DNA from: Escherichia phage SUT_E1620
DNA: 64,000 nucleotides
Sequence record: OQ939939
Reading direction: 5' to 3' (one strand)
The notes under the pieces are model-generated. The model was not told the origin of the DNA and made no database searches. It worked only from the letters and a program-made list of their open reading frames with translations. The first letter of the stretch is position 1, and each line of letters opens with the position of its first letter. This document shows positions 1 through 64,000 of this stretch, in pieces. The position numbers and the translations under genes were made by a program.

Positions 1-98
1 ATTTCACGACTGACTGGTATGGTTTGCTTCTATCGTCAAGATTTACAAGAAAAACGTTGCTTAGTTTACTATCCACCCATTACAAATAGGAAAGATTA

Positions 99-851
99 AT
101 GTCAGTATTAGTCGGTTTACATGGTGAGGCTGGTGCGGGAAAAGATACCGTTGCAGAATTAATGATTGACTGGTGTAATGACACGTTCCCAACGTGTTTA
201 TCCCGTCGTTACAGTTTTGCTAAACCCGTTTACGAACTTGCATCCGTAATCCTCGGGGTAACTCCAGAGTTTCTGGGAGAGCGCAGGGGAAAAGAGATTG
301 ACCAATGGTTTACGGTCACACAATCTCAATTGGAGCGAGCTAGAGACGTATGGTTTAAGTATGGTATCGATAAGTTTGAGGACTTCTCGTACGTTTGGCC
401 GATTTTTGAAGGAAAATACCTTGATCCTCAGCAGTTAATTGGGCAAGCTGATGATGCGCTGTATAGCGTGTTTATCTCCCCAAGAAAAATGCTACAGCTT
501 GTAGGTACTGAGTTAGGAAGGCAGCTGGTGCATGAACGCATTTGGCTCATAATTCTGGAGCAATCCATCGATAAAGACGACCCAGACGTCGCAATCGTTA
601 CCGATGTGCGTTTCCCCAATGAGGGAGAGCTAATCATGGAAACCAATACTCTAGATATGGATTCCATGCTTATTAAGGTTGAATCTGGTATTACTAATAA
701 GTATCGCATCGAGACAGATCATCCGTCTGAAAGCGGTATTCCTGAAAAATACATTTCTCATAAATTTGAGAATACCTTCAACGGACTTGATGCACTTCGT
801 ACCGATGTGTACCACTTCTGTGACTTAGAGCTAGAACCACTAGTTGGATAA
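99..851 (+). CDS. deoxynucleoside monophosphate kinase-like P-loop kinase
   Basis: 250 aa; N-terminal P-loop GLHGEAGAGKDT; SD AGGAAAG upstream; size and motif fit my recollection of the T5 dNMP kinase. Confidence 0.65.
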   Translation: MSVLVGLHGEAGAGKDTVAELMIDWCNDTFPTCLSRRYSFAKPVYELASVILGVTPEFLGERRGKEIDQWFTVTQSQLERARDVWFKYGIDKFEDFSYVWPIFEGKYLDPQQLIGQADDALYSVFISPRKMLQLVGTELGRQLVHERIWLIILEQSIDKDDPDVAIVTDVRFPNEGELIMETNTLDMDSMLIKVESGITNKYRIETDHPSESGIPEKYISHKFENTFNGLDALRTDVYHFCDLELEPLVG

Positions 852-863
852 TTAAGGATCACT

Positions 864-1463
864 ATGACTAATAAGAAAGAAGAAAAGACTAACCTGTTTC
901 ACACTGTTCGCCAATCTAACGAATATACCTTTTTCTTTGATGAAGAATTAGGATCACCGGATGAGTATCGTGACCTATCCATGATACTGATGCAGGCTGG
1001 TGAAGAAGATGAAATTAATCTGATGATTAATGGGCCTGGTGGTTACGTTGATACTGCTGCACAACTATCTAACCTAATCGCTAACTGTCGTGGAACGGTT
1101 ATTGGACACCTGCTCGGTCCTAGTGCTTCTGCTTACTGCACAATCTTCCTGTCTTGCCACGGTTGGGTTGTACATCCACATGCTACGCTTATGGGACATA
1201 CGTTCTCTGGCGGATTCTGTGAGAAAGGTCAAGAAATCAAGAAAGCCTATGAATCTTACAACCAGTTTGTAGAAGATATGATGCTCGATGTTTACTTCCC
1301 GTTCTTCTCTATTGACGAGATCGAGGATATGGTAAAAGAGAATAAGAATATCTACCTCAACAGCAAAGAAATCAATAAGCGTATTGAAATTTTGGCGAAT
1401 TATCGCAAAGAGCAATATAGTAAAGCTCAAGCTCCGCATCCAGAAGAACATGGAGAAGTGTAA
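864..1463 (+). CDS. ClpP/S14-like serine protease family protein (possibly divergent)
   Basis: 199 aa; INGPGG and GPSASA segments resemble ClpP core motifs; SD AAGGA upstream. Confidence 0.4.
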   Translation: MTNKKEEKTNLFHTVRQSNEYTFFFDEELGSPDEYRDLSMILMQAGEEDEINLMINGPGGYVDTAAQLSNLIANCRGTVIGHLLGPSASAYCTIFLSCHGWVVHPHATLMGHTFSGGFCEKGQEIKKAYESYNQFVEDMMLDVYFPFFSIDEIEDMVKENKNIYLNSKEINKRIEILANYRKEQYSKAQAPHPEEHGEV

Positions 1464-1472
1464 GTAGTTTTA

Positions 1473-1505
1473 AGCCAGAGTTTAACGACTCTGGCTTTTC
1501 TTTTG
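1473..1505 (+). terminator. rho-independent terminator
   Basis: stem GCCAGAG/CTCTGGC followed by T-run, directly after the stop at 1463. Confidence 0.5.
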
Positions 1506-1566
1506 CCTAAAATTCTTCTTGACAACTACAAAAAATTGTGCTCCAGAAGTGATCTTTAAAAACACG

Positions 1567-1595
1567 TTGTAATTTTCCTCTAGAATTAGTATAAT
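1567..1595 (+). promoter_or_regulatory. sigma70-type promoter
   Basis: TTGTAA, 17-bp spacer, TATAAT; upstream of the GTG-start gene at 1620. Confidence 0.45.
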
Positions 1596-1619
1596 GGTAA
1601 TGGTTAGAGGAGGTTACAA

Positions 1620-2276
1620 GTGGAAAAGTTTCTACAACTATTAACGGTACTGCTCCAAGAAGCGAAAGATCCAGCTTCGCTACTAAAACGTCTGCTAACT
1701 ATCTTAGTTGCTGTCATTATTTTCTTGTTTGTAAGTAACACTAGCGAGGTGATGTCATTTTTAAAGACTTTCTCCACGTCTGCGGTTTTACAGGATGTTC
1801 AAACCCAAAGGATAGATAACTTTCCTAATGTAGCACGAGAAAAGAGCATGGTTCTTTTCTCTCAGACGGGTGCGGATGCTGTTTTTGTAGTCAAGTATAA
1901 ACCCGATGCTATAAACGATTATTCGAACATTATTGCATGGGAAAGCAATGCGCAATTGGATAGGGCTGACTTGGCCGATAAAGCAGTAAACAAGACGTCT
2001 GAACTTTATAGACGTCACCTGGAAGGCTTTAACTACGCTTCGGATTTAAGTGTAAAAGTAAATAAGTATATGGGGTCAAATATACCCGCGTTTAAGAACG
2101 TTACTTTTAATTACGTCTACACTTGTCCGTATTTCAACCTAAATAATATCTATGCTGGATACATAGGTATTGCCTGGAAGGATAAACCCGTAGATACAGC
2201 TGACTCGGAACAATTTAATGAGTACTTAACAAAGCTTTGCTCACCGCAGCAAAGATCATTAGGTAGATCTATATGA
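1620..2276 (+). CDS. putative holin / lysis membrane protein
   Basis: 218 aa; GTG start with GAGGAGG SD; N-terminal hydrophobic helix; overlaps the start of the endolysin gene. Confidence 0.45.
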   Translation: MEKFLQLLTVLLQEAKDPASLLKRLLTILVAVIIFLFVSNTSEVMSFLKTFSTSAVLQDVQTQRIDNFPNVAREKSMVLFSQTGADAVFVVKYKPDAINDYSNIIAWESNAQLDRADLADKAVNKTSELYRRHLEGFNYASDLSVKVNKYMGSNIPAFKNVTFNYVYTCPYFNLNNIYAGYIGIAWKDKPVDTADSEQFNEYLTKLCSPQQRSLGRSI

Positions 2277-2686
2277 GTTTTAAATTTGGTAAAAATAGCG
2301 AAAAACAATTAGCAACTGTTAAGCCCGAGCTACAAAAGGTAGCTCGTAGGGCTTTAGAACTATCCCCATATGATTTCACAATCATACAGGGTATTCGTAC
2401 AGTAGCACAAAGTGCCCAAAATATTGCTAATGGTACTTCATTCTTGAAAGACCCTAGCAAAAGTAAGCATGTAACTGGAGACGCTATCGATTTTGCACCA
2501 TATATTAATGGTAAGATTGATTGGAAAGATCTGGAAGCATTTTGGGCTGTTAAGAAGGCTTTTGAACAAGCCGGTAAGGAACTTGGTGTCAAACTTCGTT
2601 TTGGTGCCGACTGGAATAGTTCTGGTGATTATCATGATGAGATCGATCGTGGTACTTACGATGGTGGTCACGTAGAATTAGTCTGA
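2273..2686 (+). CDS. endolysin, L-alanyl-D-glutamate peptidase (M15-type zinc peptidase)
   Basis: 137 aa; H-x6-D (HVTGDAID) and C-terminal DGGHVE zinc-ligand motifs; closely matches my memory of the T5 endolysin. Confidence 0.85.
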   Translation: MSFKFGKNSEKQLATVKPELQKVARRALELSPYDFTIIQGIRTVAQSAQNIANGTSFLKDPSKSKHVTGDAIDFAPYINGKIDWKDLEAFWAVKKAFEQAGKELGVKLRFGADWNSSGDYHDEIDRGTYDGGHVELV

Positions 2687-2695
2687 TAATAAATC

Positions 2696-2719
2696 AAGGC
2701 GGGAATTACCCCGCCTTTT
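2696..2719 (+). terminator. rho-independent terminator
   Basis: AAGGCGGGG-loop-CCCCGCCTT hairpin plus T-run after the endolysin stop. Confidence 0.55.
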
Positions 2720-2761
2720 AAAGCAAAGGGGGCTTTAAAAACTTAAGGATAGGAGAAAGCC

Positions 2762-3178
2762 ATGTTTGCAGAACTATTCACCATGATATTACTAGGAGTA
2801 TGGAAAATAAGCCTAGTAGTTTTCATCTTAATGATAATTCTCACTGTTGTCGCACTAGTTACCCAAAATGATACATTAAAGAAAGTCGTTCATGGGCTAG
2901 AGTATATAATTATGGGCACATTCGGCGTTTGCAAATGCAACTGCCAGAGGAATACGAAATATTGTTGGCTTTGGATGGAGTTAGAGAACTGCATCACAGT
3001 AGCCCTGGCTGTCTCATTCGGTATGATTCTTATGGCCCTTACTCTAGCATTGATACCACTAATGTTAGCTGGGGGAGTCACGGCTTATTTCACCCTTTTC
3101 TCCCCTATACTTATGTATTCAATATATCCAATAACTATGTACTTAGTTAGGAAGAGATTCCCACATCAAGCACACTAA
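2762..3178 (+). CDS. hydrophobic membrane protein
   Basis: 138 aa; several predicted TM helices; SD GGAGAAAG. Confidence 0.4.
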   Translation: MFAELFTMILLGVWKISLVVFILMIILTVVALVTQNDTLKKVVHGLEYIIMGTFGVCKCNCQRNTKYCWLWMELENCITVALAVSFGMILMALTLALIPLMLAGGVTAYFTLFSPILMYSIYPITMYLVRKRFPHQAH

Positions 3179-3191
3179 TATAAAAAAGTAG

Positions 3192-3220
3192 TTGACTTTC
3201 CACTGAAATTTTTATATAAT
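3192..3220 (+). promoter_or_regulatory. T5-type strong sigma70 promoter
   Basis: TTGACT-17-TATAAT followed by conserved TATAAATTGA..GAGGAG box. Confidence 0.5.
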
Positions 3221-3253
3221 ATTTGTATAAATTGAATCAGAGGAGTTTCACAA

Positions 3254-3661
3254 ATGTCAGATCGTTACTATACTCAGATGGCTAACCATTACAATATGGC
3301 TCCGTATGAATTGAACATCGCATTACGTGACCTCGATTCACCAGAGCGTGCAAAACTTGAGAAAAAGGCGGGAATTCGTATGTCTAGCAAGGGCAAGAAA
3401 CTTACTCGTATTGACTTAAATACCATGCTAATGGAAGAGCTTGGCGTGAATATTGAAGGTCAGAAGTTGCCTCTCAATGTTCTTGAAACGATGCTGGATA
3501 AAGTCAAAAAGAAAACCTATAAGAAAGTACAAGTACCGGAAGGCAGGCTAAAAGCCCCTTATCAGGCTGCTGTATCTGAGTGCTTAGGTGCTACCTTAGA
3601 TCTTAGCACTGCAACTGTTAAAGTGATGCGTGCGTTTTTAGAGGCAGTTAATAAATTGTGA
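3254..3661 (+). CDS. hypothetical protein
   Basis: 135 aa; SD GAGGAG; no recognised domain. Confidence 0.4.
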   Translation: MSDRYYTQMANHYNMAPYELNIALRDLDSPERAKLEKKAGIRMSSKGKKLTRIDLNTMLMEELGVNIEGQKLPLNVLETMLDKVKKKTYKKVQVPEGRLKAPYQAAVSECLGATLDLSTATVKVMRAFLEAVNKL

Positions 3662-4185
3662 TTACCCAAGAAAGATTGAAGGAACTTCTAGAGTACAATC
3701 CAGATACAGGGATATTTATATGGAAGAGCCGAAAGATAGATAGAAGTGGTTTTAACAAGCAATTCGCAGGAAAAGTTGCTGGCAATCCTCAAAATAACGG
3801 TTATATCAATATTACTGTTGATTCCGAAGTTCATGGGGCACATAGATTAGCTTTTCTTTACATGGAAGGCTATATGCCTGCAAGGGTAGACCACGAAAAC
3901 ATGGTTAGGTCTGATAACAAATGGCTTAACCTACGAGAAGCTACAGTCTCTCAAAATGGTGCTAATGCGTTAAAGTATTCGAACAATAGTTCTGGATATA
4001 AGAACGTATACTGGACAAAGAAAACGTGTAAATGGCAAGTACAGGTTATGAAAGAGGGTAAATCCTACTCGGGAGGATACTTCACAAACCTCAAAGATGC
4101 TGTAGAAACTGCCAATGAGTTAAGATTTGAATTATTTGGGGAATTTGCCCTATATGAACCATTTAAAGGAGATAAACATGAGTAA
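3658..4185 (+). CDS. HNH homing/nicking endonuclease
   Basis: 175 aa; HNH_3-like segment HGAHRLAFLY...VDHEN...DNKWLNLREAT...N; GTG start overlapping the upstream stop. Confidence 0.55.
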   Translation: MITQERLKELLEYNPDTGIFIWKSRKIDRSGFNKQFAGKVAGNPQNNGYINITVDSEVHGAHRLAFLYMEGYMPARVDHENMVRSDNKWLNLREATVSQNGANALKYSNNSSGYKNVYWTKKTCKWQVQVMKEGKSYSGGYFTNLKDAVETANELRFELFGEFALYEPFKGDKHE

Positions 4186-4468
4186 ATTAGTATATCTACT
4201 GAAGGGATCTACCTGCAATCCTTGTAAACTTTTCGAGCCTGTATTCGATAAAGTAGTACAGGACTACAGTCTAGAAGTTCATAAAGAGACTGATAACACA
4301 GAACTTATGCAGAAATTTGGCGTTCGTCAGGTTCCTGTAGTAGTTCTAGCAGATCGTCTCCCTAATGGTCGTGTGGAAGCCAACCACATTCTGATTGGTC
4401 GTCAACTTCGTAAAGAAACTATGCATGACGCAATAAAAAACTTCCTGGAAGATAATCCAGAAGATTAA
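4178..4468 (+). CDS. thioredoxin-like CxxC protein
   Basis: ATG at 4178 with AGGAG SD (the track ORF starts earlier at 4127); CNPC redox-type motif near the N-terminus. Confidence 0.4.
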   Translation: MSKLVYLLKGSTCNPCKLFEPVFDKVVQDYSLEVHKETDNTELMQKFGVRQVPVVVLADRLPNGRVEANHILIGRQLRKETMHDAIKNFLEDNPED

Positions 4469-4475
4469 TAAATCT

Positions 4476-4505
4476 AACCCAGATCTTAGCTGATCTGGGT
4501 TTTTT
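4476..4505 (+). terminator. rho-independent terminator
   Basis: AACCCAGATC-loop-GATCTGGGTT hairpin followed by TTTTTT. Confidence 0.6.
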
Positions 4506-4510
4506 ATTAC

Positions 4511-4539
4511 TTGCTTTCTGCTAAAAATTTTGATATAAT
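4511..4539 (+). promoter_or_regulatory. T5-type strong sigma70 promoter
   Basis: TTGCTT-17-TATAAT plus downstream TATAAATTGATGAGAGGAG box. Confidence 0.55.
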
Positions 4540-4570
4540 ATATGTATAAATTGATGAGAGGAGTATCACA

Positions 4571-4951
4571 TTGAATTACGCATATCTTATAATACATAAC
4601 AATGTGGTCTGTGGTACTCGAGCTGTAGAGATGGGAATCACAGAAGAAAAGTATAACTCTTTGTCTAAATCGGAGCAAGAATACTATGTTGAACAGGCTG
4701 CTTGGGAATATGCTGAGGCTTATCCCGAAGAACGTGAAGGCCGTGTTACTATTGTTGTTACTTTGGGGCTGGTGGGCTGTGATACCGAAGTTGATACAGA
4801 TCTAGAAACACTTGAAGAATGGGAAGAATTGGATATTGCAGAACAAAATGCTATCATCCGTCAATCTTTCTGGGAAGCAGTAGACTGTCACGTTGTCTTT
4901 GAGCCAAATGATACAGAAGCTGAAAAACACACTAATTGGATGACTCGATAA
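4571..4951 (+). CDS. hypothetical acidic protein
   Basis: 126 aa; TTG start after GAGAGGAG; no recognised domain. Confidence 0.4.
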   Translation: MNYAYLIIHNNVVCGTRAVEMGITEEKYNSLSKSEQEYYVEQAAWEYAEAYPEEREGRVTIVVTLGLVGCDTEVDTDLETLEEWEELDIAEQNAIIRQSFWEAVDCHVVFEPNDTEAEKHTNWMTR

Positions 4952-5814
4952 TGAAAAAAGAATTTAACCTGCACGAAATGTTAGTAGTACCAGACGATGT
5001 TAACCTGTTCTTCGTAGGAGATATTCACGGCTGTAATGATATGCTGGAAGATGCTCTTAAACTAGCAGGATATAAAGAAAAGCGTGACTATGTTGTCTGT
5101 GTTGGCGACTTAATTGACCGTGGCCCGCAGAACTTACAGGTTCTAGCCAAATTCTTATATAACCCACGCTTCCGCAGCGTTCGTGGCAACCATGATCAGT
5201 TTATGATTGCTGGTGACTACGCCAACTGGATGTATAATGGTGGAATGTGGGCAATGAATGATCTAGATACCGATACAATTAAAGGTATCGCAGAAGATAT
5301 GGCAGTTAAAATGCCAGTATTCATGACTGTACTCCATCGTGGCAAGAAATATGGTGTTGTTCATGGTGGAATACCATTCCGATATAAAGATGCGGGATTA
5401 GATGTACATACACCTAATTGGGACGATATTATTGATCATATCGCTGCAAGTGAAAATGATCCTAATGATCATCCTAGTTATTACATTGAGCCATATCTAT
5501 GGGATCGTGATGTAATTCAGGAAATTGGTTTTCATCTGTCTAAGCAAGGTGCAGAGCACCCCTATTTCCAGCGTTATGCAGGATTTAAAGATGAACTGAC
5601 TGTGGAAGTGCCAGAAGTTGAAAGTGTAGATTTCGTATTCCATGGTCACACTGGTGTTCCTTACCCAATTCTGTACAAGAACCGTGTTTATCTCGATACT
5701 GGCGGTGTTTTCAACGGGCAGTTGACGGTTGCGCAAGTTAATGATGAAGCCGGTAAGATCATGACATTTACCACAGATAAAAATGATAGCTGTGGTGTAC
5801 AGAGGATTCTATAA
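4951..5814 (+). CDS. Ser/Thr protein phosphatase (calcineurin-like metallophosphatase)
   Basis: GDIHG, GDLIDRG and GNHD motifs; TAATG coupling to the upstream gene (track start 4936). Confidence 0.7.
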   Translation: MKKEFNLHEMLVVPDDVNLFFVGDIHGCNDMLEDALKLAGYKEKRDYVVCVGDLIDRGPQNLQVLAKFLYNPRFRSVRGNHDQFMIAGDYANWMYNGGMWAMNDLDTDTIKGIAEDMAVKMPVFMTVLHRGKKYGVVHGGIPFRYKDAGLDVHTPNWDDIIDHIAASENDPNDHPSYYIEPYLWDRDVIQEIGFHLSKQGAEHPYFQRYAGFKDELTVEVPEVESVDFVFHGHTGVPYPILYKNRVYLDTGGVFNGQLTVAQVNDEAGKIMTFTTDKNDSCGVQRIL

Positions 5815-6182
5815 TGGAACGTGAAGAACGTTATGTAGTTATAAAGCTATCTGATATTGAGAAAGCCATAGAATTAGGACATATCACTCAAAGTAACTTT
5901 ACTGCTTTGGAGCATATCTTGTCCAAAATATGGTATAGTCGAGCACAACGTGGTAAAGAGGATCTTAAAACAGTCGTAGTAGAGCATGATTGGCCAGAGT
6001 ACGAAGAAGTCTGGAAGATGCTAGAGAATCGTGTTGAATTTGAACAAGCACGACAGGAAGAGGTTGACAAAGGCTACCAAGAAGCGAAAGAGCACCATGA
6101 GGTTTATGATGAAATATTCAAACTTCGTGGTATTAGTAGTTATTGTCAGGGCTGGAATAAATATGCGGAGGAAGTTCTGTAA
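5814..6182 (+). CDS. hypothetical protein
   Basis: 122 aa; TAATG-coupled start. Confidence 0.4.
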   Translation: MEREERYVVIKLSDIEKAIELGHITQSNFTALEHILSKIWYSRAQRGKEDLKTVVVEHDWPEYEEVWKMLENRVEFEQARQEEVDKGYQEAKEHHEVYDEIFKLRGISSYCQGWNKYAEEVL

Positions 6183-6388
6183 TGAAGAGATTACTACTAT
6201 TATCAGTACTAATACTAGCTGGATGTGATTCCTACGACGATAATATGAGATTTACTGCAGAAGATACAAAACACTTATGTGATGTAGCTGGAGGTGAGCT
6301 AGATTATTCCAGTATTCAAATTGGACTCACAAAAGGTATATTCTACGATAGTTATACTATTACATCCACATGTGTAAGGAATAAATAA
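6182..6388 (+). CDS. small lipoprotein
   Basis: 68 aa; signal peptide with lipobox LAGC. Confidence 0.45.
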   Translation: MKRLLLLSVLILAGCDSYDDNMRFTAEDTKHLCDVAGGELDYSSIQIGLTKGIFYDSYTITSTCVRNK

Positions 6389-6978
6389 TGAAAGTTAAAT
6401 TCTGGAGTGAACTCCACTTAGACCACCCAGGGATTCTTCGTTTTCGCCCCTGGTTTAAGAACATGAAAGAGCACGATGAGTATATCCTAGATACTTTGTC
6501 CAAGCACATTGGCAAGCGTACAAAACTTGTGCTGCTAGGAGATAGTGCCATGGGGCGAGAAGGGTTGGCCAAGTTGAAGTCGGTTATCCACAACGTGCCT
6601 AACCAACTAATTATGGGAAACCACGATGCTGAGCGTCAGGGTCTGCATATTAAAGATCTTATAGACGTTTATGATGATATTCAGGCTCTAGGTAAGCAAA
6701 CAGGTGGTGGCAAGAAGTTTTGGCTGTCACATTGTCCATTGCACGAAGCAGAACTTCGTGGTAGGCTAAACATTCACGGACATGTGCACACTAATTCTGT
6801 GCGTGACCCACGTTATATCAACGTCTCTTTTGAGATGAGCAAGACTCCTATTCCTCTAGAGGATATTGTGTCGGGCAAATTCACAAGCTATGATAAAGTG
6901 GTTAACTGCACTACTGGTGAAGTACTCCAAATCGATGAAGATGTGGCAGCGGTATTGAGGGGAGATATCAATGTTTGA
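6388..6978 (+). CDS. metallophosphoesterase
   Basis: 196 aa; GD..., GNHD and GHVH motifs. Confidence 0.5.
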   Translation: MKVKFWSELHLDHPGILRFRPWFKNMKEHDEYILDTLSKHIGKRTKLVLLGDSAMGREGLAKLKSVIHNVPNQLIMGNHDAERQGLHIKDLIDVYDDIQALGKQTGGGKKFWLSHCPLHEAELRGRLNIHGHVHTNSVRDPRYINVSFEMSKTPIPLEDIVSGKFTSYDKVVNCTTGEVLQIDEDVAAVLRGDINV

Positions 6979-7044
6979 TTTTGATGGCATGGCTCGTGAG
7001 ATATTTATAGCAATAGGGATAGTAGTTCTTATCTCTTTCTTTAC

Positions 7045-7069
7045 GGGCCTAGGCTTAGGCCTTTTATTT
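7045..7069 (+). terminator. rho-independent terminator
   Basis: GGCCTA-GGCT-TAGGCC hairpin followed by TTTTATTTT. Confidence 0.45.
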
Positions 7070-7080
7070 TAAAACTTCAT

Positions 7081-7109
7081 TTGCTAAAATGCTTAGTTTT
7101 CTGTATAAT
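7081..7109 (+). promoter_or_regulatory. T5-type strong sigma70 promoter
   Basis: TTGCTA-17-TATAAT plus TTTATAAATTGATGAGAAGGAA box. Confidence 0.55.
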
Positions 7110-7139
7110 TACTTTATAAATTGATGAGAAGGAATCAAA

Positions 7140-7571
7140 ATGCAAAAGATTGATAAAGCACTCTTAATCGCAACAGCTGATAAGTTTGAGCAAGTTAAAG
7201 CTACTTTTAAGGCAGTCTTTCAGTCCTATGTTCAAGACAAATCGAACCCTATTTCTGAGCGTTTGATGATGTGGGAATGTTTTGCTTGCAATGCTCTGCT
7301 AATTTCCGATTATAAGGGAGAAGTATCTGAGGAATTGCATGAGATCTTTATTAATGAGGATACTCCACGCTATCAGTTAGTGAACTTCCAAGATCTAGCT
7401 GAGCAAGTTATTCCTGATGATCTTTGGGACAAGTATTACGGTGATCCTGAAGAAGATGGTATGGAACCTGAGAAGTGCATAGAACTGATCTGTAAGGATC
7501 ATCCTGAAATTGCTGAGAAATTTGAGTTAGTATTTGCTTCTGAGTTCTCAGGTTTCGTTAACGATTGGTAA
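7140..7571 (+). CDS. hypothetical acidic protein
   Basis: 143 aa; SD AAGGAA. Confidence 0.4.
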   Translation: MQKIDKALLIATADKFEQVKATFKAVFQSYVQDKSNPISERLMMWECFACNALLISDYKGEVSEELHEIFINEDTPRYQLVNFQDLAEQVIPDDLWDKYYGDPEEDGMEPEKCIELICKDHPEIAEKFELVFASEFSGFVNDW

Positions 7572-7588
7572 GTAAATAAAAAATTCAG

Positions 7589-7617
7589 TTGCTTTTAGCT
7601 TTAAAATTCTGTATAAT
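7589..7617 (+). promoter_or_regulatory. T5-type strong sigma70 promoter
   Basis: TTGCTT-17-TATAAT plus CATAAATTAATGAGAGAGGA box. Confidence 0.55.
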
Positions 7618-7649
7618 AAGTTCATAAATTAATGAGAGAGGAAATTCTA

Positions 7650-7901
7650 ATGGAAAACATGACTAAAACTGAAATGGCTAACGTTCTGGCAATTCTCCTC
7701 GATATGCAGGGTTTTGAAGGTCAGCTCATGAAGATGTCTATTCCGGCAATGAAAAAGATGTACGATTCTCTGAACAAGAATGCTATGGCATTCAACCTCG
7801 CAAAACAGGAAGCACGTTTTGCGAAAGAGCATCAAGCAACTGCCGAACGTCGTGCAGCATCTTTTGAGCGTGAAGTTAAGCAACTAAAAGGTAAGAAATA
7901 A
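7650..7901 (+). CDS. hypothetical protein
   Basis: ATG at 7650 (residue 7 of the track ORF) follows SD GAGAGAGG. Confidence 0.4.
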   Translation: MENMTKTEMANVLAILLDMQGFEGQLMKMSIPAMKKMYDSLNKNAMAFNLAKQEARFAKEHQATAERRAASFEREVKQLKGKK

Positions 7902-8314
7902 TGACTTACAGCCAATTCTTCTATTCACTAGGGCTTGGTGCCTTAGTTTCACTCTGTATTTCGATGGGCACGACGGGCTATATGCTTAGTCAAAGAGATG
8001 CAGATTTACCAAAACCAGTAACTAAAGAAGTATACGTTTATGCTAGTCCTGAAGTACAAGCAATAGCGGAACGTAATAGAGTGCTCGCAGAAGCAAACGT
8101 TGCACTTAAACAAACAGAATTAGATGAAGCGTTATCGAAATATTCTGGGGTTGAAGTAGTAGATGCCTACAAAATGGAAGACTCAATTGAAGTCAAGCTT
8201 CAAATTGAAGAGGGTAAAAGATTCTGTAAAATGAATGATTCCTTCTTAGTAAAAATTAAGTTTTATGAAACTATAAGCCCCTACATTAAATGTAGTAATG
8301 GAGTAACGGATTAA
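7901..8314 (+). CDS. hypothetical membrane-anchored protein
   Basis: 137 aa; N-terminal TM; TAATG coupling. Confidence 0.35.
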   Translation: MTYSQFFYSLGLGALVSLCISMGTTGYMLSQRDADLPKPVTKEVYVYASPEVQAIAERNRVLAEANVALKQTELDEALSKYSGVEVVDAYKMEDSIEVKLQIEEGKRFCKMNDSFLVKIKFYETISPYIKCSNGVTD

Positions 8315-8595
8315 TGATTACAGAAATTTTAATTGGATTGCTGGTTCTCACGACTTTAGCAGCAATTGGTGGAATCATTGGCATTCTTAATGCTAATAAA
8401 AATATGGAGAGGATGCGCCTCACCAATGATGGGCTAGTTAAACGCCTTGTCGAACAGGAAGAAGATATCGAATTAGCCCAAAGACGTTCAGATCTCCTTA
8501 AAGAAAAGCTAATGAATATTGAAACTCTTGTTGGTAACACTAAACTTCCTATTAAAGTCCTGCGCGCTCAGGTAATCACGGAGATTAAGAAATGA
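8314..8595 (+). CDS. hypothetical membrane-anchored coiled-coil protein
   Basis: 93 aa; N-terminal TM; coupled start. Confidence 0.35.
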   Translation: MITEILIGLLVLTTLAAIGGIIGILNANKNMERMRLTNDGLVKRLVEQEEDIELAQRRSDLLKEKLMNIETLVGNTKLPIKVLRAQVITEIKK

Positions 8596-8837
8596 TGTTA
8601 ATTATCTTAGCTTTTTATCTGGTTATTGTTGGTGTTCTGGTTACTAAGTATCATACCTGGACCCCGAAGAACGTTGGTAAAGTAGCACTGTTTGTTCTGC
8701 CAGTTCCTATCATCATCGTTGCAATGCTGTTCACGATGTTGGCCGGTAAAGTGACAAAAACTGACGTTAAACGCATTGTAGACGAACTACAGCAATCTTC
8801 TGACATGATCGAGGATATTCTGAAAGATGAAGCTTAA
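8592..8837 (+). CDS. hypothetical membrane protein
   Basis: 81 aa; two hydrophobic segments; ATGA overlap. Confidence 0.35.
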   Translation: MMLIILAFYLVIVGVLVTKYHTWTPKNVGKVALFVLPVPIIIVAMLFTMLAGKVTKTDVKRIVDELQQSSDMIEDILKDEA

Positions 8838-9159
8838 TTTTAGTGAATTAACCCTGCTGGACGAGTTTCTAGGTTTTGTTACTGAACGTGGGTTTATTAA
8901 TGTAGATCCTCAGACACTAGAAGTCTTGCAATCCATCCAGAATAAAACTAAAACAGATCTGGAAGACTTATGGCGACCACTTTCTGAGCTAACTCCTCTT
9001 AATATGAAAGTGATTGTTAAAAATATTGAAACTGGTGAAGAACGTGAGATGGTTCGTAAAGAACTGGCTAATAGTTATTCTCCAGAGTCCCTAGTGATGC
9101 ATCATGACGATGAACCAGAAACACTTTGGACAGCCCATTATATTTGGCGTCTGCCTTGA
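8827..9159 (+). CDS. hypothetical protein
   Basis: 110 aa; overlaps the upstream gene. Confidence 0.35.
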   Translation: MKLNFSELTLLDEFLGFVTERGFINVDPQTLEVLQSIQNKTKTDLEDLWRPLSELTPLNMKVIVKNIETGEEREMVRKELANSYSPESLVMHHDDEPETLWTAHYIWRLP

Positions 9160-9259
9160 TTGATTTAACAACTGTTACGGCAATCCTAATCTTCGGTTTA
9201 GTGGTTGCCGTTTTCATAATCGTTGAGCAGGCCAAAGTAATACGGAGACTTAAAAATAG

Positions 9260-9460
9260 ATGATTAATTTTTATAACCCTAACTTGCAGAAAGCAACGTG
9301 GGATTACTTTATAATTCTACCAGCTTTTATGTTAAGTTGTGCAATCATTAACATTATGTATCAAGAAGCTGGTTGGACAGTCCAAGATTTCCACATTTCA
9401 CAAGTTCTTCCTTTCATGTATGAAGGCGTTATCGCAGCAATAAATGGAGTTCGTAAATGA
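9260..9460 (+). CDS. hypothetical small membrane protein
   Basis: 66 aa; hydrophobic. Confidence 0.3.
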   Translation: MINFYNPNLQKATWDYFIILPAFMLSCAIINIMYQEAGWTVQDFHISQVLPFMYEGVIAAINGVRK

Positions 9461-9924
9461 CAGCACTGCAAAGATTACAGAATTACTGGTTTGATGGCCA
9501 ATTTAATGATTTATTCATCCAGTTGTTTGTCGAAACGAACGGACGTTTTAATTACCGCTTCTTTAATACTTTCCATGAAACGAAGTTCTCGCATACAGAG
9601 ATTAACGCAGCGATTCAAGATCTCACTGGTTCTAAGGTAATTCCTTATCGTGATGTAGATTTTGCACCTGACTGTTTTGGTTTTGAACTGTTTAAGAAAG
9701 CATATAAGTTCGGTAAGTTCGAAGATGCACGACATTGGGTTCATGACTTCTGGTATAATACCGATATCGTCCCTAGCCGTGTACTGATCCTAAACTGGAT
9801 TGCTAAACAACATCCGCCGAAGGCACAATCGGCATTCCTTCCAACTGATACAGGAAATCTTTACCATGACACAAAAGAAAAATCCAGTGCTAGAGCAGAT
9901 GAAGCAGTTGGAGAAGCAGATTGA
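9457..9924 (+). CDS. hypothetical protein
   Basis: 155 aa; ATGA overlap with the upstream ORF. Confidence 0.35.
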   Translation: MTALQRLQNYWFDGQFNDLFIQLFVETNGRFNYRFFNTFHETKFSHTEINAAIQDLTGSKVIPYRDVDFAPDCFGFELFKKAYKFGKFEDARHWVHDFWYNTDIVPSRVLILNWIAKQHPPKAQSAFLPTDTGNLYHDTKEKSSARADEAVGEAD

Positions 9925-10249
9925 GGAAGGAAGCGTTGATGGACAGTCAATTGTCAATCATGCTTTTGATCTTACAGTAGGATGTGCTAATCCGCTGGTG
10001 GCAGGTGAAACAGCAGATATTCTTGGGCTTTTAATGGCAGTTGGCCAGTTAATCGAGATTACCCAAGAAGAGCTAGACAATGATGAAGAAGTAACTGTTC
10101 ATGATGTTCTTGGTGCTCTAGATCTGATTGTTAATGCCTATGCCTATAAACGCCGCCACTCAATTGATGAATATCTAGTTTCTCGTGAGATTACCGAATC
10201 TCTTCTGGAAACTGCTGATATGGCCTTAAACGGCAAGCAACTTCACTAA
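9866..10249 (+). CDS. hypothetical acidic protein (start uncertain)
   Basis: internal ATG at 9866 with AGGAAA SD; overlaps the 3-prime end of the previous ORF. Confidence 0.25.
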   Translation: MTQKKNPVLEQMKQLEKQIEEGSVDGQSIVNHAFDLTVGCANPLVAGETADILGLLMAVGQLIEITQEELDNDEEVTVHDVLGALDLIVNAYAYKRRHSIDEYLVSREITESLLETADMALNGKQLH

Positions 10250-10269
10250 TCCTAGAGGCCAGGACTTAA

Positions 10270-10812
10270 TTGTTCTGCCCTTTCGTGTATACTATGAGAG
10301 ATAAAATAAACGAATTACTTTATGAGGAAGCATTACAATTCCCCATAAATAGATTCACTAAATCAGATGGATCTATTAATAGAACTAAGCTCAAACAACT
10401 TCATCCAGACTTCCAGCAAGATGCACTTAATCTTATCTTTATCAGGAGAGCTGTAGAAGCACATGGTAAGTTCTTTGGATATGAAAGAGTTAAGTATAGA
10501 ACTATGCAACAGCAGGTTGAGATCTATTGCCCAGATCACGATGGTTATTTCTTGCAAACTGCACGGTCTCACTTAGAAGGACATGGTTGCCGATTATGCG
10601 CTCATAAAGTTGTGACACGCTTAACAGAATATGGAGTGTACACCGTACCAGCACCTTTCCACAAATTTGTAGTTGACGGTGAGCATATAATTTGGTATAA
10701 TAAAGATCAAAAGTTAAAACAGGAGTTAAAGAAAGATGGAGTACGTAGTCTGGTCAAACCCATTAGCTTTACTCTCCCACAAACTGTTCAAGACGACGTG
10801 GGGCAGGAATGA
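10270..10812 (+). CDS. hypothetical Cys/His-rich (zinc-binding?) protein
   Basis: CPDHDG...HLEGHGCRLCAH cluster; TTG start, or alternative ATG at 10294. Confidence 0.35.
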   Translation: MFCPFVYTMRDKINELLYEEALQFPINRFTKSDGSINRTKLKQLHPDFQQDALNLIFIRRAVEAHGKFFGYERVKYRTMQQQVEIYCPDHDGYFLQTARSHLEGHGCRLCAHKVVTRLTEYGVYTVPAPFHKFVVDGEHIIWYNKDQKLKQELKKDGVRSLVKPISFTLPQTVQDDVGQE

Positions 10813-11023
10813 GATAACTGTTAATGAGAATCCACTTAATCATCAACATCCTTTAGTCCCAATTCTCTACAAGATTACTATAAATGGTACAGAATACCTA
10901 TTAGATGATTTCGGTAAAGAGTTTGTACAAAAAGCCATAGACGATAATAACGTTTCTATGGGAGAATTAATTAATAGAGCATCTAATTTTGATAAGAGTT
11001 GGATGTTAATTTGGAGTAACTAA
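10736..11023 (+). CDS. hypothetical protein
   Basis: 95 aa; AGGAG SD; overlaps the upstream ORF in another frame. Confidence 0.25.
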   Translation: MEYVVWSNPLALLSHKLFKTTWGRNEITVNENPLNHQHPLVPILYKITINGTEYLLDDFGKEFVQKAIDDNNVSMGELINRASNFDKSWMLIWSN

Positions 11024-11256
11024 TGGAAATTGTAGCAAGCGTCTTAGTAGTTATGTTATTCATAGTAATACTTGTATCTTTCGTTATTATGCGTAGAGCC
11101 AGAGAATTAGCAGAGGATCTAACAAAGTTACGTGGCGAGGTGGCGACTCTTAAACTACAACGTGAATCTCTCAAGCTATTCGTGGCTCAAGGTAGCCTAG
11201 AGCATGCACCGGAAGACTTCATCGTATATCTTAAACGTTACATGGGAATCAAATAA
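11023..11256 (+). CDS. hypothetical membrane-anchored protein
   Basis: 77 aa; N-terminal TM; TAATG coupling. Confidence 0.3.
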   Translation: MEIVASVLVVMLFIVILVSFVIMRRARELAEDLTKLRGEVATLKLQRESLKLFVAQGSLEHAPEDFIVYLKRYMGIK

Positions 11257-11441
11257 TGGAAACATTACTTCTTATATTACTAGGCGGTTCACTCTTAACC
11301 ATTCTAGGCTTGATAATTGTGTGCAGTCGCCTCAACGTTAAGAATCTAGAATTAAATAGTGAGAATGAGATTCTTAACCGAGAAATTAAACAACATAATA
11401 TCGCAGCTCATAAGCTGTTAGATAAACTGGAGAATAAATAA
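11256..11441 (+). CDS. hypothetical small membrane protein
   Basis: 61 aa; N-terminal TM; coupled. Confidence 0.3.
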   Translation: METLLLILLGGSLLTILGLIIVCSRLNVKNLELNSENEILNREIKQHNIAAHKLLDKLENK

Positions 11442-12052
11442 TGTTTACACAACAAACCATTAAAGTAGTAGCAGATCATGAACTCGACACATGGAATTAC
11501 AGCTTTAAAGATCTGACTGCTACAGTACAGTTTAAATCTATGCAACTGTCGTTTTTGCACACTGATCTTCAAGGTTGCAAGGAATTTCAGGCTAAGCTCA
11601 TGAATGCTCGTGCTATCTTTGGCACGGCTCGCATCCCGGCGGATAATCTGATTAATGCACTGATCGATGCAGGATACAAACTCGTGAAGACTGAAGTGAA
11701 CCGCCCGAGTACTCCAGTGACTATTCGAGATCCGTGGCAGTCGGGACCAATCGCAATGCTGAATAATTCCGATAAAAGATTAATGTCGGATATGCACAAT
11801 GTTCCTTGTGGTGGCGTGGTAAGCAATACGCAATCATATAAATTTGGGGAAGCATCTAGCGTAGACGAGTGGAATAAAGCTGGCGTTGCAATGATGGGCT
11901 TTGCAAAAGATCGCGGAGCACAAGAAGACTCCGGAGTTTCTAGGAACTCATATACTATCCGTTTTAGCAATCCTAGAAAAGAGGGAGAGCTTGAAGAAAT
12001 GTTAACGAAAGTATTCGAAGCTATTGATGCAGATAAAGCTAGAGGTCGTTAA
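11441..12052 (+). CDS. hypothetical protein
   Basis: 203 aa; coupled start. Confidence 0.35.
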   Translation: MFTQQTIKVVADHELDTWNYSFKDLTATVQFKSMQLSFLHTDLQGCKEFQAKLMNARAIFGTARIPADNLINALIDAGYKLVKTEVNRPSTPVTIRDPWQSGPIAMLNNSDKRLMSDMHNVPCGGVVSNTQSYKFGEASSVDEWNKAGVAMMGFAKDRGAQEDSGVSRNSYTIRFSNPRKEGELEEMLTKVFEAIDADKARGR

Positions 12053-12360
12053 TGGATATAATTACTCAGTTTACTGTAGGCCGCTGTAAGGTGGCCACAC
12101 TCAATAAACATACAGTCGGAGTTAGTACATTATCTGAAAACGAATATGAACAAAAAGAAGATATGCAGTATATTCTCTTCATTGGTTCAGATGATATGAA
12201 GTTACTTAAAGACCTAGTATTTAAGTTACCTCCAAATATAAAAATAACACCTAGAAATATATCTCACTTATCTAAGCAGCTAGGGTTTACGTGGATTAAG
12301 TTAGATCCTTCAGTGAAATCAGTAACAAAAACTAAACCAAAACCGGATGATTATATATGA
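12052..12360 (+). CDS. hypothetical protein
   Basis: 102 aa; coupled start. Confidence 0.3.
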   Translation: MDIITQFTVGRCKVATLNKHTVGVSTLSENEYEQKEDMQYILFIGSDDMKLLKDLVFKLPPNIKITPRNISHLSKQLGFTWIKLDPSVKSVTKTKPKPDDYI

Positions 12361-13082
12361 GTATAAAAAAGAATTTAGCAGAGATTATTAAGTTAGCTAG
12401 AGCTTGTAATGGAAAGAATGTTTCCGAACTTAATGAGTTAGAAGCTCATGCAGTAGCATTTTGTGCAGAGTTTTATCCAGCATATATTAATGCTAGTGGG
12501 CAACCTAAATATAATAAAGATGCAGAAGAAGTCACATTAGCTCCTTCATATATTAGTTTACGTCGTCTGATTCAAACTGTTGATCCTACTATTAAAGGAT
12601 TTTCAGCAGATTCATTCCACGTCTTTGCAGATAAAGAACTCCCGCATTTTAAAGAAGGAAATGCAAAGTCATGTTTAGAATGTTATCCTAATATTCTGAT
12701 GATTCCTCAAAAGCAATGTAAATACGATCATCTCCCTAGACTTACAAAGAAAGTAGAACCACCATATTCTTCTCTATCTGAATTAAAGCTAGGAATCGTA
12801 TCTACACTTGCGCAGGTTCATCTAAGTATAGTTGACGAATCAACATCATCTAACCATATTCTAGATGCTGCTCACTTTGAAATCTTACGTGATCCTGAAC
12901 AAGCTAGAAAAGTTGCAAGATCTGTTAAGTTTGATATCGAAACAATTCTTGACACTAAACAAGAAACTAGACCTAGAGGAAGTGTAGATTATTCTGCGCT
13001 AAATTCCGAGTCATCTTACCTAGCAACATTCCTTTTCATGGCATCGAAGGGAGTCATACTCAAAGTCAATCACGATCTATAA
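12357..13082 (+). CDS. hypothetical protein
   Basis: 241 aa; last gene before the repeat-rich region. Confidence 0.35.
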   Translation: MSIKKNLAEIIKLARACNGKNVSELNELEAHAVAFCAEFYPAYINASGQPKYNKDAEEVTLAPSYISLRRLIQTVDPTIKGFSADSFHVFADKELPHFKEGNAKSCLECYPNILMIPQKQCKYDHLPRLTKKVEPPYSSLSELKLGIVSTLAQVHLSIVDESTSSNHILDAAHFEILRDPEQARKVARSVKFDIETILDTKQETRPRGSVDYSALNSESSYLATFLFMASKGVILKVNHDL

Positions 13083-13099
13083 ACGTTAGCAAAATCTTC

Positions 13100-13128
13100 T
13101 TGACATTATTTGAGCTGCATGTTATAAT
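13100..13128 (+). promoter_or_regulatory. consensus sigma70 promoter reading into the repeat region
   Basis: perfect TTGACA, 17-bp spacer, perfect TATAAT. Confidence 0.5.
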
Positions 13129-13162
13129 AATCTCATAGATTAAAAACATCAACTTGTTTTTA

Positions 13163-13292
13163 CCTCTAGGCCGTAGATTTACATCATTCCTCGTAGGAAA
13201 ATACTTGATGACGGTTCTGCTTGCAGGTTCTCGTCAATTGTTCTTCCTCCCCGAGACTCAGGAGGATGTATCAAATCGCACGCGCCTAGAGG
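13163..13292 (+). ncRNA. candidate structured RNA (cloverleaf-like, about 130 nt)
   Basis: 9-bp closing helix CCTCTAGGC/GCCTAGAGG enclosing three local hairpins, just downstream of the consensus promoter; no convincing ORF. Confidence 0.2.
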
Positions 13293-13486
13293 GGCTAACT
13301 CTCATGAAATGGGGGTATATTAACTTTTATTTACCTTATAATATTTAAAGGCAATATTTGTGTTCAAGATGATACACCGGTTGCCGCTCATCTGCTAGGA
13401 CGGCACAACACTTTCTAGTAGACTCCTAAGTTTCTAGGAAAACTCACGCATTCTAGGGCAGTTTCTCTCCAACGTTACATATCCTA

Positions 13487-13526
13487 GGGCGGTTTCCTAT
13501 ACAGGGCGGTTATAGGGAGGGCGGTT
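13487..13526. repeat. three copies of GGGCGGTT spaced 15-17 bp
   Basis: direct reading; embedded in a CTAG-rich stretch. Confidence 0.5.
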
Positions 13527-13571
13527 ATTTCTAGAAGACATTTTTCCAAAACACATTTCTGGAAATTGCTA

Positions 13572-14172
13572 TCGGATTTGCACATTATGTTTCTAGAAAT
13601 TTATGGTCGGATTTGCACAAGTGCCTAAGTTTTTAGGAACACATAATCTCCTGAAAATAGCAGCATTATTTCGGGCCGAAGGCCCATGATTGCCTGAGTT
13701 TTTAGAGCCACAGGAATTTTCACTTGTCAAGCTATTTTGCCTCATTTTGCTAATAAAATTTCGCTTTATCTCCCTTAATCTCAATTCTAGCCAAAACATC
13801 CCGCATTATCCCCAAAAATGCAGCAAACCGGTGCTAAAGCACCATCACCGCTGCTCCTTCCGTAGTTCCTCCCAAAAACCTCGTCAGATTCGCACTTCTC
13901 CCCAAACTCACACAATCACACACCTTCTCATCGAAGTAACAAAAATCTTGTCGGTTTTGCACACCTTAACACTTGTCGGATTTGCACATACTCTAGTAAA
14001 TCCAGCTGGATTGCATCGCAGTTGCGGATTGCTGGAGTTTTTAGGAAAATTCATTGTCGGATTTGCACACTACCAAAAATTTTGGGGTCGGATTTGCACA
14101 CTACCAAAAATTGTCGGATTCGCACATACACGCCCGCACGTAACACCCGTGGAGCAATGTCGGATTTGCACA
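13572..14172. repeat. iteron array: 8 or more copies of 13-bp TCGGATTTGCACA
   Basis: copies at 13572, 13607, 13951 (TCGGTTTTGCACA), 13976, 14057, 14088, 14114 (TCGGATTCGCACA), 14160; two copies share extended context GTCGGATTTGCACACTACCAAAAATT. Confidence 0.8.
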
Positions 14173-14176
14173 AAAG

Positions 14177-14196
14177 CGCAGGGCAATTGCCCTGCG
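14177..14196. repeat. perfect 20-bp palindrome CGCAGGGCAATTGCCCTGCG
   Basis: self-complementary by direct reading; sits between the iteron array and the tandem repeats. Confidence 0.7.
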
Positions 14197-14201
14197 ACTT
14201 T

Positions 14202-14369
14202 GAATGATAATGTTTCTCATTTAAGAAGTGGAATGCGAATGATAATGTTTCTCATTTAAGAAGTGAAATGAGAACTATTCAAAAAGTGAAATGATTCTCA
14301 TTTAAGAAAGGAAATGATTATCAGTTAGACAGTGGAATGCGAATGATAATGATTCTCATTTAAGAATGG
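14202..14369. repeat. four tandem about 35-bp direct repeats (GAATGATAATGTTTCTCATTTAAGAAGTG family)
   Basis: units at about 14202, 14237, 14288 and 14341; related copies near 14700, 18110 and 23770. Confidence 0.7.
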
Positions 14370-14393
14370 AAGTGAGAAACACTGTTATTTAAG

Positions 14394-14502
14394 TTATCCA
14401 CAGACTTATTAACAGCACGATTTGATTTGACAGAATCCTAGCCATTTTGAGGCGTTATTAACAGACTTATCCACAGCTTATCCTACTGTATAAATATACA
14501 GT
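14394..14502. repeat. left arm of about 110-bp imperfect inverted repeat with two DnaA boxes
   Basis: TTATCCACA at 14394 and 14467; palindrome CTGTATAAATATACAG; reverse complement aligns to 17989-18096 at roughly 80 percent identity. Confidence 0.7.
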
Positions 14503-14759
14503 ATTCCTATGTAGTGAATAATTCTAATATAGGCCTAAAACGTCCTGAATCGCATTCTAACGCGTTTAATTTTGATGGAGATACTAAAACAAGGGCAAAA
14601 TTGGAGGAGGCTTAAAAATTAGTTAGCTTGCTAACGATCACACAAGGCGACACGTAACACCTTAATCATTAGCAGGCTAACCATCGCGGGCGCGGTTAAA
14701 TGAGAATCACTCTCATTTGAGAATTGGGGGCACTCCCTGGTAGTTGCGCCCCGTTATTA

Positions 14760-14954
14760 TTAGTCTGGTAGTCGATGCGTGATCTTTTCCTCCTCCCCGT
14801 AGGAATCCACCAAATGCTGATAATAACCATCGGCATCATAAATAACGCTATCATATTCGCCACGCTCGACCGCTTGCCGATTCTCCGGCGTATCGGGCAC
14901 GTAAAAAACATCAACCATTGTACTGATTTTGGTTACAACAATTTTATTGCTCAT
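14760..14954 (-). CDS. hypothetical acidic protein (cassette gene)
   Basis: ATG at 14954 with AGGGG SD (the track ORF extends to a TTG at 14984); last gene of the minus-strand operon. Confidence 0.35.
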   Translation of the reverse strand: MSNKIVVTKISTMVDVFYVPDTPENRQAVERGEYDSVIYDADGYYQHLVDSYGEEEKITHRLPD

Positions 14955-15054
14955 AATAACCCCTAGTAAATATATTTTTGCCAATAGTGGCGAACGTTAT
15001 CGCCACCAGCGGAATCATTTGCAGCCTCAACATTACCCGCGAAAATATATAATC

Positions 15055-15399
15055 TCATTGCGCCACCTTTCGAAACGCTGTTTCAATACTATCCGCAGTG
15101 GATTGAATATACGCGCCTTTCATTATCAGGCGCTCGGTGCATATCTTGCGAAAAATATTAATAAAATCATCTTCATTTTCTGCAATTAATGCTTCACCCA
15201 TAACCTGAACGTCACAAGATGCAAAGGTCAAAAATTGAAACGCTAGTTCACGGGCAACGACCGCATTGATTTTATAATGCGCCTTGCCCTCATAAATATT
15301 AATAACGCCCTTATAAGCTGGTGAAAGCTGATTCAAATAGTTTGCTAGTAATGCCGGACGGCAATTAGCAACAAAACGATTGCCTTCATAAATAACCAT
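15055..15399 (-). CDS. hypothetical protein (cassette gene)
   Basis: ATG at 15399 lies 1 nt after the upstream stop (the track ORF extends to a TTG at 15438). Confidence 0.4.
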   Translation of the reverse strand: MVIYEGNRFVANCRPALLANYLNQLSPAYKGVINIYEGKAHYKINAVVARELAFQFLTFASCDVQVMGEALIAENEDDFINIFRKICTERLIMKGAYIQSTADSIETAFRKVAQ

Positions 15400-15400
15400 T

Positions 15401-15613
15401 TTATAACACCCCACGAAACGCAGCGTAAAAGGTGGCAAAGTGTTTAACCGTTTCAGCGATCACGTTGCCGCGCTTGTCGAATTTTTTCTCAGTAACACGG
15501 AAGGCGTTTTTATTTCGCGCTACATATTCAATTTTACAATCTTCCCGCTCGAACGTGTTAACGTCCACCAGCTTAAAGCCTTTTGAACGTGCAAGGGAAA
15601 CGTTACGAATCAT
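15401..15613 (-). CDS. hypothetical basic protein (cassette gene)
   Basis: 70 aa; SD AAGGAG; tightly packed. Confidence 0.4.
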   Translation of the reverse strand: MIRNVSLARSKGFKLVDVNTFEREDCKIEYVARNKNAFRVTEKKFDKRGNVIAETVKHFATFYAAFRGVL

Positions 15614-15615
15614 TT

Positions 15616-15765
15616 TTATTCTCCTTTACTAGTCATGCAGCCCAGCAGATAAGAAAATACAGCGATACCCGCACCAATAATAACCGCGTGAACGTCGAAA
15701 GCTATTGCAAACAAAGATAAAATAGCGCCCAAGATACCCGCCAGAATAGCTCGAAAAATAACCAT
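15616..15765 (-). CDS. small hydrophobic membrane peptide (about 49 aa)
   Basis: hand-translated MVIFRAILAGILGAILSLFAIAFDVHAVIIGAGIAVFSYLLGCMTSKGE; SD AGGAGG; not in the ORF track because it is under 60 aa. Confidence 0.35.
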   Translation of the reverse strand: MVIFRAILAGILGAILSLFAIAFDVHAVIIGAGIAVFSYLLGCMTSKGE

Positions 15766-15814
15766 TTGTGATAGCCTCCTAGTTATCGGGGGATATAATA
15801 TCCCCCGTTACTAA

Positions 15815-16045
15815 TTACATTAAAACAATTTTTGCAGCTTGTTTTTTGGTGCAATGTTCCGCCTTCAGGGTATCCAGCAAAAAGCCAGCCGTTTGCTGAT
15901 CGATTTTATCGGCGTTATATAGTTCCTGAATGGTATTATAGGTTTTAGCAATACCGAACTCCTGCACCATTTCATAGATGACAGCACGATTAGACACCCA
16001 GCCTTGAGCGGTGAACAGATGACTAGCAGAAGAATAAGCAACCAT
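15815..16045 (-). CDS. hypothetical protein (cassette gene)
   Basis: ATG at 16045 preceded by GGAGG (the track ORF extends to a TTG at 16078). Confidence 0.4.
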   Translation of the reverse strand: MVAYSSASHLFTAQGWVSNRAVIYEMVQEFGIAKTYNTIQELYNADKIDQQTAGFLLDTLKAEHCTKKQAAKIVLM

Positions 16046-16108
16046 TTTAAGCCTCCAAATTTTTGGGAAAATTTTCAACCGTCCTTAAACGGTGTAAAGG
16101 CATTATAA

Positions 16109-16138
16109 CAAAAAAGGCCACCAATTATGGCGACCTTT
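16109..16138 (-). terminator. possible rho-independent terminator (minus strand)
   Basis: imperfect hairpin AAAGGTCGCC...GGTGGCCTTT followed by U-run in the minus-strand transcript, between the 164-aa gene and the downstream genes. Confidence 0.3.
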
Positions 16139-16151
16139 ACAAAACTTTACA

Positions 16152-16646
16152 TTAAACTACTTGTAATGTTTCAATATTGAAACATCGTTTCAATTCGTCA
16201 TGCAAAACAGCGTATTCATCCCATCGGGTACTATCAGGGATATAAACAAGCTGTTTTAGTCGGTTTGCGTATATTACCGCTTTGTTACCAACTATCTCGA
16301 CGCCGCCATATTTAATAATTAATTTCATGACGGAATTAATAGGATCGCCGCCGTTTACATATGTGCCGGATTTACTTAATTGATAATGATAAAGGCTTGC
16401 ATATACATTATCATTCTCATACCATTCGCCAGTATCCTCGTCTTCATAGCCATCGCTACCAAAACGAGAAGCATTATCAATAGCCATTTCATGAGCGAAA
16501 GCGTCCAGATCCGTACCAGCAGGAACAAAGTATTCCTCGGTATTCCCCTCGCCGCAATAGCCAGTATGGCAATCGACTAAAATGATCATATCATGTTTAG
16601 CCGTGCTCACTTCCCCTAGCGAGAAGCCGTATTTTTCCTCAGCCAT
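16152..16646 (-). CDS. highly acidic protein of unknown function
   Basis: 164 aa; about 28 Asp/Glu against 12 Lys/Arg, concentrated in the N-terminal 80 residues; SD AGGAGG. Confidence 0.5.
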   Translation of the reverse strand: MAEEKYGFSLGEVSTAKHDMIILVDCHTGYCGEGNTEEYFVPAGTDLDAFAHEMAIDNASRFGSDGYEDEDTGEWYENDNVYASLYHYQLSKSGTYVNGGDPINSVMKLIIKYGGVEIVGNKAVIYANRLKQLVYIPDSTRWDEYAVLHDELKRCFNIETLQVV

Positions 16647-16711
16647 TAGTTAGCCTCCTATTAATTAACAAGGGAATAGTAAAGCGGGGTAACAATCCCC
16701 GCTTAATATTA

Positions 16712-17722
16712 TTACTCGCTTTCGGTGTTAGTGGTAAAAGTAGAAATATCGATACCTTTTACCATTTCATCAATCATTTCAGCGATGTTAAAACTTTGCA
16801 CCATTTCCAGCATTGCCGCTTCCATAGCCGCCCCTGCTACCGCTTTCGCCTTTTGGTTATTTGGGGCGTACTGGTCAACCGCTACACTCAGCAGGTTAGC
16901 AATCACTACTCGACCAATAGGCGTATCGATATAACCTTTGATCATGAATGGTGCTTTTTTAGCCGCTACTTTCGTAATTTGAGTTAATGCAATTTTACCC
17001 GCTTCCAGTTTTGCAGCATTTACAACAGCGGATTTATTGGCGGCAACGATATTGGCGATCTTGGTCATGGTATTTTTTCCTTTGTTTTCAGTGATTTGAG
17101 TATTAACGCTTTGAGTGTTAGAATTTACAGCATGTTTTTCCGTGCTGTCAATGATCTGATTCTCATCTTTCCAGAAAATAAAACCCGCTTCATGTACTAG
17201 TTCATTATATATATACGGGTATAATTTCGATGGTAATAAAAAATTACCGTCGCCATCAAAAGCCATTACCGCCGTATATTGAGATCCATCACTATCAGGC
17301 CTATGCCATCCAGCAGATAAATACTTCCAGATAACATCTAAAAACCCCTCAAGGCTAGAAAGTCCGTTTATTAAATCAAGCCCAATAAGCTCAAAATTAT
17401 TTATATTAAATGATTGACGGCCTGAATTGCTATGATACGCAACAATATTATTACCCTGCGCAATAATAAAATCGGTATCCGGCCCCGCTCCCTTGCCTGT
17501 AAAGATATGGCAATCACGATTATATAAGATAATCGTTGCCCCCTGCTTATATAAGGGTAGAAAACTATCCATATCATAGGCATCATAATCATCAAAAAAG
17601 TTTTGGTGAATAGTTTCAGCCTTGTTAATAAAATGTTTAATGCTGGTTGTTCTGCTACCATCCAGCAGGTTACGCAGCGCACCTTTTAAGACGGTTGCGT
17701 TATCTGGTTTATATAGCCTCAT
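16712..17722 (-). CDS. two-domain protein of unknown function
   Basis: 336 aa; SD GGGAGG; N-terminal about 190-aa domain, polar linker, Ala/Val-rich amphipathic C-terminal domain. Confidence 0.5.
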   Translation of the reverse strand: MRLYKPDNATVLKGALRNLLDGSRTTSIKHFINKAETIHQNFFDDYDAYDMDSFLPLYKQGATIILYNRDCHIFTGKGAGPDTDFIIAQGNNIVAYHSNSGRQSFNINNFELIGLDLINGLSSLEGFLDVIWKYLSAGWHRPDSDGSQYTAVMAFDGDGNFLLPSKLYPYIYNELVHEAGFIFWKDENQIIDSTEKHAVNSNTQSVNTQITENKGKNTMTKIANIVAANKSAVVNAAKLEAGKIALTQITKVAAKKAPFMIKGYIDTPIGRVVIANLLSVAVDQYAPNNQKAKAVAGAAMEAAMLEMVQSFNIAEMIDEMVKGIDISTFTTNTESE

Positions 17723-17988
17723 TTGTTGGCCTCCCTCGTTAATCGGTGAGTGAATGATAAAGGCAATTTTCTAGCATAGGCAAATATTATTTTACCTTTT
17801 TATTTTCCTTGCCTAGCGCCTAGTTTTATGCTAACCGCGCAGCGGTACAGTAAAGAGCAAAACACGGTGAAGCCACCAGGGCGACGGGTGAAGGCTTTAC
17901 TTTAATATTACCCCACCGCATTTAGCTCGTTAGAAAGCGTTTTAGGCCGCTTAAAATTGATTGCAGTTGTTAACACTACCCATTTACC

Positions 17989-18096
17989 CTGTATATTTAT
18001 ACAGTAGGATAACATGTGGATAAGTCTGTGGATAAGTCCTTATATCGCCGCCTATCGTGTCAAATCATTTTGTGCTGTTAATAACATTGTGGATAA
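17989..18096. repeat. right arm of inverted repeat with three DnaA boxes
   Basis: TGTGGATAA at 18015, 18027 and 18088; palindrome CTGTATATTTATACAG; inverted copy of 14394-14502. Confidence 0.7.
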
Positions 18097-18936
18097 CTTA
18101 AATGATAGTGGTTCTCACTTAGGACGATAGTTTCTTATAGTTATTATTTCTATCGGTTACGATTTCTTATAATTATTATTTCTCATTAATTTATAAGTAT
18201 ATTATATATCATGAAATAGTTAGTTGGCTAATGAGATTTTCCGTGATTAATAGTCTGCTAATAGTTCCGGCTGTTACAATCCACCAGCATGATTATCATC
18301 CTAGCAACTATTAGTCTGCTATCTTTCCGATGCATACTAACAAATAAAAGTCAATTAATTTATTTCATAAAATAAGTAGTTATCCACTGGAAAATAAAAG
18401 TCAAGTGGATAACTAGGAAAATTTCATTTTTGCTTTTGGGGATAAGTTATCAACAAGGCTAGAATGCGCCTAAAACGCCCTAGAACGCGATGAAAGTTTT
18501 AGCCATGCCATTGCATTGCCTACCCTCGTTTATCGCTACCACGAGCTTTTTAGTTTTTGTCAAGTAGGGCAAGGCAAATATAAATGAAAAAATTACTTGC
18601 CAACCTGCTGGGTTTTATGGTATTCGCGCGCCCGTTTCCTTTAATTTTAGTGCGCCGCGCCCAGGTCGCCGCACGGTGTCCGGTGGCATTTTGTCTTTAC
18701 GTTTCTTTACAAAAATAAGGTTGCGCCATTTTTACTATTTGCTATTATTTATCTCGTAGGGAGGCAATGACGAACTACACGGCGGGAAGTTTACCGCCAC
18801 GCTCTTTAAAAATTGGGTATATCTTAAAGCCTATCGGCGGTAAACTTATTCATTATAAGGAATCGACGATATGAAACAGACGCTTTTGATCACTGGCAAG
18901 CCTAGCAAGGCACTAGATAGCAAAACAAAAAACTTG

Positions 18937-18964
18937 TTGACAGTAGCGCAAAGATCGGTAAAAT
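18937..18964 (+). promoter_or_regulatory. consensus sigma70 promoter
   Basis: TTGACA, 16-bp spacer, TAAAAT. Confidence 0.5.
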
Positions 18965-19070
18965 ACCGATTCACGCAGTACAAGAAAGGTCGCCAGCAAG
19001 GTTTAGAAATGATCTGGAGAAATATTATGATTGACCTGAAAGAAAATCATAAAAAACTGCAAAAAATTGT

Positions 19071-19099
19071 TTGACAACCTAGCCGATAGGCTTTAAGAT
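19071..19099 (+). promoter_or_regulatory. consensus sigma70 promoter
   Basis: TTGACA, 17-bp spacer, TAAGAT; about 200-nt leader before the ATG at 19301. Confidence 0.5.
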
Positions 19100-19226
19100 G
19101 TACCCAGTTCGATAAGAGCGATAACTTGATAAAATTTGACGGTCGGTGCTTACCATAATGCGCCCCGCCCCCTAACGGGATATAGCGGCCTACGTGGAGT
19201 TCTTTAAATTGATTAAACTGGCGAGC

Positions 19227-19277
19227 GGATTGTTACTTATTACCTGCTACTTTCTAGCAGGTAATGCGGAACAATCC
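19227..19277 (+). promoter_or_regulatory. long two-tier hairpin in the 5-prime leader
   Basis: GGATTGTT/AACAATCC outer stem enclosing TACCTGCTA-CTTTC-TAGCAGGTA inner stem, just upstream of the SD. Confidence 0.4.
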
Positions 19278-19300
19278 ATCAAATAACTGGAGTTTATATT

Positions 19301-19552
19301 ATGCAAAACGTTATTACCGCGCCTAAAATTGGTCAATCTGTTTTTATTCCTTTCGTTACTAAAACGGACGAATTAACCGGAAAAGCCGAACGTATTAAAG
19401 GCGCGGCGCTTATGCCTTTCGATACAATCGACGCGGTATACGCTGAAAATGAACGTAGTAACAACGGCAAGCCTGTTTTTAACGTTCGCGTTAAATCCGG
19501 CGACGTTGTAAAGATCATTCAGAAGGATGATAAATGGCAAGCCATAGCATAA
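19301..19552 (+). CDS. hypothetical protein
   Basis: 83 aa; SD CTGGAG. Confidence 0.4.
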   Translation: MQNVITAPKIGQSVFIPFVTKTDELTGKAERIKGAALMPFDTIDAVYAENERSNNGKPVFNVRVKSGDVVKIIQKDDKWQAIA

Positions 19553-19652
19553 ATTAGTGTTACTTTTATATTCCCCTGAAATATGGGGAATATATGGATT
19601 AACATTAGTTAATCATAATCCCTTAATTAATAATTGAATGGAGTATTAAATT

Positions 19653-20069
19653 ATGTCTAACGTTAAAACCGAAAAAACCGCAAAATTCTCTTGGAACGAA
19701 GAAAACACCGAAAAGGCTGTTTCTATGTATTCTGAAATGGTCGCTAAAAGCGGGATTGAGTTTGCGAATAGTGACGGCTTAAAAGAAATTGCCGCCGCCG
19801 TTGGCGCTGCTAGTCCGGTGTCTGTACGTTCTAAACTGACAAGCGCAAAAGCGTACCAGAAAAGCGATAAACCGCGTAAAGTTGGCGGCGGGTCTAGTGT
19901 CCGTAAAGCTCACTATGTGCGCGTCATTGCTAAACATGCCATTGATAGCGGCATTGTAAAAGACGCTGACGATCTGGCAAGTCTGGAAAGTGCAAAACTG
20001 GAAACGCTGGACGCCGTAGCTCAATTGTTAGGCGTAGCGGAGGAAGTAAAACAGGCCGCAGGTGAATAA
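19653..20069 (+). CDS. hypothetical protein
   Basis: 138 aa; SD TGGAG. Confidence 0.4.
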   Translation: MSNVKTEKTAKFSWNEENTEKAVSMYSEMVAKSGIEFANSDGLKEIAAAVGAASPVSVRSKLTSAKAYQKSDKPRKVGGGSSVRKAHYVRVIAKHAIDSGIVKDADDLASLESAKLETLDAVAQLLGVAEEVKQAAGE

Positions 20070-20127
20070 ATTTTAATTAGCGGGGAATATTCCCCGCTAT
20101 AATTTCCCTTTGACCGGAGTTATTAAA

Positions 20128-20355
20128 ATGATTTTCTTCCCTAGTGAAGCGTTTATTTTAGGTTTATTTATAGTTGCCGCTATGTTTATATTTAATTACG
20201 GCAAATATATAATCTCTATTATCGGCATTAATTCAGCTTATGCCGCTGATATGTTTAAACGTCAAGCTAATAAACAAAAATATCTGGCGATTATATTTTT
20301 AACGCTGGCTATTAGTTGCGGGTTTAGTTCTAGTCTTATGCCAATTCTAGAATAA
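20128..20355 (+). CDS. small membrane protein
   Basis: ATG at 20128 with GGAG SD (the track ORF starts at a TTG at 20110); two hydrophobic helices. Confidence 0.35.
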   Translation: MIFFPSEAFILGLFIVAAMFIFNYGKYIISIIGINSAYAADMFKRQANKQKYLAIIFLTLAISCGFSSSLMPILE

Positions 20356-20463
20356 TATTGCAAATTATAACGCCTTTTAAATTGTCCTCACTTCAGGCAA
20401 GGCGTTATATTTGGCAATATTGCCAGTATTAATATTTATCCCTTTATAGGAGTTGATTTAGTT

Positions 20464-22134
20464 ATGAATATTTCCGCAGAAAAACAAGCTCAAATTTTGA
20501 AAATGGCCGCTGATTTTAATTTCTATGGTAAGCGTTTACGCGCTACTAAATTGGAAGTTTGCGACGATATTTCAAAAGCTGTTTATGATACGCCGAAACA
20601 TTCGACCGCAATTTGTGACTGGCTGGAAGCAAATAAGCCAGCGAAACCGAAAGCGGCAAAAGCTGAAAAGGCGATTAAAAATGATGATCGCCCCGAAGCG
20701 GCGGGAATTGTTTCTAGTACCGTTGAACAATGGGAAGTTAAATCCGGTCGCCGTTTTATTCTAACGTCGATTCAAAATAATACTTTCCCGCATAAAAACT
20801 TTTTAGCAAGTCTGGAAAAATTCGCTGAATATTGCGGCGCTGAATTGCTGATTAGTAAATTCATTTATAATAAAAATGGATTCCAGAACGGGGAAGGGGC
20901 AAACGGTATTAAATACGATCCCGCATTTGATAAATATGTTTGTGATAAAAACGTATTTTTAAATAACCGCCGCTTTGCTTTCATGGCTGAAATTAATGTT
21001 TTACCAACGGCAGATTATCCGCTTTCAGGATTCGCAGAAACCGCCACGGCTTTAAATATCGAAGGTCTGGCAATTGGTCACGCAAAAATTACCGCTGAAA
21101 GTGTTCCCGCGCTTAAAGGTGAAGTAGTGCGCCGTATGTATTCAACCGGAACGGCAACGCTCAAAAACTACATTCAGCAGAAAGCCGGACAAAAGGCCGA
21201 GGCGCTGCATAATTTCGGTGCGCTTATTGTCGAGTTCGACGAAGACGGTGAGTTTTTTGTTCGCCAGCTTGAAACGATGGATGAAAGCGGGGTATTTTAT
21301 GATCTGAATGTTTGTGCTACTCCCGCCGGATGCTATGAAACAACGGGACACGTTTTAGGTTTACAATATGGTGACATCCACGCTGAAAAATTAGATGAAG
21401 AATGCGCCGCTGCATCTTGGGGGCATGGCGACACCTACGGGCTTGTGGATATTCTTAAACCAAAATATCAATTCGTACACGACGTGCATGATTTTACATC
21501 ACGCAACCATCACAACCGCGCATCCGGTGTATTCCTAGCAAAACAATACGCCGCCGGACGTGATAAAGTTATTGATGATCTTATCGATACGGGGCGCGTG
21601 CTGGAATCAATGGAACGTGATTTCTCGCAAACAATCATTGTTGAATCTAATCACGATTTGGCGCTATCCCGTTGGCTTGATGATCGTAATGCTAACATTA
21701 AAGACGATCCAGCAAACGCGGAACTATATCACCGCCTAAATGCCGCGATTTATGGAGCTATTGCAGAAAAAGACGATACTTTCAACGTGCTAGATTATGC
21801 GCTGCGCAAGGTTGCAGGTTGTGAGTTTAACGCCATTTTTCTAACTACTGACCAATCTTTCAAGATTGCAGGCATTGAATGCGGCGTACACGGTCACAAC
21901 GGCATTAACGGCAGCCGTGGCAATCCTAAACAGTTTAAGAAATTGGGCAAGCTAAACACGGGACACACCCATACCGCTAGCATTTACGGTGGCGTTTATA
22001 CCGCTGGCGTAGCTGGTAGTCTGGATATGGGTTACAACGTTGGCGCGTCAAGCTGGACGCAAACGCATTTAATTACCTATGCAAACGGTCAGCGCACTTT
22101 GATTGACTTTAAAAACGGTAAATTTTTCGCGTAA
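20464..22134 (+). CDS. A1: A1-like pre-early metallophosphatase
   Basis: 556 aa, the size I recall for T5 A1; phosphoesterase motifs YGDIHAE, HGDTYG, RNHHN, GVHGHNG, GHTHT; SD TAGGAG. Confidence 0.65.
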   Translation: MNISAEKQAQILKMAADFNFYGKRLRATKLEVCDDISKAVYDTPKHSTAICDWLEANKPAKPKAAKAEKAIKNDDRPEAAGIVSSTVEQWEVKSGRRFILTSIQNNTFPHKNFLASLEKFAEYCGAELLISKFIYNKNGFQNGEGANGIKYDPAFDKYVCDKNVFLNNRRFAFMAEINVLPTADYPLSGFAETATALNIEGLAIGHAKITAESVPALKGEVVRRMYSTGTATLKNYIQQKAGQKAEALHNFGALIVEFDEDGEFFVRQLETMDESGVFYDLNVCATPAGCYETTGHVLGLQYGDIHAEKLDEECAAASWGHGDTYGLVDILKPKYQFVHDVHDFTSRNHHNRASGVFLAKQYAAGRDKVIDDLIDTGRVLESMERDFSQTIIVESNHDLALSRWLDDRNANIKDDPANAELYHRLNAAIYGAIAEKDDTFNVLDYALRKVAGCEFNAIFLTTDQSFKIAGIECGVHGHNGINGSRGNPKQFKKLGKLNTGHTHTASIYGGVYTAGVAGSLDMGYNVGASSWTQTHLITYANGQRTLIDFKNGKFFA

Positions 22135-22187
22135 TTAAATTATCCCCTAGCGGCTTGAAATATAGCCGCTATTACAGGAGTCAAAAA

Positions 22188-22445
22188 ATGAAAGTTACAT
22201 TACCCAAAACATTGGACGAAAAAGCATTCATCTCACCGGATGAAATGGAATCCGATAAAGTTTACAGCTTTGGGCCTATCCTAGCCGCCAAAACTAATAC
22301 GGATGGCATTATTTCCATCGATTATCGTGATAATGATGTTGTTCCTTTTGATGATGATGGCGCTTTTTATGAGTGGCTAAGCGATAATAATTTACCCGTA
22401 AACGGTGAATTAACGCCGTACCAGATGCAGATTATTATCAAATAA
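22188..22445 (+). CDS. hypothetical acidic protein
   Basis: ATG at 22188 with CAGGAG SD (the track ORF starts at a TTG at 22155). Confidence 0.35.
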   Translation: MKVTLPKTLDEKAFISPDEMESDKVYSFGPILAAKTNTDGIISIDYRDNDVVPFDDDGAFYEWLSDNNLPVNGELTPYQMQIIIK

Positions 22446-22484
22446 ATTAAATCCCTATATTAAACTAATTGGAGTTTTATAAGT

Positions 22485-22877
22485 ATGAAAAAGCAAAATA
22501 TTCCATTCGATCGCGCTCAGTCTTCCATTGTTCTGGTTTATTCTAATGGTGAACGTTACCACGTCGAGGCGGGGCACGTTATTGATGAATTATTAGATTT
22601 CAATGACGCTTTACAGGTTACTACCTTTGCCTATACGCAAGGCAAACTAACCAGCCATATTAAAGCAAAAGGCGTTTATGTTGACACGATGAAACAAGAA
22701 ACAATCATTATTGACGCGGTAAAATCTGGTCTAGCCTTTGCAGTTGTCGCGCCTTGCCCCGCTTGCCTTGATGATCAGCTAGCGAGCGCAAAGGTATACA
22801 CCTGCGCGGGGATTCGTTCTAGCGTATCCGGTGAGGATGTTAGTTTTATCGCTGATGCGTTGGCTTATGGTCTTTAA
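22485..22877 (+). CDS. hypothetical protein (A2-like by position and size only)
   Basis: 130 aa; SD TTGGAG; lies between the A1-like and dmp-like genes. Confidence 0.3.
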   Translation: MKKQNIPFDRAQSSIVLVYSNGERYHVEAGHVIDELLDFNDALQVTTFAYTQGKLTSHIKAKGVYVDTMKQETIIIDAVKSGLAFAVVAPCPACLDDQLASAKVYTCAGIRSSVSGEDVSFIADALAYGL

Positions 22878-22956
22878 TAGTTGATTTATTATTACCCGCT
22901 TATAAATAGCGGGTAATGCTGAATTAATCTAATCCCTTAAATGGAGAACGTAACAA

Positions 22957-23691
22957 ATGAATAAAGCTATTATGAATATTTCCCGCAGCTTCCCGCATAT
23001 TTCCCGCGTCATGATTTGGGATTTAGACGGCACTATCGTTAATTCTTTCCATCGTGTAGCGCCTTGCTTTGATAGTGAGGGCAATTTAGATTTAAATAAG
23101 TATAAAAATGAAGCGTGTAAACATCATTTAATAATGCAAGATACTTTATTGCCATTGGTTGAATATATGCGCCAGTGCATGAATGACGCAAATACTTTAA
23201 ACATTATTTGCACCGCTCGACTGATGAGTAAGTCGGACTATTATTTCTTGCGCAAACAAGGCTTGCGCGGTCGTGGTAATAGTAATATCCGCGTATTTTC
23301 CCGCGACACACTGCATAAATATTTTAAAGCTGATAAGGTTAGCGAAATATACCACAGCAAAGACGCAGTATATAAATCTTATTATTTTGAATTATTTAAA
23401 CAGTTATATCCGAACGCTGATTTTACAATGATTGATGATCATAAAGGCGTACTATCAGCGGCGGCATCATACGGATTTAAAACGCTGGACGCCCAAGCCG
23501 TTAATGATATTCTATCAATCGGCGTGGCATTAATAGGTGAAACCTTTATTGATGAATCTCTCGACGATGATAATGATTATCAATTCCTAGCCGATCGTTT
23601 GAAATTATGTTGGGAAGGTATGACCGAAGAAGAACGCGCAGAATATAGTACCACACCGCAACAATTCATTGATAAATTAAAAGTTGCCTAA
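22957..23691 (+). CDS. dmp: HAD-family 5-prime-deoxyribonucleotidase (dmp-like)
   Basis: 244 aa; HAD motif I WDLDGTIVNS; SD ATGGAG; size matches my recollection of T5 dmp. Confidence 0.6.
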   Translation: MNKAIMNISRSFPHISRVMIWDLDGTIVNSFHRVAPCFDSEGNLDLNKYKNEACKHHLIMQDTLLPLVEYMRQCMNDANTLNIICTARLMSKSDYYFLRKQGLRGRGNSNIRVFSRDTLHKYFKADKVSEIYHSKDAVYKSYYFELFKQLYPNADFTMIDDHKGVLSAAASYGFKTLDAQAVNDILSIGVALIGETFIDESLDDDNDYQFLADRLKLCWEGMTEEERAEYSTTPQQFIDKLKVA

Positions 23692-23854
23692 CAATTAAAA
23701 ATAAAATAGTCACACTGTGTAATGATAACATGGTGTGACTATTAGCTTGCTAAGTAAGGGGGCGGTAATGAGACTCATTCTCATCTAGGGAACCTCTGGG
23801 CACACCTTCATGTGTAATCTTATGAGATTTCGAGAATTGGTAATTAGCGCTAAC

Positions 23855-24100
23855 TTAGGAGGAACACCGGTCTACTGGCTTGTCTCCTGATTCTGACATA
23901 CGAAATCTCCTCCGCGATGCCCGAGATCCATCCGACCACTCTCGCTCAAACTCCTCCCGTTTCTCCGCAAACTTCCGCTCCCTTTCCGAAAGCTCCCGCG
24001 ATACTCCCGCAATATATTCACGATGCTTATTAATCGCCCCGAGTGTTCCGAAGATTCCCACAAGCACCCCGATAATAAAGATAGCTACAAAGCTAAACAT
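23855..24100 (-). CDS. small membrane protein with charged C-terminal tail
   Basis: 81 aa; N-terminal TM; TAATG-coupled to the upstream small ORF. Confidence 0.4.
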   Translation of the reverse strand: MFSFVAIFIIGVLVGIFGTLGAINKHREYIAGVSRELSERERKFAEKREEFEREWSDGSRASRRRFRMSESGDKPVDRCSS

Positions 24101-24204
24101 TACTTGTCTCCCCGCAGCTTACGTTCAATACGAGCTAAGTGGTTATCTAAGATGCACTGCCCGATAATTACCACAACTAGTAAAGCAATAATTACTACTT
24201 CCAT
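24100..24204 (-). CDS. small membrane peptide (about 34 aa)
   Basis: hand-translated MEVVIIALLVVVIIGQCILDNHLARIERKLRGDK; TAATG overlaps at both ends. Confidence 0.3.
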   Translation of the reverse strand: MEVVIIALLVVVIIGQCILDNHLARIERKLRGDK

Positions 24205-24338
24205 TATAACCACCCCGCCATAGCCGCTAACCAAAAGAGTACAAAGATAAAGAATAACACAGTCCCGAATCCGAAACTATTTATCCAACTTTCGTACACT
24301 TCCCCGCGTCTGTTCTTTCTTCTGTTGTCGTCTGACAT
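24204..24338 (-). CDS. small tail-anchored membrane protein
   Basis: ATG at 24338 with CAGGAG SD (the track ORF extends to a GTG at 24389); C-terminal TM helix. Confidence 0.3.
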   Translation of the reverse strand: MSDDNRRKNRRGEVYESWINSFGFGTVLFFIFVLFWLAAMAGWL

Positions 24339-24591
24339 CTCTTTGCTTCTCCTGTAGTCCTGGTATTTGGAATATCCTAGCAATTGCACGAACCATTACG
24401 ACTGTCCCGATAAGATCCATTACTTCATCGAAGCCGGACTCTTCTAGCAAAAAGGATGTTCCCATCACATCTTCCATTGTATCTTCTATGACGTCTTGAA
24501 TGATTTCGTTAATTGCATCATGTATTGCTTTAGTCCTGGGATCTATTTCAAAGTTAACAGGTTCCTGAAAGGACTTTTCTTCATCTTGCAT
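24277..24591 (-). CDS. hypothetical acidic protein
   Basis: 104 aa; weak SD; overlaps the downstream small ORF. Confidence 0.3.
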   Translation of the reverse strand: MQDEEKSFQEPVNFEIDPRTKAIHDAINEIIQDVIEDTMEDVMGTSFLLEESGFDEVMDLIGTVVMVRAIARIFQIPGLQEKQRDVRRQQKKEQTRGSVRKLDK

Positions 24592-24665
24592 TGTGTTTGC
24601 TACCTGTACCTCATCCCAGAAATAAAAATTTTTGTTTACTTCGAGATCTTTTTACTTTATACTAA

Positions 24666-24932
24666 TTACAAGTGACCAGATTGTTCTAGTTTAAATTTGC
24701 AATCGCCATATTTGAGATCAAACTGTGACAAATCCCACCACCCAAACTTAGTGCGTAACTGAGTTTTAGGGAATCGGTAGCCCACAGTACGGGCTTCTCG
24801 AATATCTAAAGCATAGTGTTCTTCACCAACATGACCATAAGACTTCACATATGCCTTACAAAATGGCTCGGGAGCTGGTACACAACCCGTCAACACTACT
24901 GCTGCAACTACGATGGCTAGTAACTTTTTCAT
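24666..24932 (-). CDS. llp: small lipoprotein, candidate receptor-blocking (Llp-like) protein
   Basis: 88 aa; signal peptide with lipobox LTGC; SD AGAGGA; divergent from the adjacent large plus-strand gene, as for T5 llp/oad. Confidence 0.5.
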   Translation of the reverse strand: MKKLLAIVVAAVVLTGCVPAPEPFCKAYVKSYGHVGEEHYALDIREARTVGYRFPKTQLRTKFGWWDLSQFDLKYGDCKFKLEQSGHL

Positions 24933-25015
24933 AATCGTTCCTCTGTTTAATTTATAAATATATTATAGCAAAATAGAGGGATCTAAGCAAATACATTTTT
25001 AAAGAAGGAGATTGT

Positions 25016-26797
25016 ATGAGTTTTTTCGCAGGAAAATTTAGTGATGGTAAAACTGTATTATCGCTAAACGCTGCTAATGGTGGTGATATAAATCAGCACT
25101 ACTCTCCAAATACTAATAGTATCTTCCACTCAGATATGCCCTTCGTCCTAGTTGATGGGACTTATGAAGCGGCTCTAGGTGATGCAGGCAATGGGTATTT
25201 TGTTACTCAGATGCCTTGGGATATTATAAACATTAAATCCAATGATCCTGGTAGAGTTATACTAACTGCTATTGAGATAAACGGTACTCATCGTGGATTT
25301 CTGAATGGTACACAATCTCAGGTTGGCCAGTTCTTATCATTCTTTGAAGATCAACCACGTGCTGGTGCTGAACTGGCTATAACATCTGCTTTTGCAATCG
25401 GTGATAGTTTAGCTCACGGTACTTATATATATAATGGTGGTCTTGGTCATGAGGAATCTATTGCTAGGCAAGGAACTGGTGGTACTTTACTACAATCTTC
25501 CGGTTTCCAGATCTTTAGACCTGGTGGTGTTTCCGCAGGTGAAGCTATTTCCAGAGCCTGGGGATTAATGGGCTTTCCTACTGGTGTTTCTACTGTTCCT
25601 ATAGATGGTGGTAACGCCGATTATTGGGAACCTAACTGGCAAGCGCCTGTTGGTTCTGCTGGTAGAGGCCATGATTGGTTTTATGTTTGTAGTTCTAATA
25701 TTCGTGGCTTCGCAGGTAAAAAAGGCGTACTACCAGATAACGTAAACGTTCTTTACCAATCTCCTGCATATCCAGAAAAAATATATGTTTGTAGAGGTTC
25801 TACTTCTAATATGGCTGCTCAGTCCGCTAGAAAGGTATATGTACAGGACTGGTATAATGTTACGCCAACTAAGGTTATTTGGTATGTGCTAAATCTGCGC
25901 TATTCTAATGGTAGTATGGGAGTTTCTGGTAATCCATTTACCGGTTCAGATATCCTAATATCTCCATCTAACTTTACTATTAAAGGTGTTAGTTTACCAA
26001 ATACAGGATATAAATTCATTAACCAGAATGCCTTTGGAAACTTAGGCTATCGCCCTGATATGGAGTATGTTGGTAATAACGCTGCGTATACCGGAGTTTT
26101 TGGTGATAATACTGCACGATGTGAATTTATCGGCTCTAGTAATGGTGGGTTGTGGTCGCCCGTTAACTATGGGGGTGCAGCTTCCCAAATTAGCCTATAT
26201 AAATTTGGTGTAGGTAAACAATGGTATGTAGATACTAATACCAACTCCATTGGTAATGAACATGGACCTGTGTGGAGTCCTAGTACTGTACCCCTCAGGT
26301 TATTCCCAGGCAACGTTGCAAGTACTTATGTAGGGGACGATATAACTCCATCCTACCCTGGTGCTGGTGACTTCTACACACCTTTGGCCACTGTTTGGTT
26401 AGGATTACCTAATGCTCACTCTACCGTTATATTAACTACTGAAGTTATTATGGGTAATCTTAATACTGCTGGAATGCCTGTGCGTACTTATGGTGGTAGT
26501 GCTTGGCAGGTACAAGGTAGACGTCAACAAAGTTATACAGCTGGTGATGGTGTATTCCATCAGATTCTTACTCTGCCACCTGGCTATCTAGTACCTTATC
26601 ACAGTACAACTTCCTATAGTTATACACAAACTTGGGCTAGTAGGCCAAATGAGTTTGCTTTCCGTAGGAACGGATATATTTATACTATTAAAAACCTTGG
26701 TAATGGCAACGTTGAGTTGGGTGTTATCATTCACGCTGCAGAAGCGGCAGCTGTTTTCTTGCCAAGACTACGTGTAACAGTTCAACGCCTAACCTAA
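25016..26797 (+). CDS. putative receptor-binding tail protein (pb5-like by position)
   Basis: 593 aa; SD AAGGAG; sits between the lipoprotein and the terminase genes; Gly/Thr-rich. Confidence 0.45.
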
Positions 26798-26807
26798 AGG
26801 AGGATAT

Positions 26808-27290
26808 ATGGCAAATGATGTATTAGTTCCCGATCTCATGTCTCCCGAAGGCATGGATGTTATTGAAGCCTATTTACAATGCGGTAGTGATGTTCCTGCC
26901 GCTGCTCGTAGTCTTGGGATGTCCGAGATTGCATTCCGTGATATAATGAATCGTGGGGAAGTTAAAAACTATCTTAACGATATCTTTATGGAAAGCGGCT
27001 TCCGTAATCGTGACCGTTTGTTTGGGGTTCTTGATGAAGTTATCAAGCGTAAGCTAGAAGAACTTGAAGAAACTGGCATGGGTTCTGACCAGGATATCAT
27101 GGATATTCTCTGGAAGGCGCACAAGATGAAAATGGAAGAAATGAAAATGATGGTAGAACTGGAGAAAGTGAAGGCAGCAGCCCGTACTCCGGCTAACCAG
27201 ACTAACATTCAGAATAATATTATTGCTGGAAGTGGTGACGAAAACTATATGAATCTTATTACCGCTCTAGCAGGAGGAGGTAAGAGATAA
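26808..27290 (+). CDS. terminase small subunit
   Basis: 160 aa; N-terminal HTH-like segment; immediately upstream of the large subunit. Confidence 0.5.
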
Positions 27291-28606
27291 TGAAAGTCTC
27301 TAGAGACTATATTAACACCACAGATGTTATTGACTTTGGTATTGACAAACGATTCTTTCGTCTACCAGTCTCTAGCATCCTAGCACAAGAGGGGATTACA
27401 CCTAATGCCCCTCAGATTGCAATCATTAATGCGCTGGAAGACCCAAGACACCGTTTCGTAACTGCATGTGTATCACGTCGTGTAGGTAAGTCGTTCATCG
27501 CATATACTCTTGGGTTTCTGAAGCTTCTGGAGCCTAATGTAAAGGTGCTAGTAGTAGCACCTAACTATTCACTGGCTAACATCGGTTGGTCACAGATTCG
27601 TGGTCTTATTAAGAAGTATGGATTACAGACTGAACGTGAGAACGCCAAAGATAAAGAGATTGAACTAGCGAATGGTTCTCTCTTTAAGCTGGCTTCTGCA
27701 GCGCAGGCTGACTCCGCGGTTGGTCGTTCGTATGACTTCATCATCTTTGACGAAGCAGCGATTTCCGATGTTGGTGGTGCAGCTTTCGATATTCAGTTAC
27801 GTCCTACCCTAGATAAGCCAAACTCTAAAGCTCTGTTTATTTCCACACCTCGTGGTGGTAACTGGTTCAAAGAGTTCTATGAGAAAGGATTTAATGAGAC
27901 GCTGCCTAACTGGGTATCTATTCATGGTACATATCGTGATAACCCACGTGCTGATCTGAACGATATCGAAGAAGCGCGTCGTACAGTTAGTAAAAACTAC
28001 TTTCGTCAGGAATATGAGGCTGACTTCTCTGTATTCGAAGGTCAGATCTTTGATACCTTTAATGCTATAGACCATGTTAAAGACCTTAAAGGTATGCGTC
28101 ACTTCTTTAAAGATGATGAAGCATTCGAAACGTTGCTTGGTATTGACGTTGGTTATCGTGATCCTACAGCAGTTCTTACTATTAAGTACCACTATGATAC
28201 AGATACCTACTATGTATTAGAAGAGTACCAGCAGGCGGAGAAAACCACAGCTCAGCATGCGGCTTACATTCAGCACTGTATAGATCGTTATAAAGTTGAT
28301 CGTGTTTTTGTTGACTCTGCCGCAGCTCAGTTCCGTCAGGACTTAGCTTATGAACATGAAATTGCATCGGCTCCAGCTAAAAAATCTGTCCTAGATGGAT
28401 TAGCATGTTTACAAGCACTATTCCAACAAGGCAAGATTATTGTGGATGCTTCATGTTCCTCATTAATTCACGCATTGCAGAATTACAAGTGGGATTTCCA
28501 AGAAGGTGAAGAAAAATTATCACGTGAAAAACCACGTCATGATGCTAACTCTCACCTCTGTGATGCTCTGCGCTATGGAATTTACTCTATTTCCCGTGGT
28601 AAATAA
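27290..28606 (+). CDS. terL: terminase large subunit
   Basis: 438 aa; Walker A-like RRVGKS; Walker B DFIIFDEAA; C-terminal nuclease-like domain. Confidence 0.85.
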   Translation: MKVSRDYINTTDVIDFGIDKRFFRLPVSSILAQEGITPNAPQIAIINALEDPRHRFVTACVSRRVGKSFIAYTLGFLKLLEPNVKVLVVAPNYSLANIGWSQIRGLIKKYGLQTERENAKDKEIELANGSLFKLASAAQADSAVGRSYDFIIFDEAAISDVGGAAFDIQLRPTLDKPNSKALFISTPRGGNWFKEFYEKGFNETLPNWVSIHGTYRDNPRADLNDIEEARRTVSKNYFRQEYEADFSVFEGQIFDTFNAIDHVKDLKGMRHFFKDDEAFETLLGIDVGYRDPTAVLTIKYHYDTDTYYVLEEYQQAEKTTAQHAAYIQHCIDRYKVDRVFVDSAAAQFRQDLAYEHEIASAPAKKSVLDGLACLQALFQQGKIIVDASCSSLIHALQNYKWDFQEGEEKLSREKPRHDANSHLCDALRYGIYSISRGK

Positions 28607-28720
28607 ATAAGTATAGGAAGGGATACTACTCAGTTGGTATCCCATTCCTGCATTTTAAAATCCCCTTTACAAATTCGATACGATTATGTATACTATATTC
28701 ATACAGTTGAGGAGAACACT

Positions 28721-29158
28721 ATGGCAAGCAATATAAAATATAAACGCGATGCTATATCCCTTATGAGAGACGGAATAAAAAGTCAATATAAAAAAGACTC
28801 TCAATGTGCTATCTGCGGTTGTGCTGAAGAATTAGAGCTTCATCATTACCATACGGTGTCTCTACTAGTTAAAAAATTTGCTAAAGAACTCCAATTGGAT
28901 TTCACTGACGAAGAAATAGTCCTTTCAAATAGGACGGCATTCTATGATCGATATAGGCATGAGCTAGTAGAAGACACTGTTACCCTTTGTGTACACCATC
29001 ACCAATTATTACATAAGGTTTACACAAAAGAACCTCCTTTATTTTCTGCTAATAAGCAAAAAGTGTGGGTTCAAAAGCAGAAAGACAAATTACAGAATCC
29101 TCAAGAAAAGACACAAGTCAAGACTGAAACAAAATCAGGATTCGCAAGGTTCTTATAA
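28721..29158 (+). CDS. HNH endonuclease
   Basis: ATG at 28721 with GAGGAG SD (the track ORF starts at 28634); CAICGC...HHYH...CVHHH zinc/HNH motif. Confidence 0.55.
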   Translation: MASNIKYKRDAISLMRDGIKSQYKKDSQCAICGCAEELELHHYHTVSLLVKKFAKELQLDFTDEEIVLSNRTAFYDRYRHELVEDTVTLCVHHHQLLHKVYTKEPPLFSANKQKVWVQKQKDKLQNPQEKTQVKTETKSGFARFL

Positions 29159-30375
29159 TGGGTTTTAAAAGCTGGATTACTGAAAAGCTAAATCCGGGTC
29201 AACGTATTATAAGAGACATGGAACCAGTTAGTCATCGCACTAACCGTAAGCCTTTTACCACTGGACAAGCCTACAGTAAAATTGAGATTCTCAATAGAAC
29301 TGCTAATATGGTTATAGATAGTGCGGCGGAGTGTTCTTATACTGTCGGAGATAAATATAATATTGTCACGTATGCCAATGGCATCAAGGCAAAGACTCTA
29401 GACACTCTCTTAAATGTACGACCTAATCCATTCATGGATATAAGCACATTCCGTAGACTTGTAGTCACTGACCTACTTTTTGAAGGTTGTGCATACATCT
29501 ATTGGGATGGCACAGCACTTTACCATGTCCCTGCTGCATTAATGCAAGTAGAGGCAGATGCCAATAAGTTTATCAAAAAATTTATATTTAATAACCAGAT
29601 AGACTATCGCGTAGATGAGATTATCTTTATAAAGGATAACAGTTACGTGTGTGGCACAAATTCTCAAATTTCTGGACAATCTCGTGTTGCTACTGTTATT
29701 GATTCTCTTGAGAAGCGTTCTAAGATGCTTAACTTTAAAGAGAAATTCCTCGATAACGGAACCGTGATTGGACTTATTCTTGAGACGGATGAAATCCTGA
29801 ACAAGAAATTGCGTGAGCGTAAACAAGAAGAATTACAACTAGATTATAATCCTAGTACTGGTCAGTCCTCTGTCCTGATTCTAGATGGTGGTATGAAAGC
29901 TAAACCGTACTCCCAAATATCCTCTTTTAAAGATCTAGACTTTAAGGAAGACATTGAAGGATTTAATAAATCTATCTGTCTAGCCTTTGGTGTTCCGCAA
30001 GTGTTACTTGATGGTGGTAATAACGCGAACATTCGACCAAACATCGAATTGTTCTATTACATGACTATCATTCCTATGCTGAACAAGCTGACTAGTTCTC
30101 TTACTTTCTTCTTTGGCTACAAGGTTACTCCTAACACTAAGGAAGTAGCTGCACTGACGCCAGATAAAGAAGCTGAGGCTAAACATTTAACCTCTTTGGT
30201 TAATAACGGTATCATGACTGGTAACGAAGCTCGTGAAGAGCTTAACCTTGAACCTTTAGATGATGAGCAGATGAATAAGATTCGTATTCCTGCTAACGTT
30301 GCTGGTTCTGCAACAGGTGTATCTGGTCAAGAAGGTGGTAGACCGCAAGGCACTGCCGATGGGGATAAAGAATGA
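29158..30375 (+). CDS. portal protein
   Basis: 405 aa; position after terminase; TAATG coupling. Confidence 0.65.
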   Translation: MGFKSWITEKLNPGQRIIRDMEPVSHRTNRKPFTTGQAYSKIEILNRTANMVIDSAAECSYTVGDKYNIVTYANGIKAKTLDTLLNVRPNPFMDISTFRRLVVTDLLFEGCAYIYWDGTALYHVPAALMQVEADANKFIKKFIFNNQIDYRVDEIIFIKDNSYVCGTNSQISGQSRVATVIDSLEKRSKMLNFKEKFLDNGTVIGLILETDEILNKKLRERKQEELQLDYNPSTGQSSVLILDGGMKAKPYSQISSFKDLDFKEDIEGFNKSICLAFGVPQVLLDGGNNANIRPNIELFYYMTIIPMLNKLTSSLTFFFGYKVTPNTKEVAALTPDKEAEAKHLTSLVNNGIMTGNEAREELNLEPLDDEQMNKIRIPANVAGSATGVSGQEGGRPQGTADGDKE

Positions 30376-30854
30376 TTGATTATGATGGTCTAAAGGCCAT
30401 TTTTGGTGAAAAGCTGCCAGAATCTCATATCTTCTTTGCTACGGTTGCAGCACATAAGTTTGTTCCAAACTACGCTACTCTACGTAAAGAGTTTGGAATG
30501 ACCACTGCACATACCAACCGCAAGGTTTGGAATAAGTTCAAAGAAGCATACGAAGTTACTGCTCCGGTTGTTCCGGCTCTAGCTTTCACGAAGAATCTGG
30601 CTAAAACTCTAGCTGTTGATACTGGTGCAGCAATTAATCTGGGCGTAACAGTTACTGGTGGTACTGCACCATATACTTATGCTTGGACTAAAGACGGTTC
30701 TCCACTAAGTGGTGTTACTGGCCCTAATTTCAACAAAGCTACAGCTGCTGCAGAAGATGCTGGTACTTACAAAGTTGTTGTAACGGATAGTAAATCTACT
30801 TCTATTACTTCTAACGAGTGCGTAACAACTATCAATCCTGCGCCGGAGGCTTAA
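30372..30854 (+). CDS. Ig-like domain head decoration protein (pb10-like)
   Basis: 160 aa; C-terminal Ig-like segment GGTAPYTYAWTKDGSPL...GTYKVVVTD. Confidence 0.4.
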   Translation: MIDYDGLKAIFGEKLPESHIFFATVAAHKFVPNYATLRKEFGMTTAHTNRKVWNKFKEAYEVTAPVVPALAFTKNLAKTLAVDTGAAINLGVTVTGGTAPYTYAWTKDGSPLSGVTGPNFNKATAAAEDAGTYKVVVTDSKSTSITSNECVTTINPAPEA

Positions 30855-30857
30855 TAA

Positions 30858-31490
30858 ATGACAAATGCTGCTATTGACTATAACAAGTTAAAATCAGCAC
30901 CGGTTCATTTAGACGCTTACATTAAGTCTATTGATAGCGAGTCCAAAGAGGGTGTTGTAAAAATCCGTGGATTCGCTAATACAATTAGTAAAGATCGCGC
31001 TGGCGACGTAATTCCTGCTTCGGCATGGAAAACGTCTAATGCACTTGCTAACTACATGAAAAACCCGATTATTCTTTTCGGCCACGACCATCGTCGTCCA
31101 ATCGGCAAGTGTATTGATCTTAACCCTACTGAAATGGGTCTCGAAATTGAATGCGAGATTTATGAAAGTTCTGATCCAGCTATCTTCTCACTAATTAAAA
31201 ACGGTGTACTGAAAACATTCAGTATCGGATTCCGCTGCCTAGATGCAGAATGGGATGAAGCTACTGACATATTTATTATTAAAGATTTAGAACTATACGA
31301 AGTTTCGGTAGTTTCTGTACCTTGTAATCAGGACTCAACGTTCAACCTCGCTAAGAGTATGAATGGCCACGATTACACTGAATGGCGCAAATCTTTTACT
31401 GCAACAAGTTCTAAGGCTGTCCCAGCTCAAGAACGTAATCTTTCTGAACTAGAAAAACTTGCGATAGCTTTAGGCTACGTTAAAGAATAA
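30858..31490 (+). CDS. prohead protease
   Basis: 210 aa; immediately upstream of the major capsid gene. Confidence 0.55.
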   Translation: MTNAAIDYNKLKSAPVHLDAYIKSIDSESKEGVVKIRGFANTISKDRAGDVIPASAWKTSNALANYMKNPIILFGHDHRRPIGKCIDLNPTEMGLEIECEIYESSDPAIFSLIKNGVLKTFSIGFRCLDAEWDEATDIFIIKDLELYEVSVVSVPCNQDSTFNLAKSMNGHDYTEWRKSFTATSSKAVPAQERNLSELEKLAIALGYVKE

Positions 31491-31507
31491 CGGAGAATTA
31501 TTTAAAA

Positions 31508-32884
31508 ATGACTATTGATATTAATAAGCTGAAGGAAGAACTTGGTCTGGGTGATCTGGCTAAATCTCTGGAAGGTCTGACTGCTGCTCAGAAAGCTGCG
31601 GAAGCTAAGCGTCTGCGTGAAGAGCAGGAAGAAAAAGAACTGGCTCGTATGAACGATCTAGTATCTAAAGCTGTTGGTGAAGACCGTAAGCGTCTGGAAG
31701 AAGCTCTGGATCTGGTTAAGAACCTGGATGAGAAGTCTAAGAAGAGCGCAGAACTGTTTGCACAGACTGTAGAAAAGCAACAGGAAACCATCGTTGGTCT
31801 TCAGGACGAAATTAAGTCTCTGTTGGCAGCTCGTGAAGGTCGTTCCTTCGTTGGTGATAGCGTAGCTAAAGCTCTTTATGGCACTCAGGATGCTTTCGAA
31901 GATGAAGTTGAGAAACTGGTTCTTCTGTCTTATATGATGGAGAAGGACGTATTCGAAACTGAACATGGTAAGGCTCACGTTAAAGCTGTTAACGGTTCTT
32001 CTTCCGTTTCCATGTCTAGCGAAGCATACGAAACTATCTTCTCTACCCGTATTATCCGTGACCTGCAGAAGGAACTGGTAGTTGGTGCACTGTTCGATGA
32101 ACTGCCAATGTCCAGCAAAATCCTTACTATGCTCGTTGAACCAGAAGCTGGTCGTGCTACTTGGGTAGATGCTTCCAAATTCGGTACTGACGAAACTGTT
32201 GGTGACGAAGTTAAAGGTCAACTGACTGAAATCAGCTTCAAAACTTACAAGCTGGCTGCTAAGTCCTTCATCACTGATGAAACTGAAGAAGATGCAATCT
32301 TCTCCCTGCTGCCTCTGCTGCGTAAGCGTCTGATCGAAGCACACGCTGTTTCTATCGAAGAAGCTTTCATGTCCGGTAATGGTACTGGTCAGCCTAAGGG
32401 TCTGCTGAAACTGGCTGCTGATGATGGTGCTAAGGTTGTTACCGAAGCTAAAGCTGACGGTTCTGTTCTGGTAACTGCTAAAACTATCTCCAAGCTGCGT
32501 CGTAAACTGGGCCGTCACGGTCTGAAACTGAGCAAACTGGTACTGATCGTATCTATGGATGCTTACTACGATCTGCTGGAAGATGAAGAATGGCAGGATG
32601 TTGCCCAGGTTGGTAACGATGCTGTTAAACTGCAGGGTCAGGTTGGTCGTATTTACGGTCTGCCGGTTGTAGTTTCTGAGTACTTCCCAGCTAAAGCTGC
32701 TTCCGCTGAATTCGCAGTTATTGTTTATAAAGATAACTTCGTAATGCCGCGTCAGCGTGCCGTTACTGTTGAACGTGAGCGCCAAGCTGGCAAACAGCGT
32801 GACGCATACTACGTTACTCAGCGTGTTAACCTGCAACGTTACTTCGAAAACGGCGTTGTATCTGGTGCTTACGCTGCATCTTAA
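31508..32884 (+). CDS. major capsid protein
   Basis: 458 aa; codon usage typical of a highly expressed gene; strong terminator downstream. Confidence 0.8.
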   Translation: MTIDINKLKEELGLGDLAKSLEGLTAAQKAAEAKRLREEQEEKELARMNDLVSKAVGEDRKRLEEALDLVKNLDEKSKKSAELFAQTVEKQQETIVGLQDEIKSLLAAREGRSFVGDSVAKALYGTQDAFEDEVEKLVLLSYMMEKDVFETEHGKAHVKAVNGSSSVSMSSEAYETIFSTRIIRDLQKELVVGALFDELPMSSKILTMLVEPEAGRATWVDASKFGTDETVGDEVKGQLTEISFKTYKLAAKSFITDETEEDAIFSLLPLLRKRLIEAHAVSIEEAFMSGNGTGQPKGLLKLAADDGAKVVTEAKADGSVLVTAKTISKLRRKLGRHGLKLSKLVLIVSMDAYYDLLEDEEWQDVAQVGNDAVKLQGQVGRIYGLPVVVSEYFPAKAASAEFAVIVYKDNFVMPRQRAVTVERERQAGKQRDAYYVTQRVNLQRYFENGVVSGAYAAS

Positions 32885-32903
32885 TACAGGCTTTTCAGCC
32901 GAT

Positions 32904-32929
32904 AAGGAGAGCTTCGGCTCTCCTTTTTT
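32904..32929 (+). terminator. rho-independent terminator
   Basis: GGAGAGC-TTCG-GCTCTCC hairpin plus TTTTTT. Confidence 0.6.
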
Positions 32930-32943
32930 ATTGGGAAAAATAA

Positions 32944-33456
32944 ATGCAAATCATCACTGTTGAAGATTATAAACTATATGGGAACTTAAAACGTCCTGAT
33001 ATGGAAACTCAGGTTGAGATGATGATTAAAGCTGCCAATACGCTGATTACAAGCCTTCTAGGTATGGATGATGCAGACGCGGTAGATCAATTAATCACCA
33101 CAAAACCTAGCCGTAGGAAATATTTTCTGAGTTCCCCCTCAGCCACATCTATTACAAAGATGACTATTAACGAGAAAGAAATAGACCCGGAACAGTTTAA
33201 ACTGTATCCTGATGGTGTTATTCTTCTTAAGTTTAATCCTCCTGAAGGGTATATGGATGTAGAGTATACTCAAGGTGGTTTCAATCCAACGCCTGAAGAT
33301 CTTAAACTGGCAGCATGTCTGTTAGTAGACCACTGGCATAAGCAAGATTATCGTCAAGCCAAGACTATTGGTGGTGAGACAGTTACGTTTAACAATACTA
33401 AGTCTGGTATTCCAGAGCATATTCGTACAATCATCGAAGTCTACAGGAGAGTATAA
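32944..33456 (+). CDS. head completion / connector protein (by position)
   Basis: 170 aa. Confidence 0.4.
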   Translation: MQIITVEDYKLYGNLKRPDMETQVEMMIKAANTLITSLLGMDDADAVDQLITTKPSRRKYFLSSPSATSITKMTINEKEIDPEQFKLYPDGVILLKFNPPEGYMDVEYTQGGFNPTPEDLKLAACLLVDHWHKQDYRQAKTIGGETVTFNNTKSGIPEHIRTIIEVYRRV

Positions 33457-34223
33457 TGGCTCTTTCTGATCTAGCTAGACAAATTATTAAAGAGCAGCTA
33501 GATACTGCAGGACGATCTGAGAATAATAAGAATACTGTTGTGTATACAGTTGAGACAGGTTTGAAAGATCCTACAAGAGATGGTACAGTTGCACAGGTAT
33601 CTTTCAAATTCTCAAAACCAGTATCTCAAGACTTATTAAATGTTAGGACAGCATCTATACTGAAGGCTGTTTCTTCTAATTTAGATCTTTCTGGTGATTT
33701 AGGCGCTCTAGAGAATTTAATTCAAGCAACAGCAGGTAAACGTTCTGCTGTTGGTAAAAAACGTTCTACCGGTAGAGTTCAGGTAAACTTTGGAGATCCT
33801 AGAGATACTGAAGATGGCTATTCTGGTGCAGTAACAGGTGCTTCCGGTCGTTTCGTATCGAATAGTAACATGCGTGCTATTCTTGAGATAGTAGCTAAGG
33901 AATACTTAATCAAGGATATGAAAAAAGCAGGGGCACCATTGAAGTTCAGAACTGGTCGCTTTGCTAACTCCTTAAAGATTAAAGACGTTATGCTACGTGA
34001 TGCAGAAACTAGTAAAGGTGCTCCAGAGCTGAATGTGACGTATAACTATATGGTTCGTCCTTACTCTGTGTTCAACCCCGCAGTTTCTACATATCGAAGA
34101 CTTTCTCTACGACCTTACCCTGGCGCTCGAAACCCTCAAAAACTTATTGGGGAAGCAATCGCAAAAGCTGCAAGAGACCTGATTCACTCTAGATATAAAA
34201 TCAAGGTTAATCAAGGAACCTAG
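33456..34223 (+). CDS. structural protein, head-tail joining region
   Basis: 255 aa; TAATG coupling. Confidence 0.4.
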   Translation: MALSDLARQIIKEQLDTAGRSENNKNTVVYTVETGLKDPTRDGTVAQVSFKFSKPVSQDLLNVRTASILKAVSSNLDLSGDLGALENLIQATAGKRSAVGKKRSTGRVQVNFGDPRDTEDGYSGAVTGASGRFVSNSNMRAILEIVAKEYLIKDMKKAGAPLKFRTGRFANSLKIKDVMLRDAETSKGAPELNVTYNYMVRPYSVFNPAVSTYRRLSLRPYPGARNPQKLIGEAIAKAARDLIHSRYKIKVNQGT

Positions 34224-34226
34224 TAA

Positions 34227-34712
34227 ATGGATCACAGAACAAGTATTGCACAAGCAGTGGTTGACCGAATCGCCACACAAATGGATGGTTCACAACCTGA
34301 CGAGTATTTCAATAACCTTTATGGAAACGTTTCTCGTCAAACTTATAAATTCGAGGAAATCCGAGAATTTCCTTATGTGGCAGTCCATATCGGAACTGAA
34401 ACTGGGCAGTATCTTCCCTCAGGCCAACAGTGGATGTTTTTAGAACTTCCAATCTTCGTGTATGACAAAGAGAAAACAGATATTCAAGAGCAACTTGAAA
34501 AACTCGTAGCTGACATAAAAACCGTCATTGACACAGGTGGAAATTTAGAATATACTGTTAGTAAACCTAATGGATCGACCTTCCCATGTGAGGCAACTGA
34601 TATGAGCATCACCTCAGTAGCTACAGATGAGGGTCTACTGGCCCCATATGGTTTAGCGGAAATAAATGTAACAGTGAGGTATCAGCCACCTCGTAGGGCA
34701 CTTCGCAGATAA
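34227..34712 (+). CDS. tail completion protein (by position)
   Basis: 161 aa. Confidence 0.4.
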   Translation: MDHRTSIAQAVVDRIATQMDGSQPDEYFNNLYGNVSRQTYKFEEIREFPYVAVHIGTETGQYLPSGQQWMFLELPIFVYDKEKTDIQEQLEKLVADIKTVIDTGGNLEYTVSKPNGSTFPCEATDMSITSVATDEGLLAPYGLAEINVTVRYQPPRRALRR

Positions 34713-34738
34713 GTTACAGATTAGGAGAATATAAATAA

Positions 34739-36148
34739 ATGTCTTTACAACTATTACGTAATACTCGAATCTTCGTGTCTACGGTTAAGACTGGTCACGA
34801 TAAGACCAACACGCAAGAGATTCTAGTTCAAGATGATATTTCTTGGGGTCAGGACAGTAACTCAACCGATATTACTGTTAACGAAGCTGGTCCGCGTCCA
34901 ACTCGTGGTTCAAAACGTTTCAACGACTCCCTGAACGCAGCTGAGTGGAGTTTCTCTACTTACATCCTGCCTTACTTAGATAAGACTACTAGTAAGCAGA
35001 TCGTTCCGGACTACATGCTGTGGCATGCTCTTTCTAGTGGTAAGCCTATCAACCTAGATGGTGATACAGGTGCTCACACTAACGAAACTAACTTCATGGT
35101 TAACTTTAAGGATAACGCATACCACGAGCTGGCAATGCTACATATTTACATCCTTACTGATAAAGCATGGAGCTACATCGATTCCTGTCAGATCAACCAG
35201 GCTGAAGTAAACGTTGATATCGAAGATATCGGTCGTGTAACTTGGTCAGGTAATGGTAACCAGCTGATCCCTCTGGACGCTGCTCCCTTTGATCCTGATA
35301 CTGTGGGTATTGATGATGAAACTTACATGACTATCCAGGGTTCTTACATCAAGAACAAACTGACTATCCTCAAAATTAAGGATATGGATACTGGTAAGGC
35401 ATATGACATTCCGATCACTGGTGGTAGCTTTACAATTAACAACAACATCACATATCTGACTCCTAACGTCATGTCCCGTGTTAACATCCCAATCGGTTCA
35501 TTTACTGGTGCATTCGAATTAACTGGTTCTCTGACCGCTTATCTTAACGATAAAGCTCTAGGTTCTATGGATCTGTATAAAGATCTGATTAAGACCCTGA
35601 AGGTAGTTAACCGTTTCGAAATCGCTCTAGTACTTGGCGGTGAATATGATGATGAGCGCCCAGCCGCTGTTCTAGTTGCTAAGCAAGCTCACGTTAACAT
35701 CCCAACTATTGAGACTGACGATGTACTTGGTACTTCTGTAGAGTTCAAAGCAATTCCTACTGATCTGGATACTGGTGATGAAGGTTATCTTGGTTTCTCT
35801 AATAAGTACACCAAAGCTACTATTGCAAATCTGATTGCAACTGGTGACGGTGGTAAAGCAGCTCCAGTAAAAGTAACAGGTATTACTGTTAAATCTGCGG
35901 GTGATGCAACTTCCGTCGAGAATAGTGCAACTCTTCAGATGACTGTAGATGTTTTACCTGCTGAAGCTACTAATAAGGAAGTAACTTGGTCTATTTCCTC
36001 TGGTACTGCTGCCACTATTGATGCAACTTCTGGGTTACTAACCGCTGATGCTTCTAAGACTGGTGCAGTTACTGTGAAAGCTGTAGCTAAAGATGGTTCT
36101 GGTGTAGAAGGTACTAAGAGCATTACAGTTACTGCTTCTGGTGGCTAA
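34739..36148 (+). CDS. major tail tube protein with C-terminal Ig-like domain
   Basis: 469 aa; C-terminal BIG_2-like segment; position upstream of the tape measure gene. Confidence 0.65.
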   Translation: MSLQLLRNTRIFVSTVKTGHDKTNTQEILVQDDISWGQDSNSTDITVNEAGPRPTRGSKRFNDSLNAAEWSFSTYILPYLDKTTSKQIVPDYMLWHALSSGKPINLDGDTGAHTNETNFMVNFKDNAYHELAMLHIYILTDKAWSYIDSCQINQAEVNVDIEDIGRVTWSGNGNQLIPLDAAPFDPDTVGIDDETYMTIQGSYIKNKLTILKIKDMDTGKAYDIPITGGSFTINNNITYLTPNVMSRVNIPIGSFTGAFELTGSLTAYLNDKALGSMDLYKDLIKTLKVVNRFEIALVLGGEYDDERPAAVLVAKQAHVNIPTIETDDVLGTSVEFKAIPTDLDTGDEGYLGFSNKYTKATIANLIATGDGGKAAPVKVTGITVKSAGDATSVENSATLQMTVDVLPAEATNKEVTWSISSGTAATIDATSGLLTADASKTGAVTVKAVAKDGSGVEGTKSITVTASGG

Positions 36149-36152
36149 TTAA

Positions 36153-37052
36153 ATGTACTACTCTCTAATGAGGGAGTCAAAAGTTATAGTTGAGTACGAT
36201 GGCAGGGCTTATCATTTTGATGCCCTGTCAAATTACGATATCAATACGTCCTATGAGGAATTTAAAACTCTTCGTAGGACTATACATCGTAGAACCAACT
36301 ATGCTGACTCTATTATTAATGCACAAACTCCATCTTCAATATCACTGGCTATAAATTTTAGTAATACCCTTACTGAAGCTAACTTCTTTGAATGGATGGG
36401 CTTTGACCGAGAGGGTAACACATTCTTACTACCACTTTATAGTACAAATATTGAGCCAACAATGTTTAATATATACATAGTTAATAAAGATAATAACTGT
36501 GTATACTTTGAGAATTGCTATGTATCTACTGTAGACTTTTCTCTAGATAAAAGCGTTCCTATCCTAAACGTAGGAATTGAATCTGGTAAGTTCTCTGAGG
36601 TGTCTACTTTTACTCCTGCTGGTTCTATTGTTCAGGGTGAAGTTATGTCATATAGTCCTCCTAGAGTATCTACCAACAGTAATGTTTTACCAGCTCTTTT
36701 ATCCGCTTCTATGTCATTCCAGCAACAATGTTCTTGGAGAGAAGATAAAAGCGTATTTGACATAAACAAAATATATAATAATAAGAGAGCTTATGTTAAT
36801 GAAATGAATGCTTCGGCAACAATTGCATTTTACTACACCAAGCGATTTGCTGGTGATATATTTTATAATATTGAACCCGAAACTGACATACCATTAACCA
36901 TCAGAAATGAACATATTTCGATTGATTTTCCTTCAGCACGTATAACAAAACGCCTACAATTCTCGGATATATACAGAGTTGAATGGGATGTAATCCCTAC
37001 TGCAGACTCTGATCCGGTAAGAATCGACTTCTTTGGAGAAATAAAGAAATGA
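36153..37052 (+). CDS. tail protein
   Basis: 299 aa. Confidence 0.4.
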   Translation: MYYSLMRESKVIVEYDGRAYHFDALSNYDINTSYEEFKTLRRTIHRRTNYADSIINAQTPSSISLAINFSNTLTEANFFEWMGFDREGNTFLLPLYSTNIEPTMFNIYIVNKDNNCVYFENCYVSTVDFSLDKSVPILNVGIESGKFSEVSTFTPAGSIVQGEVMSYSPPRVSTNSNVLPALLSASMSFQQQCSWREDKSVFDINKIYNNKRAYVNEMNASATIAFYYTKRFAGDIFYNIEPETDIPLTIRNEHISIDFPSARITKRLQFSDIYRVEWDVIPTADSDPVRIDFFGEIKK

Positions 37053-37453
37053 TCAATTTAAAAGATATTACCCTTGAAACTCGTACTATTGAGCTGGCTT
37101 ACCCAGGTATGCCTAACTTCAAGCTACAACTGAACTACATGTCTCGTGCTGCATCTAAGCGTGTTATCTCTTCCGCTAAGCGTGACGAGTGGGTTAACGG
37201 TACTATGATTCAGGTTCAGGATGATGATAAGTTTATTGAAGCTTTCGTTGATACTGCAATTGCTGGCTGGACTGGCTTGACGATTGGAGATGTTGAGAAG
37301 CTGATGCTTATCGAAACTGAGGCTGATCCTACTACTGAAGTTCCATTTAGTCGCGATAACGCTATCATGCTTATGCAGAACTCTGCTGCGTTTGATTCTT
37401 GGATCAACCAGACAGTGTTCCACTTAGACACTTTTCGTAGCTCAAAAGCGTAA
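37049..37453 (+). CDS. putative tail assembly chaperone
   Basis: 134 aa; acidic; upstream of the tape measure gene. Confidence 0.35.
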   Translation: MINLKDITLETRTIELAYPGMPNFKLQLNYMSRAASKRVISSAKRDEWVNGTMIQVQDDDKFIEAFVDTAIAGWTGLTIGDVEKLMLIETEADPTTEVPFSRDNAIMLMQNSAAFDSWINQTVFHLDTFRSSKA

Positions 37454-37514
37454 GCAGTTACTAGATGCTGTTGCCGATTTTGCAGATAAATGCATTAAAT
37501 CCTCAGCATCTAAA

Positions 37515-37883
37515 ATGACAAAACAACAATATTTAATGCTTTGTGAGTCTCTAGGTATTGAACCTGATCCTAAGGCAATGCCTGTTGAACTCGAAGATTT
37601 TCCACCTATTGTATCTACTAGTATGAATATTTATAACAGTCTTATTGACTGTTTCATACCAGGTGACTTTCCTATCTTTATAGGAAAAGACAAAAGTGCA
37701 TTAGGTGTTTTATTTGATATCTATGGGATTACTGATCCTATAGAGAAAGAGTTTGTTCTACACATCATCAATATATTTGATTCGAAAGCTGTAGATGCAG
37801 CTCGTAAGAGAGCCGAGAAGCATAGTAAACCTAATGGTCGTACCCCGAACATTAAGCCACATGCTAGATCTCGAGCTCAGTAA
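37515..37883 (+). CDS. putative tail assembly protein
   Basis: 122 aa; basic C-terminus. Confidence 0.35.
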   Translation: MTKQQYLMLCESLGIEPDPKAMPVELEDFPPIVSTSMNIYNSLIDCFIPGDFPIFIGKDKSALGVLFDIYGITDPIEKEFVLHIINIFDSKAVDAARKRAEKHSKPNGRTPNIKPHARSRAQ

Positions 37884-37919
37884 AAAGTTTCCTCCAATGG
37901 GCGTTCCACGATGAGGCTT

Positions 37920-37950
37920 GGCTCTGGGTGATTTGCCCAGAGCCTTTTTT
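37920..37950 (+). terminator. rho-independent terminator
   Basis: GGCTCTGGG-loop-CCCAGAGCC hairpin plus TTTTTT. Confidence 0.6.
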
Positions 37951-37964
37951 ATTGGGAAAAATAA

Positions 37965-40900
37965 ATGACTGATAAGCTAATACGAGAACTACTTATAGAT
38001 GTAAAGCAGAAAGGGGCAACCCGTACTGCAAAATCTATTGAGAACGTTTCCGATGCGTTAGAAAATGCTGCTGCCGCTTCCGAACTGACTAATGAGCAGT
38101 TAGGAAAAATGCCCAAAACTCTTTACTCCATTGAGAGGGCGGCGGATAGAGCAGCTAAAAGTCTAACTAAAATGCAGGCTAGTAGAGGTATGGCTGGTAT
38201 CACTAAATCCATTGAAGGTATTGGTGATAAGCTAGATGATCTTGCCCTTGCTATGATCGAAGTATCTGAGAAGCTAGAGTCTGGATTTACACATGTGGGT
38301 AAATCTGTTAAGGCTATGGGTAACGATGTAGCTGCTGCAACCGAAAAAGTTCAAGATAGATTATATGATACTAACCGAGCACTAGGCAATACTGCTAGAG
38401 GCTTTAACGATACAACTACCTCCGCAGGACGTGCTAGTCGTGCAATTGGTAATACTTCTGGTTCAGCACGTGGTGCTACTCGTGACTTCGCAGCAATGGC
38501 TAAAGTGGGTGGTAGTTTACCTCTTATGTATGCTGCTATCGCGTCTAACGTGTTCGTTCTACAATCTGCATTCGAACAACTTAAGATGGGTGACCAGTTA
38601 AACCGTCTTGAGAAGTTTGGTACTATTGTTGGTACTCAAACAGGTACTCCTGTACAAACTCTAGCTAGATCTCTACAAGAGGCTGCTGGTTATGCAATCT
38701 CCTTCGAAGAAGCAATGAGACAGGCATCCTCTGCTTCTGCATATGGATTCGATGCTAAACAACTTAATAAATTTGGTCTAGTAGCTCGTCGTGCTGCTGC
38801 TGTTCTTGGTGTTGATATGACTGATGCACTTAACCGTGTAATCAAGGGCGTATCTAAACAAGAAATCGAACTTCTGGACGAACTTGGTGTTACTATTCGT
38901 CTTAACGATGCTTACGCAGACTATGTTAAACAGTTAAATGCTGCTAACACAGGTATTACATATAACGTTAATAGTCTCTCTACTTTCCAGAAGCAACAAG
39001 CATATGCTAACGCAGTTATCGCTGAATCTACTAAACGTTTCGGCTATCTTGATGATGTACTTCGTGCAACCCCCTGGGAACAGTTTGCTGCTAATGCTGA
39101 TGCTGCACTGAGAAAGGTTCAACAGGCTGCTGCTAAGTATTTAGGGCCAGTAATTGATTCTATCAACGCAGTGTTCTATACTTCTCAAGCATCTATCTCG
39201 GCCTCTGCTGCTAGAGCACAGGAAGAAACTAACCGCCAGATTGACCCAGCTAACGTTGGTGCTGTAGCTTTAAGTCTTTCCGCTTCTGAGGAAGGATATA
39301 ATAAAGCTCTTGATATGTACAAAGAATCTCTAGAAAAGCGTAATAAGTTAAAAGCTGATCTAGATAAGCGTATGGAACAGGCTGACTTCTTTACTGCAGG
39401 TGCAATTCGTTCTGTGGCTCAAGGTGTTCCGGTAAGTGCTGCGGCTCTTGGTGCTTCGGAGGAAAACAAGAAGTTCGTAGCTGAAACTGCTGCATTAGCT
39501 CTCCAGGTAGAGCGTCTTGATAAGGAAGTAGAGGATTCAACCGATAACTTAGGTGCATGGAAATCTGCATATCAAGCTGCTGGTGCTGCCGCAGCCAAAT
39601 CTAATACAGCATTCCAGAAGCAAATTAACCTACAGAAAGATGCAAATGACCCGGATGCGGTTTATGACTTTAACTCTGCAACTCTGAAAGGATTGACAGA
39701 ACAGCAGAAAGCGTATGACCAAGCTAAGAAAACTGCCAGTGACTTAGCTAACGATATCCAGAACATCGCTCAGAATACTAATACTGCGGCTAAAACTAGT
39801 GCATCCCTATCAGATACGATTAAGACTATTGAGTCTCTTTCTGCGGGTACTGGTAAAAATGCTGATGAGTATGTTAAGAGCCTGAACTTAGGGTATAATA
39901 CTCTTAGTGAGATGAAGACTGCTTCACAAGCTCTTGCTGGTTACGTAAAATTAACTGGTAATGAGACTAAGAATCAGTTAGAAGTTCAGCAGAAGATTGC
40001 AGAAGTATACAACCAGACTAAGGACAAAGAGAAAGCACAGGAAGCTGGTAGACGTCTGGAAATCCAACAGTTAGAAGAACAGGAAGCAGCTCTTAAGCGT
40101 GTCCTAGAAACTAACAAAGGTAACAAAGCAATCGAAGGTGAAATAGCTAAGATTCAGTTAGAACGTATCAAGATTACTAACCAGGGTATGGAAGCTCAGA
40201 AGAAGGTTAAGGACTATACCGATAAGATTCTTGGTGTTGATCGTGAAATTGCTCTCCTGAATAACCGTACTATGACAGATACTCAATATCGTTTAGCTCA
40301 GTTGAACCTTGAACTGACTGTCGAGAAAGAAAAGTATGAATGGTACTCCAAACAGGTTGATAAGCATAAGGAAGCTGAACAATCAAGACGTGCTCAGGCA
40401 CAAATTGAACGTGAAATCTGGAAATTCCGTCAGGATCAGCAAAGGGAAATGGCTGCTGGCAGGGAGGAGGAGCAACAAAGGAAGTTTACCGCAAATCCTT
40501 TAATGGGAGCTGCGGAACGTATCAAGGAGCAAATCCAGCTATTTGAAGACCTTAAGCAAAAAACTTTAGGGAATGCTGCTGCTCAGCTAGAGTATAACAA
40601 AAAACTGGCCGAAACTAGAGCCCAGCTCGCGGCTTTAAGAGTACAGCGCGATGCAGAAATGCAGTCTTCTGTAGGTGCGGCTGTAGGGGCTACGTATACT
40701 CCTACTACTGGATTAACTGGAGAAGATAAAAACTTCGCAGATATGCAGAATAGAATGGCATCCTACGACCAGGCTATTTCTAAGCTGTCTGAGCTGAACT
40801 CCGAAGCAACTGCTGTAGCACAAAGCATGGGTAACCTAACTAACGCTATGATCCAGTTCTCTCAAGGATCTCTGGATACCACTTCTCTAGTAGCGGCGGG

Positions 40901-41645
40901 TATGCAAACTGTATCTTCAATGATTCAGTATAGTGTTGGTCAACAGGTAAGTGCTATTGATGCAGCTATTGCAGCAGAACAGAAACGTGACGGTAAATCT
41001 GAGCAATCCAAAGCTAAGATCAAGAAGTTAGAGGCTGAAAAGCTCAAGATCCAGCAAGATGCAGCTAAGAAGCAAATCATTATCCAGACGGCAGTAGCGG
41101 TGATGCAAGCAGCAACAGCTGTTCCGTACCCATTCTCTATTCCTCTGATGGTTGCGGCTGGTTTAGCAGGTGCTATGGCTCTTGCTCAAGCATCCTCTGC
41201 ATCTGGTATGTCTTCTATTGGGGACTCTGGTGCTGAGACAGCTGGTTACTTAACTCTTGGAGAGCGCCAGAAGAACGTAGACGTTTCTATGTCGGCTAAC
41301 GCAGGTGAGCTTTCTTATATTCGAGGAGATCAAGGGATTGGTAATGCTAACTCTTTCGTACCCCGTGCAGAAGGTGGTAATATGTATCCTGGAGTTAGTT
41401 ACCAGATGGGTGAACATGGTACCGAAGTAATCACTCCTATGGTTCCGATGAAGGCTACTCCTACTGATGAACTCAAAGGATCTTCAAAGGGTACATCGGG
41501 TAGACCTATTGTGCTGAACATCAGTACGATGGATGCGGCTAGCTTCCGAGACTTTGCTTCGAGCAACAGTGCTGCTTTCAGGGATGCCGTAGAACAGGCT
41601 CTTAATGAGAATGGAACCACCCTGAAATCACTTGGTAATTCTTAA
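37965..41645 (+). CDS. tape measure protein
   Basis: 1226 aa; long alpha-helical Ala/Gln-rich coiled coil; hydrophobic segment near the C-terminus. Confidence 0.85.
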   Translation: MTDKLIRELLIDVKQKGATRTAKSIENVSDALENAAAASELTNEQLGKMPKTLYSIERAADRAAKSLTKMQASRGMAGITKSIEGIGDKLDDLALAMIEVSEKLESGFTHVGKSVKAMGNDVAAATEKVQDRLYDTNRALGNTARGFNDTTTSAGRASRAIGNTSGSARGATRDFAAMAKVGGSLPLMYAAIASNVFVLQSAFEQLKMGDQLNRLEKFGTIVGTQTGTPVQTLARSLQEAAGYAISFEEAMRQASSASAYGFDAKQLNKFGLVARRAAAVLGVDMTDALNRVIKGVSKQEIELLDELGVTIRLNDAYADYVKQLNAANTGITYNVNSLSTFQKQQAYANAVIAESTKRFGYLDDVLRATPWEQFAANADAALRKVQQAAAKYLGPVIDSINAVFYTSQASISASAARAQEETNRQIDPANVGAVALSLSASEEGYNKALDMYKESLEKRNKLKADLDKRMEQADFFTAGAIRSVAQGVPVSAAALGASEENKKFVAETAALALQVERLDKEVEDSTDNLGAWKSAYQAAGAAAAKSNTAFQKQINLQKDANDPDAVYDFNSATLKGLTEQQKAYDQAKKTASDLANDIQNIAQNTNTAAKTSASLSDTIKTIESLSAGTGKNADEYVKSLNLGYNTLSEMKTASQALAGYVKLTGNETKNQLEVQQKIAEVYNQTKDKEKAQEAGRRLEIQQLEEQEAALKRVLETNKGNKAIEGEIAKIQLERIKITNQGMEAQKKVKDYTDKILGVDREIALLNNRTMTDTQYRLAQLNLELTVEKEKYEWYSKQVDKHKEAEQSRRAQAQIEREIWKFRQDQQREMAAGREEEQQRKFTANPLMGAAERIKEQIQLFEDLKQKTLGNAAAQLEYNKKLAETRAQLAALRVQRDAEMQSSVGAAVGATYTPTTGLTGEDKNFADMQNRMASYDQAISKLSELNSEATAVAQSMGNLTNAMIQFSQGSLDTTSLVAAGMQTVSSMIQYSVGQQVSAIDAAIAAEQKRDGKSEQSKAKIKKLEAEKLKIQQDAAKKQIIIQTAVAVMQAATAVPYPFSIPLMVAAGLAGAMALAQASSASGMSSIGDSGAETAGYLTLGERQKNVDVSMSANAGELSYIRGDQGIGNANSFVPRAEGGNMYPGVSYQMGEHGTEVITPMVPMKATPTDELKGSSKGTSGRPIVLNISTMDAASFRDFASSNSAAFRDAVEQALNENGTTLKSLGNS

Positions 41646-41650
41646 TACTG

Positions 41651-41678
41651 GAGGAGGACTTTATGTCCTCCTTTTCTT
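41651..41678 (+). terminator. rho-independent terminator
   Basis: GAGGAGGAC-TTTAT-GTCCTCC hairpin plus T-rich tail. Confidence 0.5.
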
Positions 41679-41698
41679 TATGGAAAAATAAAAATTTC

Positions 41699-41727
41699 TT
41701 GATAAAATTTTCCAATCCTATTATAAT
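41699..41727 (+). promoter_or_regulatory. sigma70-type promoter
   Basis: TTGATA-17-TATAAT upstream of the gene at 41754. Confidence 0.45.
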
Positions 41728-41753
41728 ATTGTTATTAAGAGGAGAAATTAACT

Positions 41754-42368
41754 ATGAGACTACCAGACCCATACACGAACCCAGAGCTATCAGGGTTAGG
41801 TTTTGAAAGCGTTAACTTAGTAGACAATGACCCTATGATTCGTGATGAATTACCTAATGGTAAAGTTAGGGAGGTTAAGGTGTCTGCTCAATATTGGGGT
41901 ATTAATATCTCTTATCCAGAATTATTCCCAGATGAATTTGCTAAATTAGACTCATTCATTCTAGATTATAAAAGAACAGGTAGCTATATTGATGTGTTAT
42001 TACCACAATATGAAGCTTTCCGAGTTCGTGGTGATACTAGTGCTGTAAATATTCCTGCTGGACAAAAAGGTTCAACAGTTATTATGGACACTAAAGGTAC
42101 ACTTCGTGGACTGCCTAAACCAGGCGATTTATTTAAATTGTCCAACCATCCAAAAGTGTACAAAATCACTTCTATCAACACAGCAGGAAATACTTGGAAT
42201 ATAAGTGTTTATCCTGATCTATTCATTACTACTACGGGTAGTGAGAAACCGGTATTTAATGGTATTCTGTTTAGAACTAAATTAATGAACGGAGACAGTT
42301 TTGGCTCTACGTTAAATAGTAATGGTACATATACTGGTATTTCACTTTCCTTGAGGGAAAGTCTATGA
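41754..42368 (+). CDS. distal tail protein (pb9-like)
   Basis: 204 aa; follows the tape measure gene. Confidence 0.45.
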   Translation: MRLPDPYTNPELSGLGFESVNLVDNDPMIRDELPNGKVREVKVSAQYWGINISYPELFPDEFAKLDSFILDYKRTGSYIDVLLPQYEAFRVRGDTSAVNIPAGQKGSTVIMDTKGTLRGLPKPGDLFKLSNHPKVYKITSINTAGNTWNISVYPDLFITTTGSEKPVFNGILFRTKLMNGDSFGSTLNSNGTYTGISLSLRESL

Positions 42369-45214
42369 AGAAAATTCTTGACAGTGCAAGAGAGTATCTA
42401 AGAACCAATAATAAAATAAAAACTGCATGCCTTATTACTCTTGAATTGCCAAGCTCTACTGGATCAAGTTCTGCGTACATTTATCTTACAGACTATTTTA
42501 GGGATGTAATTTATAATGGTATTCTTTACACATCCGGTAAAGTTAAGTCTATAACAACACATAAACAAAATAGAAAACTTTCCATCGGTAGCCTTTCTTT
42601 TACTATAACAGGTACTGCTGAGGATGAAGTATTAAAACTAGTCCAAAATGGTGTATCCTTCCTAGATAGATCCATCTCAATCCATCAAGCGGTTATTGAT
42701 GAAGAAGGTAACATTCTTCCTGTAGATCCAGACACTAATGGTCCTTTACTTTACTTCCGTGGTAAAATCACTGGTGGTGGTATTAAGGACAACATTGGTA
42801 CTTCTGGAGTTAGTACATCTATTATTACATGGAACTGTTCAAACCAATTCTATGACTTTGATAGAGTAAACGGACGTTTCACAGATGATGCTGACCATAG
42901 GGGGCTTGAGATTGTTGCTGGCCAATTAGTTCCCTCTAATGGTGCTAAGCGACCTGAATATCAAGAAGACTACGGGTTCTTCCACGCTAACAAGAGTATC
43001 TCTATTCTTGCTAAGTATCAGGTTCAGGAAGAACGTTATAAGTTACAATCTAAGAAAAAATTATTTGGTCTTTCTAGAAGCTATAGTCTAAAGAAATATT
43101 ATGAGACTGTAACTAAGGAAGTAGATCTTGATTTTAACTTAGCTGCTAAATTCCTGCCAGTAGTATATGGAGTTCAGAAAATTCCTGGAATCCCAGTATT
43201 TGCAGATACTGAACTGCATAATCCTAATATTGTATATGTAGTATACGCTTTCTGTGAGGGTGAGATTGATGGATTTCTAGATTTCTACTTTGGTGATGTA
43301 CCAATGATCTGTATTGATCCTAATGATAGTAAGTCTCGTACTTGCTTTGGTACTAAGAAAGTAGCTGGTGATACCATGCAACGTATTGCTTCTGGTCAAC
43401 CAAGCTCTGAACCTTCTGTTCATGGACAGGAATATAAGTATAATGATGGTAATGGCGATATCCGTATCTGGACTTATCATGGTAAGGCTGATCAATCTGC
43501 CGCTGATGTTCTAGTTAACATTGCAAAAGAGAAAGGTTTCTATCTACAGAACATGAATGAGAATGGACCGGAATACTGGGACTCTCGTTATAAACTGTTA
43601 GATACTGCTTATGCTATTGTTCGCTTTACTATTAATGAAAACAGAACAGAAATTCCAGAAGTTAGCGCTGAAGTTCAAGGTAAGAAGATTAAGATCTATC
43701 ATTCAGATGGTAGAGTAACTGCTGATAAGACTAGCTTAAATGGTATATGGCAAACTCTGGACTACCTAACCTCTGATCGCTACGGTGCTAATATCACTAT
43801 CGATCAGTTCCCACTCCAGCAACTTATTCAAGAAGCAGCTATTTTGGATATCATTGATGAATCCTATCAGGTTTCTTGGCAACCCTATTGGAGATACGTT
43901 GGATGGACTGATGCTGTAGGAGAGAATAGACAAATAGTTCAAATGAACACTATTCTCGATACCTCTGAGTCAGTATTTAAAAACGTGCAGGGATTAATAG
44001 AGTCTTATGGTGGTGCTATCAACAACTTATCTGGTCAATATAGAATAACTGTTGAGAAGTTCTCAAACACCCCATTAGAGATTGACTTCTTAGATACCTA
44101 TGGTGATCTGGAATTGTCAGATACTACTGGTAGAAATAAATTCAACTCAGTACAAGCCTCTATACTAGATCCTGCATTAAGCTGGAAAACTAACTCCATT
44201 ACATTCTTTAACTCTATATTTAAGGAACAAGATAAAGGGTTAGATAAAAAACTTCAACTTTCTTTTGCAAATATCACTAACTACTATACTGCGCGTAGCT
44301 TTGCAGATAGAGAACTGAAAAAGTCTCGTTACTCACGAACTCTTACGTTCTCGTTACCATATCATTTCATAGGTATTGAGCCTAACGATCCGATTGCTTT
44401 TACATATGGTCGTTATGGTTGGGATAAGAAATACTTCCTAGTTGATGAAGTTGAAAACTCTAGAGAAGGTAAGATTAATATTACACTGCAAGAGTATGGT
44501 GAGGATGTATTCATTAACTCCGAGCAGGTTGATAATAGTGGTAACGATATCCCTGATGTTAGTAATAACGTACTGCCTCCTAGAGACTTTATGTACACAC
44601 CAACACCGGGTGGACAAGTAGGATCTATTGGTAAGAATGGTGAGTTATCTTGGCTTCCTAGCTTAACTAATAACGTTGTTTATTACTCCATCGTTCATTC
44701 AGGGCATGCTGATCCTTATATCATACAGCAACTAGAAACTAATCCAAATCTACGAATGATCCAAGAAATTATTGGAGAACCTGCTGGTTTAGCAGTCTTT
44801 GAGATTAGAGCTGTAGATATTAATGGTAGACGAAGTTCTCCTGTAACATTATCGGTAGAACTTAACTCTGCTAAAAACTTAAGCGTCGTTAGTAATTTCA
44901 GGGTTACTAACACAGCTTCAGGAGATGCATCGGAGTTTGTAGGACCAGACGTTAAGTTGGCCTGGGATAGAATTCCAGAAGAAGATATCATTGATGGAAT
45001 CTTCTACACTCTCGAAATCTACGATAACCTAGATCGTTTATTAAGAAGTGTACGAATTGAAGATCAGTATGTCTACGATTATCTACTGATATACAATAAG
45101 GCAGACTATGCTCTTCATAACGAGGATGCTCTAGGTATTAATAGGAAGTTACGCTTCCGTATAAGAGCAGAAGGTGATAATGGCGAGCAATCTGTGGATT
45201 GGGCATCTATTTAA
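42365..45214 (+). CDS. baseplate hub / tail tip protein (pb3-like)
   Basis: 949 aa, the size I recall for T5 pb3; position. Confidence 0.55.
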   Translation: MKKILDSAREYLRTNNKIKTACLITLELPSSTGSSSAYIYLTDYFRDVIYNGILYTSGKVKSITTHKQNRKLSIGSLSFTITGTAEDEVLKLVQNGVSFLDRSISIHQAVIDEEGNILPVDPDTNGPLLYFRGKITGGGIKDNIGTSGVSTSIITWNCSNQFYDFDRVNGRFTDDADHRGLEIVAGQLVPSNGAKRPEYQEDYGFFHANKSISILAKYQVQEERYKLQSKKKLFGLSRSYSLKKYYETVTKEVDLDFNLAAKFLPVVYGVQKIPGIPVFADTELHNPNIVYVVYAFCEGEIDGFLDFYFGDVPMICIDPNDSKSRTCFGTKKVAGDTMQRIASGQPSSEPSVHGQEYKYNDGNGDIRIWTYHGKADQSAADVLVNIAKEKGFYLQNMNENGPEYWDSRYKLLDTAYAIVRFTINENRTEIPEVSAEVQGKKIKIYHSDGRVTADKTSLNGIWQTLDYLTSDRYGANITIDQFPLQQLIQEAAILDIIDESYQVSWQPYWRYVGWTDAVGENRQIVQMNTILDTSESVFKNVQGLIESYGGAINNLSGQYRITVEKFSNTPLEIDFLDTYGDLELSDTTGRNKFNSVQASILDPALSWKTNSITFFNSIFKEQDKGLDKKLQLSFANITNYYTARSFADRELKKSRYSRTLTFSLPYHFIGIEPNDPIAFTYGRYGWDKKYFLVDEVENSREGKINITLQEYGEDVFINSEQVDNSGNDIPDVSNNVLPPRDFMYTPTPGGQVGSIGKNGELSWLPSLTNNVVYYSIVHSGHADPYIIQQLETNPNLRMIQEIIGEPAGLAVFEIRAVDINGRRSSPVTLSVELNSAKNLSVVSNFRVTNTASGDASEFVGPDVKLAWDRIPEEDIIDGIFYTLEIYDNLDRLLRSVRIEDQYVYDYLLIYNKADYALHNEDALGINRKLRFRIRAEGDNGEQSVDWASI

Positions 45215-47272
45215 ATGATTTCGAATAATGCACCAGCCAAGATGGTCTTAAATAGTATTATGACTGGATATACTATGGCGTATATCCAGCATTCTATCTA
45301 TACCGACTACGATGTTATCGGTAGATCATTCTGGCTTAAACTTGGCGAAGAAGTGGATAGAAGAGATTTCACTGGAATCGACACTTTCTTTGTTATGATC
45401 AATAACTTAACTCCCTCAACTACCTACCAGGTTCAGGGAGCTTTTTATGACTCAATTATTGACTCAGAACTTTTAAATGCAAAAATTGGTATTAACCTCT
45501 CTAATGAAACTAACTTTAAAACAAAAGAGAAGCCAATAATTGTTGCAGCAAGATCTGAGTCAGAACCTGTGGATGTTGGGGTGGGCGCACCAATAGTTGT
45601 TGTGGAAACAACTGGTGAAGCAAGCTACTGTACTATTGAGTTAAAAAGTACAGCCACTGAAGACAGTCCATGGACTAAATATTATATTGGGGCTTTAGGT
45701 TCTACTATTAAATTTGGTGGAGTTCCTATCGGAGATTATAAGATCAGAATATCTGGTCAAGTAACTATGCCTGATGGTGTTACAGTTGATTCTTCTGGAT
45801 ACTATGAGTTCCCTAATATTCTAACTGTAGCCTATAACTTTGTTCCTCCTACGGCACCTATCGATATTGTTTTTAAAGCTGCACGAATTGCTGATGGTAA
45901 AGAACGATATGATGTTAGAATTGAGTGGGACTGGGAACGTGGTGCTGGTGCTAACGTTCGTGAGTTCTTGGTTACTTATATAAACTCCGAGGAATACGCT
46001 AAAACCGGATGGGCTAAAGCTCAAAAGATAAACGTGGGTGCTGCTAGAGCTGCTACGATTATATCATTCCCATGGAAAGTTGAGTATACTTTTAAGGTAT
46101 CATCAATTGCCTGGGGACCAAATAAGCAAGATATAACAGAATCAGCTCCTGTAACATTTATATTGAATGAAGATACTCCTCTAGACAACAGCTTTGTCAA
46201 TGAGACGGGTATTGATGTTAACTACGCCTTTATTAAGGGCAGCATGAAAGATGGGGAAATCTGGAGACAGACATTCTTAATTGATGCAGCTACTGGTGCT
46301 ATTAACATTGGTCTGCTCGATGAAGAAGGAAAAACACCTATTTCTTTCGACCCTATAAACCGTGTTGTTAACGTTGATGGTAAAGTAATTACTAGAGATA
46401 TTAATGCTGCGAACTTTATCATGACTAACTTATCAGATAAAGATAACCCAGCAATTTATACTCAAGGTAAATCTTGGGGAGATAATAACTCTGGTATTTG
46501 GATGGGTATGGATAATACCTCTGCCAAAGCTAAACTAGACATTGGTAATGCTACACAATGGATACGTTATGATGGTACTACTCTGCGTATTTCTAGTGGT
46601 GTAGTAATTGGAACACCAAATGGTGACGTAGATATTGGAACTGGTTTACAGGGTAAGCAAACAGTATTTGTTTATAAGTTAGCAACATCTTTACCGGCCA
46701 AACCGCTAGAACAAGATTATCCACCTCCTGGTTGGTCAAAAACTCCACCTAACCGTACAGATATGACACAAAATATCTATGCGACTACAGGTACACTTGA
46801 TCCAGTTACTAACAAACTTCTTGAAGGTACTAGCTGGTCTGATGTAGTTCAGTGGAGTGGTACTGAAGGTACTATAGGACATGATGGACAGCGTGGTCCT
46901 GGGATGTACTCCATGGGTATTCCTGGATTAGGTGGTTGGGATGATGGACAGGCTAACGCATTCTTCCAAAATAACTTTGGAAAACCCCCGGTTAAGTATG
47001 ATGTTCTAACACAATTTAACAGTAATGCTCCACAAACAGCATTTACCCGCCAATGGAACGGGGCTGGATGGATTAACCCTGCAATGGTTCTTCATGGAAA
47101 CATGATTGTCAATGGAACTGTAACTGCTGATAAGATTGTGGCAGGAAATGCCTTCTTATCACAAATCGGGGTTAATATAATCTACGATAGAAATGCTGCG
47201 TTATCAGGGAACCCTGAAGCATACTACAAGATGAAGATAGACCTAAATAGTGGGTATATCCATATAAGGTAA
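45215..47272 (+). CDS. central straight fibre protein (pb4-like)
   Basis: 685 aa; position. Confidence 0.45.
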
Positions 47273-47277
47273 TTATA

Positions 47278-47700
47278 ATGAGTACAGAAAACCGAGTTAT
47301 TGATATTGTTGTTGATGAAAAAGTACCTTATGGTCTTATCATGCAATTTATGGATGTTGATGATAGCGTATATCCACCAACAGAAGTTCCTGTTAACTTA
47401 ACCGGATATTCACTCCGAGGAACTATTAAATCTAGCTTAGACGAGAACGCCGAGGTTCTAGCTAACTTTAAAACTCGTGTTATTGATGCTGCTCAAGGTG
47501 CTGCTGCAATTAGTCTTTCTGTTGCAGACGTTACTAATATTGGTGAAAAAGCATCTAAAGAACGTGATAAGTATAACCCAAGACAACGTTTTGCTGGTTA
47601 TTATGATATCCTAATGACTCGTGATGTAATTGGCTCTGAAGTCAGTTCTTTCCGTATTATGGAAGGTAAAGTATACATCAGCGATGGAGTAACTCAATAA
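47278..47700 (+). CDS. tail collar protein (p132-like)
   Basis: 140 aa; position before the fibre genes. Confidence 0.4.
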
Positions 47701-50700
47701 TGGCACTTAAAACTAAAATTATTGTACAGCAGATTCTGAACATAGATGACACTACAACTACTGCTAGTAAGTATCCTAAGTATACAGTAGTTTTAGGTAA
47801 TTCTATCAGTTCTATTACTGCTGGTGAACTAACAGCGGCTGTTGAAGCCGCTGCAGAGTCTGCTGCTGCTGCTAAAGATTCTGAAATAGCAGCTAAAGAC
47901 TCTGAAAATAAAGCTAAAGATTCGGAAATTCAAGCGGGTATTCATGCTGGTGCTTCTGAGGCTTCAGCAACCCAGTCTGCTGCTTCTGCTGCTGAATCTG
48001 AAAGACAAGCTAACTTATCTCAAGGTAGTGCGGAAAACTCTGCTGCTTCTGCTTTAGAATCTAAGAATTTTAAAGATGCTTCGGAACTTGCTGCTCAAAA
48101 TGCAGAGCAGAGTAAGATTTTAGCAGAGCAAGCTCAAAGAGCGGCAGAAGCTGCCCAGTCTGGTGCTCAAGCTTCTGAAAATAAAGCATCAGCATTTGCT
48201 ACACAAGCTGCTGCATCTTCAGCTTCCGCAGGAGATTTTGCTGCAGCCGCTAAACAATCTGAATTAAATGCTAAAACTTCTGAAACCAATGCCGCAACAT
48301 CAGAAGTGGAAGCGGAAACCCAAGCTGAAACTGCTACTACTGAGGCAAATCGTGCTAAGGCTGAAGCCGATCGCGCAGCTCAGATTGTAGATAGTAAGTT
48401 AGATAAAGAAGATATATCTGGCTTTATCAAAGTCTACAAGACTAAAGAAGAAGCGGACGCCGACGTTAGTAGCCGCGTACTAGGTGAAAAGATCCTAGTG
48501 TGGAACCAAACTGACTCAAAATATGGATGGTATAAAGTAGCTGGAACTGCTGAGGCTCCAGTATTAGAGTTAGTAGAGACAGAGCAAAAGCTAGTTTCTA
48601 TTAATAACGTTCGTGCAGATGACGCAGGTAACGTACAGATTACTCTTCCTGGTGGTAATCCTTCCTTATGGTTGGGTGAAGTTACTTGGTTCCCTTATGA
48701 CAAAGATTCAGGTGTTGGCTATCCTGGTGTTCTCCCTGCTGATGGCCGCGAAGTCCTTCGTGTAGACTATCCAGATACGTGGGAGGCTATCGAAGCCGGT
48801 CTGATTCCTTCTGTTACTGAAGAACAATGGCAAGCTGGTGCAACTCTCTATTTCTCCACTGGTAATGGTACTACTACTTTCCGTCTACCTGATATGATGC
48901 AGGGGCAGGCATTCCGTGCTGCTGCAAAAGGCGAGGAAAACGCTGGCAATATTAAAGAGCAAATTCCGTACATTACTATGATTAACGGTAAAGCTCCTGC
49001 TGACGATGGTACAATTACTTTAGGTAATGCTGCAGATAAAAACGTATGGAATGGTGTTGATGGTGAGGTATTACTAAGAGGTGCTTTTGGTCTTGGTGGT
49101 ACTGGTTTAATCCTTAATGAACCTGATGCCGTTTCCTTCTTTAAAGCAATGCGTGCTTTTGGTTCTGGATACTATAGAAATGACTCTGAAAGTAACCCAG
49201 TGATTCCTAAGTATTCTGCTGGATTCTACTCCAAAACTGCCGACACTCATACTTTTATCTGTTCTGCTTATGGTAATGGTGTTACTTTCGTAGCTACTAT
49301 AAATGATGCATTATTAGATGGAGAAAATCCTACTGTACATACAAATATTCTTTATGGTACAGCAAATAAACCTGATCTGAATACCGATACTCAAGGAGTT
49401 TTAGGAGTAGAGAAGGGCGGTACTGGTGCTACTACACAGAAAGGTGCTAGACTAAATCTGGATACTCCTGTAGGCAGCAGAGCTATTGGAATGCCTAATA
49501 ACTCTGATGTACTAGCTTTCATGAAATCTTCCGCAGAAAGCGGATATTATTCCTCTGGTAATATAGTTACTGGAGTTCCAGAAACTGCAGGATGGTATAT
49601 GTTCGATCTCCATGTACATGGTAAGAATGCTGCGGGAGAAATGGAGTATGGTAATGTATACTGTACAACAAGTGCTGGTGCTATTTGGTACACCTTAATG
49701 GAGGTTGGTGTATGGCAGCCATGGAGACGTTTGACCACAGAACATGGTATTATTCCTATTACTTCAGGGGGTACTGGTACAAATAATGCAAATGACGCAA
49801 GAATAAATCTAGGTCTTGGTCCTATAAATGCACCTACTTTTAGTGGTATGACTCTTCAGGGTACTAATGAAACTACTTCAGGTATAGCGGTTTTTAGTAA
49901 TAGAAATACGGAAGGGACTCAACTTTCCTATTCTAGAATGTACCATGAAATTCAGAGTGGTGTTGGTAAAACTACTATTCAGACTACAAGAGAGGGCGGG
50001 GCGACTAACTATTTCCAAATTGATGAGTATGGTAATATTGGGAATATTAACTCAATTATTGCATATGGATATATGGGATTAGGTGCTGCTAATGCTATGG
50101 GAAATGCCTCTATTGCGATTGGTGACTCTGACTCTGGGCTAAAATGGAATAGTGATGGTAACATAAGTACCATAGCAGATGGTGTAAAAATAGCCACATG
50201 GACACCTCATGGATTTTATACACATAAAATAATAAGCTCAGATGTTGCTAATACCGAAAGAGGGATGTATGTAAACGGGGTTAGGACTACCGGTGCCTCC
50301 GCTCTTGTAGCTGGGGTTGTAGAAGCTGGATCTCATGTTGGTTGGAGAGATAGAGCTTCAGGTATGCTTGTTGAATTGAATACTAGAGGAGCTGCTGCCA
50401 ATATCTGGAAAGCAACTAGATGGGGTGATCAACATGCTGGTGCATCTGACATCGTTATTTATGATGATGGATCTCCTTATTATAGAACTCTTGTAGGCGG
50501 TGGTGAATTTGGGTTCAATGGCCTTGGACAAGCTACCTGTACTTCTTGGATTAGTACATCTGATATTAGGCTTAAGGCACAGCTAAAAGAGATAGTATCT
50601 GCTAAAGATAAGGTAAAATCCCTACAGGGGTACACTTATTTTAAACGTAATAGTTTGGTTGAAGATGAGCATTCTTTTTATTGTGAAGAGGCAGGATTAA

Positions 50701-50915
50701 TCGCACAGGATGTTCAAACTGTACTACCGGAAGCTGTATATAAAATAGCTAACTCAGATCTTCTCGGTGTTAATTACTCTGGTGTTACCGCATTATTGGC
50801 TAACGCAGTAAAAGAGATGTTGGCGGATGCGGAGGCTCAGGAAGCTCGTATCAGTAATCTAGAGGAAGAACTGGCAGAGTTAAAAGCTCTAGTAGCCACT
50901 CTGGTAAATAAGTAA
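47700..50915 (+). CDS. ltfA: L-shaped tail fibre A with C-terminal intramolecular chaperone domain
   Basis: 1071 aa; N-terminal Ala/Ser/Glu-rich repeats; two GGTGA...ARxNLGL motifs; C-terminal S74-like chaperone segment. Confidence 0.75.
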   Translation: MALKTKIIVQQILNIDDTTTTASKYPKYTVVLGNSISSITAGELTAAVEAAAESAAAAKDSEIAAKDSENKAKDSEIQAGIHAGASEASATQSAASAAESERQANLSQGSAENSAASALESKNFKDASELAAQNAEQSKILAEQAQRAAEAAQSGAQASENKASAFATQAAASSASAGDFAAAAKQSELNAKTSETNAATSEVEAETQAETATTEANRAKAEADRAAQIVDSKLDKEDISGFIKVYKTKEEADADVSSRVLGEKILVWNQTDSKYGWYKVAGTAEAPVLELVETEQKLVSINNVRADDAGNVQITLPGGNPSLWLGEVTWFPYDKDSGVGYPGVLPADGREVLRVDYPDTWEAIEAGLIPSVTEEQWQAGATLYFSTGNGTTTFRLPDMMQGQAFRAAAKGEENAGNIKEQIPYITMINGKAPADDGTITLGNAADKNVWNGVDGEVLLRGAFGLGGTGLILNEPDAVSFFKAMRAFGSGYYRNDSESNPVIPKYSAGFYSKTADTHTFICSAYGNGVTFVATINDALLDGENPTVHTNILYGTANKPDLNTDTQGVLGVEKGGTGATTQKGARLNLDTPVGSRAIGMPNNSDVLAFMKSSAESGYYSSGNIVTGVPETAGWYMFDLHVHGKNAAGEMEYGNVYCTTSAGAIWYTLMEVGVWQPWRRLTTEHGIIPITSGGTGTNNANDARINLGLGPINAPTFSGMTLQGTNETTSGIAVFSNRNTEGTQLSYSRMYHEIQSGVGKTTIQTTREGGATNYFQIDEYGNIGNINSIIAYGYMGLGAANAMGNASIAIGDSDSGLKWNSDGNISTIADGVKIATWTPHGFYTHKIISSDVANTERGMYVNGVRTTGASALVAGVVEAGSHVGWRDRASGMLVELNTRGAAANIWKATRWGDQHAGASDIVIYDDGSPYYRTLVGGGEFGFNGLGQATCTSWISTSDIRLKAQLKEIVSAKDKVKSLQGYTYFKRNSLVEDEHSFYCEEAGLIAQDVQTVLPEAVYKIANSDLLGVNYSGVTALLANAVKEMLADAEAQEARISNLEEELAELKALVATLVNK

Positions 50916-50958
50916 GAGTATAGGGGAGTAATTCTCCCCTATTTACTAAGGAAATACT

Positions 50959-53253
50959 ATGTCACGTAATTTAATGCCTAAATCTGGCGCAATGGCGCCA
51001 TACATTGTAGTTAATAGAGACGCTGCTGTTGCTGGTGTTTTCTCTATTGACGGAGAAGCTGGCGCTGTTGTACTTACTTCTAAGTACTTACAAATCTCTA
51101 AATATAATTTAGATCAGCAAGCTCTAGCTACTCGTCTTACTGGAATAGATAGCTCTATTCAAAGTAATACTGAAGCTATTGGAAATATTAATACTGCAAT
51201 TGGTAGTATTAATAGTAGTCTAAGTGCCAAAGCGGCTAAGGGTGCTAATAATGATATTACAGAATTAAATGCACTTACTAAGGCTATTACTGTATCTCAA
51301 GGTGGTACAGGTGCTACTTCTCCAGATGGAGCACGTTTAGCACTAGAATTAAATCATCTCACTAAGTCAACAGATGTCTCATATATGGGATCTCCTGATG
51401 GTTCAAAGTTACTTTATATTAGTAATGAGGGGGCTTGGGGAGTTACTGCTGAGGGTGGTGGCACTAACTATGCACTACCTATTACTCAAGGTGGTACAGG
51501 TGCTTTAAGTGCAGCAGAGGCACTAGTTAAGCTAATGGATGGTAAACCATTACCATTAGCTGCAGATGGGCAAGCTCCTTATGATGCTGTAACTGTAAGG
51601 CAACTATCTAATATTTCTGGTGGCGGAAATGCTAGCATGAGTGGAGTTATGAATAACTTCATAGGTGCTGTTGAGTGGTTTAATGGTAACCGTACTAAGC
51701 TACCTGCCGGCTATATACCAGCAGACGGTCAATTAGAAAGCCGTACCGATCCTAAGACTAGGGATCTATGGGCGGCAGTTTCAGGTGGATTATTCGTAAG
51801 TGTTAGTGATACAGAGTGGATAACTAACTCCTACGGTCAGGATTACCAAAAAACAGGGAATAGAGGTGCATATTCTACAGGAGATGGCTCTACTAACTTC
51901 CGTGTACCTGATTTAAACGGCGTTAGAAGAAATGGGGATACTATGGATGGAATTCCTTTTGCAGGATATGATACCCCTTATGCAGCATTCCTTCGTGGTG
52001 ACGGTGGTGGTAGTATTAATGGAGTATTTGCCTCTGGGGCGCTAAATATGAGTGCTGCCCCTAATATAATAGGTAACTTTTCTGTAAGAGTACCAAATAA
52101 CCATGGAATGTACGCTACTGGTATTTTCTCGGGTATAAATCATACAGGATGGCCTGATGCTCCAGATGCTAGTTATTCTGGAGGAAGTGGAACAGCGGAT
52201 TTTGTAGATACTCAGAAGTATGGATATTCTCTAAATGCTGCAGCAGGTAGCCCAGTATATGGAAGAGATGGTACATCAGAGGTACGCCCTACTGCTGTTA
52301 CTGGTCTTTGGATTATCCGTGCTAACGGTTCTTTTAACGCTGCTGGTTCACAGTATCATGTTATTAATGGAGACTCTACACGCCCTGCTGATGGAACTAC
52401 TACTTATGGTGGCTTTGCGTATAGTGACTACAGAATAGGGGAAACAGTTAATCACTCAGCTTTAATAGTAAGTGCCAAAAGATTTGGTAATCCTTATAGT
52501 GTTGCTGTTCTTCAGTCCTATAATGATGAGACAGGGGATCTTGCCAACCTAGAGGTACAATCTAATGGTGTTGTTAACTTACCTACTTCGATTAATAATA
52601 AATCCTGGATACAAGCTTTTGGTGCCAACGGCCTGCATTTAGATGCTGCTACTACTGCTCAAGATCTACATACTATGCCTGGTGGAGGTTGTGGTGTATC
52701 TCAAGCAGAGAGAAATGCTATCGAGTTGAATAATAACCCAGGTGCTGTAGGTTCTGGTGGTTATGTTAACTGGCTGCAAGGATGGTGGTATGACGATAGG
52801 TTCCAGTTCGGTGCTATTCGTAGTGGTTCTACTGTATTGGATGCTGTAGCCTTATCTACATATTCTAATGCATTGGGGTTAAAACAGTGGTTCTTTAGGG
52901 CTAATGATGGTAGGATTGCTTCCACTGCAGGTACTATTGCTATTGAAGGTTCAGATATCAAACTTAAGGAGAATATAGTTAGAGCACCAGAAGGGGCCTT
53001 AGATAGAATAACTAAAATCACCCCTAGAGAGTTTGACTGGAAAGCTGGAGGTAGGCATGATAGAGGATATATTGCTCAGGAATTACGTGATGTAGATCCT
53101 ACCTATGTATATTCATCAACTGTTGGGGAAGGAGAAGAGGTATTAAACGTTAGTACATCTGCTTTGATTTCTGACTTAATAGCTGCTGTTACAACTCTTA
53201 AACAAGAGTTGGATTCTGCCAAATTAGAAATTAAAAAGCTAAAAGCTAAATAA
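50959..53253 (+). CDS. ltfB: L-shaped tail fibre B with C-terminal intramolecular chaperone domain
   Basis: 764 aa; two QGGTGA motifs; C-terminal chaperone-like segment ending in a coiled coil. Confidence 0.75.
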   Translation: MSRNLMPKSGAMAPYIVVNRDAAVAGVFSIDGEAGAVVLTSKYLQISKYNLDQQALATRLTGIDSSIQSNTEAIGNINTAIGSINSSLSAKAAKGANNDITELNALTKAITVSQGGTGATSPDGARLALELNHLTKSTDVSYMGSPDGSKLLYISNEGAWGVTAEGGGTNYALPITQGGTGALSAAEALVKLMDGKPLPLAADGQAPYDAVTVRQLSNISGGGNASMSGVMNNFIGAVEWFNGNRTKLPAGYIPADGQLESRTDPKTRDLWAAVSGGLFVSVSDTEWITNSYGQDYQKTGNRGAYSTGDGSTNFRVPDLNGVRRNGDTMDGIPFAGYDTPYAAFLRGDGGGSINGVFASGALNMSAAPNIIGNFSVRVPNNHGMYATGIFSGINHTGWPDAPDASYSGGSGTADFVDTQKYGYSLNAAAGSPVYGRDGTSEVRPTAVTGLWIIRANGSFNAAGSQYHVINGDSTRPADGTTTYGGFAYSDYRIGETVNHSALIVSAKRFGNPYSVAVLQSYNDETGDLANLEVQSNGVVNLPTSINNKSWIQAFGANGLHLDAATTAQDLHTMPGGGCGVSQAERNAIELNNNPGAVGSGGYVNWLQGWWYDDRFQFGAIRSGSTVLDAVALSTYSNALGLKQWFFRANDGRIASTAGTIAIEGSDIKLKENIVRAPEGALDRITKITPREFDWKAGGRHDRGYIAQELRDVDPTYVYSSTVGEGEEVLNVSTSALISDLIAAVTTLKQELDSAKLEIKKLKAK

Positions 53254-53260
53254 AATAAAA

Positions 53261-53289
53261 CCCCAGTGGACAATCCACTGGGGTTTTTT
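53261..53289. terminator. bidirectional rho-independent terminator
   Basis: CCCCAGTGGA-CAA-TCCACTGGGG hairpin flanked by an A-run and a T-run, between convergent gene blocks. Confidence 0.65.
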
Positions 53290-53290
53290 A

Positions 53291-53563
53291 TTACTCTTTA
53301 CTGCCTGCGATAATACCTAAGTTATATACGGCAAGCATAGCCCTAAGGGTAGGATCTTGAGACTCAGAACACAGTTTAATAAAACCTTCTTCATCCCATT
53401 GCTCTACATTGCCAAACATATCCACTTTTAATACTACCTTATCAAGGGTAGGGGGTGCTACAATCACATCATAGAAATTCGGGTGTTGATTAACATCAAT
53501 CTCTATTTGATTAGGATCAGCAAAATTATTTACTTCCTGAGCTTCCAAAGCCGCCTTCTCCAC
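53291..53563 (-). CDS. hypothetical protein
   Basis: 90 aa; overlaps the dUTPase start. Confidence 0.35.
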   Translation of the reverse strand: MEKAALEAQEVNNFADPNQIEIDVNQHPNFYDVIVAPPTLDKVVLKVDMFGNVEQWDEEGFIKLCSESQDPTLRAMLAVYNLGIIAGSKE

Positions 53564-53972
53564 GATTAGTCTCCTCTAGTTCGTCAACGATTTCAAAATG
53601 ATGAGTTGAGTAGTGTGGTAGTACCACTAACTGACAAAGTCTCTCGAAATTCTCCAGAGTTTGCATTTCAGAACCATAGTTATAAAGGTTCATCTTAATA
53701 GTACCACGGTAGTCTGAGTCGATCACTCCTGCGGTGTTTGCGATCATTAGTTTACGCTTACCTAAAGAGCTGCGAGGAACTACCAAACCAAACCAACCTC
53801 GCGGAATTTCCACCGCGACACCGGTGTCAATCATAAGGGATTTGCCTGGTGCAATAGCACGTAAATCTGCCGCAAGGTTAGTACCAAAGAATGCACGCAG
53901 ATCCATACCTGCGGCATCATCAGAACCAATCCTCGGCATGCAATCTGGATGAGTTAGTTTAATTTTAATCAT
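53526..53972 (-). CDS. dut: dUTPase
   Basis: 148 aa; AGMDLRA, GVIDSDYRG and C-terminal RGEGGFGSSG motifs. Confidence 0.9.
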   Translation of the reverse strand: MIKIKLTHPDCMPRIGSDDAAGMDLRAFFGTNLAADLRAIAPGKSLMIDTGVAVEIPRGWFGLVVPRSSLGKRKLMIANTAGVIDSDYRGTIKMNLYNYGSEMQTLENFERLCQLVVLPHYSTHHFEIVDELEETNRGEGGFGSSGSK

Positions 53973-54844
53973 TGTCCTGCGATCTCCAAAATATCTTTCG
54001 TAAACTTATCTAATACGTCTTGACCCACAGCAGCAATAGCATCTACACAATAGGTCGGTAAATCAACCAGAATCAGATTTCGGAAAAGCAACTCCTCCGA
54101 TGCGTTCAGATTCTGTATATATTTCTGTTTCCCAGGCAGAGGGAGTTGATCAATAATATCCAGAACATTACCAAATTCACGGATAATATTATAACCACGT
54201 TTTGCACCGATGCCTTCAACACCACGGATGTTATCACCAAGATCTCCCATAATTGCTTTCAGAGAGATAAACTGATCTACATCGTCAACGTTATGATGTT
54301 CATACATATCACGAAGATGGTACTCACGACGTGTGGTGAAGGAGAAGCGAGAAACTCGATCAGTTAATAGAGTATCCCAGTCACCATCAGTAGAGATCAG
54401 CCAAACGTGATCATATAAATGACCAATGAGCTTAACAACATAAGCTGCCATATCGTCTGCTTCTACACCACGAATAGTGAAAGTTGGGAATGTGGTTTCA
54501 CACAACTCGAAAGCATCACGAAGATACTCGAAGAACTGTTCATCTAGTGCTTTCTCTTCTTCTGTACGTTGAGCATACTTTTCATCACGGTTGCCCTTAT
54601 AATCAGGAAGGTGCTCTAAACGGAATACAGACTTTCCTTTATCACCGAGAACGATTGTAGTTCTAGCTGAGTAGGATTTTGCGAGAGATTGAATTGTAGA
54701 AACATAACTTGAAGCGAAGGGTTTCTTACTATTATTATGTTTGAAGCGGAAGCCTAAGTTAGTTCCATCAACAATCATTAGGTTGCGACGAGAAGCCAGC
54801 TCAGCTTCTTCCTCTTCAATAAATTTTCCCCAGGATTTACTCAT
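53969..54844 (-). CDS. flap endonuclease / 5-prime-3-prime exonuclease (D15-like)
   Basis: 291 aa; N-terminal LMIVDGTNLGFR motif typical of FEN/5-prime-nuclease family. Confidence 0.85.
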   Translation of the reverse strand: MSKSWGKFIEEEEAELASRRNLMIVDGTNLGFRFKHNNSKKPFASSYVSTIQSLAKSYSARTTIVLGDKGKSVFRLEHLPDYKGNRDEKYAQRTEEEKALDEQFFEYLRDAFELCETTFPTFTIRGVEADDMAAYVVKLIGHLYDHVWLISTDGDWDTLLTDRVSRFSFTTRREYHLRDMYEHHNVDDVDQFISLKAIMGDLGDNIRGVEGIGAKRGYNIIREFGNVLDIIDQLPLPGKQKYIQNLNASEELLFRNLILVDLPTYCVDAIAAVGQDVLDKFTKDILEIAGQ

Positions 54845-55326
54845 TATTTAATTAAGTCCTCAACAGATGCGTGATGTAACCACGGTTCGAATAACCCGAT
54901 TACGATTTCTATGTCTTTCTTATTTAACACCATATGGGTACGACTCATTAAGTTGTCGACCATAGGGTCTGAGCTATCCAAAGCAATTAACCACTGTCCT
55001 CTGTCTTTCTTGAATATTAAGGCTGGTTTGGAGTTCATCTGTTCACCTTCACGGGAACACTGCTGCCACCACTTCTCTAGAGTGGATTCACCAACGTTAA
55101 ATAAATTACTTGATATGTTATCATCTTTATACCACTTAACTTCGAAGCAGTATTTACTAATGTGTCCGCTTTGTGGTGGAAGGTAGATGTCACCCTTCAG
55201 TCCATGGCTCTGGCCAAAAGCACCAGAACCTGGAACACGTTCCCACTCAAGACCTGTACGTTCACGTAGTATATCTCTTACCTGATATTCCCCACGTTTA
55301 CCTTTCTCTCTACTATCTACGGCCAT
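54844..55326 (-). CDS. PD-(D/E)xK-type nuclease (possible junction resolvase)
   Basis: 160 aa; GSGAFG...GDIY...CFEVKWYKD arrangement resembles the D...E-x-K core. Confidence 0.4.
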   Translation of the reverse strand: MAVDSREKGKRGEYQVRDILRERTGLEWERVPGSGAFGQSHGLKGDIYLPPQSGHISKYCFEVKWYKDDNISSNLFNVGESTLEKWWQQCSREGEQMNSKPALIFKKDRGQWLIALDSSDPMVDNLMSRTHMVLNKKDIEIVIGLFEPWLHHASVEDLIK

Positions 55327-55329
55327 GTT

Positions 55330-57168
55330 TTATTCTAAGTAGGAAAATCCTTCTGCATCTTTTTTAACAGTAATCTTATGGGCTAATGGATGCGTATGCC
55401 CATGAGAAACAATGATAGAATTCAGACTATCTTCCTCATTTAATAATTCAACGAGAGTATCAAGTCCTTTCGTATCAATAAAGCTAATAACTTCGTCAAG
55501 GAACAGAAGATTAATATTAACTTTACTAATAGATGTTAACAGCATTCGAATAGCTAACAGAGTTGCTAGGTTAATTCTACTCTGCTGACCAGTAGAGCAG
55601 TTCTCCATACTGGTACGGTTTCCATCATTGAAGATTACTACTTGTAATTTAGTTTCATCAAGCTCAAATCCAAGTGCGAACTTACCACCAGTCATAATAG
55701 AAAGATATTTATTAATCAATTCCTCAAATACTTTCACACTATGTTCTAGTTTATATCCTACCAGATTTTTCAATGCAGCAATCAGAATATCAAGATCAGC
55801 AACAGCTTCTGATACTCCATCCAGTTTGGACGTTATCTCAGACATTTCTGCCTCAGCTTTTTCAATCTGTTCTAGTTTCGCTTTATACTTTGCATTGGCT
55901 AACTCGACATTTGCATTATGCTCTTTGGCAATTGCAACTTTAGAACGTCCATCAGCGATTTCCTGTTCTAATTGTCGGATTTGCACCTGTAGGATTTGCA
56001 CATTGAGTTCTTCAAAAGAAGCGTCACTCATTGAATTTTTGAACTCGTCTCTAGCTGCTACTGCCTTATCCAAAGCATCCTTAGCTCTAGTATACGCAGT
56101 GTACTCGACTTGTTCTTTCTTCAACTGCTCCAATGTAGCTTCAAGAGATTGTTTCTCTTTGAACAGAGGATCGTATTCTGTTCTAGCCATATCCATTGCT
56201 TTTTGAGCAGCAGTTGTATCAAGATGCGTACCACAAGTAGGACATTCAGTATTTGAAGCCTCTTGCTTAAACTTCTGATAACGTTTCTTGACTTCTCCCG
56301 CACGTGAGGTAACAATCGTTAAGTCACGCGTAACACTTGAGATCTCTTCAGATTGGTCAGTGGGCGCAGGGAAATTTTTGAAAGGCTCGAAAGATTGTTC
56401 GGCAACTTGTACAGCTTTGTCCAAATTACGGAGTTTAGTAATATTAGCCTCTTGTGACTTGGCTAATGCCGCCTTAATTTTCGATTCAGTAAGTTCTTGT
56501 GCTAACGGTTCTTCATCAAATTCTGGAACTTCAACTGGCTCCTGTAAACTTCCGAGATTACCTTTTCCATTGAGGATCTTCGTAATTACGGCCATCTGGC
56601 CTTGCAAGTTACTTAACGTACTTGCCACTTCTTTACGATCAGCCTTAATAGTTTCTGACATCTCTTTATACTGTTCCTGATTGAACAGATTAACAAGAAA
56701 AGCTTTACGTGTTGCATCAGTTGCTTTGAGGAAGTCTAGATTGGAACCAACAGATTGATAGATTAGTTTAGTGAATGTTTGGAAGTCACCACCCATAATC
56801 TCTTCAATCATCTTGTACGTTTGAGTTGCTGTGTGTCCACTGATATCTTCTCCATTCTTAATCAGTGTAACCTTAGCAGTTGATTTAACTACTTTATGCA
56901 ATTCATACTCATCTTCATCTTTCGAGAAGTAAGCATGCATATCATACTCTTTCTTCGGAGAACCCCAAGAGAATAGGGCGTCCTTCTTGATACCACGTGA
57001 GTTCTTGTTATAAAACAATTCCTCAATAACAGTAGCAATAGTGGACTTCCCTAGACCGTTTCCTCCGATTAACTGAGTAACTGGATTCTTATCGAAATGA
57101 ATTACGATATCCTTACCGTAAGACATAACGTTGCTGAATTTTAGTGTCTTAATTATAATCTTTGACAT
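55330..57168 (-). CDS. SbcC/Rad50-like recombination ATPase
   Basis: ATG at 57168 (the track ORF extends to 57243); Walker A GGNGLGKST; central coiled coil; C-terminal LLFLDE. Confidence 0.7.
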   Translation of the reverse strand: MSKIIIKTLKFSNVMSYGKDIVIHFDKNPVTQLIGGNGLGKSTIATVIEELFYNKNSRGIKKDALFSWGSPKKEYDMHAYFSKDEDEYELHKVVKSTAKVTLIKNGEDISGHTATQTYKMIEEIMGGDFQTFTKLIYQSVGSNLDFLKATDATRKAFLVNLFNQEQYKEMSETIKADRKEVASTLSNLQGQMAVITKILNGKGNLGSLQEPVEVPEFDEEPLAQELTESKIKAALAKSQEANITKLRNLDKAVQVAEQSFEPFKNFPAPTDQSEEISSVTRDLTIVTSRAGEVKKRYQKFKQEASNTECPTCGTHLDTTAAQKAMDMARTEYDPLFKEKQSLEATLEQLKKEQVEYTAYTRAKDALDKAVAARDEFKNSMSDASFEELNVQILQVQIRQLEQEIADGRSKVAIAKEHNANVELANAKYKAKLEQIEKAEAEMSEITSKLDGVSEAVADLDILIAALKNLVGYKLEHSVKVFEELINKYLSIMTGGKFALGFELDETKLQVVIFNDGNRTSMENCSTGQQSRINLATLLAIRMLLTSISKVNINLLFLDEVISFIDTKGLDTLVELLNEEDSLNSIIVSHGHTHPLAHKITVKKDAEGFSYLE

Positions 57169-58126
57169 ATTTAGCAGCTCTAGCCAAGATTCTATCAATG
57201 TCGTCTTGAGACAGCTTTTCAACTTCACGGAAGTAAAGCTCAAGCTCGCCTAACATATCAAGATCAACAAGATTTAACTTAGCATCTTTAGTAACTCGAT
57301 GGTTAATCTTTTTATCTAAGAGATCAGAATCTTTAATAGACTTTAACTGAACGACGTCACCAGTGACTTCATAAATTACACGGTCATAGTCACTAGGCTC
57401 CATTTCCTCACCAACTCCGATTGTTTTACGAATCAGTTGTGGTAAGTCACCAAGTTCAATCCATTCTACTTTTAATGTGTCGGTATCAATGATAAAACAA
57501 CCATTTGTACCTTTTGTTCGTTCTCTATGGAACGATGTAGTTAATGGAGATCCTGGATAAAGAAGTCTAGTAGAACCAACAGTTTGACTATTAGTATAAG
57601 AATGTAAATCGCCAGCAATTACAGTGTCATAACAGTTATACCTCGTTAGATCAATCTCTGGTTTTACATGTGGAGGGATTTCACCACGAACATGCGTGAA
57701 ACATAGTTTTGATTCAGATGGTTTCCACTTTGGTTTGTGGATTTCATCATAAGGGATAATATCAAATTCAGGAGAACGATATGGTTTAGTAATGACTTCC
57801 CAATTTCCGTTTGTTACTTTATTAATAACTCCTGCATAATGATACAGACATGAAATAGTTTTAGTTAACATTTCATGGTTCCCAGTGAAGATCTTGCCTG
57901 AATGGTCAAGTCTTGACATGAACTGTTCAAGAAGTTCTATTTCTTCCGACGATGGGTCGGCAACATCAAGAATATCACCACCAGCAATATGCAGATCACA
58001 GTTATGATTATGGAATATGTCATTTAACCGTTCTCCTAGCATCAGGAAGCGACGCTTCTGCCATTCCTTTGGAACTTTATCTTGTCCTAATTTGATATGA
58101 TGATCAGCACTAAATAGTATTCTCAT
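57149..58126 (-). CDS. SbcD/Mre11-like nuclease
   Basis: 325 aa; metallophosphoesterase motifs DHH, GD, GNHE. Confidence 0.75.
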   Translation of the reverse strand: MRILFSADHHIKLGQDKVPKEWQKRRFLMLGERLNDIFHNHNCDLHIAGGDILDVADPSSEEIELLEQFMSRLDHSGKIFTGNHEMLTKTISCLYHYAGVINKVTNGNWEVITKPYRSPEFDIIPYDEIHKPKWKPSESKLCFTHVRGEIPPHVKPEIDLTRYNCYDTVIAGDLHSYTNSQTVGSTRLLYPGSPLTTSFHRERTKGTNGCFIIDTDTLKVEWIELGDLPQLIRKTIGVGEEMEPSDYDRVIYEVTGDVVQLKSIKDSDLLDKKINHRVTKDAKLNLVDLDMLGELELYFREVEKLSQDDIDRILARAAKYVKDYN

Positions 58127-58165
58127 AAGTTAAAAAGAAAGGGAGCCGTAGCTCCCCTTGGTTTA

Positions 58166-58939
58166 TTAGTCGTCCAGATCGCTAGCAGCTTCAGCGTCGA
58201 TGCCTTTCTGAGAACCAGCATCACCACCAGACTTAGCGTCACCGCCGTCTTGCTTCTCACGACCTTCCATGAAGGCGAGAATAGCTTCTTTCTGCTCTTC
58301 ATAGGACGGAACCGGGTAGGTTTCTTCCAGAGAAGGAACTTTTTCGAACTTGATGAACTCACCAGTATCATCACACATAGCTTCACCGAGGATATCAACA
58401 TCAGCGGCGTGCAGTTTAGACTCAGCACTGGTAGGATCTTTCAGTTTCATCTGGAACTGCATTGCTGCGATCTGCTGTACATCGTACTCAGTATCGAAGC
58501 CTTTACCTTTCTTCTCGATAGAAATATCGATATCGAATGGATCTGCCAGTTCAAGCTGCTTCATGATAGACTGGATGCCTTTCAGGATAGTAGCTTTAAC
58601 TTCCATAACTTTCAGTTTGTTATCGGAACGGTCGATAACGAAAGCAATGTAGTTTTTCTTCGGTTTCAGCGGAACACGATTACCATCTTTGTCCAGCTCT
58701 TTCTCGAAGAAGCCCATTTCGTGAATCGGGTCAGCTTTACCGCGAACGAAGCTCTCTTTAGTACGGTTGAAACGCAGACACTCAAACGGAGCTGCATTAC
58801 CATCTTTGTTAGTCAGCCAGTAGACATAACGTGGAAGAACACCAGAAACGATACGAACACGAGTTACACCGTTGTTGAATTTCAGGAAGTCGATTTTATC
58901 GTTAGAACCGCCAGTAGTTTCGCCCCAAGACTTAGCCAT
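58166..58939 (-). CDS. putative DNA-binding protein with acidic C-terminal tail
   Basis: 257 aa; Gly-rich acidic tail ending in DLDD, as seen in SSB-type proteins. Confidence 0.35.
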   Translation of the reverse strand: MAKSWGETTGGSNDKIDFLKFNNGVTRVRIVSGVLPRYVYWLTNKDGNAAPFECLRFNRTKESFVRGKADPIHEMGFFEKELDKDGNRVPLKPKKNYIAFVIDRSDNKLKVMEVKATILKGIQSIMKQLELADPFDIDISIEKKGKGFDTEYDVQQIAAMQFQMKLKDPTSAESKLHAADVDILGEAMCDDTGEFIKFEKVPSLEETYPVPSYEEQKEAILAFMEGREKQDGGDAKSGGDAGSQKGIDAEAASDLDD

Positions 58940-59294
58940 ATTTTATTTCCTCTTTAAAGATTATCTTCGATTTATTGATTGCAATTAGTGGGTTAGTGTC
59001 GATTACAGAACGTGGTATCCATATGGGGACATATTGCATGTCTAAACTCGGATCGTTTGTAAACTTATATTCGGCATAATTTCGTAGACTTAGAATTCCT
59101 AGATATTCTGCCAGTTGTCTATTAGACAATTTGTAAGGGTTATCAACAATAGTTGATTCATTCAAGATGAATGAAGAACCGACCAGTAACTGGTGAGCAT
59201 CAGGCTCTGCAAGCATTCTATTAAATAGCTTGACAATCAGGTCGGAGTTTCCTCTAGCTAAGAGGTAAATTCTCTCGTAATCAAAGAATTTCAT
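58932..59294 (-). CDS. hypothetical protein
   Basis: 120 aa; two T5-type promoters upstream. Confidence 0.35.
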   Translation of the reverse strand: MKFFDYERIYLLARGNSDLIVKLFNRMLAEPDAHQLLVGSSFILNESTIVDNPYKLSNRQLAEYLGILSLRNYAEYKFTNDPSLDMQYVPIWIPRSVIDTNPLIAINKSKIIFKEEIKYG

Positions 59295-59321
59295 TTTTGT
59301 CTCTCATCAATTTATGTATAT

Positions 59322-59352
59322 ATTATACATTAAATAGGGAGGATTTGACAAG
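59322..59352 (-). promoter_or_regulatory. T5-type sigma70 promoter (minus strand)
   Basis: reverse complement reads TTGTCA-18-TATAAT followed by CATAAATTGATGAGAG box. Confidence 0.45.
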
Positions 59353-59422
59353 TACAATTTTTATTTTTCTGCTTCGGACTTTCTTATCAATCCGAAACTT
59401 TCTCTCTCAAATTTATGTGTAT

Positions 59423-59451
59423 ATTATACAATAATTATGAGCAGTTGCCAA
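59423..59451 (-). promoter_or_regulatory. T5-type sigma70 promoter (minus strand)
   Basis: reverse complement reads TTGGCA-17-TATAAT followed by CATAAATTTGAGAGAG box. Confidence 0.45.
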
Positions 59452-60787
59452 ATGCAATTTTAGCTAATTGTACTGCTTTCTCCGGAGTCATAGTAATAGT
59501 TTTCCATGCATTATTGCGATACACGGCCATACGTCCAGAAGCCTGTCTTAAACCAGTACCTCCTTTCATAATTAAATCTACAACAATCGGATCTAGCTTT
59601 CCGTCAACAATACGTTGAACGCGGCCTGCTAACTGTTCTATGAGAGATTCATTATTAATGAGACTTCCCATTATTAAACAAGACAGCTCGTTAAGAGAAA
59701 TACCTTCTGAGAAGATACTCTGAGCTGCTGCAAGCACACAGGGTCCGCCCTCCGCTACATCTTTCTGGATTCTCAATCGGTCATCCAAAGGAGTTGCACC
59801 TATAATCTCATAGGTTGTAACACCACGTTGAGCGAGAGCTTCTAGTATTGTTTGAATTAGTTCTGTTCTATCACTTACAAAGAGAACCTTATGCCCCATA
59901 GACACATATAAATGTGCTAAGTTTATAATAGTTTCCCGATATTCAGGATGATTATACACATCGTTAGCACGTAATGCCCACGGTACGTTCTGGTTTCCTG
60001 ATAATTCTACAGGCACGGAGTACCTATGGATTGTGGGTGGAACAGTATTATTAACCGGAGGACTAAAGATCTTATATCCAAAGAAGTCTTTGAACATAAC
60101 TTGTAGCCCATCTTTACGTTTTAATGTACCTGATAGACCGATCTTGTAGCGAGCACATGAGATCTCTAGGAAATTAGTGAAAGTTGTAGCTACACAGTGG
60201 TGAACTTCATCAACTATAACAGTACCGAATACCTTAGAAAGATTATTCGCATGTTTGTTCACTGTTTGTATATTACTGACCACGATTGGTGGATCAATGT
60301 TATACTTTCCAGAACCTATAATACCCGGCTCGAATCCAAACCATTTACGAACTTCTGCAGCCCACATTTCACGAATGGATGTGTTAGTGCAGATTACCAG
60401 AGTTTTCTGGCCAAACTTATATGCAAGAGCTAGAGCTAGGATAGTTTTACCAAATCCAGGCTTACCATTGATAATACAAGTATCATCGCACTCTTCATAT
60501 ATAGGAAGCTGATCTTCCTCACGTAGCTTGAACTGAGGTTCTGGTATTTCTACCGGAGCTAACGTGCGTTTGTCAACTAATTCGTATTTTACTCCCTTAG
60601 CATCTAGTAAATCTAGACGCGTAATGGGAATCCACTTAATCTCTTTAGCAACAACACCACTATTCTTATACATAATAGGGTATTTACTAGTCATTGTCTC
60701 GATGTGATAAGTGGTTTGTTTACTACAGTAATCCCAGAGTTCATCATCGGGCTTGAAATAGGCTTTATTAGATATAACAACCTTCAT
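59435..60787 (-). CDS. SF2 DNA helicase (D10-like)
   Basis: 450 aa; Walker A GKPGFGKT; DEVH box VIVDEVHH. Confidence 0.75.
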   Translation of the reverse strand: MKVVISNKAYFKPDDELWDYCSKQTTYHIETMTSKYPIMYKNSGVVAKEIKWIPITRLDLLDAKGVKYELVDKRTLAPVEIPEPQFKLREEDQLPIYEECDDTCIINGKPGFGKTILALALAYKFGQKTLVICTNTSIREMWAAEVRKWFGFEPGIIGSGKYNIDPPIVVSNIQTVNKHANNLSKVFGTVIVDEVHHCVATTFTNFLEISCARYKIGLSGTLKRKDGLQVMFKDFFGYKIFSPPVNNTVPPTIHRYSVPVELSGNQNVPWALRANDVYNHPEYRETIINLAHLYVSMGHKVLFVSDRTELIQTILEALAQRGVTTYEIIGATPLDDRLRIQKDVAEGGPCVLAAAQSIFSEGISLNELSCLIMGSLINNESLIEQLAGRVQRIVDGKLDPIVVDLIMKGGTGLRQASGRMAVYRNNAWKTITMTPEKAVQLAKIAFGNCS

Positions 60788-61281
60788 AATTTTATTCTAA
60801 GTCTAGGAATTTCAGGCTCCTCTTGATGGACTTGATAAATAACAGGGCTATTATTTACCAGAATATAGCTTATATAAGCTGGAACATAGGATAGCACGAA
60901 TGGATACGGGACTTTAGCCACATAGCATTGATACTTTCCATTATAAATTCTTGCAGAATGCAGAACTTTAGATGTGCTAACATCATAGAACGTAGTTTTC
61001 TTCCAGTTAATGAGATTTCCATCAGAATCTATGAACTGGCTACGCTTTGACCCAACTAATTGGGACAACATTGATATTCTACCACGAATAGGATAGAGCT
61101 TATAAGGTAATTCTTTCCGCTTCTCAAATAAGGCTAACCTACGTTGAGAGAATGTGCCAGGCAACTCCCTGTTATCTAACACATATTTATTATATCTTGT
61201 TGTAATTATGGAATAATCACCTTCCTGCTCAATTGATACAAACGCCCGTAAAGCATATACGGGCAATTTGAAATCAAGCAC
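60784..61281 (-). CDS. hypothetical protein
   Basis: 165 aa; overlaps the helicase start and the polymerase stop. Confidence 0.35.
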   Translation of the reverse strand: MLDFKLPVYALRAFVSIEQEGDYSIITTRYNKYVLDNRELPGTFSQRRLALFEKRKELPYKLYPIRGRISMLSQLVGSKRSQFIDSDGNLINWKKTTFYDVSTSKVLHSARIYNGKYQCYVAKVPYPFVLSYVPAYISYILVNNSPVIYQVHQEEPEIPRLRIKL

Positions 61282-63841
61282 CTAAAATCCTTTTCACATT
61301 ATCCAGATCTTTACATACAGCAATAAACTTATCATCCTTGTACTTGCTGTGGTCTGGATGCTCTTTATCCATTGCAGCTAACTTCTTATACTCGAAATCT
61401 GCATCGAGTAATACACCCTTAACATAACGAGTATACTCATCATCATCAATACAAGCGATTGATGGGTGCTGTTTCTTCATCTTACCACAAGAGTAGTCAC
61501 GAGAACCACCTTTCTCAGAATCAGAATCAATACCGATTGGGCAGCCAGGGATACTAATACCACGATCCTTCTGGATGTTACGAATCAGAATCTCGTTATA
61601 CTGATCGATCAGATCTTCACGTACAATGGCAACCACGGAGTCGTGAACCAACATGACGATCTTCATCTCTTTTCCTAGACCCAGGGACAGGATTTCTTCA
61701 TCAGCATCAATAGCCCCTAACAGGAGACTATCAGAAGATGCAGACTGAATGATTGCGTTAAATCCAGAACGGATTTCTTCACCCTGAACACCACGATCTT
61801 CGGAATGGATGTTATGCAGACGACGCTTACGACCAAAGTGACTATAGATGAATCCAAAGTTCTTGATCTGATCGTGGCACTTATCAATCCAACGCTTAAG
61901 CTGAGGGAACTGACCGAAGTAAGTTTCGATATAGTCCTTCGCATCTGCAACGGTACATTCAACAAACGGTTCGCCTGTCTTAGCGGCCTGTTCCAGAAGA
62001 GCTTCGTTAACAGAGTGAGCGACTTTAGCTGGGCCAGAACCATACAGAATACCGAAGGTAATTGCCTTAGCAGCCTGACGCAGAGCTGGGAACAACTTCT
62101 TAACATCACGCGGTTCACAGGTCAGTTTAAATACCATGTGTGCGATGTTTGAGTGGAAGTCAGGATATTTATCAGGTTCATTCTTCATGTTGATAAATAC
62201 TTGTTGCATATTTCTGTCACCAGACAGAACAGCAGCATAGTAAACTTCCGCAGTTGTTAAGTCCCATGCAATTACACGATATCCAGGAGGAGCTACTACA
62301 CAACCCTTGATAATAGATTCATCACGTGGTAACTGTTGTAGGTTCAGCTTACCAGAAGAACTCAGACGACCAGAAGTAGTCATATGTTCGTGGAAACCGG
62401 TACGAATACAACCATCTGCATCGATGCTCAGAAGAATCTTCTCAACATATGTAGAGATCAGCTTAGTCAGCTTACGAATCTCTAGCAGAGTTTTAGCAAT
62501 CGGATGCTGAGTAGCCAATTCATTCAGAGCTTCTGCGTTTGTAGAATCTGCACCTGTATCTGTCAGTTTACCAGTTGGAGTCAGACCAACATAATCAAAC
62601 AGAAGAACACGAAGTTGCTTAACAGAGTTCGGGTTAAATGCTTCGTTCTGATCTTTCTCTAGCTGAACGACTTCTGGATAAGTATACAGCTTTTCACGAG
62701 CCTTGTTCAGGTTGTGAGTTAACTGATACTGAGCTTCTTTCAAGCGATCAACAGAAATCGGTACACCTCGATCTTCAACACGTTGAAGGAATACACAACC
62801 AGGCATCAGAACGTCATAGTACAGACTGCAAAGCTTTTCATTCTTCTCAATTTTTGGTAAGAAGAAGTTATGCAGACGCAGAGTAGCATCGGTATCTTTT
62901 GCAGCATATGGCCACATAATATCAAATGGAATCAGATCATAGCTGAAATCCTCTTTTTTGATCTTATGTGCCTTGCAATAATCATCCTTGAACTTATCCA
63001 GTTCAAAGTCGTAATCGCCCATGTCAGTATACTTCATAGCCAGAGATTTCAGGCCGTGGGTACCACGACGTTCATCGAGAACATAGTGTTGTAACATGGT
63101 ATCGTGAAGTCTACGCTCTTTATGTGCTTTCTCGAAGGAAAGTCCTAGATGATAGGAATAAAAGTGCATATCGAACTTCAAGTTATGGAAAACGATCTGA
63201 TGATTCTTGCTATCCAGAATTTTCTGGAGATAATGTACAGCTACTTCGGTGATACTGTCAGAATCAATATAGACACCCTGATACTCTTGGTGAGACATAG
63301 AAACACCAAGTAGATAACCATCACGAGCGTACAGAGCTGAGGTTTCGGAGTCGAATGCGATAGGACCGATAACCATGTTATACACCATCTTGATGTATTC
63401 TTCAGCTTCATCTGGATCAGTAATAGGACGATAATCACCAGCTTTTGCAATCTTCTCACGACCATTAATAATATCGTGAATACTTTCTACAGTTGCATCG
63501 AAAACTGGTTTCATTTCAGGTTTAAAGTGTAACTGAGCTGGACTAATACTTGCAATCCAATTGGCATAGCCGCCATGCTCTACACGTTTACCAGTATAAT
63601 CACCGATACCTTTCTTACCTGCGAAATACAGGAAAGGTTCAGCACCAACTAGTACAACAAAATCGTAATCGTTCGGATCGAACGGGTTATCTGGAGTTCC
63701 GATTGTAATATGCTTTTTCAGCAAACGGCCAGATAACTTCTCGTTACACATATGGAATACATCAACTTCCTCACCATAAAGCTGGAAGTGTTTATCATAA
63801 CGAGTGTTATTTAGAGCTTTATCAACTACTGCAATTTTCAA
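61274..63841 (-). CDS. family A DNA polymerase with 3-prime-5-prime exonuclease domain
   Basis: 855 aa; exo motif FDSETS; Pol A motif B RQAAKAITFGILYG; motif C VHDS; TTG start with AAGGAG SD. Confidence 0.9.
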   Translation of the reverse strand: MKIAVVDKALNNTRYDKHFQLYGEEVDVFHMCNEKLSGRLLKKHITIGTPDNPFDPNDYDFVVLVGAEPFLYFAGKKGIGDYTGKRVEHGGYANWIASISPAQLHFKPEMKPVFDATVESIHDIINGREKIAKAGDYRPITDPDEAEEYIKMVYNMVIGPIAFDSETSALYARDGYLLGVSMSHQEYQGVYIDSDSITEVAVHYLQKILDSKNHQIVFHNLKFDMHFYSYHLGLSFEKAHKERRLHDTMLQHYVLDERRGTHGLKSLAMKYTDMGDYDFELDKFKDDYCKAHKIKKEDFSYDLIPFDIMWPYAAKDTDATLRLHNFFLPKIEKNEKLCSLYYDVLMPGCVFLQRVEDRGVPISVDRLKEAQYQLTHNLNKAREKLYTYPEVVQLEKDQNEAFNPNSVKQLRVLLFDYVGLTPTGKLTDTGADSTNAEALNELATQHPIAKTLLEIRKLTKLISTYVEKILLSIDADGCIRTGFHEHMTTSGRLSSSGKLNLQQLPRDESIIKGCVVAPPGYRVIAWDLTTAEVYYAAVLSGDRNMQQVFINMKNEPDKYPDFHSNIAHMVFKLTCEPRDVKKLFPALRQAAKAITFGILYGSGPAKVAHSVNEALLEQAAKTGEPFVECTVADAKDYIETYFGQFPQLKRWIDKCHDQIKNFGFIYSHFGRKRRLHNIHSEDRGVQGEEIRSGFNAIIQSASSDSLLLGAIDADEEILSLGLGKEMKIVMLVHDSVVAIVREDLIDQYNEILIRNIQKDRGISIPGCPIGIDSDSEKGGSRDYSCGKMKKQHPSIACIDDDEYTRYVKGVLLDADFEYKKLAAMDKEHPDHSKYKDDKFIAVCKDLDNVKRILGA

Positions 63842-63902
63842 ATTTAGTCTCCTTTTGGTAAGTAAGTATAACTTCAGTGTTTCTTCTCTAACTTACCAAT
63901 AT

Positions 63903-63932
63903 ATTATACCAAATCTTTGAGCGATTCGGCAA
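63903..63932 (-). promoter_or_regulatory. sigma70-type promoter for the polymerase gene
   Basis: reverse complement reads TTGCCG-18-TATAAT; 9-bp hairpin in the leader. Confidence 0.4.
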
Positions 63933-64000
63933 CTAAAATTTCAATACGTTGAGCCAACATATCGATCTCTTCTTTATTTAAGTCACCTGGGTCTTTGCCT

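Follow-up and report, generated by a model that had tools for sequence, protein, structure and literature searches.

Inverted arrays of DnaA-like boxes on both sides of a pre-early operon in the first-step-transfer DNA of a T5-like phage: a candidate host DnaA site in the transfer pause

What function could be served by two inverted arms, each with several boxes for the host protein DnaA, that bracket a block of phage genes? The arms in question belong to Escherichia phage SUT_E1620 (sequence record OQ939939), a stretch of 64,000 nucleotides of which was analysed as a whole and is called here the window. The window is almost certainly the DNA of a T5-like phage (Demerecviridae) in reverse orientation, with the locus lying in the terminal repeat, i.e. 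in the first-step-transfer (FST) DNA. The locus is matched by 472 phage records and, where a record starts at the left end, it is found at about 4.2-10.6 kb, in annotated LTR/DTR features. The best reading of the locus, about as likely as not, is that of a conserved two-part site for host DnaA controlling the pause in DNA transfer.

The left arm (14370..14516) and the right arm (17974..18120) form an inverted repeat of 147 nt, which aligns with no gaps and with 114/147 identical positions (78%). Given the local base composition, the binomial probability of such a match by chance is 7e-39; multiplied by all position pairs of the window, it becomes about 3e-29. The initial annotation had described inverted arms about 80% identical, and these are real and slightly longer than was noted; over the range that it gave (14394-14502 and 17988-18096) the identity is 85/109, also 78%. 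Low-complexity sequence is excluded, because the identity of each arm to its orthologues, which come from 28 other genomes, is 81-99%. The inner ends of the arms carry a 16-nt palindrome, CTGTATAAATATACAG on the left (14486..14501) and CTGTATATTTATACAG on the right (17989..18004), and the two are exact reverse complements of each other, in agreement with the shared palindrome reported earlier. The left-arm palindrome is the sole stable hairpin of that arm in single-stranded DNA folding, and its centre shows an AA<->TT flip in 9/31 left arms.

All five of the perfect TTATCCACA boxes previously counted in the arms are present, two in the left arm (14394 and 14467, + strand) and three in the right arm (18015, 18027 and 18088, - strand). 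Three TTATTAACA variants, at 14406 and 14455 (+) and at 18076 (-), had gone unremarked. Together, the perfect and variant boxes make up four pairs with a 3 bp gap, two pairs per arm: 1) the left outer pair TTATCCACA-GAC-TTATTAACA (14394..14414, +); 2) the left inner pair TTATTAACA-GAC-TTATCCACA (14455..14475, +); 3) the right inner pair, in which both boxes are perfect (18015..18035, -); 4) the right outer pair, which reads TTATCCACA-ATG-TTATTAACA on the - strand (18076..18096). The outer and inner perfect boxes are 73 bp apart in both arms (counted from start to start on the left, 14394 to 14467), and the TTATCCACA boxes are oriented toward the cassette from both arms. The whole window contains six perfect TTATCCACA boxes vs 0.86 expected, and six or more were obtained in 0/100 shuffles. 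Beyond the right arm (18380..18455) there are four extra boxes, each one mismatch from TTATCCACA, at 18380 (+), 18404 (-), 18437 (-) and 18447 (+), the first two of which form a palindrome.

In the Type-1 set, which consists of this phage and 28 others, the TTWTNCACA consensus is matched by the outermost box in 25/29 arms on the left side and in 27/29 on the right, and by the innermost box in 19/29 and 25/29, respectively. The second box of the left outer pair is a TTATYAAC-type variant in every left arm (n=29). It is fairly probable that the boxes have been selected for DnaA binding, but position 6 deviates (TTATTAACA or TTATCAACA) in 3/8 boxes here and in about half of them across relatives, which counts against the DnaA reading.

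The arms are accompanied by other repeats. The CCTAAAACG motif was found at all three of its reported positions, and a fourth copy lies at 21351 (-) within the A1 gene. The first copy (14534..14542, +) belongs to the IRB-type repeat family and is positioned 18 nt inside the left arm, an offset that is identical in the relatives L009 and L012 and in T5. The second (17938..17946, -), 36 nt inside the right arm, takes part in the inverted repeat I6 with 18468-18494 and is equivalent to T5 IRB', and the third (18469..18477, +), outside the right arm, is equivalent to T5 IRB. An AT-rich repeat array (29% GC) with AATGATAAT-N-TTCTCATT occupies the outer side of the left arm (14202..14378, +). Eight direct GTCGGATTTGCACA repeats (13571..14172, +), which correspond to Davison's DRD, extend across the terminal-repeat end (about 13.7 kb), as positioned by alignment to the corresponding end in T5, 10219. 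In the window, GTCGGATTTGCACA has 12 matches vs 0.31 expected.

The same inverted repeat and boxes are present in T5 itself. The left arm is 91% identical to T5 NC_005859 9396-9542 and is the orthologue of IRD'-spacer-IRC' (Repeat Region 3), located in the annotated injection stop signal; the right arm is 81% identical to T5 6098-6237 and is the orthologue of IRC-spacer-IRD (Repeat Region 2), located between divergent pre-early operons (Heusterspreute et al. 1987; Wang et al. 2005; Davison 2020, bioRxiv 10.1101/866236). In the T5 annotation, the T5.011-T5.017 operon has a divergent promoter region on one side and the 'injection stop signal (iss)', 9140-10149, on the other; promoters flank the right arm (5938-6012, -, and 6411-6489, +), and a terminator (9275-9296) precedes the left arm. 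With its left arm orthologous to part of the annotated iss, the locus fits the initial guess of a DNA-transfer checkpoint.

The DnaA boxes of T5 were reported in 1987, and Davison (2020) surveyed 25 phages and described eight boxes, paired at a distance of 3 bp, and a constant spacer. The feature is therefore already known, and the boxes, described in the initial annotation as unexpected in a virulent phage, are no news for T5. The suggested recruitment of host DnaA is likewise the mechanism that Davison (2020) already proposed, with membrane DnaA holding the DNA and so causing the stop; DnaA as the T5 stop was still only a proposal in papers of 2023 and 2026. What is new here is that certain related phage lineages carry the operon in flipped orientation, with the repeats unmoved.

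The cassette between the arms is the T5.011-T5.017 pre-early operon, and its genes are on the - strand. The first gene (16712..17722) codes for a 336-aa homologue of T5.011 (96% identity) with DUF7566 (Pfam PF24450, E 7e-115), which has related proteins in Sugarland (E 9e-47), My1 (E 5e-37) and a Proteus phage (E 1e-24). The next gene (164 aa, phrog_6741, 16152..16646), absent from T5 and found in some relatives, has a product homologous to a 178-aa protein of Sugarland (E 1e-19) and to My1_018 (E 1e-12). The homologue of T5.012 (15815..16078, 83% identity) probably starts at residue 12 of the listed ORF and is followed by that of T5.013 (15616..15765), a small membrane protein. The homologue of T5.014 (phrog_4227, 15401..15613, 100% identity) is annotated in databases as an endonuclease that nicks abasic sites made by host Ung. 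The homologue of T5.015 (15055..15438, 93% identity), the true start of which is probably residue 14 of the listed ORF, has a C-terminus homologous to a 115-aa protein of Sugarland, and the last gene (14760..14984) codes for a homologue of T5.017 (92% identity) and of My1_016 (E 1e-17). The leader and promoter region of the operon (17723..17973, -) aligns with the promoter annotated ahead of T5.011 in T5 (6411-6489), and its matches to the promoter consensus are weak.

Both arms are kept in 29/29 Type-1 genomes, which are close relatives, at an inter-arm distance of 1560 to 4030 bp. The arms align without indels in these genomes, bar one gap column caused by two Sugarland-type left arms. The left arm is 89-99% identical, and the right arm 81-95% identical, to the orthologous arms of the 28 other genomes. 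Each arm is closer to its orthologue than to its partner arm in 29/29 genomes, and thus there has been no concerted evolution. The conservation of the left-arm spacer in close relatives (0.95) is like that of the boxes (0.90-0.98), and the outer 24 nt reach the same level, so the conservation there is not box-specific. The initial suggestion of an acquired module is partly right because the conserved arms enclose a cassette of variable content, 1.56 to 4.03 kb in size.

Relatives from Proteus, Aeromonas and Vibrio have two DnaA-box clusters as well, one on each side of the corresponding gene block upstream of A2. The boxes are on the + strand to the left of the block and on the - strand to the right of it in Proteus M4H10_20 and in Vibrio pVp-1 and PG07; the strands are mixed in the two clusters of Aeromonas AhSzw-1 and Vibrio D325. 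Several of the clusters in these relatives contain box pairs spaced 11-12 nt from start to start. Perfect boxes number three in pVp-1 (vs 0.30 expected) and six in AhSzw-1 (vs 0.17 expected), and inverted repeats of at least 28 nt were not found in either of the two. These clusters speak for selection on the boxes as such.

The arrangement of the T5-like relatives is not uniform. Sugarlandvirus (Sugarland/IME260) and Myunavirus (My1/DU_PP_V) carry the homologous operon in inverted orientation between the same arms, with collinear flanks. Judging from the A1 tree, at least two inversion events would be needed. The leader and promoter travel with the inverting cassette because they are located inside the right arm. 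The idea of an invertible module thus holds only on an evolutionary scale. A programmed module, in which the repeats would serve to invert the cassette within a population and to give two expression states, like the Mu G and P1 C segments, is nevertheless extremely improbable. A synthetic inversion-junction query was contiguous in 0/542 related phage records vs 221/542 for the parental junction, and none of the seven cassette proteins matched a recombinase or invertase family. Furthermore, the arms are merely 78% identical and do not evolve in concert, and the promoter is inside the cassette, so that a flip would leave expression unswitched.

Three other explanations do not call for inversion. 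DnaA or another protein bound to the arrays might insulate or regulate pre-early transcription, the transfer pause being due to other sequences, in which case the left arm, downstream of the operon, would stop RNA polymerase heading for the DNA still in the tail. The location of the T5 right arm between divergent promoters and of the left arm after a terminator is in line with this explanation, and so are the persistence of the arrangement despite operon inversion and the orientation of the boxes, which in six genera face the cassette from the left as well as from the right, a symmetry that suits a boundary element. RNA polymerase can be blocked during transcription by box-bound DnaA, an effect reported for asnC/mioC. 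However, there is no overlap between the arms and the annotated T5 promoters, promoter-like matches within them are weak, and the terminator is already present before the left arm. Regulation of transcription, which is not very likely, also fails to explain why the left array is always a few hundred bp before the pause point. A site independent of DnaA, where a phage protein (A2 or the A1/A2 complex) binds the arms and nearby repeats, or where DNA structure is decisive and the likeness to DnaA boxes incidental, is unlikely. The arms do lie amid other conserved repeat families (AATGAGAA-N3-TTCTCATT palindromes, the eight GTCGGATTTGCACA repeats and CCTAAAACG), their left-hand spacer and outer 24 nt are conserved like the boxes, and A1 and A2 are required for transfer restart. 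But the Vibrio, Aeromonas and Proteus relatives keep little detectable beyond TTATCCACA, which is strongly over-represented there, and this points to a host factor of universal specificity and not to a fast-evolving phage protein. The 16-nt palindrome aside, shuffled sequence folds as well as the arms do. It is very unlikely that the locus serves as a replication origin, or that it manipulates host DnaA in the manner of datA/DARS, for example by blocking host initiation, even though the box clusters have AT-rich sequence (29% GC) outside each arm and the two opposed arrays recall the halves of oriC. The boxes here face away from the AT-rich flank, opposite to oriC R1 relative to the unwinding element. 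There is no GATC inside the arms, no IHF consensus site within or near them, and no similarity to them in any of 5,426 complete E. coli genomes. The number of boxes, eight, is too small for titrating cellular DnaA, and the sequestration of DnaA proposed earlier is not supported. The origins of T5 are near the middle of the genome, and its replication genes are outside the FST DNA (literature summarised by Davison 2020).

The action of a two-part site for host DnaA can be pictured in some detail. Each arm is an array of fixed geometry, with four DnaA or DnaA-like boxes. DNA entry runs from about 23.8 kb downwards, and the right arm is therefore the first to enter, followed by the cassette and then by the left arm. 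The transfer halts a few hundred bp past the entry of the left arm. Host DnaA, much of it membrane-associated (Davison 2020), would load both arrays, and the nucleoprotein complex so formed would tether the FST DNA where it enters the cell, thus contributing to the pause until A1/A2 restart the transfer. The element would function independently of the content between the arms, which varies in length and in genes; the unchanged arms and flanks where the operon is inverted support its independence from cassette orientation. The operon flips would have arisen at least twice in the family, through recombination of one arm with the other. A role of the arms in the transfer pause remains tentative and somewhat doubtful: a complex on DNA already in the cell would not obviously stop DNA that is pushed from the capsid, no IHF consensus site is present in the arms or near them, and the stop could equally well be due to the many other conserved repeats past the left arm or to the major nick near the 8% position.

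Several known systems can be compared with this locus. The datA and DARS loci are also few-box DnaA clusters outside the origin, but datA and DARS2 depend on IHF, sites for which were not found here, and they serve host cell-cycle control, a role that is not evident in a phage degrading host DNA within minutes. The DnaA-oligomerisation region of E. coli oriC likewise has close arrays of high- and lower-affinity boxes in two groups of opposite orientation. These groups are adjacent in oriC and point apart, whereas here they are 1.5-4 kb from each other and point toward each other; neither GATC, IHF consensus nor E. coli similarity is seen here, and the T5 origins are elsewhere. Mu G, P1 C and Salmonella hin resemble the locus in being gene blocks bounded by inverted repeats and found in both orientations, but those systems use short crossover sites, while the arms here are long (147 nt) and diverged (78%), the cassette has no invertase gene, and the two orientations occur only between genera, with none within one lineage. 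T5 differs in having three perfect boxes instead of five, in having lost one of the eight box positions that are all kept here, in the hegG homing endonuclease that adjoins its right arm and is absent here, and in lacking the 164-aa cassette gene. The two phages have in common the position in the terminal repeat, the flanks (A2 and T5.007 on one side, the repeat end on the other), arms that are 81-91% identical, the same four box pairs 3 bp apart and the same 16-nt palindrome.

The two arms of the inverted repeat lie at 14370-14516 and 17974-18120. The repeat finder gives each a length of 147 nt, with 78% complementarity and 3457 nt between the arms. Global alignment of one arm against the other contains 114 identities in 147 positions and no gaps, and over the narrower limits of the initial annotation the identity is again 78% (85/109). 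With the local base frequencies, the probability of a match this good is about 7e-39 for each position pair, and the inverted arms claimed in that annotation are therefore borne out. The perfect DnaA box, TTATCCACA, occurs six times in the window where 0.86 copies are expected; five of the six are inside the arms, a highly non-random placement that agrees with the earlier reading. Three variant boxes, TTATTAACA, at 14406, 14455 and 18076, are each 3 bp away from a perfect box, and each arm therefore carries two box pairs. By direct reading, these pairs, separated by 3 bp, are 14394/14406 and 14455/14467 in the left arm and 18015/18027 and 18076/18088 in the right arm. In both arms 73 bp separate the outer perfect box from the innermost one. 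The 16-nt palindromes and the CCTAAAACG motifs were also found where they had been described, and there is a fourth CCTAAAACG copy at 21351.

The palindrome CTGTATA-NN-TATACAG (14486-14501 and 17989-18004) varies at its centre. AA and TT are exchanged in 9 of 31 left arms and in 2 of 31 right arms, all of them exact palindromes, and two more right arms have a TT centre within an imperfect palindrome. The arms concerned are those of loci L003, L011, L012, L015, L021, L023, L029, L037, L039 and L040. As the centres switch between AA and TT with no AT or TA intermediate among the 31 arms per side, these sequences suggest recurrent inversion of the palindrome, by hairpin formation or template switching, and not point mutation. 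On the outside of the right arm, the stretch 18380-18455 contains four extra boxes with one mismatch each from TTATCCACA, two of which form a 15-nt palindrome (18377-18391/18401-18415). This is the site of the HNH homing endonuclease gene hegG in T5; the window has no hegG.

The 6-kb region matches 472 phage records, nearly all from T5-like phages whose hosts are Salmonella, Escherichia and Klebsiella; the top match is Salmonella phage vB_SalS-SIA3lw (94.4%). Records that start at the left genome end match at about 4.2-10.6 kb on the minus strand, in sequence annotated as LTR or DTR. T5 (NC_005859) positions 83-10608 align to window positions 23734-13363 in reverse, and the window therefore runs backwards through the terminal repeat, with the left genome end at about 23.8 kb and the inner repeat end at about 13.7 kb. 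The annotated order in T5 is the leftward pre-early genes (dmp, A1, A2, T5.007 and others), a divergent promoter region, the rightward genes T5.011-T5.017 and the injection stop signal, iss (9140-10149), within which the major nick is located. The right arm corresponds to T5 6098-6237 (81% identity) and the left arm to T5 9396-9542 (91% identity), inside iss. During entry into the cell the right arm comes first, followed by the cassette and the left arm, and then by the pause.

The sequence continues for about 40 kb (23734-64000) past the inferred left terminus at about 23.8 kb, and the source record is thus probably a circularly permuted assembly with collapsed terminal repeats. With the two repeats collapsed into one, the arm-cassette-arm structure would occur twice in the virion. 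Other repeated motifs are present as well. GTCGGATTTGCACA occurs 12 times in the window, always on the plus strand, against 0.31 expected. Eight copies, at 13571-14172, are the direct repeats called DRD by Davison and span the inner end of the terminal repeat; others are at 11548 and 11785, and an adjacent pair (55974 and 55989, at about 56 kb) is distant from it. Imperfect palindromes of the form AATGAGAA-N3-TTCTCATT (seven matches against 0.69 expected) are found at 14203, 14238, 14342, 14699, 18101 and 23767. They are situated on the outer flanks of both arms, with one in the cassette and one about 50 bp from the inferred left terminus (~23816).

Of the seven ORFs in the cassette, six have counterparts in T5, namely T5.011, T5.012, T5.013, T5.014, T5.015 and T5.017, with 67-100% identity between the homologues (T5.013 lowest); the seventh is a 164-aa gene absent from T5. 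Annotation by Pfam and PHROGs is limited to DUF7566 in T5.011 and to the T5.014 family, the rest belonging to uncharacterised PHROG families. The relatives were sampled as 40 viral-contig loci anchored on A2, together with GenBank records. Both arms are present in all 29 Tequintavirus and Epseptimavirus genomes, the window included, with 89-99% (left) and 81-95% (right) identity to the window's arms, and the 29-genome alignment is free of indels except for one gap column that comes from two Sugarland-type left arms. In these genomes the arms are separated by anything from 1560 to 4030 bp, because T5.011, the 164-aa gene or others come and go, and in DT57C-like genomes the two arms enclose a minimal cassette. 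It is the arms that are conserved, and not their cargo. The left-arm spacer is as conserved as the left-arm boxes, which makes the conservation among close relatives less box-specific. Concerted evolution of the two arms was rejected, since the closest sequence to an arm is its orthologue and not its partner in 29 of 29 genomes.

In more distant Demerecviridae the long repeat disappears: no inverted repeat of at least 28 nt was found in Aeromonas phage AhSzw-1 or Vibrio phage pVp-1, and none of the repeats of at least 24 nt in Proteus phage M4H10_20 coincides with its box clusters. Two clusters of DnaA boxes still bracket a gene block upstream of A2. In the Proteus phage they are at 2867, 2919 and 2930 (plus strand) and at 7937 (minus strand); in pVp-1, at 5652, 5702 and 5714 (plus) and at 8184, 8276, 8287, 8330 and 8342 (minus); in Vibrio phage PG07, at 2160, 2211 and 2223 (plus) and at 4972-5118 (minus). 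AhSzw-1 has a left box at 3364 (plus) and five right boxes of mixed strand at 5040-5551, and Vibrio phage D325 has two less tidy clusters about 3 kb apart. Perfect boxes number three in pVp-1 (0.30 expected) and six in AhSzw-1 (0.17 expected), and several of the pairs have a start-to-start spacing of 11-12 nt. On both sides the boxes are oriented towards the enclosed block; this holds for the window, for Sugarland and My1, and for the Proteus phage, pVp-1 and PG07. This motif persists where little other conservation can be detected, in phages whose hosts share one DnaA specificity, and of the arguments at hand it speaks most strongly for DnaA binding as the selected property.

The arms are also in place in Klebsiella phages Sugarland and IME260 and in Pectobacterium phage My1. 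The flanks of these phages are collinear with the window, with the direct repeats on the left and homologues of w67, T5.007, A2 and A1 on the right. Between the arms the gene order is reversed, with the genes on the other strand. In Sugarland, T5.011 has a full-length homologue (36% identity, E 9e-47) and the 164-aa protein has one too (E 1e-19), and a C-terminus resembling that of T5.015 is also encoded; in My1 the homologues of T5.011, the 164-aa protein and T5.017 are My1_019 (E 5e-37), My1_018 (E 1e-12) and My1_016 (E 1e-17), respectively. The tblastx comparisons give collinear, same-strand matches outside the arms, with two short repeat matches as exceptions, and opposite-strand matches between the arms, with one exception of 20 aa in Sugarland and one of 28 aa in My1. 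DU_PP_V is arranged like My1, and Epseptimavirus 1-29 and Enterobacter phage KKP_3711 are arranged like T5; in Proteus phage M4H10_20 every match is on the same strand as in the window. Protein-level homology together with conserved gene order shows that the same operon has been inverted between the arms, probably more than once. The comparison sampled about ten genera, while A1 is encoded in 1,134 phage records. A neighbour-joining tree built from A1 alone places Sugarland with Markadamsvirinae in all 300 bootstraps (100%), never with My1, and leaves the Proteus phage outside. If this tree mirrors the history of the locus, the operon must have been inverted at least twice, or else inverted and then restored. 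The searched literature describes the Sugarland and My1 arrangement just as "no homology, transcribed from the opposite strand", and a full-text search found no paper that names it an inversion.

The Sugarland arms are too diverged to place a crossover point within them, and the inverted repeat runs on, with indels, into its inner flanks. Small leftward genes separate the left arm from the inverted operon in Sugarland-type locus L040 (4367-4781) and in My1 (L043, 1938-2874); they encode two predicted membrane proteins in Sugarland and My1_020-022 in My1. These extra genes have no detectable homologue in the window's cassette, and the inversion thus came with, or before, gene gain. Klebsiella phage vB_Kpn_3 (MZ079855, 900-9200) has an inverted cassette of the Sugarland type that meets T5-like T5.007, A2 and A1 genes at about 5.7-5.8 kb. 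Its A1 is 88.7% identical to that of the window, and the C-terminal 69 aa of its T5.011 homologue are 94% identical to the window's. This locus would be a natural hybrid that combines both arrangements, or else a chimeric assembly; its record has frameshifts and is marked "partial".

Alignment with relatives, a check proposed in the initial annotation, thus shows cassette content that varies and an orientation that is flipped in some lineages. The invertible module proposed there is upheld insofar as the operon is flipped between the arms in Sugarland and My1, and inverted repeats at both segment ends are what an invertible segment has. A programmed switch, by which the cassette is flipped by design, is nevertheless hardly credible. 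A synthetic inversion junction with a mid-arm crossover is contiguous in none of 542 related records, in which the parental junction is contiguous in 221, so that at the level of records both orientations do not occur among close relatives. No recombinase or invertase was found among the seven cassette proteins with Pfam and PHROGs, and the flanking genes, named by homology as T5.007, A2 and A1, are not recombinases. The operon promoter is inside the arms, and flipping would leave expression unchanged. Together with the lack of concerted evolution between the arms, these observations mark the inversions as rare, fixed events, which presumably arose by homologous recombination between the arms. 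Rare isomers could still surface at the level of reads, as the search covered records.

Several other functions may be considered for the arms. That they are a replication origin or a datA-like locus is very improbable. The cluster of DnaA boxes and the AT-rich flanks (29% GC) are of the oriC type, but GATC and the IHF consensus are absent in and near the arms, and the IHF site essential to datA and DARS loci has no WATCAANNNNTTR match from 13500 to 19000. With respect to the AT-rich flank, the arm boxes also point the opposite way to R1 of oriC. No match to the left arm or its flanking sequence exists in 5,426 complete E. coli genomes, and the arms were therefore not copied from a DnaA-box region of the host. 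In T5 the origins map near the middle of the genome (Davison 2020, 10.1101/866236). It is unlikely that the arms are transcription boundary elements; a promoter and terminator scan gave weak matches alone (27 promoter-like sites against 18.3 expected) and does not support the arms as promoters. It is rather improbable that the arms serve as a phage-protein site or adopt a DNA structure. When the arms are folded as single-stranded DNA, the 16-nt palindrome is the sole stable hairpin, with z-scores of -2.2 and -0.06, which are nothing notable, and an Rfam scan of 13000-19500 at E <= 0.1 gave no matches.

The DnaA model remains to be weighed against these. Host DnaA would load onto both arrays, and the DnaA-DNA complex, after Davison's proposal, might help to hold the first-step-transfer DNA until A1 and A2 act. 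It is position that points to the arms as a cis-acting stop signal, in T5 too. About half of the boxes across the relatives are non-consensus, a complex on DNA already in the cell would not obviously halt DNA that is being driven in, and there are other candidate stops, namely the major nick and the repeats situated past the left arm, which comprise the AATGAGAA...TTCTCATT palindromes and eight copies of GTCGGATTTGCACA. From the comparison of genomes, DnaA binding as such is quite likely to be under selection. That it controls the transfer pause is a serious possibility, held at somewhat less than even confidence. The fullest version of the DnaA model, in which the arrays are a two-part host-DnaA docking structure conserved throughout Demerecviridae, from Escherichia to Vibrio phages, and indifferent to the orientation, length and content of the operon, with DnaA as the cellular factor that holds the first 8% and the arms as a recombination hinge on which the operon flipped at least twice, is tentative and on balance doubtful.

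How T5 halts transfer after 8% of the genome has been an open question since the 1960s, and the arms are the leading candidate for the cis-acting signal. Any model must accommodate arms and box geometry that are kept while the inter-arm distance, gene content and operon orientation are free, and, in the relatives infecting Vibrio, Aeromonas and Proteus, a two-cluster DnaA-box motif that is nearly the sole detectable conservation. These constraints argue that binding of host DnaA at two sites is the selected property. If the docking reading is true, host DnaA would be the long-sought holder of the first 8% in two-step injection.

The feature is already known in T5 and its relatives. The arms have been named IRC-spacer-IRD and IRD'-spacer-IRC', their DnaA boxes were seen in 1987, and membrane-bound DnaA on both arms has been proposed to stop injection (all in Davison 2020, 10.1101/866236). 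The observation is thus a rediscovery, and the checkpoint and DnaA recruitment read from the window by the initial annotation coincide with the standing published hypothesis; the role of the boxes and of iss is still a hypothesis according to papers from 2023 (on BF23) and 2026 (in PNAS). The additions made here are modest: the recognition of the Sugarland and My1 arrangement as an inversion, the absence of isomers among hundreds of close relatives, and the two-cluster bracket in Vibrio, Aeromonas and Proteus members. In T5 itself the inverted repeat was found in two blocks, and the boxes are present as well. The window arms share with T5 IRC/IRD their position in the terminal repeat, where the pre-early operon on the A2 side lies to one side of them and the repeat end to the other. 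They are orthologous to the T5 inverted copies, of about 131 bp or longer and several kb apart, and have the eight DnaA or DnaA-like boxes of this type of repeat, which occupy fixed positions and are paired with 3 bp between partners.

Follow-up and report, generated by a model that had tools for sequence, protein, structure and literature searches.

The gene cassette at positions 14760 to 17722 of the analyzed stretch of Escherichia phage SUT_E1620 (OQ939939; 64,000 nucleotides in full, hereafter the window) is, judged by homology and gene order, the right-hand operon within the terminal repeat of first-step-transfer (pre-early) DNA and orthologous to T5.011-T5.017 of phage T5. Overall, it is best explained as a Tequintavirus right-hand pre-early host-takeover operon that carries an optional accessory gene for a 164-aa protein, a reading to which we assign a probability of roughly 85%. 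The cassette is a copy, 91-97% identical, of a published and partly characterized operon, and the suggestion of a T5-like phage made by an earlier, sequence-only reading is borne out by a nucleotide identity of 91-97% to Tequintavirus genomes over positions 14000-18500, a region that the best nucleotide match labels as terminal repeat. Synteny with T5 and BF23 places the cassette in this repeat, flanked by the divergent pre-early promoter region on one side and the injection-stop repeats on the other; injection-stop-like repeats and DnaA-box-like sites are indeed found a short way downstream, at 13570-14720. Position, orientation and gene order are shared with T5.011-T5.017 (NC_005859, 6495-9157), from which the cassette differs by the additional 164-aa gene between 011 and 012, by the absence of T5.016 and of the hegG homing endonuclease, and by a T5.013 that is 10 residues shorter.

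The sequence-only reading had counted seven minus-strand genes without any recognizable motif. Its coordinates and strand were correct, though the cassette comprises eight ORFs, including one of 31 aa that had not been counted (Table 1), and the proteins are those of a known operon, with the 114-aa protein corresponding to the T5.015 nickase. A tblastn comparison showed the gene-by-gene orthology to T5.011-015 and T5.017. Pfam, NCBIfam and PHROG returned only DUF or unknown-function families for the eight proteins, and most of them indeed have no assigned biochemical function. That the genes are real, as had been proposed, is supported by pairwise comparison with T5, VEc33, BF23 and Bas31, in which every ORF shows a dN/dS of 0-0.15, indicating that all eight are under purifying selection, and each cassette protein that was searched is encoded in 336-437 phage records.

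Table 1. Features of the cassette, with positions in the window; amino acid identities to T5 are from tblastn.
Feature	Coordinates	Strand	Remarks
Candidate sigma-70 pre-early promoter(s)	17754..17815	-	5' of the 336-aa gene; consensus matches only
T5.011 orthologue, 336 aa	16712..17722	-	"37 kD pre-early protein"; 96% identical to T5.011
GC-rich hairpin AAGCGGGGattgttaCCCCGCTT	16682..16704	-	In the gap that separates the 336-aa gene from the 164-aa gene
Accessory acidic pre-early protein, 164 aa	16152..16646	-	Between 011 and 012; phrog_6741
Intrinsic terminator, strong	16113..16138	-	11-bp stem, then a T-run; 3' of the 164-aa gene
T5.012 orthologue, 76 aa from ATG	15815..16045	-	83% identical to T5.012; phrog_5145
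T5.013 orthologue, 49 aa	15616..15765	-	67% identical to T5.013; two predicted transmembrane segments
T5.014 orthologue, 70 aa	15401..15613	-	100% identical to T5; basic, pI 10
T5.015 orthologue, 114 aa from ATG	15055..15399	-	93% identical to T5.015
Conserved ORF, 31 aa	14963..15058	-	4-nt overlap with the T5.015 stop; annotated in VEc33 and BF23
T5.017 orthologue, 64 aa from ATG	14760..14954	-	92% identical to T5.017; acidic, pI 4.5; phrog_6973

The spacing of the genes is tight or coupled, as described before, with intergenic gaps of 65, 106, 49, 2, 1, -4 and 8 nt in gene order and coupling of the last five genes. Strong Shine-Dalgarno sequences had been reported for all genes, which holds for the 336-, 164-, 76-, 49- and 70-aa ORFs (GGAGG- or AGGAG-type) but not for the 114- and 64-aa ORFs, where they are weaker; the 31-aa ORF has GGTGG. 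The candidate promoter(s) ahead of the 336-aa gene lie at the position of the annotated T5 promoter at 6411-6489. The terminator downstream of the 164-aa gene, annotated as the same element behind T5.011 in T5, parts this gene from those that follow, and the cassette may therefore be transcribed as two units instead of a single operon; a promoter is also predicted between the 164-aa gene and 012 in the annotation of BF23.

The proposed pre-early timing in SUT_E1620 is supported by synteny with T5, BF23 and Bas33. For Bas33, read counts have been given for bas33_0172-0177, which take the places of T5.012-015 and 011, and transcripts as well as ten pre-early proteins (by proteomics) were detected when infection was blocked after first-step transfer (PMC13250531). 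Host RNA polymerase with sigma-70 would read the cassette in the first minutes, ahead of the entry of the remaining genome, and its products would act as non-essential host-takeover factors; T5 lacking the hegG-017 block is viable (bioRxiv 10.64898/2026.04.02.716235).

The first gene of the cassette encodes the orthologue of T5.011, a full-length match to Pfam DUF7566 (PF24450; E = 6.8e-115, 384.6 bits against a gathering cut-off of 27). Its description as a two-domain protein was accurate: Ala and Val make up 28% of the C-terminal 119 residues and 9% of the N-terminal part, and the AlphaFold model has a low-confidence linker at residues 186-235. The Ala/Val-rich helical C-terminal domain (residues 218-336) is hyper-conserved whereas the N-terminal domain is divergent, with a dN/dS of 0.02-0.05 compared to 0.12-0.25. 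We considered a DNA-level element as the cause of this conservation and rejected it because synonymous divergence in the C-terminal part is normal (dS 0.28-0.40). A sequence search of the C-terminal domain against the PDB gave no match, and fold searches with the model of the whole protein, which has low confidence (pLDDT 61.5), returned only generic helical matches. In E. coli, T5 gp011 is toxic and causes disorganization of the nucleoid (PMC8201957; bioRxiv 10.64898/2026.04.02.716235), and its wild-type gene proved too toxic to be cloned (bioRxiv 10.64898/2026.04.02.716235). The SUT_E1620 protein would be expected to perturb nucleoid organization as known from T5, and the invariant helical C-terminal domain may mediate this effect since it is the constrained part of the protein.

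Among the genes downstream of the terminator, the T5.012 orthologue extends to 87 aa in its longest ORF, using a TTG start upstream of the ATG; its T5 counterpart was non-toxic in screens of T5 genes (PMC8201957; bioRxiv 10.64898/2026.04.02.716235). Toxicity in E. coli has been reported for T5 008, 011 and 015 in one study (PMC8201957) and for 011, 013 and 015, with phenotypes, in another (bioRxiv 10.64898/2026.04.02.716235), which described the toxicity of gp013 as lysis-like. The 49-aa orthologue of the latter is hydrophobic, as had been noted (GRAVY 1.68), and this two-segment membrane peptide would, when expressed alone, weaken envelope integrity as known for T5. The T5.014 orthologue is also 100% identical in VEc33, BF23 and SIA3lw at a pS of 0.34-0.47, occurs in 436 phage records and had no match in a PDB sequence search; its stop lies 1 nt ahead of the start of T5.015. 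The T5.017 orthologue is the final gene ahead of the injection-stop repeat region.

The 114-aa protein can be identified from its close similarity to T5.015 as the Ung-dependent nickase of abasic sites. It retains K85, K94 and K111, the three lysines whose joint substitution abolishes the toxicity of T5.015 (Mahata et al. 2021, PMC8201957), and the underlying biochemistry was established with T5 gp015 (PMC8201957). Like this protein in T5, it would bind host Ung and nick the abasic sites that Ung creates in dUMP-containing host DNA. Homologues are found in about 437 phage records, and a PDB sequence search gave no match. Many RefSeq and PHROG annotations assign the nickase function to the 70-aa neighbor and not to the 114-aa protein, meaning that the label of an Ung-dependent nickase is widespread in databases on the wrong, adjacent gene.

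The 164-aa gene is an optional member of the cassette with its own ribosome-binding site and upstream hairpin. It is present in BF23, Bas31, VEc33 and SIA3lw and missing from T5 and Bas33; compared to T5, it appears as a clean insertion or deletion of roughly 565 bp that includes the hairpin. We found no homologue in positions 1-111000 of T5 (best chance match E = 0.016), and the junction without the gene is shared by three independent T5 sequences and many wild isolates. Homologues occur in 344 phage records compared to the about 437 with T5.015, and ca. 60% of T5-like phages carry the gene. In Bas31, an unrelated gene of 105 aa lies between 011 and the 164-aa gene, and the slot between 011 and 012 acts as a variable accessory site and not as a fixed gene pair. 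With a dN/dS of 0.06-0.15 for its product, the gene can be regarded as an old, selectively maintained yet optional pre-early gene.

The encoded protein belongs to phrog_6741 (full-length match, E = 4.4e-86), as do all 31 diverse relatives that were compared. Among 1.84 billion representative proteins, an exhaustive HMMER search found only 32 clusters at 50% identity; all are short proteins that stand alone, without informative fusions, and a Pfam scan of the relatives gave only weak zinc-ribbon matches. Single-protein scans of IMG/VR for distant relatives gave no match; their genomic context, taken from tblastn against GenBank phages, placed those that could be assigned in Demerecviridae or in genomes of ca. 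105-125 kb; where a terminal repeat was annotated, they lie within it. AlphaFold models the protein with confidence (pLDDT 88.7, pTM 0.83) and predicts a mixed alpha/beta fold of two subdomains with a (degenerate) zinc-ribbon hairpin. In 12 of the 31 representatives, the most acidic loop of the family is a CxxC...CxxC (Cys4) zinc ribbon, while the SUT_E1620 protein differs in belonging to a subgroup whose members no longer have the zinc-binding cysteines. Serratia phage Slocum encodes one of the homologues with a zinc ribbon. Foldseek searches of the model against BFVD matched only uncharacterized proteins, the named ones among the significant matches being from T5-like phages, and among PDB sequences the family profile had no match with an E-value under 0.59. 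The model therefore points to an orphan fold for which these searches found no known structural relative.

The sequence-only reading had described this protein as strongly acidic and proposed it as a candidate for the anti-restriction function of T5. It is indeed acidic, with 28 D+E against 12 K+R, a net charge of -16 and a pI of 4.46, though only to a moderate degree. Like Ocr (T7 gp0.3) and ArdA, it is small, acidic and encoded on the DNA that enters first, which is the expected place for an anti-restriction factor, and acidity is kept in every member of the family (net charge -10 to -33). Nevertheless, it is highly improbable that the protein is an Ocr- or ArdA-like DNA mimic behind the restriction insensitivity of T5-like phages. 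Its charge density of -0.098 per residue ranks only fourth among the 77 ORFs of the window and, in magnitude, stays well below that of Ocr at roughly -0.25 per residue. For the protein and 30 relatives, Pfam, NCBIfam and PDB sequence searches gave no match to anti-restriction families, and no sequence or fold similarity to solved DNA mimics was found for the protein itself, although missing fold similarity is not decisive because DNA mimics share no common fold. The distribution of the gene does not track restriction insensitivity. A general determinant should be present in all insensitive Tequintaviruses and absent from, or different in, sensitive relatives; of the restriction-insensitive phages T5, Bas33, BF23 and Bas31, the first two lack the gene, while a homologue with 55% identity is present in Bas27, a restriction-sensitive Epseptimavirus. 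Given this distribution and the frequent zinc ribbon in the most acidic loop, the 164-aa protein is not the anti-restriction function of T5 or the determinant of general restriction insensitivity in T5-like phages, and nothing supports DNA mimicry. The absence of the gene from insensitive T5 and Bas33 takes it off the list of candidates for this long-standing puzzle. It also seems unlikely that the determinant lies elsewhere in the cassette, e.g., in T5.011, T5.012 or T5.014. An anti-restriction function would be expected among pre-early genes, and those of the cassette are widespread: 011 occurs in at least 60% of Demerecviridae genomes and, 011 apart, the T5 pre-early genes except 003, 009, 016 and hegG are found in more than 75% of Tequintavirus genomes (Annor et al., bioRxiv 10.64898/2026.04.02.716235). 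T5.014 is similarly common across phage records (see above), and extreme purifying selection acts on this protein as well as on the C-terminal part of 011. However, restriction-sensitive Epseptimaviruses encode homologues of 011, 014 and 015 with about 80-94% identity, Davison's comparative argument favors T5.007 in the other operon, and T5 without hegG-017 is viable, in this case on non-restricting hosts (Annor et al.).

What the 164-aa protein might do instead can be approached from its timing, accessory distribution and charge, which suggest an inhibitor of a host protein. An accessory role in anti-defense or in the inhibition of a host factor is plausible: the protein would bind a factor of host defense or DNA metabolism, with contact made by its conserved acidic surface together with the beta-hairpin loop, which forms a zinc ribbon in many relatives. 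Specifically, we tentatively propose, as one possibility, that it represents a Demerecviridae-specific, orphan-fold pre-early family that neutralizes a host defense or DNA-metabolism protein which T5 never meets in its laboratory hosts; T5-based screens would then have missed it because T5 has lost the gene. A role as partner or modulator of the toxic T5.011 protein, e.g., by tempering or redirecting its activity, is suggested by the shared transcription unit of both genes that ends at the downstream terminator. In Tequintavirus genomes and BF23 the 164-aa gene directly follows 011 ahead of this terminator, Klebsiella T5-like phages retain a homologue near their 011 orthologue, and the extreme toxicity that precludes cloning of wild-type 011 might call for such a modulator. 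We nonetheless consider this idea rather improbable, given that T5 and Bas33 are fully viable with 011 and without the 164-aa gene, that an unrelated gene intervenes in Bas31, and that the slot looks like a variable site for accessory genes. Two published accessory-gene screens do not include T5-like genes, and the 164-aa gene is beyond the reach of systematic studies that clone or delete the 17 pre-early genes of T5. BF23 and Bas31, which carry it as BF23_00011 and bas31_0175, respectively, are tractable phages.

The minus-strand genes at 14760-17722 make up the right-hand operon that a T5-like phage carries on its first-step-transfer (pre-early) DNA, as follows from their orthology to T5 genes, their terminal-repeat position and the injection-stop-like region directly downstream. 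Phage records matching segment 14000-18500 number 458, with Tequintavirus genomes at the top (91-97% identity), and the proteins are 96% (T5.011), 83% (T5.012), 67% (T5.013), 100% (T5.014), 93% (T5.015) and 92% (T5.017) identical to those of T5 (NC_005859). In Salmonella phage SIA3lw, the annotated terminal repeat encloses the corresponding region, and the non-coding repeats downstream of the cassette correspond to the T5 injection-stop region after T5.017. Unlike T5, the window lacks the HNH homing endonuclease gene hegG in its divergent pre-early promoter region and T5.016 between the 31-aa ORF and the T5.017 orthologue.

The cassette is thus a known and partly characterised operon. Thirteen T5 pre-early genes including 011-017 have been cloned, of which 008, 011 and 015 were toxic, and gp015 was shown to bind Ung and to nick the abasic sites produced by it (Mahata et al., PMC8201957). 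Annor et al. (bioRxiv 10.64898/2026.04.02.716235) found 011, 013 and 015 to be toxic, causing uneven nucleoids, lysis-like ghosts and elongated cells with guillotined nucleoids, respectively, and T5 without hegG-017 to be viable. For phage Bas33, a supplementary expression table gives read counts for bas33_0172-0177, whose places correspond to T5.012-015 and 011, and ten pre-early proteins are detectable in infections arrested after first-step transfer (PMC13250531).

Counted from ATG starts with ribosome-binding sites, the cassette comprises eight ORFs of 336, 164, 76, 49, 70, 114, 31 and 64 aa, spaced by 65, 106, 49, 2, 1, -4 and 8 nt in gene order; a mechanical longest-ORF listing places three starts at upstream TTGs. 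The sequence-only reading had counted seven, missing the 31-aa ORF that is annotated in VEc33 and BF23. It was right that these are real genes, because purifying selection acts on every one (dN/dS 0-0.15 against the T5, VEc33, BF23 and Bas31 orthologues). The strong Shine-Dalgarno sequences that it saw throughout precede five ORFs as GGAGG/AGGAG types and the 31-aa ORF as GGTGG, but those of the 114-aa and 64-aa ORFs are weaker.

Features of the pre-early cassette and its surroundings (window positions)
Feature	Position	Strand	Remark
106-aa ORF	4631-4951	+	DUF7167/phrog_6798
143-aa ORF	7140-7571	+	DUF7020
Seven copies of TCGGATTTGCACA	13570-14720		non-coding repeat region directly downstream of cassette
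~35-nt tandem repeats	13570-14720		non-coding; 3 copies of a 35-nt-period unit
Several inverted repeats	13570-14720		non-coding
Two TTATCCACA DnaA-box-like sites	14393-14477		inside the repeat region
114-aa ORF	15055-15399	-	T5.015 orthologue
70-aa ORF	15401-15613	-	T5.014 orthologue
Variable accessory slot	16047-16711		between 011 and 012 orthologues
Strong intrinsic terminator	16138-16113	-	after 164-aa gene
164-aa ORF	16152-16646	-	phrog_6741
GC hairpin	16682-16704	-	ahead of 164-aa gene
336-aa ORF	16712-17722	-	T5.011 orthologue, DUF7566
C-terminal 119 residues of 336-aa protein	16712-17068	-	
Divergent pre-early promoter region	17723-18870		hegG missing

What remains novel is the family of the 164-aa protein, an uncharacterised accessory family beyond the reach of T5-centred studies. 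Its sole match is an unknown-function family (phrog_6741), with none in Pfam, NCBIfam or PDB sequences. The AlphaFold model (18 homologues; pLDDT 88.7, pTM 0.83) is confident and mixed alpha/beta, and Foldseek against viral models returned uncharacterised proteins only, the named significant matches being from T5-like phages. Searched exhaustively with a profile, 1.84 billion representative proteins yielded just 32 relatives, all short and stand-alone. Those that were placed belong to Demerecviridae or similar-sized genomes with Escherichia, Salmonella, Klebsiella, Serratia, Pectobacterium, Pantoea, Erwinia and Vibrio hosts, and they sit within the terminal repeat wherever one is annotated.

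The protein is acidic (pI 4.46; 28 D+E versus 12 K+R), as had been noted, but at -0.098 charge per residue it ranks only fourth among 77 window ORFs. Two of the more acidic ones, the 106-aa (pI 4.07, -0.189 charge per residue) and 143-aa (pI 4.26) ORFs, are uncharacterised and lie in a block syntenic with T5 early genes; the latter is 76% identical to T5.033 (T5 positions 16317-16748), and tblastn gave no T5 homologue of the former. Acidity is a selected trait of the 164-aa family, since all relatives share it even at 21-30% identity (net charge -10 to -33, pI 4.05-4.8). Across 31 diverse relatives, six residues are near-invariant (T28, G29, G32, A55, A59 and G99), none of them acidic, and the conserved blocks read TGxCGE, ENAxSxG and YxYQxSxSGxYVNGGxP. 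Residues 62-81, the most acidic stretch and a beta-hairpin in the model, form a CxxC...CxxC zinc ribbon in 12 of the 31 representatives, a reading supported by weak Pfam zinc-ribbon matches, so that the window's hairpin looks like an acidic, cysteine-less remnant of one.

Alignment with T5 reveals a clean difference of ~565 bp: T5 lacks the hairpin, ribosome-binding site and 164-aa gene and runs from the 011 stop directly into the shared terminator. This gene-less junction occurs in all three independent T5 sequences and in many wild isolates, the same 118-bp gap separates the 012 and 011 orthologues of Bas33, and tblastn of the protein against T5 1-111000 gave chance matches only (best E=0.016). 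The gene is present in BF23 (BF23_00011), Bas31 (bas31_0175), VEc33 and SIA3lw, and a homologue at 55% identity occurs in Epseptimavirus Bas27. With 344 phage records encoding a homologue versus ~437 with T5.015, it is an accessory gene found in roughly 60% of the group. Its slot is empty in T5 and Bas33, holds one gene in the window and two in Bas31 (the additional bas31_0176, 105 aa, phrog_16959), and in Klebsiella phage IME260 (L004) carries a different acidic 164-aa protein (phrog_22359) together with an unannotated homologue of the window's protein (L004 4001-4369).

This distribution contradicts the earlier suggestion that the acidic protein provides the anti-restriction function of T5. 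Restriction of types I, II and III leaves T5, BF23, Bas31 and Bas33 unaffected except when their first-step-transfer DNA carries sites, whereas Bas26-29 are sensitive (Skutel et al., PMC10644984). The gene is absent from insensitive T5 and Bas33 and present in sensitive Bas27, so neither its presence nor its absence predicts the phenotype. Davison, reasoning from the same kind of comparison, favoured universally conserved genes such as T5.007. A DNA mimic directed against restriction, for which the acidity speaks and which has no structural support, is thus highly improbable, and a modulator of the toxic gp011 encoded upstream is unlikely, if somewhat less so. We tentatively favour, in general terms, a role as an anti-defence or host-factor inhibitor (probability about 0.3-0.35). 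The protein would then be an accessory inhibitor that binds a host protein, from a defence system or from DNA metabolism, met in some hosts only. This would fit a gene that is kept by purifying selection yet optional and lies on the first-entering DNA, and a product that is small, acidic and equipped with a zinc-ribbon-type hairpin.

The 336-aa protein indeed has two domains with an Ala/Val-rich C-terminus, as proposed earlier: Ala and Val make up 28% of its last 119 residues. These are near-invariant among Tequintaviruses and among the most constrained sequences of the cassette (dN/dS 0.02-0.05 versus 0.12-0.25 for the N-terminal domain), and synonymous divergence is normal there, so the constraint acts on protein and not DNA. 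Klebsiella Sugarlandviruses retain ~75% identity in the C-terminal domain and just ~20% in the N-terminal one, and a second phage family (phrog_16673) shares only the C-terminal domain and has another N-terminal one, suggesting a portable module directed at a conserved target. AlphaFold gives a poor model (pLDDT 61.5; low-confidence stretch at residues 186-235) whose fold matches are generic only. Gene 011, whose published phenotype is nucleoid disorganisation, was said to "resist[s] functional predictions" (bioRxiv 10.64898/2026.04.02.716235).

The 114-aa protein is the orthologue of the nickase T5.015, because its lysines 85, 94 and 111 exactly match the positions changed in the inactive gp015 mutant K85A/K94A/K111A (PMC8201957). 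In RefSeq and phrog_4227, the label "endonuclease nicking abasic sites generated by host Ung" is put on the 70-aa T5.014 family. This mutant needs at least 111 residues and the nickase is therefore T5.015, so many records appear to carry the label on the wrong one of the two neighbours. The basic T5.014 protein is 100% identical across the window, T5, VEc33, BF23 and SIA3lw, even though synonymous differences between the genes amount to 34-47%. Its stop lies 1 nt upstream of the T5.015 start and the two occur in 436 and 437 phage records, respectively, suggesting a tightly linked 014-015 module.

Follow-up and report, generated by a model that had tools for sequence, protein, structure and literature searches.

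Probable central control region of the pre-early DNA of a T5-like phage and a conserved hairpin that occurs twice in its operon

Identity and layout of the region

The segment 18100-19300 of the window (the whole 64,000-nucleotide stretch analysed here, from Escherichia phage SUT_E1620, record OQ939939) is, with a probability of roughly 85%, the central control region of the first-step-transfer (pre-early) DNA of a T5-like phage. The region is a mosaic rather than a single element. Most of it has already been described in T5, and the less familiar item is a conserved hairpin that occurs twice in the operon. The region drives the first minutes of T5-type infection and expresses the host-killing functions Hdi and dmp, and its orthology to an already described T5 region saves effort.

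The window comes from a Tequintavirus whose identity to phages Baret and mar004NP2 is about 95%. In nucleotide comparison, T5-like phages match the region across its full length with identities of 92-96%. The segment is the counterpart of the middle of the T5 terminal repeat, namely the T5.011-T5.007 interval (T5 nucleotides ~4,480-6,100), and the alignment to T5 has 92% identity over 17000-18119 and 79% over 18350-20487. The order of the genes in the ORF map of the window is identical to that in the annotated maps of BF23, oldekolle and T5, where the region sits in the terminal repeat between the divergent blocks T5.011 and T5.007-A2-A1-dmp. These comparisons establish both the orthology and the gene content. 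A second IMG/VR scan, run with a protein profile to reach more distant relatives, gave the same 37 loci, and a match in a Vibrio phage lies in a different genomic context. A covariance-model search of the whole window against Rfam gave no family at gathering score. The only match in the E-value search of 17000-20500 (mir-3012, E = 0.08) was rejected as spurious.

The region may be divided into three parts. The first (18100-18560) is a fast-evolving non-coding spacer that adjoins the IRC-spacer-IRD arm and contains a 32-bp unit of variable copy number, the slot of the T5 HNH homing endonuclease and the DnaA-like boxes of one allele. The second (18540-19074) is a conserved block in which the small genes 009 and hdi are accompanied by a candidate promoter and a variable GC island. 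The third (18937-19300) forms the expression module, in which two tandem sigma-70 promoters are followed by a leader with a two-tier hairpin.

The features listed in an earlier note on this DNA are all present at or near the positions given there. The same note had read their density as the regulatory hub of pre-early transcription. This reading is supported in part: the region is the centre of transcription of the pre-early DNA, and its two promoters are orthologous to T5 P-H22 and P-D/E20. On the other hand, close relatives do not conserve the DnaA-like boxes at 18380-18455, the 32-bp units or the GC island, and these are unlikely to be core parts of such a hub. Judged from the alignments, selection acts on the promoters, the inverted repeat IRA/IRA' and the hairpins but not on the GC island, the 32-bp units or the extra DnaA boxes.

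It is improbable that most of the signals crowded around two ordinary promoters are chance matches and mosaic debris that serve no other function. The left 450 bp do show indels, allele swaps and a homing-endonuclease insertion, the promoter-like sites exceed the shuffled sequences only modestly (20 versus 12.2 +/- 4.1) and the GC island has no conserved structure. However, the intervals 18700-18870 and 19080-19130 are 90-98% conserved, above the neighbouring coding sequence, and compensatory changes are found in the hairpins and in IRA/IRA'.

Small genes and the downstream operon

The genes of the region and the first gene after it are the following:

18767-18874, + strand: homolog of T5.009, 35 aa, 94% amino acid identity to T5.009, with a GGGAGG ribosome-binding site upstream
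18871-19074, + strand: hdi, homolog of T5.008, FtsZ-targeting host division inhibitor, 67 aa, 59 of 67 residues identical (88%) over the full length
19301-19552, + strand: homolog of T5.007, 83 aa, matching phrog_3747, first gene of the rightward operon

The stretch had been described as free of long ORFs. This is correct insofar as the longest one has 67 aa, but this ORF and the preceding one of 35 aa are real genes, with the identities to T5.008/Hdi and T5.009 given above. The product of hdi matches phrog_4718 (E = 2e-40). Both genes show a coding pattern of variation among relatives, which is highest at the third codon position (40/30/66 for 009 and 197/162/371 for hdi). The segment is not simply non-coding: it holds hdi and 009, and the first promoter lies within hdi. 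The function of Hdi has been demonstrated in T5 (PMC10714956). The rightward operon has the order 007-A2-005-A1-003-002-dmp.

Promoters

Four promoter positions are considered:

17728-17806, - strand: position orthologous to T5 P11, upstream of gene 011 (T5 feature 6411-6489, mapped through the 92% alignment)
18557-18584, + strand: candidate promoter of 009-hdi, TTGTCA-16-TATAAA, with conserved hexamers and a variable spacer
18937-18964, + strand: ortholog of P-H22, inside hdi, TTGACA-16-TAAAAT, 11 of 12 consensus matches
19071-19099, + strand: ortholog of P-D/E20, TTGACA-17-TAAGAT, 10 of 12 matches, with the -35 hexamer overlapping the hdi stop codon

Two TTGACA promoters had been proposed at 18937 and 19071. 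Both are near consensus, lie 134 bp apart and are identified as the orthologs of T5 P-H22 and P-D/E20. The T5 annotation places P-H22 at 4799-4873, within T5.008, with hexamers identical to those of the window, and these hexamers are kept in 28 of 30 relatives. In T5, P-H22 was validated by primer extension and has pre-early kinetics (PMC7472727).

According to a preprint, P-D/E20 partly overlaps hdi, and it is one of three experimentally characterised pre-early promoters, together with P-H22 and the promoter of gene 011 (10.64898/2026.04.02.716235). At the position equivalent to the P-D/E20 site T5 carries TTGACAccctagccgataggctTTAAGAT, and the promoter is kept in Eos, KPN4 (Sugarlandvirus) and GSW6 (Epseptimavirus). 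The GenBank feature 'P-D/E 20' of T5 spans 4338-4664 and misses the hexamers at ~4690-4718. The assignment of P-D/E20 is based on the overlap with hdi described in the preprint, on the sequence and, in part, on what we take to be the published promoter sequence. The supplement of Klimuk 2020 contains no promoter sequences. By analogy with T5, we infer that both promoters would be in use in the phage of the window.

The candidate 009-hdi promoter is left out by the rule of the promoter scan, which requires a T at position 6. In T5, where primer extension has confirmed it (PMC7472727), P11 is the promoter of the leftward pre-early operon. The equivalent position falls outside 18100-19300 and contains a promoter-like TTGCCT-18-TATCAT at 17783-17754. 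According to reports from two laboratories, the pre-early promoters block cloning of the locus (10.64898/2026.04.02.716235).

In the proposed sequence of events, host RNA polymerase would use the P-H22 and P-D/E20 orthologs upon DNA entry to transcribe the operon from 007 to dmp. The promoters would be followed by a leader of ~195 nt, and the conserved two-tier hairpin within it would act at the RNA level.

The leader hairpin and its paralog

Two related hairpins are found in the operon:

19227-19277, + strand: two-tier leader hairpin, arms 19227-19249 and 19255-19277, 23 nt each, 87% complementary
22881-22927, + strand: hairpin 2, paralog of the leader hairpin, located between dmp and the T5.002 homolog and ending 15 nt upstream of the dmp GGAG

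A two-tier hairpin just before the first gene of the operon had been reported and is indeed present, with a predicted energy of -28.6 kcal/mol (z = -6.3). From its end there are 10 nt to the ribosome-binding site of the T5.007 homolog and 23 nt to the ATG. In the predicted fold, an upper stem of 11-12 bp is separated by an internal loop from a lower stem of 7-8 bp. The structure is conserved with compensatory changes in four genera and is supported by the alignment fold. Among 27 distinct sequences, 96.1% of the cells pair and eight pairs are changed on both sides, a result that was equalled by none of 500 shuffles. The two-tier shape recurs in five lineages whose stem sequences differ (z from -4.3 to -6.7). 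In about 40% of the relatives, one lower-stem pair (pair 18-62) is lost to an uncompensated G-to-T change. A covariance model built from the leader hairpin recovers hairpin 2 in the window (36.8 bits, E ~1e-5) and the T5 copy before dmp (E ~7e-7), and in relatives hairpin 2 shows compensatory changes and alternative stems. The conservation, covariation and paralogy of the hairpin are thereby established.

The strand on which the structure acts can be read from the wobble pairs. In the leader hairpin, 38 G-U pairs stand against 8 A-C mismatches, and a further hairpin count gives 151 versus 12; both favour the sense strand. This bias could partly stem from C-to-T mutation on the non-template strand. 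The leader hairpin is a real structure selected on the mRNA strand, which makes an RNase III-type role reasonable.

The earlier note had left the choice between RNase III-type processing and attenuation. It is very unlikely that the hairpin acts as an attenuator or an intrinsic terminator of transcription and so controls access to the A2/A1/dmp operon. A stable hairpin does stand between the promoters and the first gene, and in the BF23 record the paralogous hairpin before dmp is labelled as an ARNold-predicted terminator. Nevertheless, there is no U-tract 3' of either hairpin, where the flanks read AUCAAAUAACUGGAG and UCUAAUCCCUUAAAUGGAG, the terminator scan gives nothing at 19227-19277 and no conserved competing fold was seen. 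In addition, strong termination at the hairpin would be costly, given that the essential A1 and A2 follow downstream of it.

The leader hairpin is therefore probably a signal for RNA processing or stability. Together, the two hairpins may serve the polycistronic pre-early mRNA as intercistronic signals for processing or stability. Cleavage by RNase III, by analogy with T7 early mRNA, would be the most likely single mechanism, although it is held only tentatively. Protection from exonucleases without cleavage comes second, as a possible but rather doubtful mechanism. A literature search gave no paper that connects RNase III with the pre-early mRNA of T5. In the window, neither AATCCCYWA before ribosome-binding sites (3 versus 2.65 expected) nor the loop motif TGAAATAT (4 versus 5.7 expected) is enriched. 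If the hairpins are processing signals, they would explain how differently dosed pre-early proteins are obtained from one strong promoter pair and would be useful parts for phage engineering.

The IRA/IRA' inverted repeat

A longer inverted repeat spans the hdi gene:

18800-18838, + strand: IRA, left arm of a 39-nt inverted repeat, inside gene 009
19082-19120, + strand: IRA', right arm, covering the P-D/E20 spacer, -10 hexamer and start region

The pair is also present in T5, and the two arms change together across genera. The predicted fold of RNA 18780-19125 closes on the IRA:IRA' helix (z = -9.8). By inspection, the reverse complement of IRA has no acceptable -35 hexamer for a leftward promoter. 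It is possible, if doubtful, that the two paralogous hairpins and the long-range IRA:IRA' helix together direct a double-strand-specific cutting or shaping of pre-early RNA, as in T7, and so uncouple the toxic Hdi message from those of the essential A2 and A1. No double-strand-specific processing of T5 pre-early RNA is described in the searchable literature; Wang 2005 and Davison 2015 lay outside that search.

Alternatively, the hairpins and IRA/IRA' could act as DNA, in the form of palindromic protein sites or cruciforms, e.g., for A2 or for an A1-dependent shut-off of the pre-early promoters. IRA' coincides with the core of P-D/E20 and has a second inverted copy 243 bp upstream, a geometry found in DNA-looping operator pairs. 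A1 is reported to dampen pre-early promoters (10.64898/2026.04.02.716235) and A2 is a binder of double-stranded DNA. Even so, this explanation is quite unlikely. The stems are replaced wholesale between lineages with the pairing retained, unlike a protein-recognition site. Furthermore, the differences between the arms are nearly all G-U pairs on the sense strand (38 versus 8, 151 versus 12 and 35 versus 4), and in a cruciform or on the opposite strand these would appear as A-C mismatches.

The left spacer and the GC island

The left part of the region and its border contain the following elements, none of which has an assigned strand:

17974-18120: right arm of a 147-nt inverted repeat (IRC-spacer-IRD of Davison), partner at 14370-14516, 78% complementary
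18131-18194: AT-rich 32-bp unit in two copies, with copy number varying among relatives
18251-18349: segment flanked by TAGTCTGCTA repeats, of which ~87 bp (18263-18349) take the place of the hegG HNH endonuclease cassette of T5
18377-18455: extra DnaA-like boxes, formed by the palindromic pair TTATCCACT/AGTGGATAA followed by TGGGGATAA (18437-18445) and TTATCAACA (18447-18455)
18600-18690: GC-rich island, indel-prone, with no conserved frame or fold

The right arm of an inverted repeat had been placed before the stretch, and it ends at 18120. The IRC-spacer-IRD element was described by Davison (bioRxiv 10.1101/866236), and its partner arm at 14370-14516 lies near the injection stop region. Within 17974-18120 there are paired DnaA boxes at 18015/18027 and 18076/18088, matching TTATCCACA and 3 bp apart in each pair, and these are conserved among relatives. 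The duplicated units that follow consist of copies at 18131-18151 and 18163-18183, which are 95% alike with a period of 32, and relatives carry 0 (T5), 1, 2 or 3 copies. The short direct repeats that had been noticed were also recovered, TAGTCTGCTA at 18251 and 18312 and AAATAAAAGTCAA at 18342 and 18392, the latter adjoining and separating the extra DnaA-like boxes. The alignment to T5 stops at 18262 and restarts at 18350, and hegG occupies T5 5411-5929.

The near-consensus DnaA boxes proposed around 18375 and 18405 correspond to TTATCCACT at 18380-18388 (+) and 18404-18412 (-), each matching 8 of 9 positions and together forming a 15-nt inverted repeat. The 8-mer TTATCCAC occurs 10 times in the window (2.3 expected; none of 100 shuffles reached 10), and 7 of the 10 copies fall within 14394-14474 and 18016-18412. 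Through this core, matches to the DnaA-box consensus TTATNCACA are enriched in the window beyond chance. The boxes at 18380-18455 are carried by about one third of the relatives and are missing from about two thirds and from T5, which has unrelated sequence there.

A working DnaA-binding module made of the boxes and AT-rich repeats (18015-18455), either as part of the injection-stop and membrane-anchoring device of Davison or as an oriC-like origin, is unlikely. The enrichment and clustering of TTATCCAC speak for it, as do the AT-rich segment between the box clusters (GC 0.23-0.24) and the conservation across T5-like phages of the boxes paired 3 bp apart in IRC-spacer-IRD and in the partner arm (bioRxiv 10.1101/866236). 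Nevertheless, the boxes at 18380-18455 and the 32-bp units are missing from T5 and many relatives. The replication origins of T5 lie near the genome centre, the published sources report no DnaA-binding experiment and Davison considers this part of the repeat a poor candidate for the stop signal (bioRxiv 10.1101/866236).

The unusually GC-rich segment noticed earlier is real, with a GC content of 0.56 at 18600-18699 versus 0.24-0.40 nearby. Its role as a terminator, small RNA or leader peptide was rejected: the alignment fold is unsupported, relatives differ by indels of 10-11 nt, T5 lacks the 3' half and the 44-aa ORF overlapping the island has no codon periodicity (variation 202/179/165).

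Comparison with known systems

The closest system is the central first-step-transfer region of T5 itself, with the Repeat Regions 1 and 2 of Davison (IRA, IRA', IRB and IRC-spacer-IRD). It lies at the same position, between the T5.011 and T5.007 homologs, and has a DNA identity of 79-92%, the same two small genes, promoters and hexamers, inverted repeats and hairpin. The window differs from T5 in having the 87-bp segment instead of the hegG HNH cassette, two copies of the 32-bp unit where T5 has none, four additional DnaA-like boxes at 18380-18455, a stretch in which the T5 sequence is unrelated, and a GC island that is 10-11 nt longer.

The clustered near-consensus 9-mers, partly paired and beside AT-rich DNA, resemble the DnaA-box clusters of oriC and the DnaA-box model of the T5 injection stop signal (Davison 2020). 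In contrast to both, the putative boxes at 18380-18455 are specific to one allele, and the stop signal is located elsewhere.

IRA/IRA' is comparable to the stems that bracket 16S and 23S rRNA in bacterial rrn operons, given that the arms are complementary, 243-435 nt apart, bracket hdi and change together. Unlike the rrn stems, they bracket a protein-coding gene and two promoters, one arm is itself a promoter core, and their pairing would require a putative transcript that starts upstream of 18800.

The RNase III hairpins of T7 early mRNA (R0.3, R1.1 and others) are leader or intercistronic elements of about two helical turns with an internal loop and no U-tract. The hairpins of the window, whose cleavage would be a prediction by analogy, have no sequence homology to these sites, and only two paralogous copies were found in the window, in addition to simpler hairpins with UGAAAUAU loops. 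On the other hand, they share with the T7 hairpins the leader or intercistronic position, a helix of ~20 bp, the internal loop and the lack of a U-tract, and in both phages more than one copy is present in a polycistronic early transcript made by the host polymerase.

Genomic setting and gene content

A nucleotide search with 1.7 kb around the region at 18100-19300 matched 454 phage records, of which 196 cover at least 80% of the query. The best matches are all T5-like phages (Demerecviridae, Tequintavirus) with 92-96% identity, among them Escherichia phages Baret and mar004NP2, Salmonella phage PMBT29 and BF23. Where records annotate their ends, the match sits 4-6 kb into the left terminal repeat, the first-step-transfer (FST) DNA, which is the first to enter the cell and bears the pre-early genes (PMC7472727). 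Two blocks align with T5 (NC_005859): 17000-18119 with T5 7217-6098 (92%) and 18350-20487 with T5 5419-3353 (79%). The gene order is common to the annotated records of BF23 and T5.

Features of the region and its surroundings (window coordinates)
16712-17722, minus, T5.011 homolog, 336 aa, left of the region
18380-18388 and, inverted, 18404-18412, DnaA-like box TTATCCACT, each with 8 of 9 DnaA consensus positions
18437-18455, DnaA-like boxes TGGGGATAA, then TTATCAACA
18584-18718, 44-aa ORF over the GC island, match to phrog_17446
18767-18874, plus, T5.009 homolog, 35 aa, 94% identity to T5.009
18800-18838, IRA, left arm of a 39-nt inverted repeat, inside gene 009
18871-19074, plus, hdi (T5.008 homolog), 67 aa, 88% identity to T5.008 over the full length
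19082-19120, IRA', right arm, over spacer, -10 hexamer and start region of P-D/E20
19227-19277, hairpin 1, in the leader
19301-19552, plus, T5.007 homolog, right of the region
19567-19594, simpler hairpin between 007 and A2, loop UGAAAUAU
19653-20069, plus, A2, right of the region
between A2 and A1, plus, small membrane-protein gene
20464-22134, plus, A1, 556 aa
22148-22171, simpler hairpin after A1, loop UGAAAUAU
between A1 and dmp, plus, two small genes
22881-22927, hairpin 2, between the T5.002 homolog and dmp, ending 15 nt before a GGAG ribosome-binding site
22957-23691, plus, dmp

Every feature listed in the earlier note is present, including the two short direct repeats and the GC island. 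The stretch is not gene-free, since the T5.009 homolog and hdi lie inside it. T5.008 is Hdi, a pre-early protein that inhibits formation of the FtsZ ring (PMC10714956). Among 31 distinct relatives the variation by codon position is highest at the third position in both hdi (197/162/371) and 009 (40/30/66). The 44-aa ORF, at whose equivalent place the BF23 record annotates a CDS, lacks this periodicity (202/179/165) and its frame is broken by indels of 10-11 nt among relatives; it was rejected as a coding gene, and the phrog_17446 family is probably a gene-calling artefact.

The sequence runs on smoothly past dmp (23692-24500), and the physical end of the T5 genome is placed about 120 bp beyond dmp. 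The same contiguity is seen in many database records, and therefore the window probably derives from an assembly in which the terminal repeat is collapsed or permuted.

The variable left part

The region is preceded by the right arm, ending at 18120, of a 147-nt inverted repeat; the arms at 17974-18120 and 14370-14516 correspond to IRC-spacer-IRD and IRD'-spacer-IRC', as named by Davison for T5. About 3.5 kb to the left of the region, the partner arm and further repeats (14277-14305/14696-14724) mark the window's counterpart of the T5 injection stop signal (14370-14724). Ten copies of the core TTATCCAC are present in the 64 kb, where 2.3 are expected and no shuffle reaches ten; seven of them fall within the two arms and the region.

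The duplicated unit has a period of 32, and relatives carry 0 (T5), 1, 2 (the window) or 3 copies of it. At 18263-18349 (87 bp), T5 and some others have instead a cassette for the HNH endonuclease hegG, a homing-endonuclease gene with its own promoter; TAGTCTGCTA repeats border this slot in insert-free phages. The site of the four DnaA-like boxes, 18375-18460, has two alternative alleles, and the window carries one of them; T5 and about two thirds of the relatives have unrelated sequence there. The 32-bp unit, the hegG slot and these boxes are real, yet not conserved parts of the system. The DnaA boxes that Davison proposed to arrest DNA injection are the conserved paired boxes of the large inverted repeat (10.1101/866236).

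Promoters and the conserved core

Both TTGACA promoters are counterparts of T5 pre-early promoters. The T5 record places 'P-H 22' at T5 4799-4873, inside T5.008, where it reads TTGACAatagcccagcaatcggTAAAAT; its counterpart is 18937-18964. The T5 sequence around the hdi stop codon is TTGACAccctagccgataggctTTAAGAT, corresponding to 19071-19099 and to P-D/E20. The GenBank feature 'promoter P-D/E 20' spans T5 4338-4664 and the TTGACA...TAAGAT hexamers, at 4690-4718, fall outside it, so the annotated range seems imprecise, either that of a cloned fragment or one with a displaced coordinate. The hexamers of both promoters are kept in nearly all relatives. P-D/E20 is also found in Eos, Klebsiella phage KPN4 (Sugarlandvirus) and GSW6 (Epseptimavirus); in these three phages, beyond Tequintavirus, P-H22 is not obvious. 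Two candidate upstream promoters (18557-18584 and 18721-18748) have conserved hexamers and variable spacers. A 2026 preprint counts P-H22, P-D/E20 and the promoter of gene 011 as the three pre-early promoters characterised by experiment, and reports that the locus cannot be cloned because of their strength (10.64898/2026.04.02.716235).

The leftward promoter P11, upstream of gene 011, maps to 17728-17806 through the T5 annotation and the alignment. In T5, P-H22 and P11 are confirmed by primer extension and have pre-early kinetics (PMC7472727). Taken with the rightward promoters, P11 marks the intergenic region, as read from sequence, as the divergent control centre of both pre-early operons. 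The suggested regulatory hub is supported in this form; the 32-bp unit, the GC island and the boxes at 18375-18460 are unlikely to belong to its core.

Conservation peaks at 18700-18870 and 19080-19130 (90-98%), and both peaks contain arms of IRA/IRA', which bracket hdi and both promoters. The arms co-vary across four genera: Tequintavirus, Epseptimavirus, Eos and KPN4 each have a version of their own, with a left arm that mirrors the right. Counted over 15 distinct pairs of arms, the 27-nt core holds 358 Watson-Crick, 35 G-U and 4 A-C combinations, and the predicted fold of an RNA that includes both arms closes on the IRA:IRA' helix (z = -9.8). The co-variation, the G-U to A-C ratio and the predicted helix suggest pairing in a sense-strand transcript that would start upstream of 18800. 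Alternatively, gene conversion between IRA and IRA' could make the arms alike, and a C-to-T bias on the non-template strand could produce the G-U excess.

A perfect 12-nt stem, AAGTTTACCGCC/GGCGGTAAACTT (18787-18798 and 18836-18847), would display most of IRA as a loop of 37 nt. It is kept in T5 and Epseptimavirus relatives; no matching stem was found in KPN4 or Eos. The motif YTCTTTAAAnnTTG occurs in IRA (18803-18817) and again at 19200-19214, in the leader just as it approaches hairpin 1 from upstream; at the equivalent place Eos, KPN4 and GSW6 have CGCTCTTTAAcAATyTGG in their leaders.

The leader hairpin and its second copy

A leader of about 195 nt separates P-D/E20 from the T5.007 homolog; the two-tier hairpin 1 sits in it, before the first gene, and ends 10 nt before the ribosome-binding site. 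A set of 27 distinct sequences has 96.1% of its cells paired and 8 pairs changed on both sides, a pairing score to which neither shuffles nor slid registers come close. At this position the upper stem has other sequences in phages of one related lineage (L012-type), GSW6, Eos and KPN4, yet all share the two-tier shape, with 11-12 bp in the upper stem, 7-8 bp in the lower one and an internal loop between them (z -4.3 to -6.7 for the predicted folds). G-U outnumbers A-C 38 to 8, and therefore the mRNA strand is favoured.

Hairpin 2 shares with hairpin 1 the motif UUAUUACCyGCU...AGCrGGUAAUGCkGAA. Built from hairpin 1 alone, a covariance model detects it both in the window (36.8 bits, E ~1e-5) and in T5 (E ~7e-7). 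In relatives its stem has compensatory changes, with A-U to G-C swaps and also wholly different stems, and 151 G-U stand against 12 A-C. The BF23 record calls it a terminator, yet no U-tract follows it. The two simpler hairpins have different stems and an identical 8-nt loop, a motif not enriched across the whole window.

Possible role and comparison with known systems

Earlier work on T5 already describes this region with its repeats, DnaA boxes, hdi and both promoters, and the window has the orthologous version. Possibly new are the covariation-backed hairpin family, its second copy and the sense-strand pattern of G-U pairs in IRA/IRA'.

In T5, entry of the FST DNA at once lets the host sigma-70 polymerase initiate at P-H22 and P-D/E20, and this transcription covers 007-A2-A1-dmp. 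The paralogous hairpins 1 and 2 would then be RNA signals in the polycistronic pre-early message. The attenuator proposed earlier is unlikely for hairpin 1 because it lacks a 3' U-tract and a terminator scan finds nothing there; attenuation by the pair is given little weight, and a role at the DNA level is likewise improbable. Processing by RNase III is the main, tentative reading (probability about 0.35), and a barrier that stabilises the message without cleavage is rated only slightly below it; the literature searched gave no link between RNase III and T5 pre-early RNA. The RNase III reading draws on T7: both hairpins resemble the sites that this enzyme cuts in T7 early mRNA, whose traits are well established, in their roughly two helical turns, internal loop, intercistronic position and lack of a U-tract.

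Follow-up and report, generated by a model that had tools for sequence, protein, structure and literature searches.

Three small predicted membrane proteins encoded behind llp in a T5-like phage: conserved genes in a variable set, with candidate roles at the inner membrane

Introduction

What do three very short reading frames, each encoding a single hydrophobic helix, contribute to a phage that carries them between its receptor-blocking gene and its terminal repeat? T5 is a classic model phage, and the four small genes behind its llp have for 30 years lacked a functional assignment; few non-structural genes at the host-recognition locus are as well conserved. We analysed the corresponding locus in a 64,000-nucleotide stretch of Escherichia phage SUT_E1620 (record OQ939939; hereinafter the window), where the three ORFs are designated o44, o34 and o81 by the length of their products. 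The original prediction for this locus described a translationally coupled trio beside an acidic protein, implying a small membrane complex co-expressed in fixed stoichiometry, and proposed a DNA-entry or exit channel component, superinfection exclusion or lysis timing as possible roles. Here we ask whether the ORFs are genes, whether their products belong together as one complex, and which of these roles best fits them.

Results

By its sequence, the window belongs to a T5-like phage, an Epseptimavirus. A 3-kb region around the cluster has matches in 446 phage records, the best of which are all T5-like (Demerecviridae, Markadamsvirinae), and its nucleotide identity to EscoHU1, faergetype and TrudiRoth is about 94%. 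In a comparison of gene order with the annotated TrudiRoth, EscoHU1, T5 and Sepoy genomes and record X75922, the cluster shares its strand with llp; llp and the receptor-binding protein gene lie upstream of it, and the terminal repeat and dmp downstream. The trio and the acidic ORF of the window are all on the minus strand, flanked on one side by the plus-strand dNMP phosphatase gene dmp (22957-23691), which lies inside the terminal repeat, and on the other by the plus-strand receptor-binding protein gene (25016-26797), which is divergent from llp. The terminal-repeat boundary, transferred from the EscoHU1 annotation, falls at about position 23801, 54 nt past the o81 stop codon. The llp gene (24666-24932, minus strand) encodes 88 aa with the lipobox LTGC and matches phrog_1119 (Cor/Llp, E = 1.2e-23) and Pfam LPAM_1; orthologues in relatives are annotated as receptor-blocking or superinfection-exclusion proteins, and its product is identified by these matches as a receptor-blocking outer-membrane lipoprotein.

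The first small ORF, o44 (24204-24338, minus strand; 44 aa), starts at an ATG and encodes a basic N-terminal part with the invariant motif RGEVYxxWxN, followed by a C-terminal membrane helix. In o34 (24100-24204, minus strand; 34 aa) an N-terminal membrane helix precedes the conserved tail GQC.LDNHLARIE, and in o81 (23855-24100, minus strand; 81 aa) an N-terminal glycine-rich membrane helix, with G11, G15 and G18 invariant, leads into a long charged helix, the last 14 residues being variable. AF2 models o81 residues 2-71 as a single helix (pLDDT 63). Each protein thus has one hydrophobic helix, placed as originally described, with best 19-residue Kyte-Doolittle means of 2.33 for o44 (residues 22-40), 2.83 for o34 (residues 1-19) and 2.61 for o81 (residues 5-23). 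The TAATG stop-start overlaps were also correctly read: one base is common to the o44 stop and the o34 start, and likewise at the o34-o81 junction. The first ORF had been given as 44-61 aa; the 44-aa version holds, and the 61-aa version from GTG 24389 is unsupported because relatives start at the ATG, with AGGAG 10 nt upstream. Overlaps of 1 or 4 nt occur in 27 of the 86 same-strand neighbour pairs across the window, so coupling of the TAATG type is generic for this genome and not special to the cluster.

Profile matches covering nearly the whole profile in each case show o44, o34 and o81 to be orthologues of T5.159 (phrog_8596, E = 2.4e-28), T5.160 (phrog_6369, E = 1.4e-23) and T5.162 (phrog_6447, E = 3.1e-46), respectively. 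The cluster is therefore already known, having been annotated in T5 since 1994: the T5 llp/oad/dmp record X75922 of that year enters the same ORFs as orf1, orf2 and orf4, and the T5 RefSeq record notes for each of the three that it 'contains single transmembrane domain', with T5.159 annotated at 42 aa. A literature search for T5.159-T5.162 by locus tag found no paper. The two phages agree in gene order and overlaps, in placing the cluster between llp on one side and the right terminal repeat on the other, and in one helix per protein. They differ in that T5 has an extra orf3 (T5.161, 64 aa, an N-terminal helix plus coiled coil) between its o34 and o81 orthologues, in that the acidic gene is intact in the window and only a remnant in T5, and in the variant formed by the last 14 residues of o81.

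Are such short frames translated, or is the stretch from llp to the terminal repeat a non-coding spacer with chance ORFs? Their extreme shortness and the fact that o44 or o34 goes unannotated in several database records speak for the latter, to which we nonetheless give practically no chance of being right. Across 22-25 distinct sequences from 25 related loci plus the window, dN/dS calculated by the Nei-Gojobori method is 0.14 for o44, 0.17 for o34 and 0.37 for o81 (llp, for comparison, 0.22), and variable sites in all three are concentrated at third codon positions. Purifying selection, the absence of which had been named as grounds for rejecting the genes, is thus found on all three frames. 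Start codons, Shine-Dalgarno motifs and overlaps are invariant in 24 of 24 sequences (23 loci and the window), the PHROG matches are strong, and an Rfam search of the region gave no family match. This conservation analysis refutes the chance-ORF reading and shows, at the level of sequence evolution, that o44, o34 and o81 are real protein-coding genes.

Selection is not confined to the helices. The N-terminal part of o44 has a dN/dS of 0.11; within o81, the membrane helix has 0.29, residues 25-67 have 0.22, and the 14-residue tail, of which two unrelated variants occur among relatives, has 0.61. Conserved motifs include RGEVY..W.N..G.G and AAMAG in o44, and G11/G15/G18, HR.Y, RE..ERER.F.EK, FERE and GSRAS..RFR in o81. 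Since the polar parts are constrained as well as the helices, they probably make specific contacts. The window o81 carries the tail variant MSESGDKPVDRCSS; in several relatives (loci L005, L008-L010 and L012) an overlapping gene lies downstream of this variant, often an HNH gene. HNH homing-endonuclease genes are found in relatives at two sites, immediately after o81 and between the acidic gene and o44 (1934-2281 and 2743-3216 in L005, 1934-2281 in L006, 2743-3216 in L008 and L010, and 2679-3215 in L020); the window has none.

The signals read around the cluster show it to be the far end of an operon that would run from a sigma-70 promoter through llp, the acidic gene and the trio to a terminator. 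The promoter (24962-24990, minus strand) consists of TTGCTT, a 17-nt spacer and the extended -10 element TGc-TATAAT, and is divergent from the receptor-binding protein gene. In relatives, TTGCTT-N17-TATAAT likewise precedes the leading gene of the operon, be it llp as in T5 (annotated there as the llp promoter), the acidic gene as in H8 or o44 as in AAS21. At the other end, an intrinsic terminator (23697-23741, minus strand) is formed by the 9-bp stem TAGTCACAC/GTGTGACTA followed by TTTTATTTTT, and the 176-nt terminator region folds with -41 kcal/mol (z = -3.05). The hairpin lies inside the long terminal repeat and would therefore be present at both genome ends. We looked for an internal promoter common to relatives within the operon and found none; the cluster genes are probably co-transcribed.

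The title of Decker et al. (1994) calls Llp a lipoprotein that is expressed early, and from the common llp promoter, record annotation and paper text we infer early expression of o44, o34 and o81. Non-strand-specific RNA-seq of the Tequintavirus Bas33 at 20 min detects RNA over the cluster (genes bas33_0187-0192; PMC13250531, Dataset S01), with 137-462 TPM for the two cluster paralogues longer than a read, 127-219 TPM for llp and a low 13-22 TPM for the o81 orthologue (PMC13250531). Two cluster genes shorter than 150 nt are at about 1 TPM (PMC13250531), values that are uninformative because other genes below 150 nt are equally near-readless. Much of the unevenness of the Bas33 counts across the cluster, the low o81 value aside, is probably a read-assignment artefact. 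Co-expression as originally proposed is plausible, given one operon, conserved coupling junctions and the lack of an internal promoter; the stoichiometric complex that was to follow from it fares worse, as the comparison of relatives makes clear.

Homologues of the three proteins come from T5-like phages only. Relatives of o81 come from 424 phage records, from T5-like phages only, and form 43 protein clusters at at least 67% identity; an exhaustive HMMER search of 1.84 billion proteins with an o81 profile yielded no more than 5 representatives, all of the same family. The o44 gene is present in 447 phage records. In word-indexed searches with o81, o44 and the acidic protein, every protein returned was at least 56% identical, the named ones being from T5-like phages or Salmonella assemblies, and a pattern scan of IMG/VR with the o44 alignment revealed no new lineage. 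Searches of Pfam, NCBIfam and PADLOC found no characterised relative of the small proteins; matches to MotB_plug (E = 0.049) and LapA_dom (E = 0.02) were disregarded as sub-threshold and compositional.

Within this range the gene set changes. Phage S124 has o44, a T5.161-like gene and o81 and is missing o34, two related loci (L010 and L025, 2055-2210) have an extra 51-aa paralogue of o34 (BLASTP E = 3e-07), and T5.161 is present as an extra gene in many relatives. Judging from the extra helix-plus-coiled-coil genes and the o34 paralogue, gene duplication and gene loss appear to shape this locus. T5.161 itself (3559-3753 in locus L003) is fast-evolving, and EscoHU1 has a very different version.

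More distant T5-like phages retain still less of the trio. In two distant contigs (L029 and L030), o44 is the only member present, beside the receptor module, and unrelated tiny membrane peptides lie near it: one of 38 aa, overlapping and downstream, in one contig and one of 27 aa upstream in the other. Pantoea phage AAS21 (L031, 2064-2502) has no llp; its o44 is followed by three other tiny membrane peptides. Klebsiella Sugarland-like phages (L060, 3753-4436) lack o44 and encode two N-terminal-helix plus coiled-coil proteins at the equivalent position. Tiny membrane peptides or helix plus coiled-coil proteins thus recur between the receptor-binding gene and dmp in distant T5-like phages, and among the AAS21 and Klebsiella loci an o44 homologue is found only in AAS21. 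The similarity of a 74-aa Klebsiella protein to T5.161 is not significant, and we do not count it as a relative.

A gene set that varies in this way does not support an obligate or fixed three-part complex, and so does not support the stoichiometric three-protein membrane complex of the original prediction: o34 is absent from S124, and of the trio the distant contigs and AAS21 retain o44 alone. We conclude from this comparison that o44 is the conserved core, and o34, T5.161 and o81 exchangeable, lineage-specific partners. The cluster is the same beside receptor modules of the FhuA type (T5), the BtuB type (window) and the FepA type (H8, S124), which argues that its function is receptor-independent. 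At the position of the o44 orthologue, MW567727 (STWB21) and NC_047859 (SP01) have a feature labelled 'receptor-blocking (tail) protein', which looks like a mis-transfer from llp.

The acidic ORF (24277-24591, minus strand; phrog_16810) encodes 104 aa with 22 D+E and a net charge of -7. Its 62-nt overlap with o44 is in a different frame, with no TAATG junction, and its family is restricted to T5-like phages. The gene is intact in the window, EscoHU1 and STG2, with a pN/pS of about 0.17; TrudiRoth and SH9 have the same frameshift in it, locus L005 a truncated copy, and T5 and most Tequintaviruses a short remnant. Frameshifted or reduced to a remnant in so many relatives, it is no constant partner of the small membrane proteins and, by these comparisons, is an accessory gene in its own right. 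H8 and S124, which bind FepA, have no Llp lipoprotein; in them an orthologue is the only gene in the llp position (loci L006, 1497-1823, and L007, 1933-2244) and is labelled 'receptor blocking protein', a label that seems to rest on position only. The acidic protein has no signal peptide and no lipobox; its AF2 model is a helical hairpin (pLDDT 69), and a Foldseek search of that model against viral models returned its own orthologues only. As a separate possibility, it could be a non-lipoprotein blocker that acts from the cytoplasmic side and replaces Llp in H8 and S124. H8 requires TonB as well as FepA.

What, then, might the small proteins do? Judged from charge distribution only, all their polar parts would be cytoplasmic, with essentially no periplasmic domain: o44 would be N-in and tail-anchored, and o34 and o81 N-out and C-in. 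A place in the phage's DNA entry or exit channel, one of the roles first put forward, would agree with a membrane location and with nothing else that we see. Because the genes lie outside the first-entering terminal repeat, they are expressible only after complete entry of the genome, and participation in the phage's own DNA entry is unlikely; relatives differ in their gene sets; and T5.159-162 and llp all came out as 'Not Fit', without knock-down effect, in the CRISPRi-ART screen of T5. The screen is insensitive, and its result is weak evidence because many known essential T5 virion genes were also 'Not Fit'. Taken together, we regard a channel component as very improbable.

Lysis was another suggested role. 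The window encodes a T4-type holin (PF11031, E = 1e-114; 1620-2276, plus strand) whose gene overlaps that of an M15 peptidase endolysin (2273-2686, plus strand), 21 kb from the cluster, a layout shared by T5 and Sepoy. In Sepoy, an overlapping i-/o-spanin pair is also annotated beside dnk; by synteny, the spanin pair of T5-like phages is expected just before the window start. With the lysis cassette and the spanin pair of relatives elsewhere, the cluster is not core lysis machinery, and a core lysis function is unlikely. We rejected the trio as holins, as they are not encoded with the endolysin and the cassette is 21 kb away; o81 and o34 are small, with a membrane helix and a charged C-terminal tail as in holins, features that are not holin-specific. 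Also rejected were o81 as an i-spanin, since the Arg/Lys-rich tail behind its helix anchor and long helix is predicted to be cytoplasmic, and Llp as its o-spanin partner, Llp being a known receptor blocker and the Sepoy spanin pair lying elsewhere.

A subtler involvement would be that of antiholin-like regulators which time lysis through the phage's T4-type holin. In T4, the genes of the small antiholins RI and RIII are unlinked to the holin gene t; the phage proteins resemble these antiholins in being small, accessory and encoded at a distance from the lysis genes, in a genome with a T-type holin, and the glycine-rich helix and charged tail of o81 are found in many holins and antiholins. However, searches of Pfam, PHROGs and NCBIfam gave no similarity to RI, RIII or any holin family, a complete cassette lies 21 kb away with spanins elsewhere in relatives, and the operon is that of llp, called early-expressed in the literature. 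Moreover, o44, o34 and o81 are predicted to be membrane-anchored with cytoplasmic tails, unlike RI, which acts in the periplasm, and RIII, a soluble protein, and share no homology with either. We consider regulation of lysis timing quite unlikely.

The explanation that we prefer, and hold tentatively as one that may well be right without being the probable one, is that the small proteins are accessory inner-membrane factors in lytic conversion or superinfection exclusion, or otherwise modulate the inner membrane of the infected cell. They would be made together with Llp as dispensable factors and act at a receptor-independent step, for example by making the inner membrane harder, or impossible, for DNA to cross. 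In such a scheme o44 would be the core and o34, T5.161 and o81 partners gained by duplication and lost again, with no fixed three-part machine among o44, o34 and o81. An exclusion function fits the context of an llp operon adjoining the receptor-binding gene, and superinfection-exclusion genes have been placed at receptor-binding-protein loci in the phage literature. Against it, the proteins have no predicted periplasmic part to meet an incoming tail tip, their strong purifying selection is unlike that predicted for an arms race between competing phages, and Pfam, NCBIfam and PADLOC revealed no similarity to any characterised exclusion protein.

In a somewhat unlikely alternative, the proteins are host-takeover or membrane-homeostasis peptides unrelated to exclusion: single-helix regulators of a host inner-membrane transporter, a protease or a membrane-acting abortive-infection effector, or agents of membrane resealing after DNA transfer. 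A conserved host target would agree with the strong conservation of the proteins, their polar parts are predicted to be cytoplasmic, the PHROG of o81 has the category 'moron, auxiliary metabolic gene and host takeover', and AAS21 has o44 without any llp. Bacterial membrane proteins of 30-80 aa, such as AcrZ, MgrB and SgrT, act in this manner. The searches of PADLOC, Pfam and NCBIfam count against this alternative as well, having returned no match.

Discussion

Much of what is reported here re-describes annotated hypothetical genes. The additions are that o44 is the conserved core and its partners are exchangeable between lineages, and that the acidic gene is, by comparison of relatives, independent and occupies the llp position in FepA-binding phages. 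Should the small proteins act on the inner membrane in lytic conversion, they would bridge receptor blocking at the outer membrane and DNA passage through the inner membrane, a step still poorly understood for T5.

A more specific proposal, which we offer as speculative and rather improbable, is that o44, kept even in lineages without Llp, is a receptor-independent inner-membrane factor that closes or blocks the DNA channel formed by the tape-measure protein, with o34, T5.161 and o81 as exchangeable helpers. If this were true, the membrane would be resealed after the phage's own DNA transfer, or a second phage would be excluded at the inner membrane.

Among known systems, the Llp protein of T5 and BF23 (Cor/Llp) shares operon and promoter with the small proteins, likewise has no knock-down effect in T5, and acts on the envelope of the infected cell. 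Llp differs in having a signal peptide and lipobox, in its outer-membrane location and in changing with the receptor, none of which applies to o44, o34 or o81; a signal peptide with a lipobox cysteine is absent from these three and from the acidic protein and present in the neighbouring llp product. The Imm and Sp proteins of T4 and gp15 of HK97 are small dispensable membrane proteins that exclude superinfecting DNA in the infected or lysogenic cell. The likeness to them is one of analogy, in that small dispensable membrane proteins may be at work in both cases; there is no sequence similarity, and the phage proteins studied here differ in being almost without predicted periplasmic exposure. 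A further comparison is offered by AcrZ, MgrB, SgrT and KdpF, single-helix proteins of 30-80 aa that act by binding a larger membrane protein: no homology connects them to o44, o34 and o81, and what the two groups have in common is their small size and single helix.
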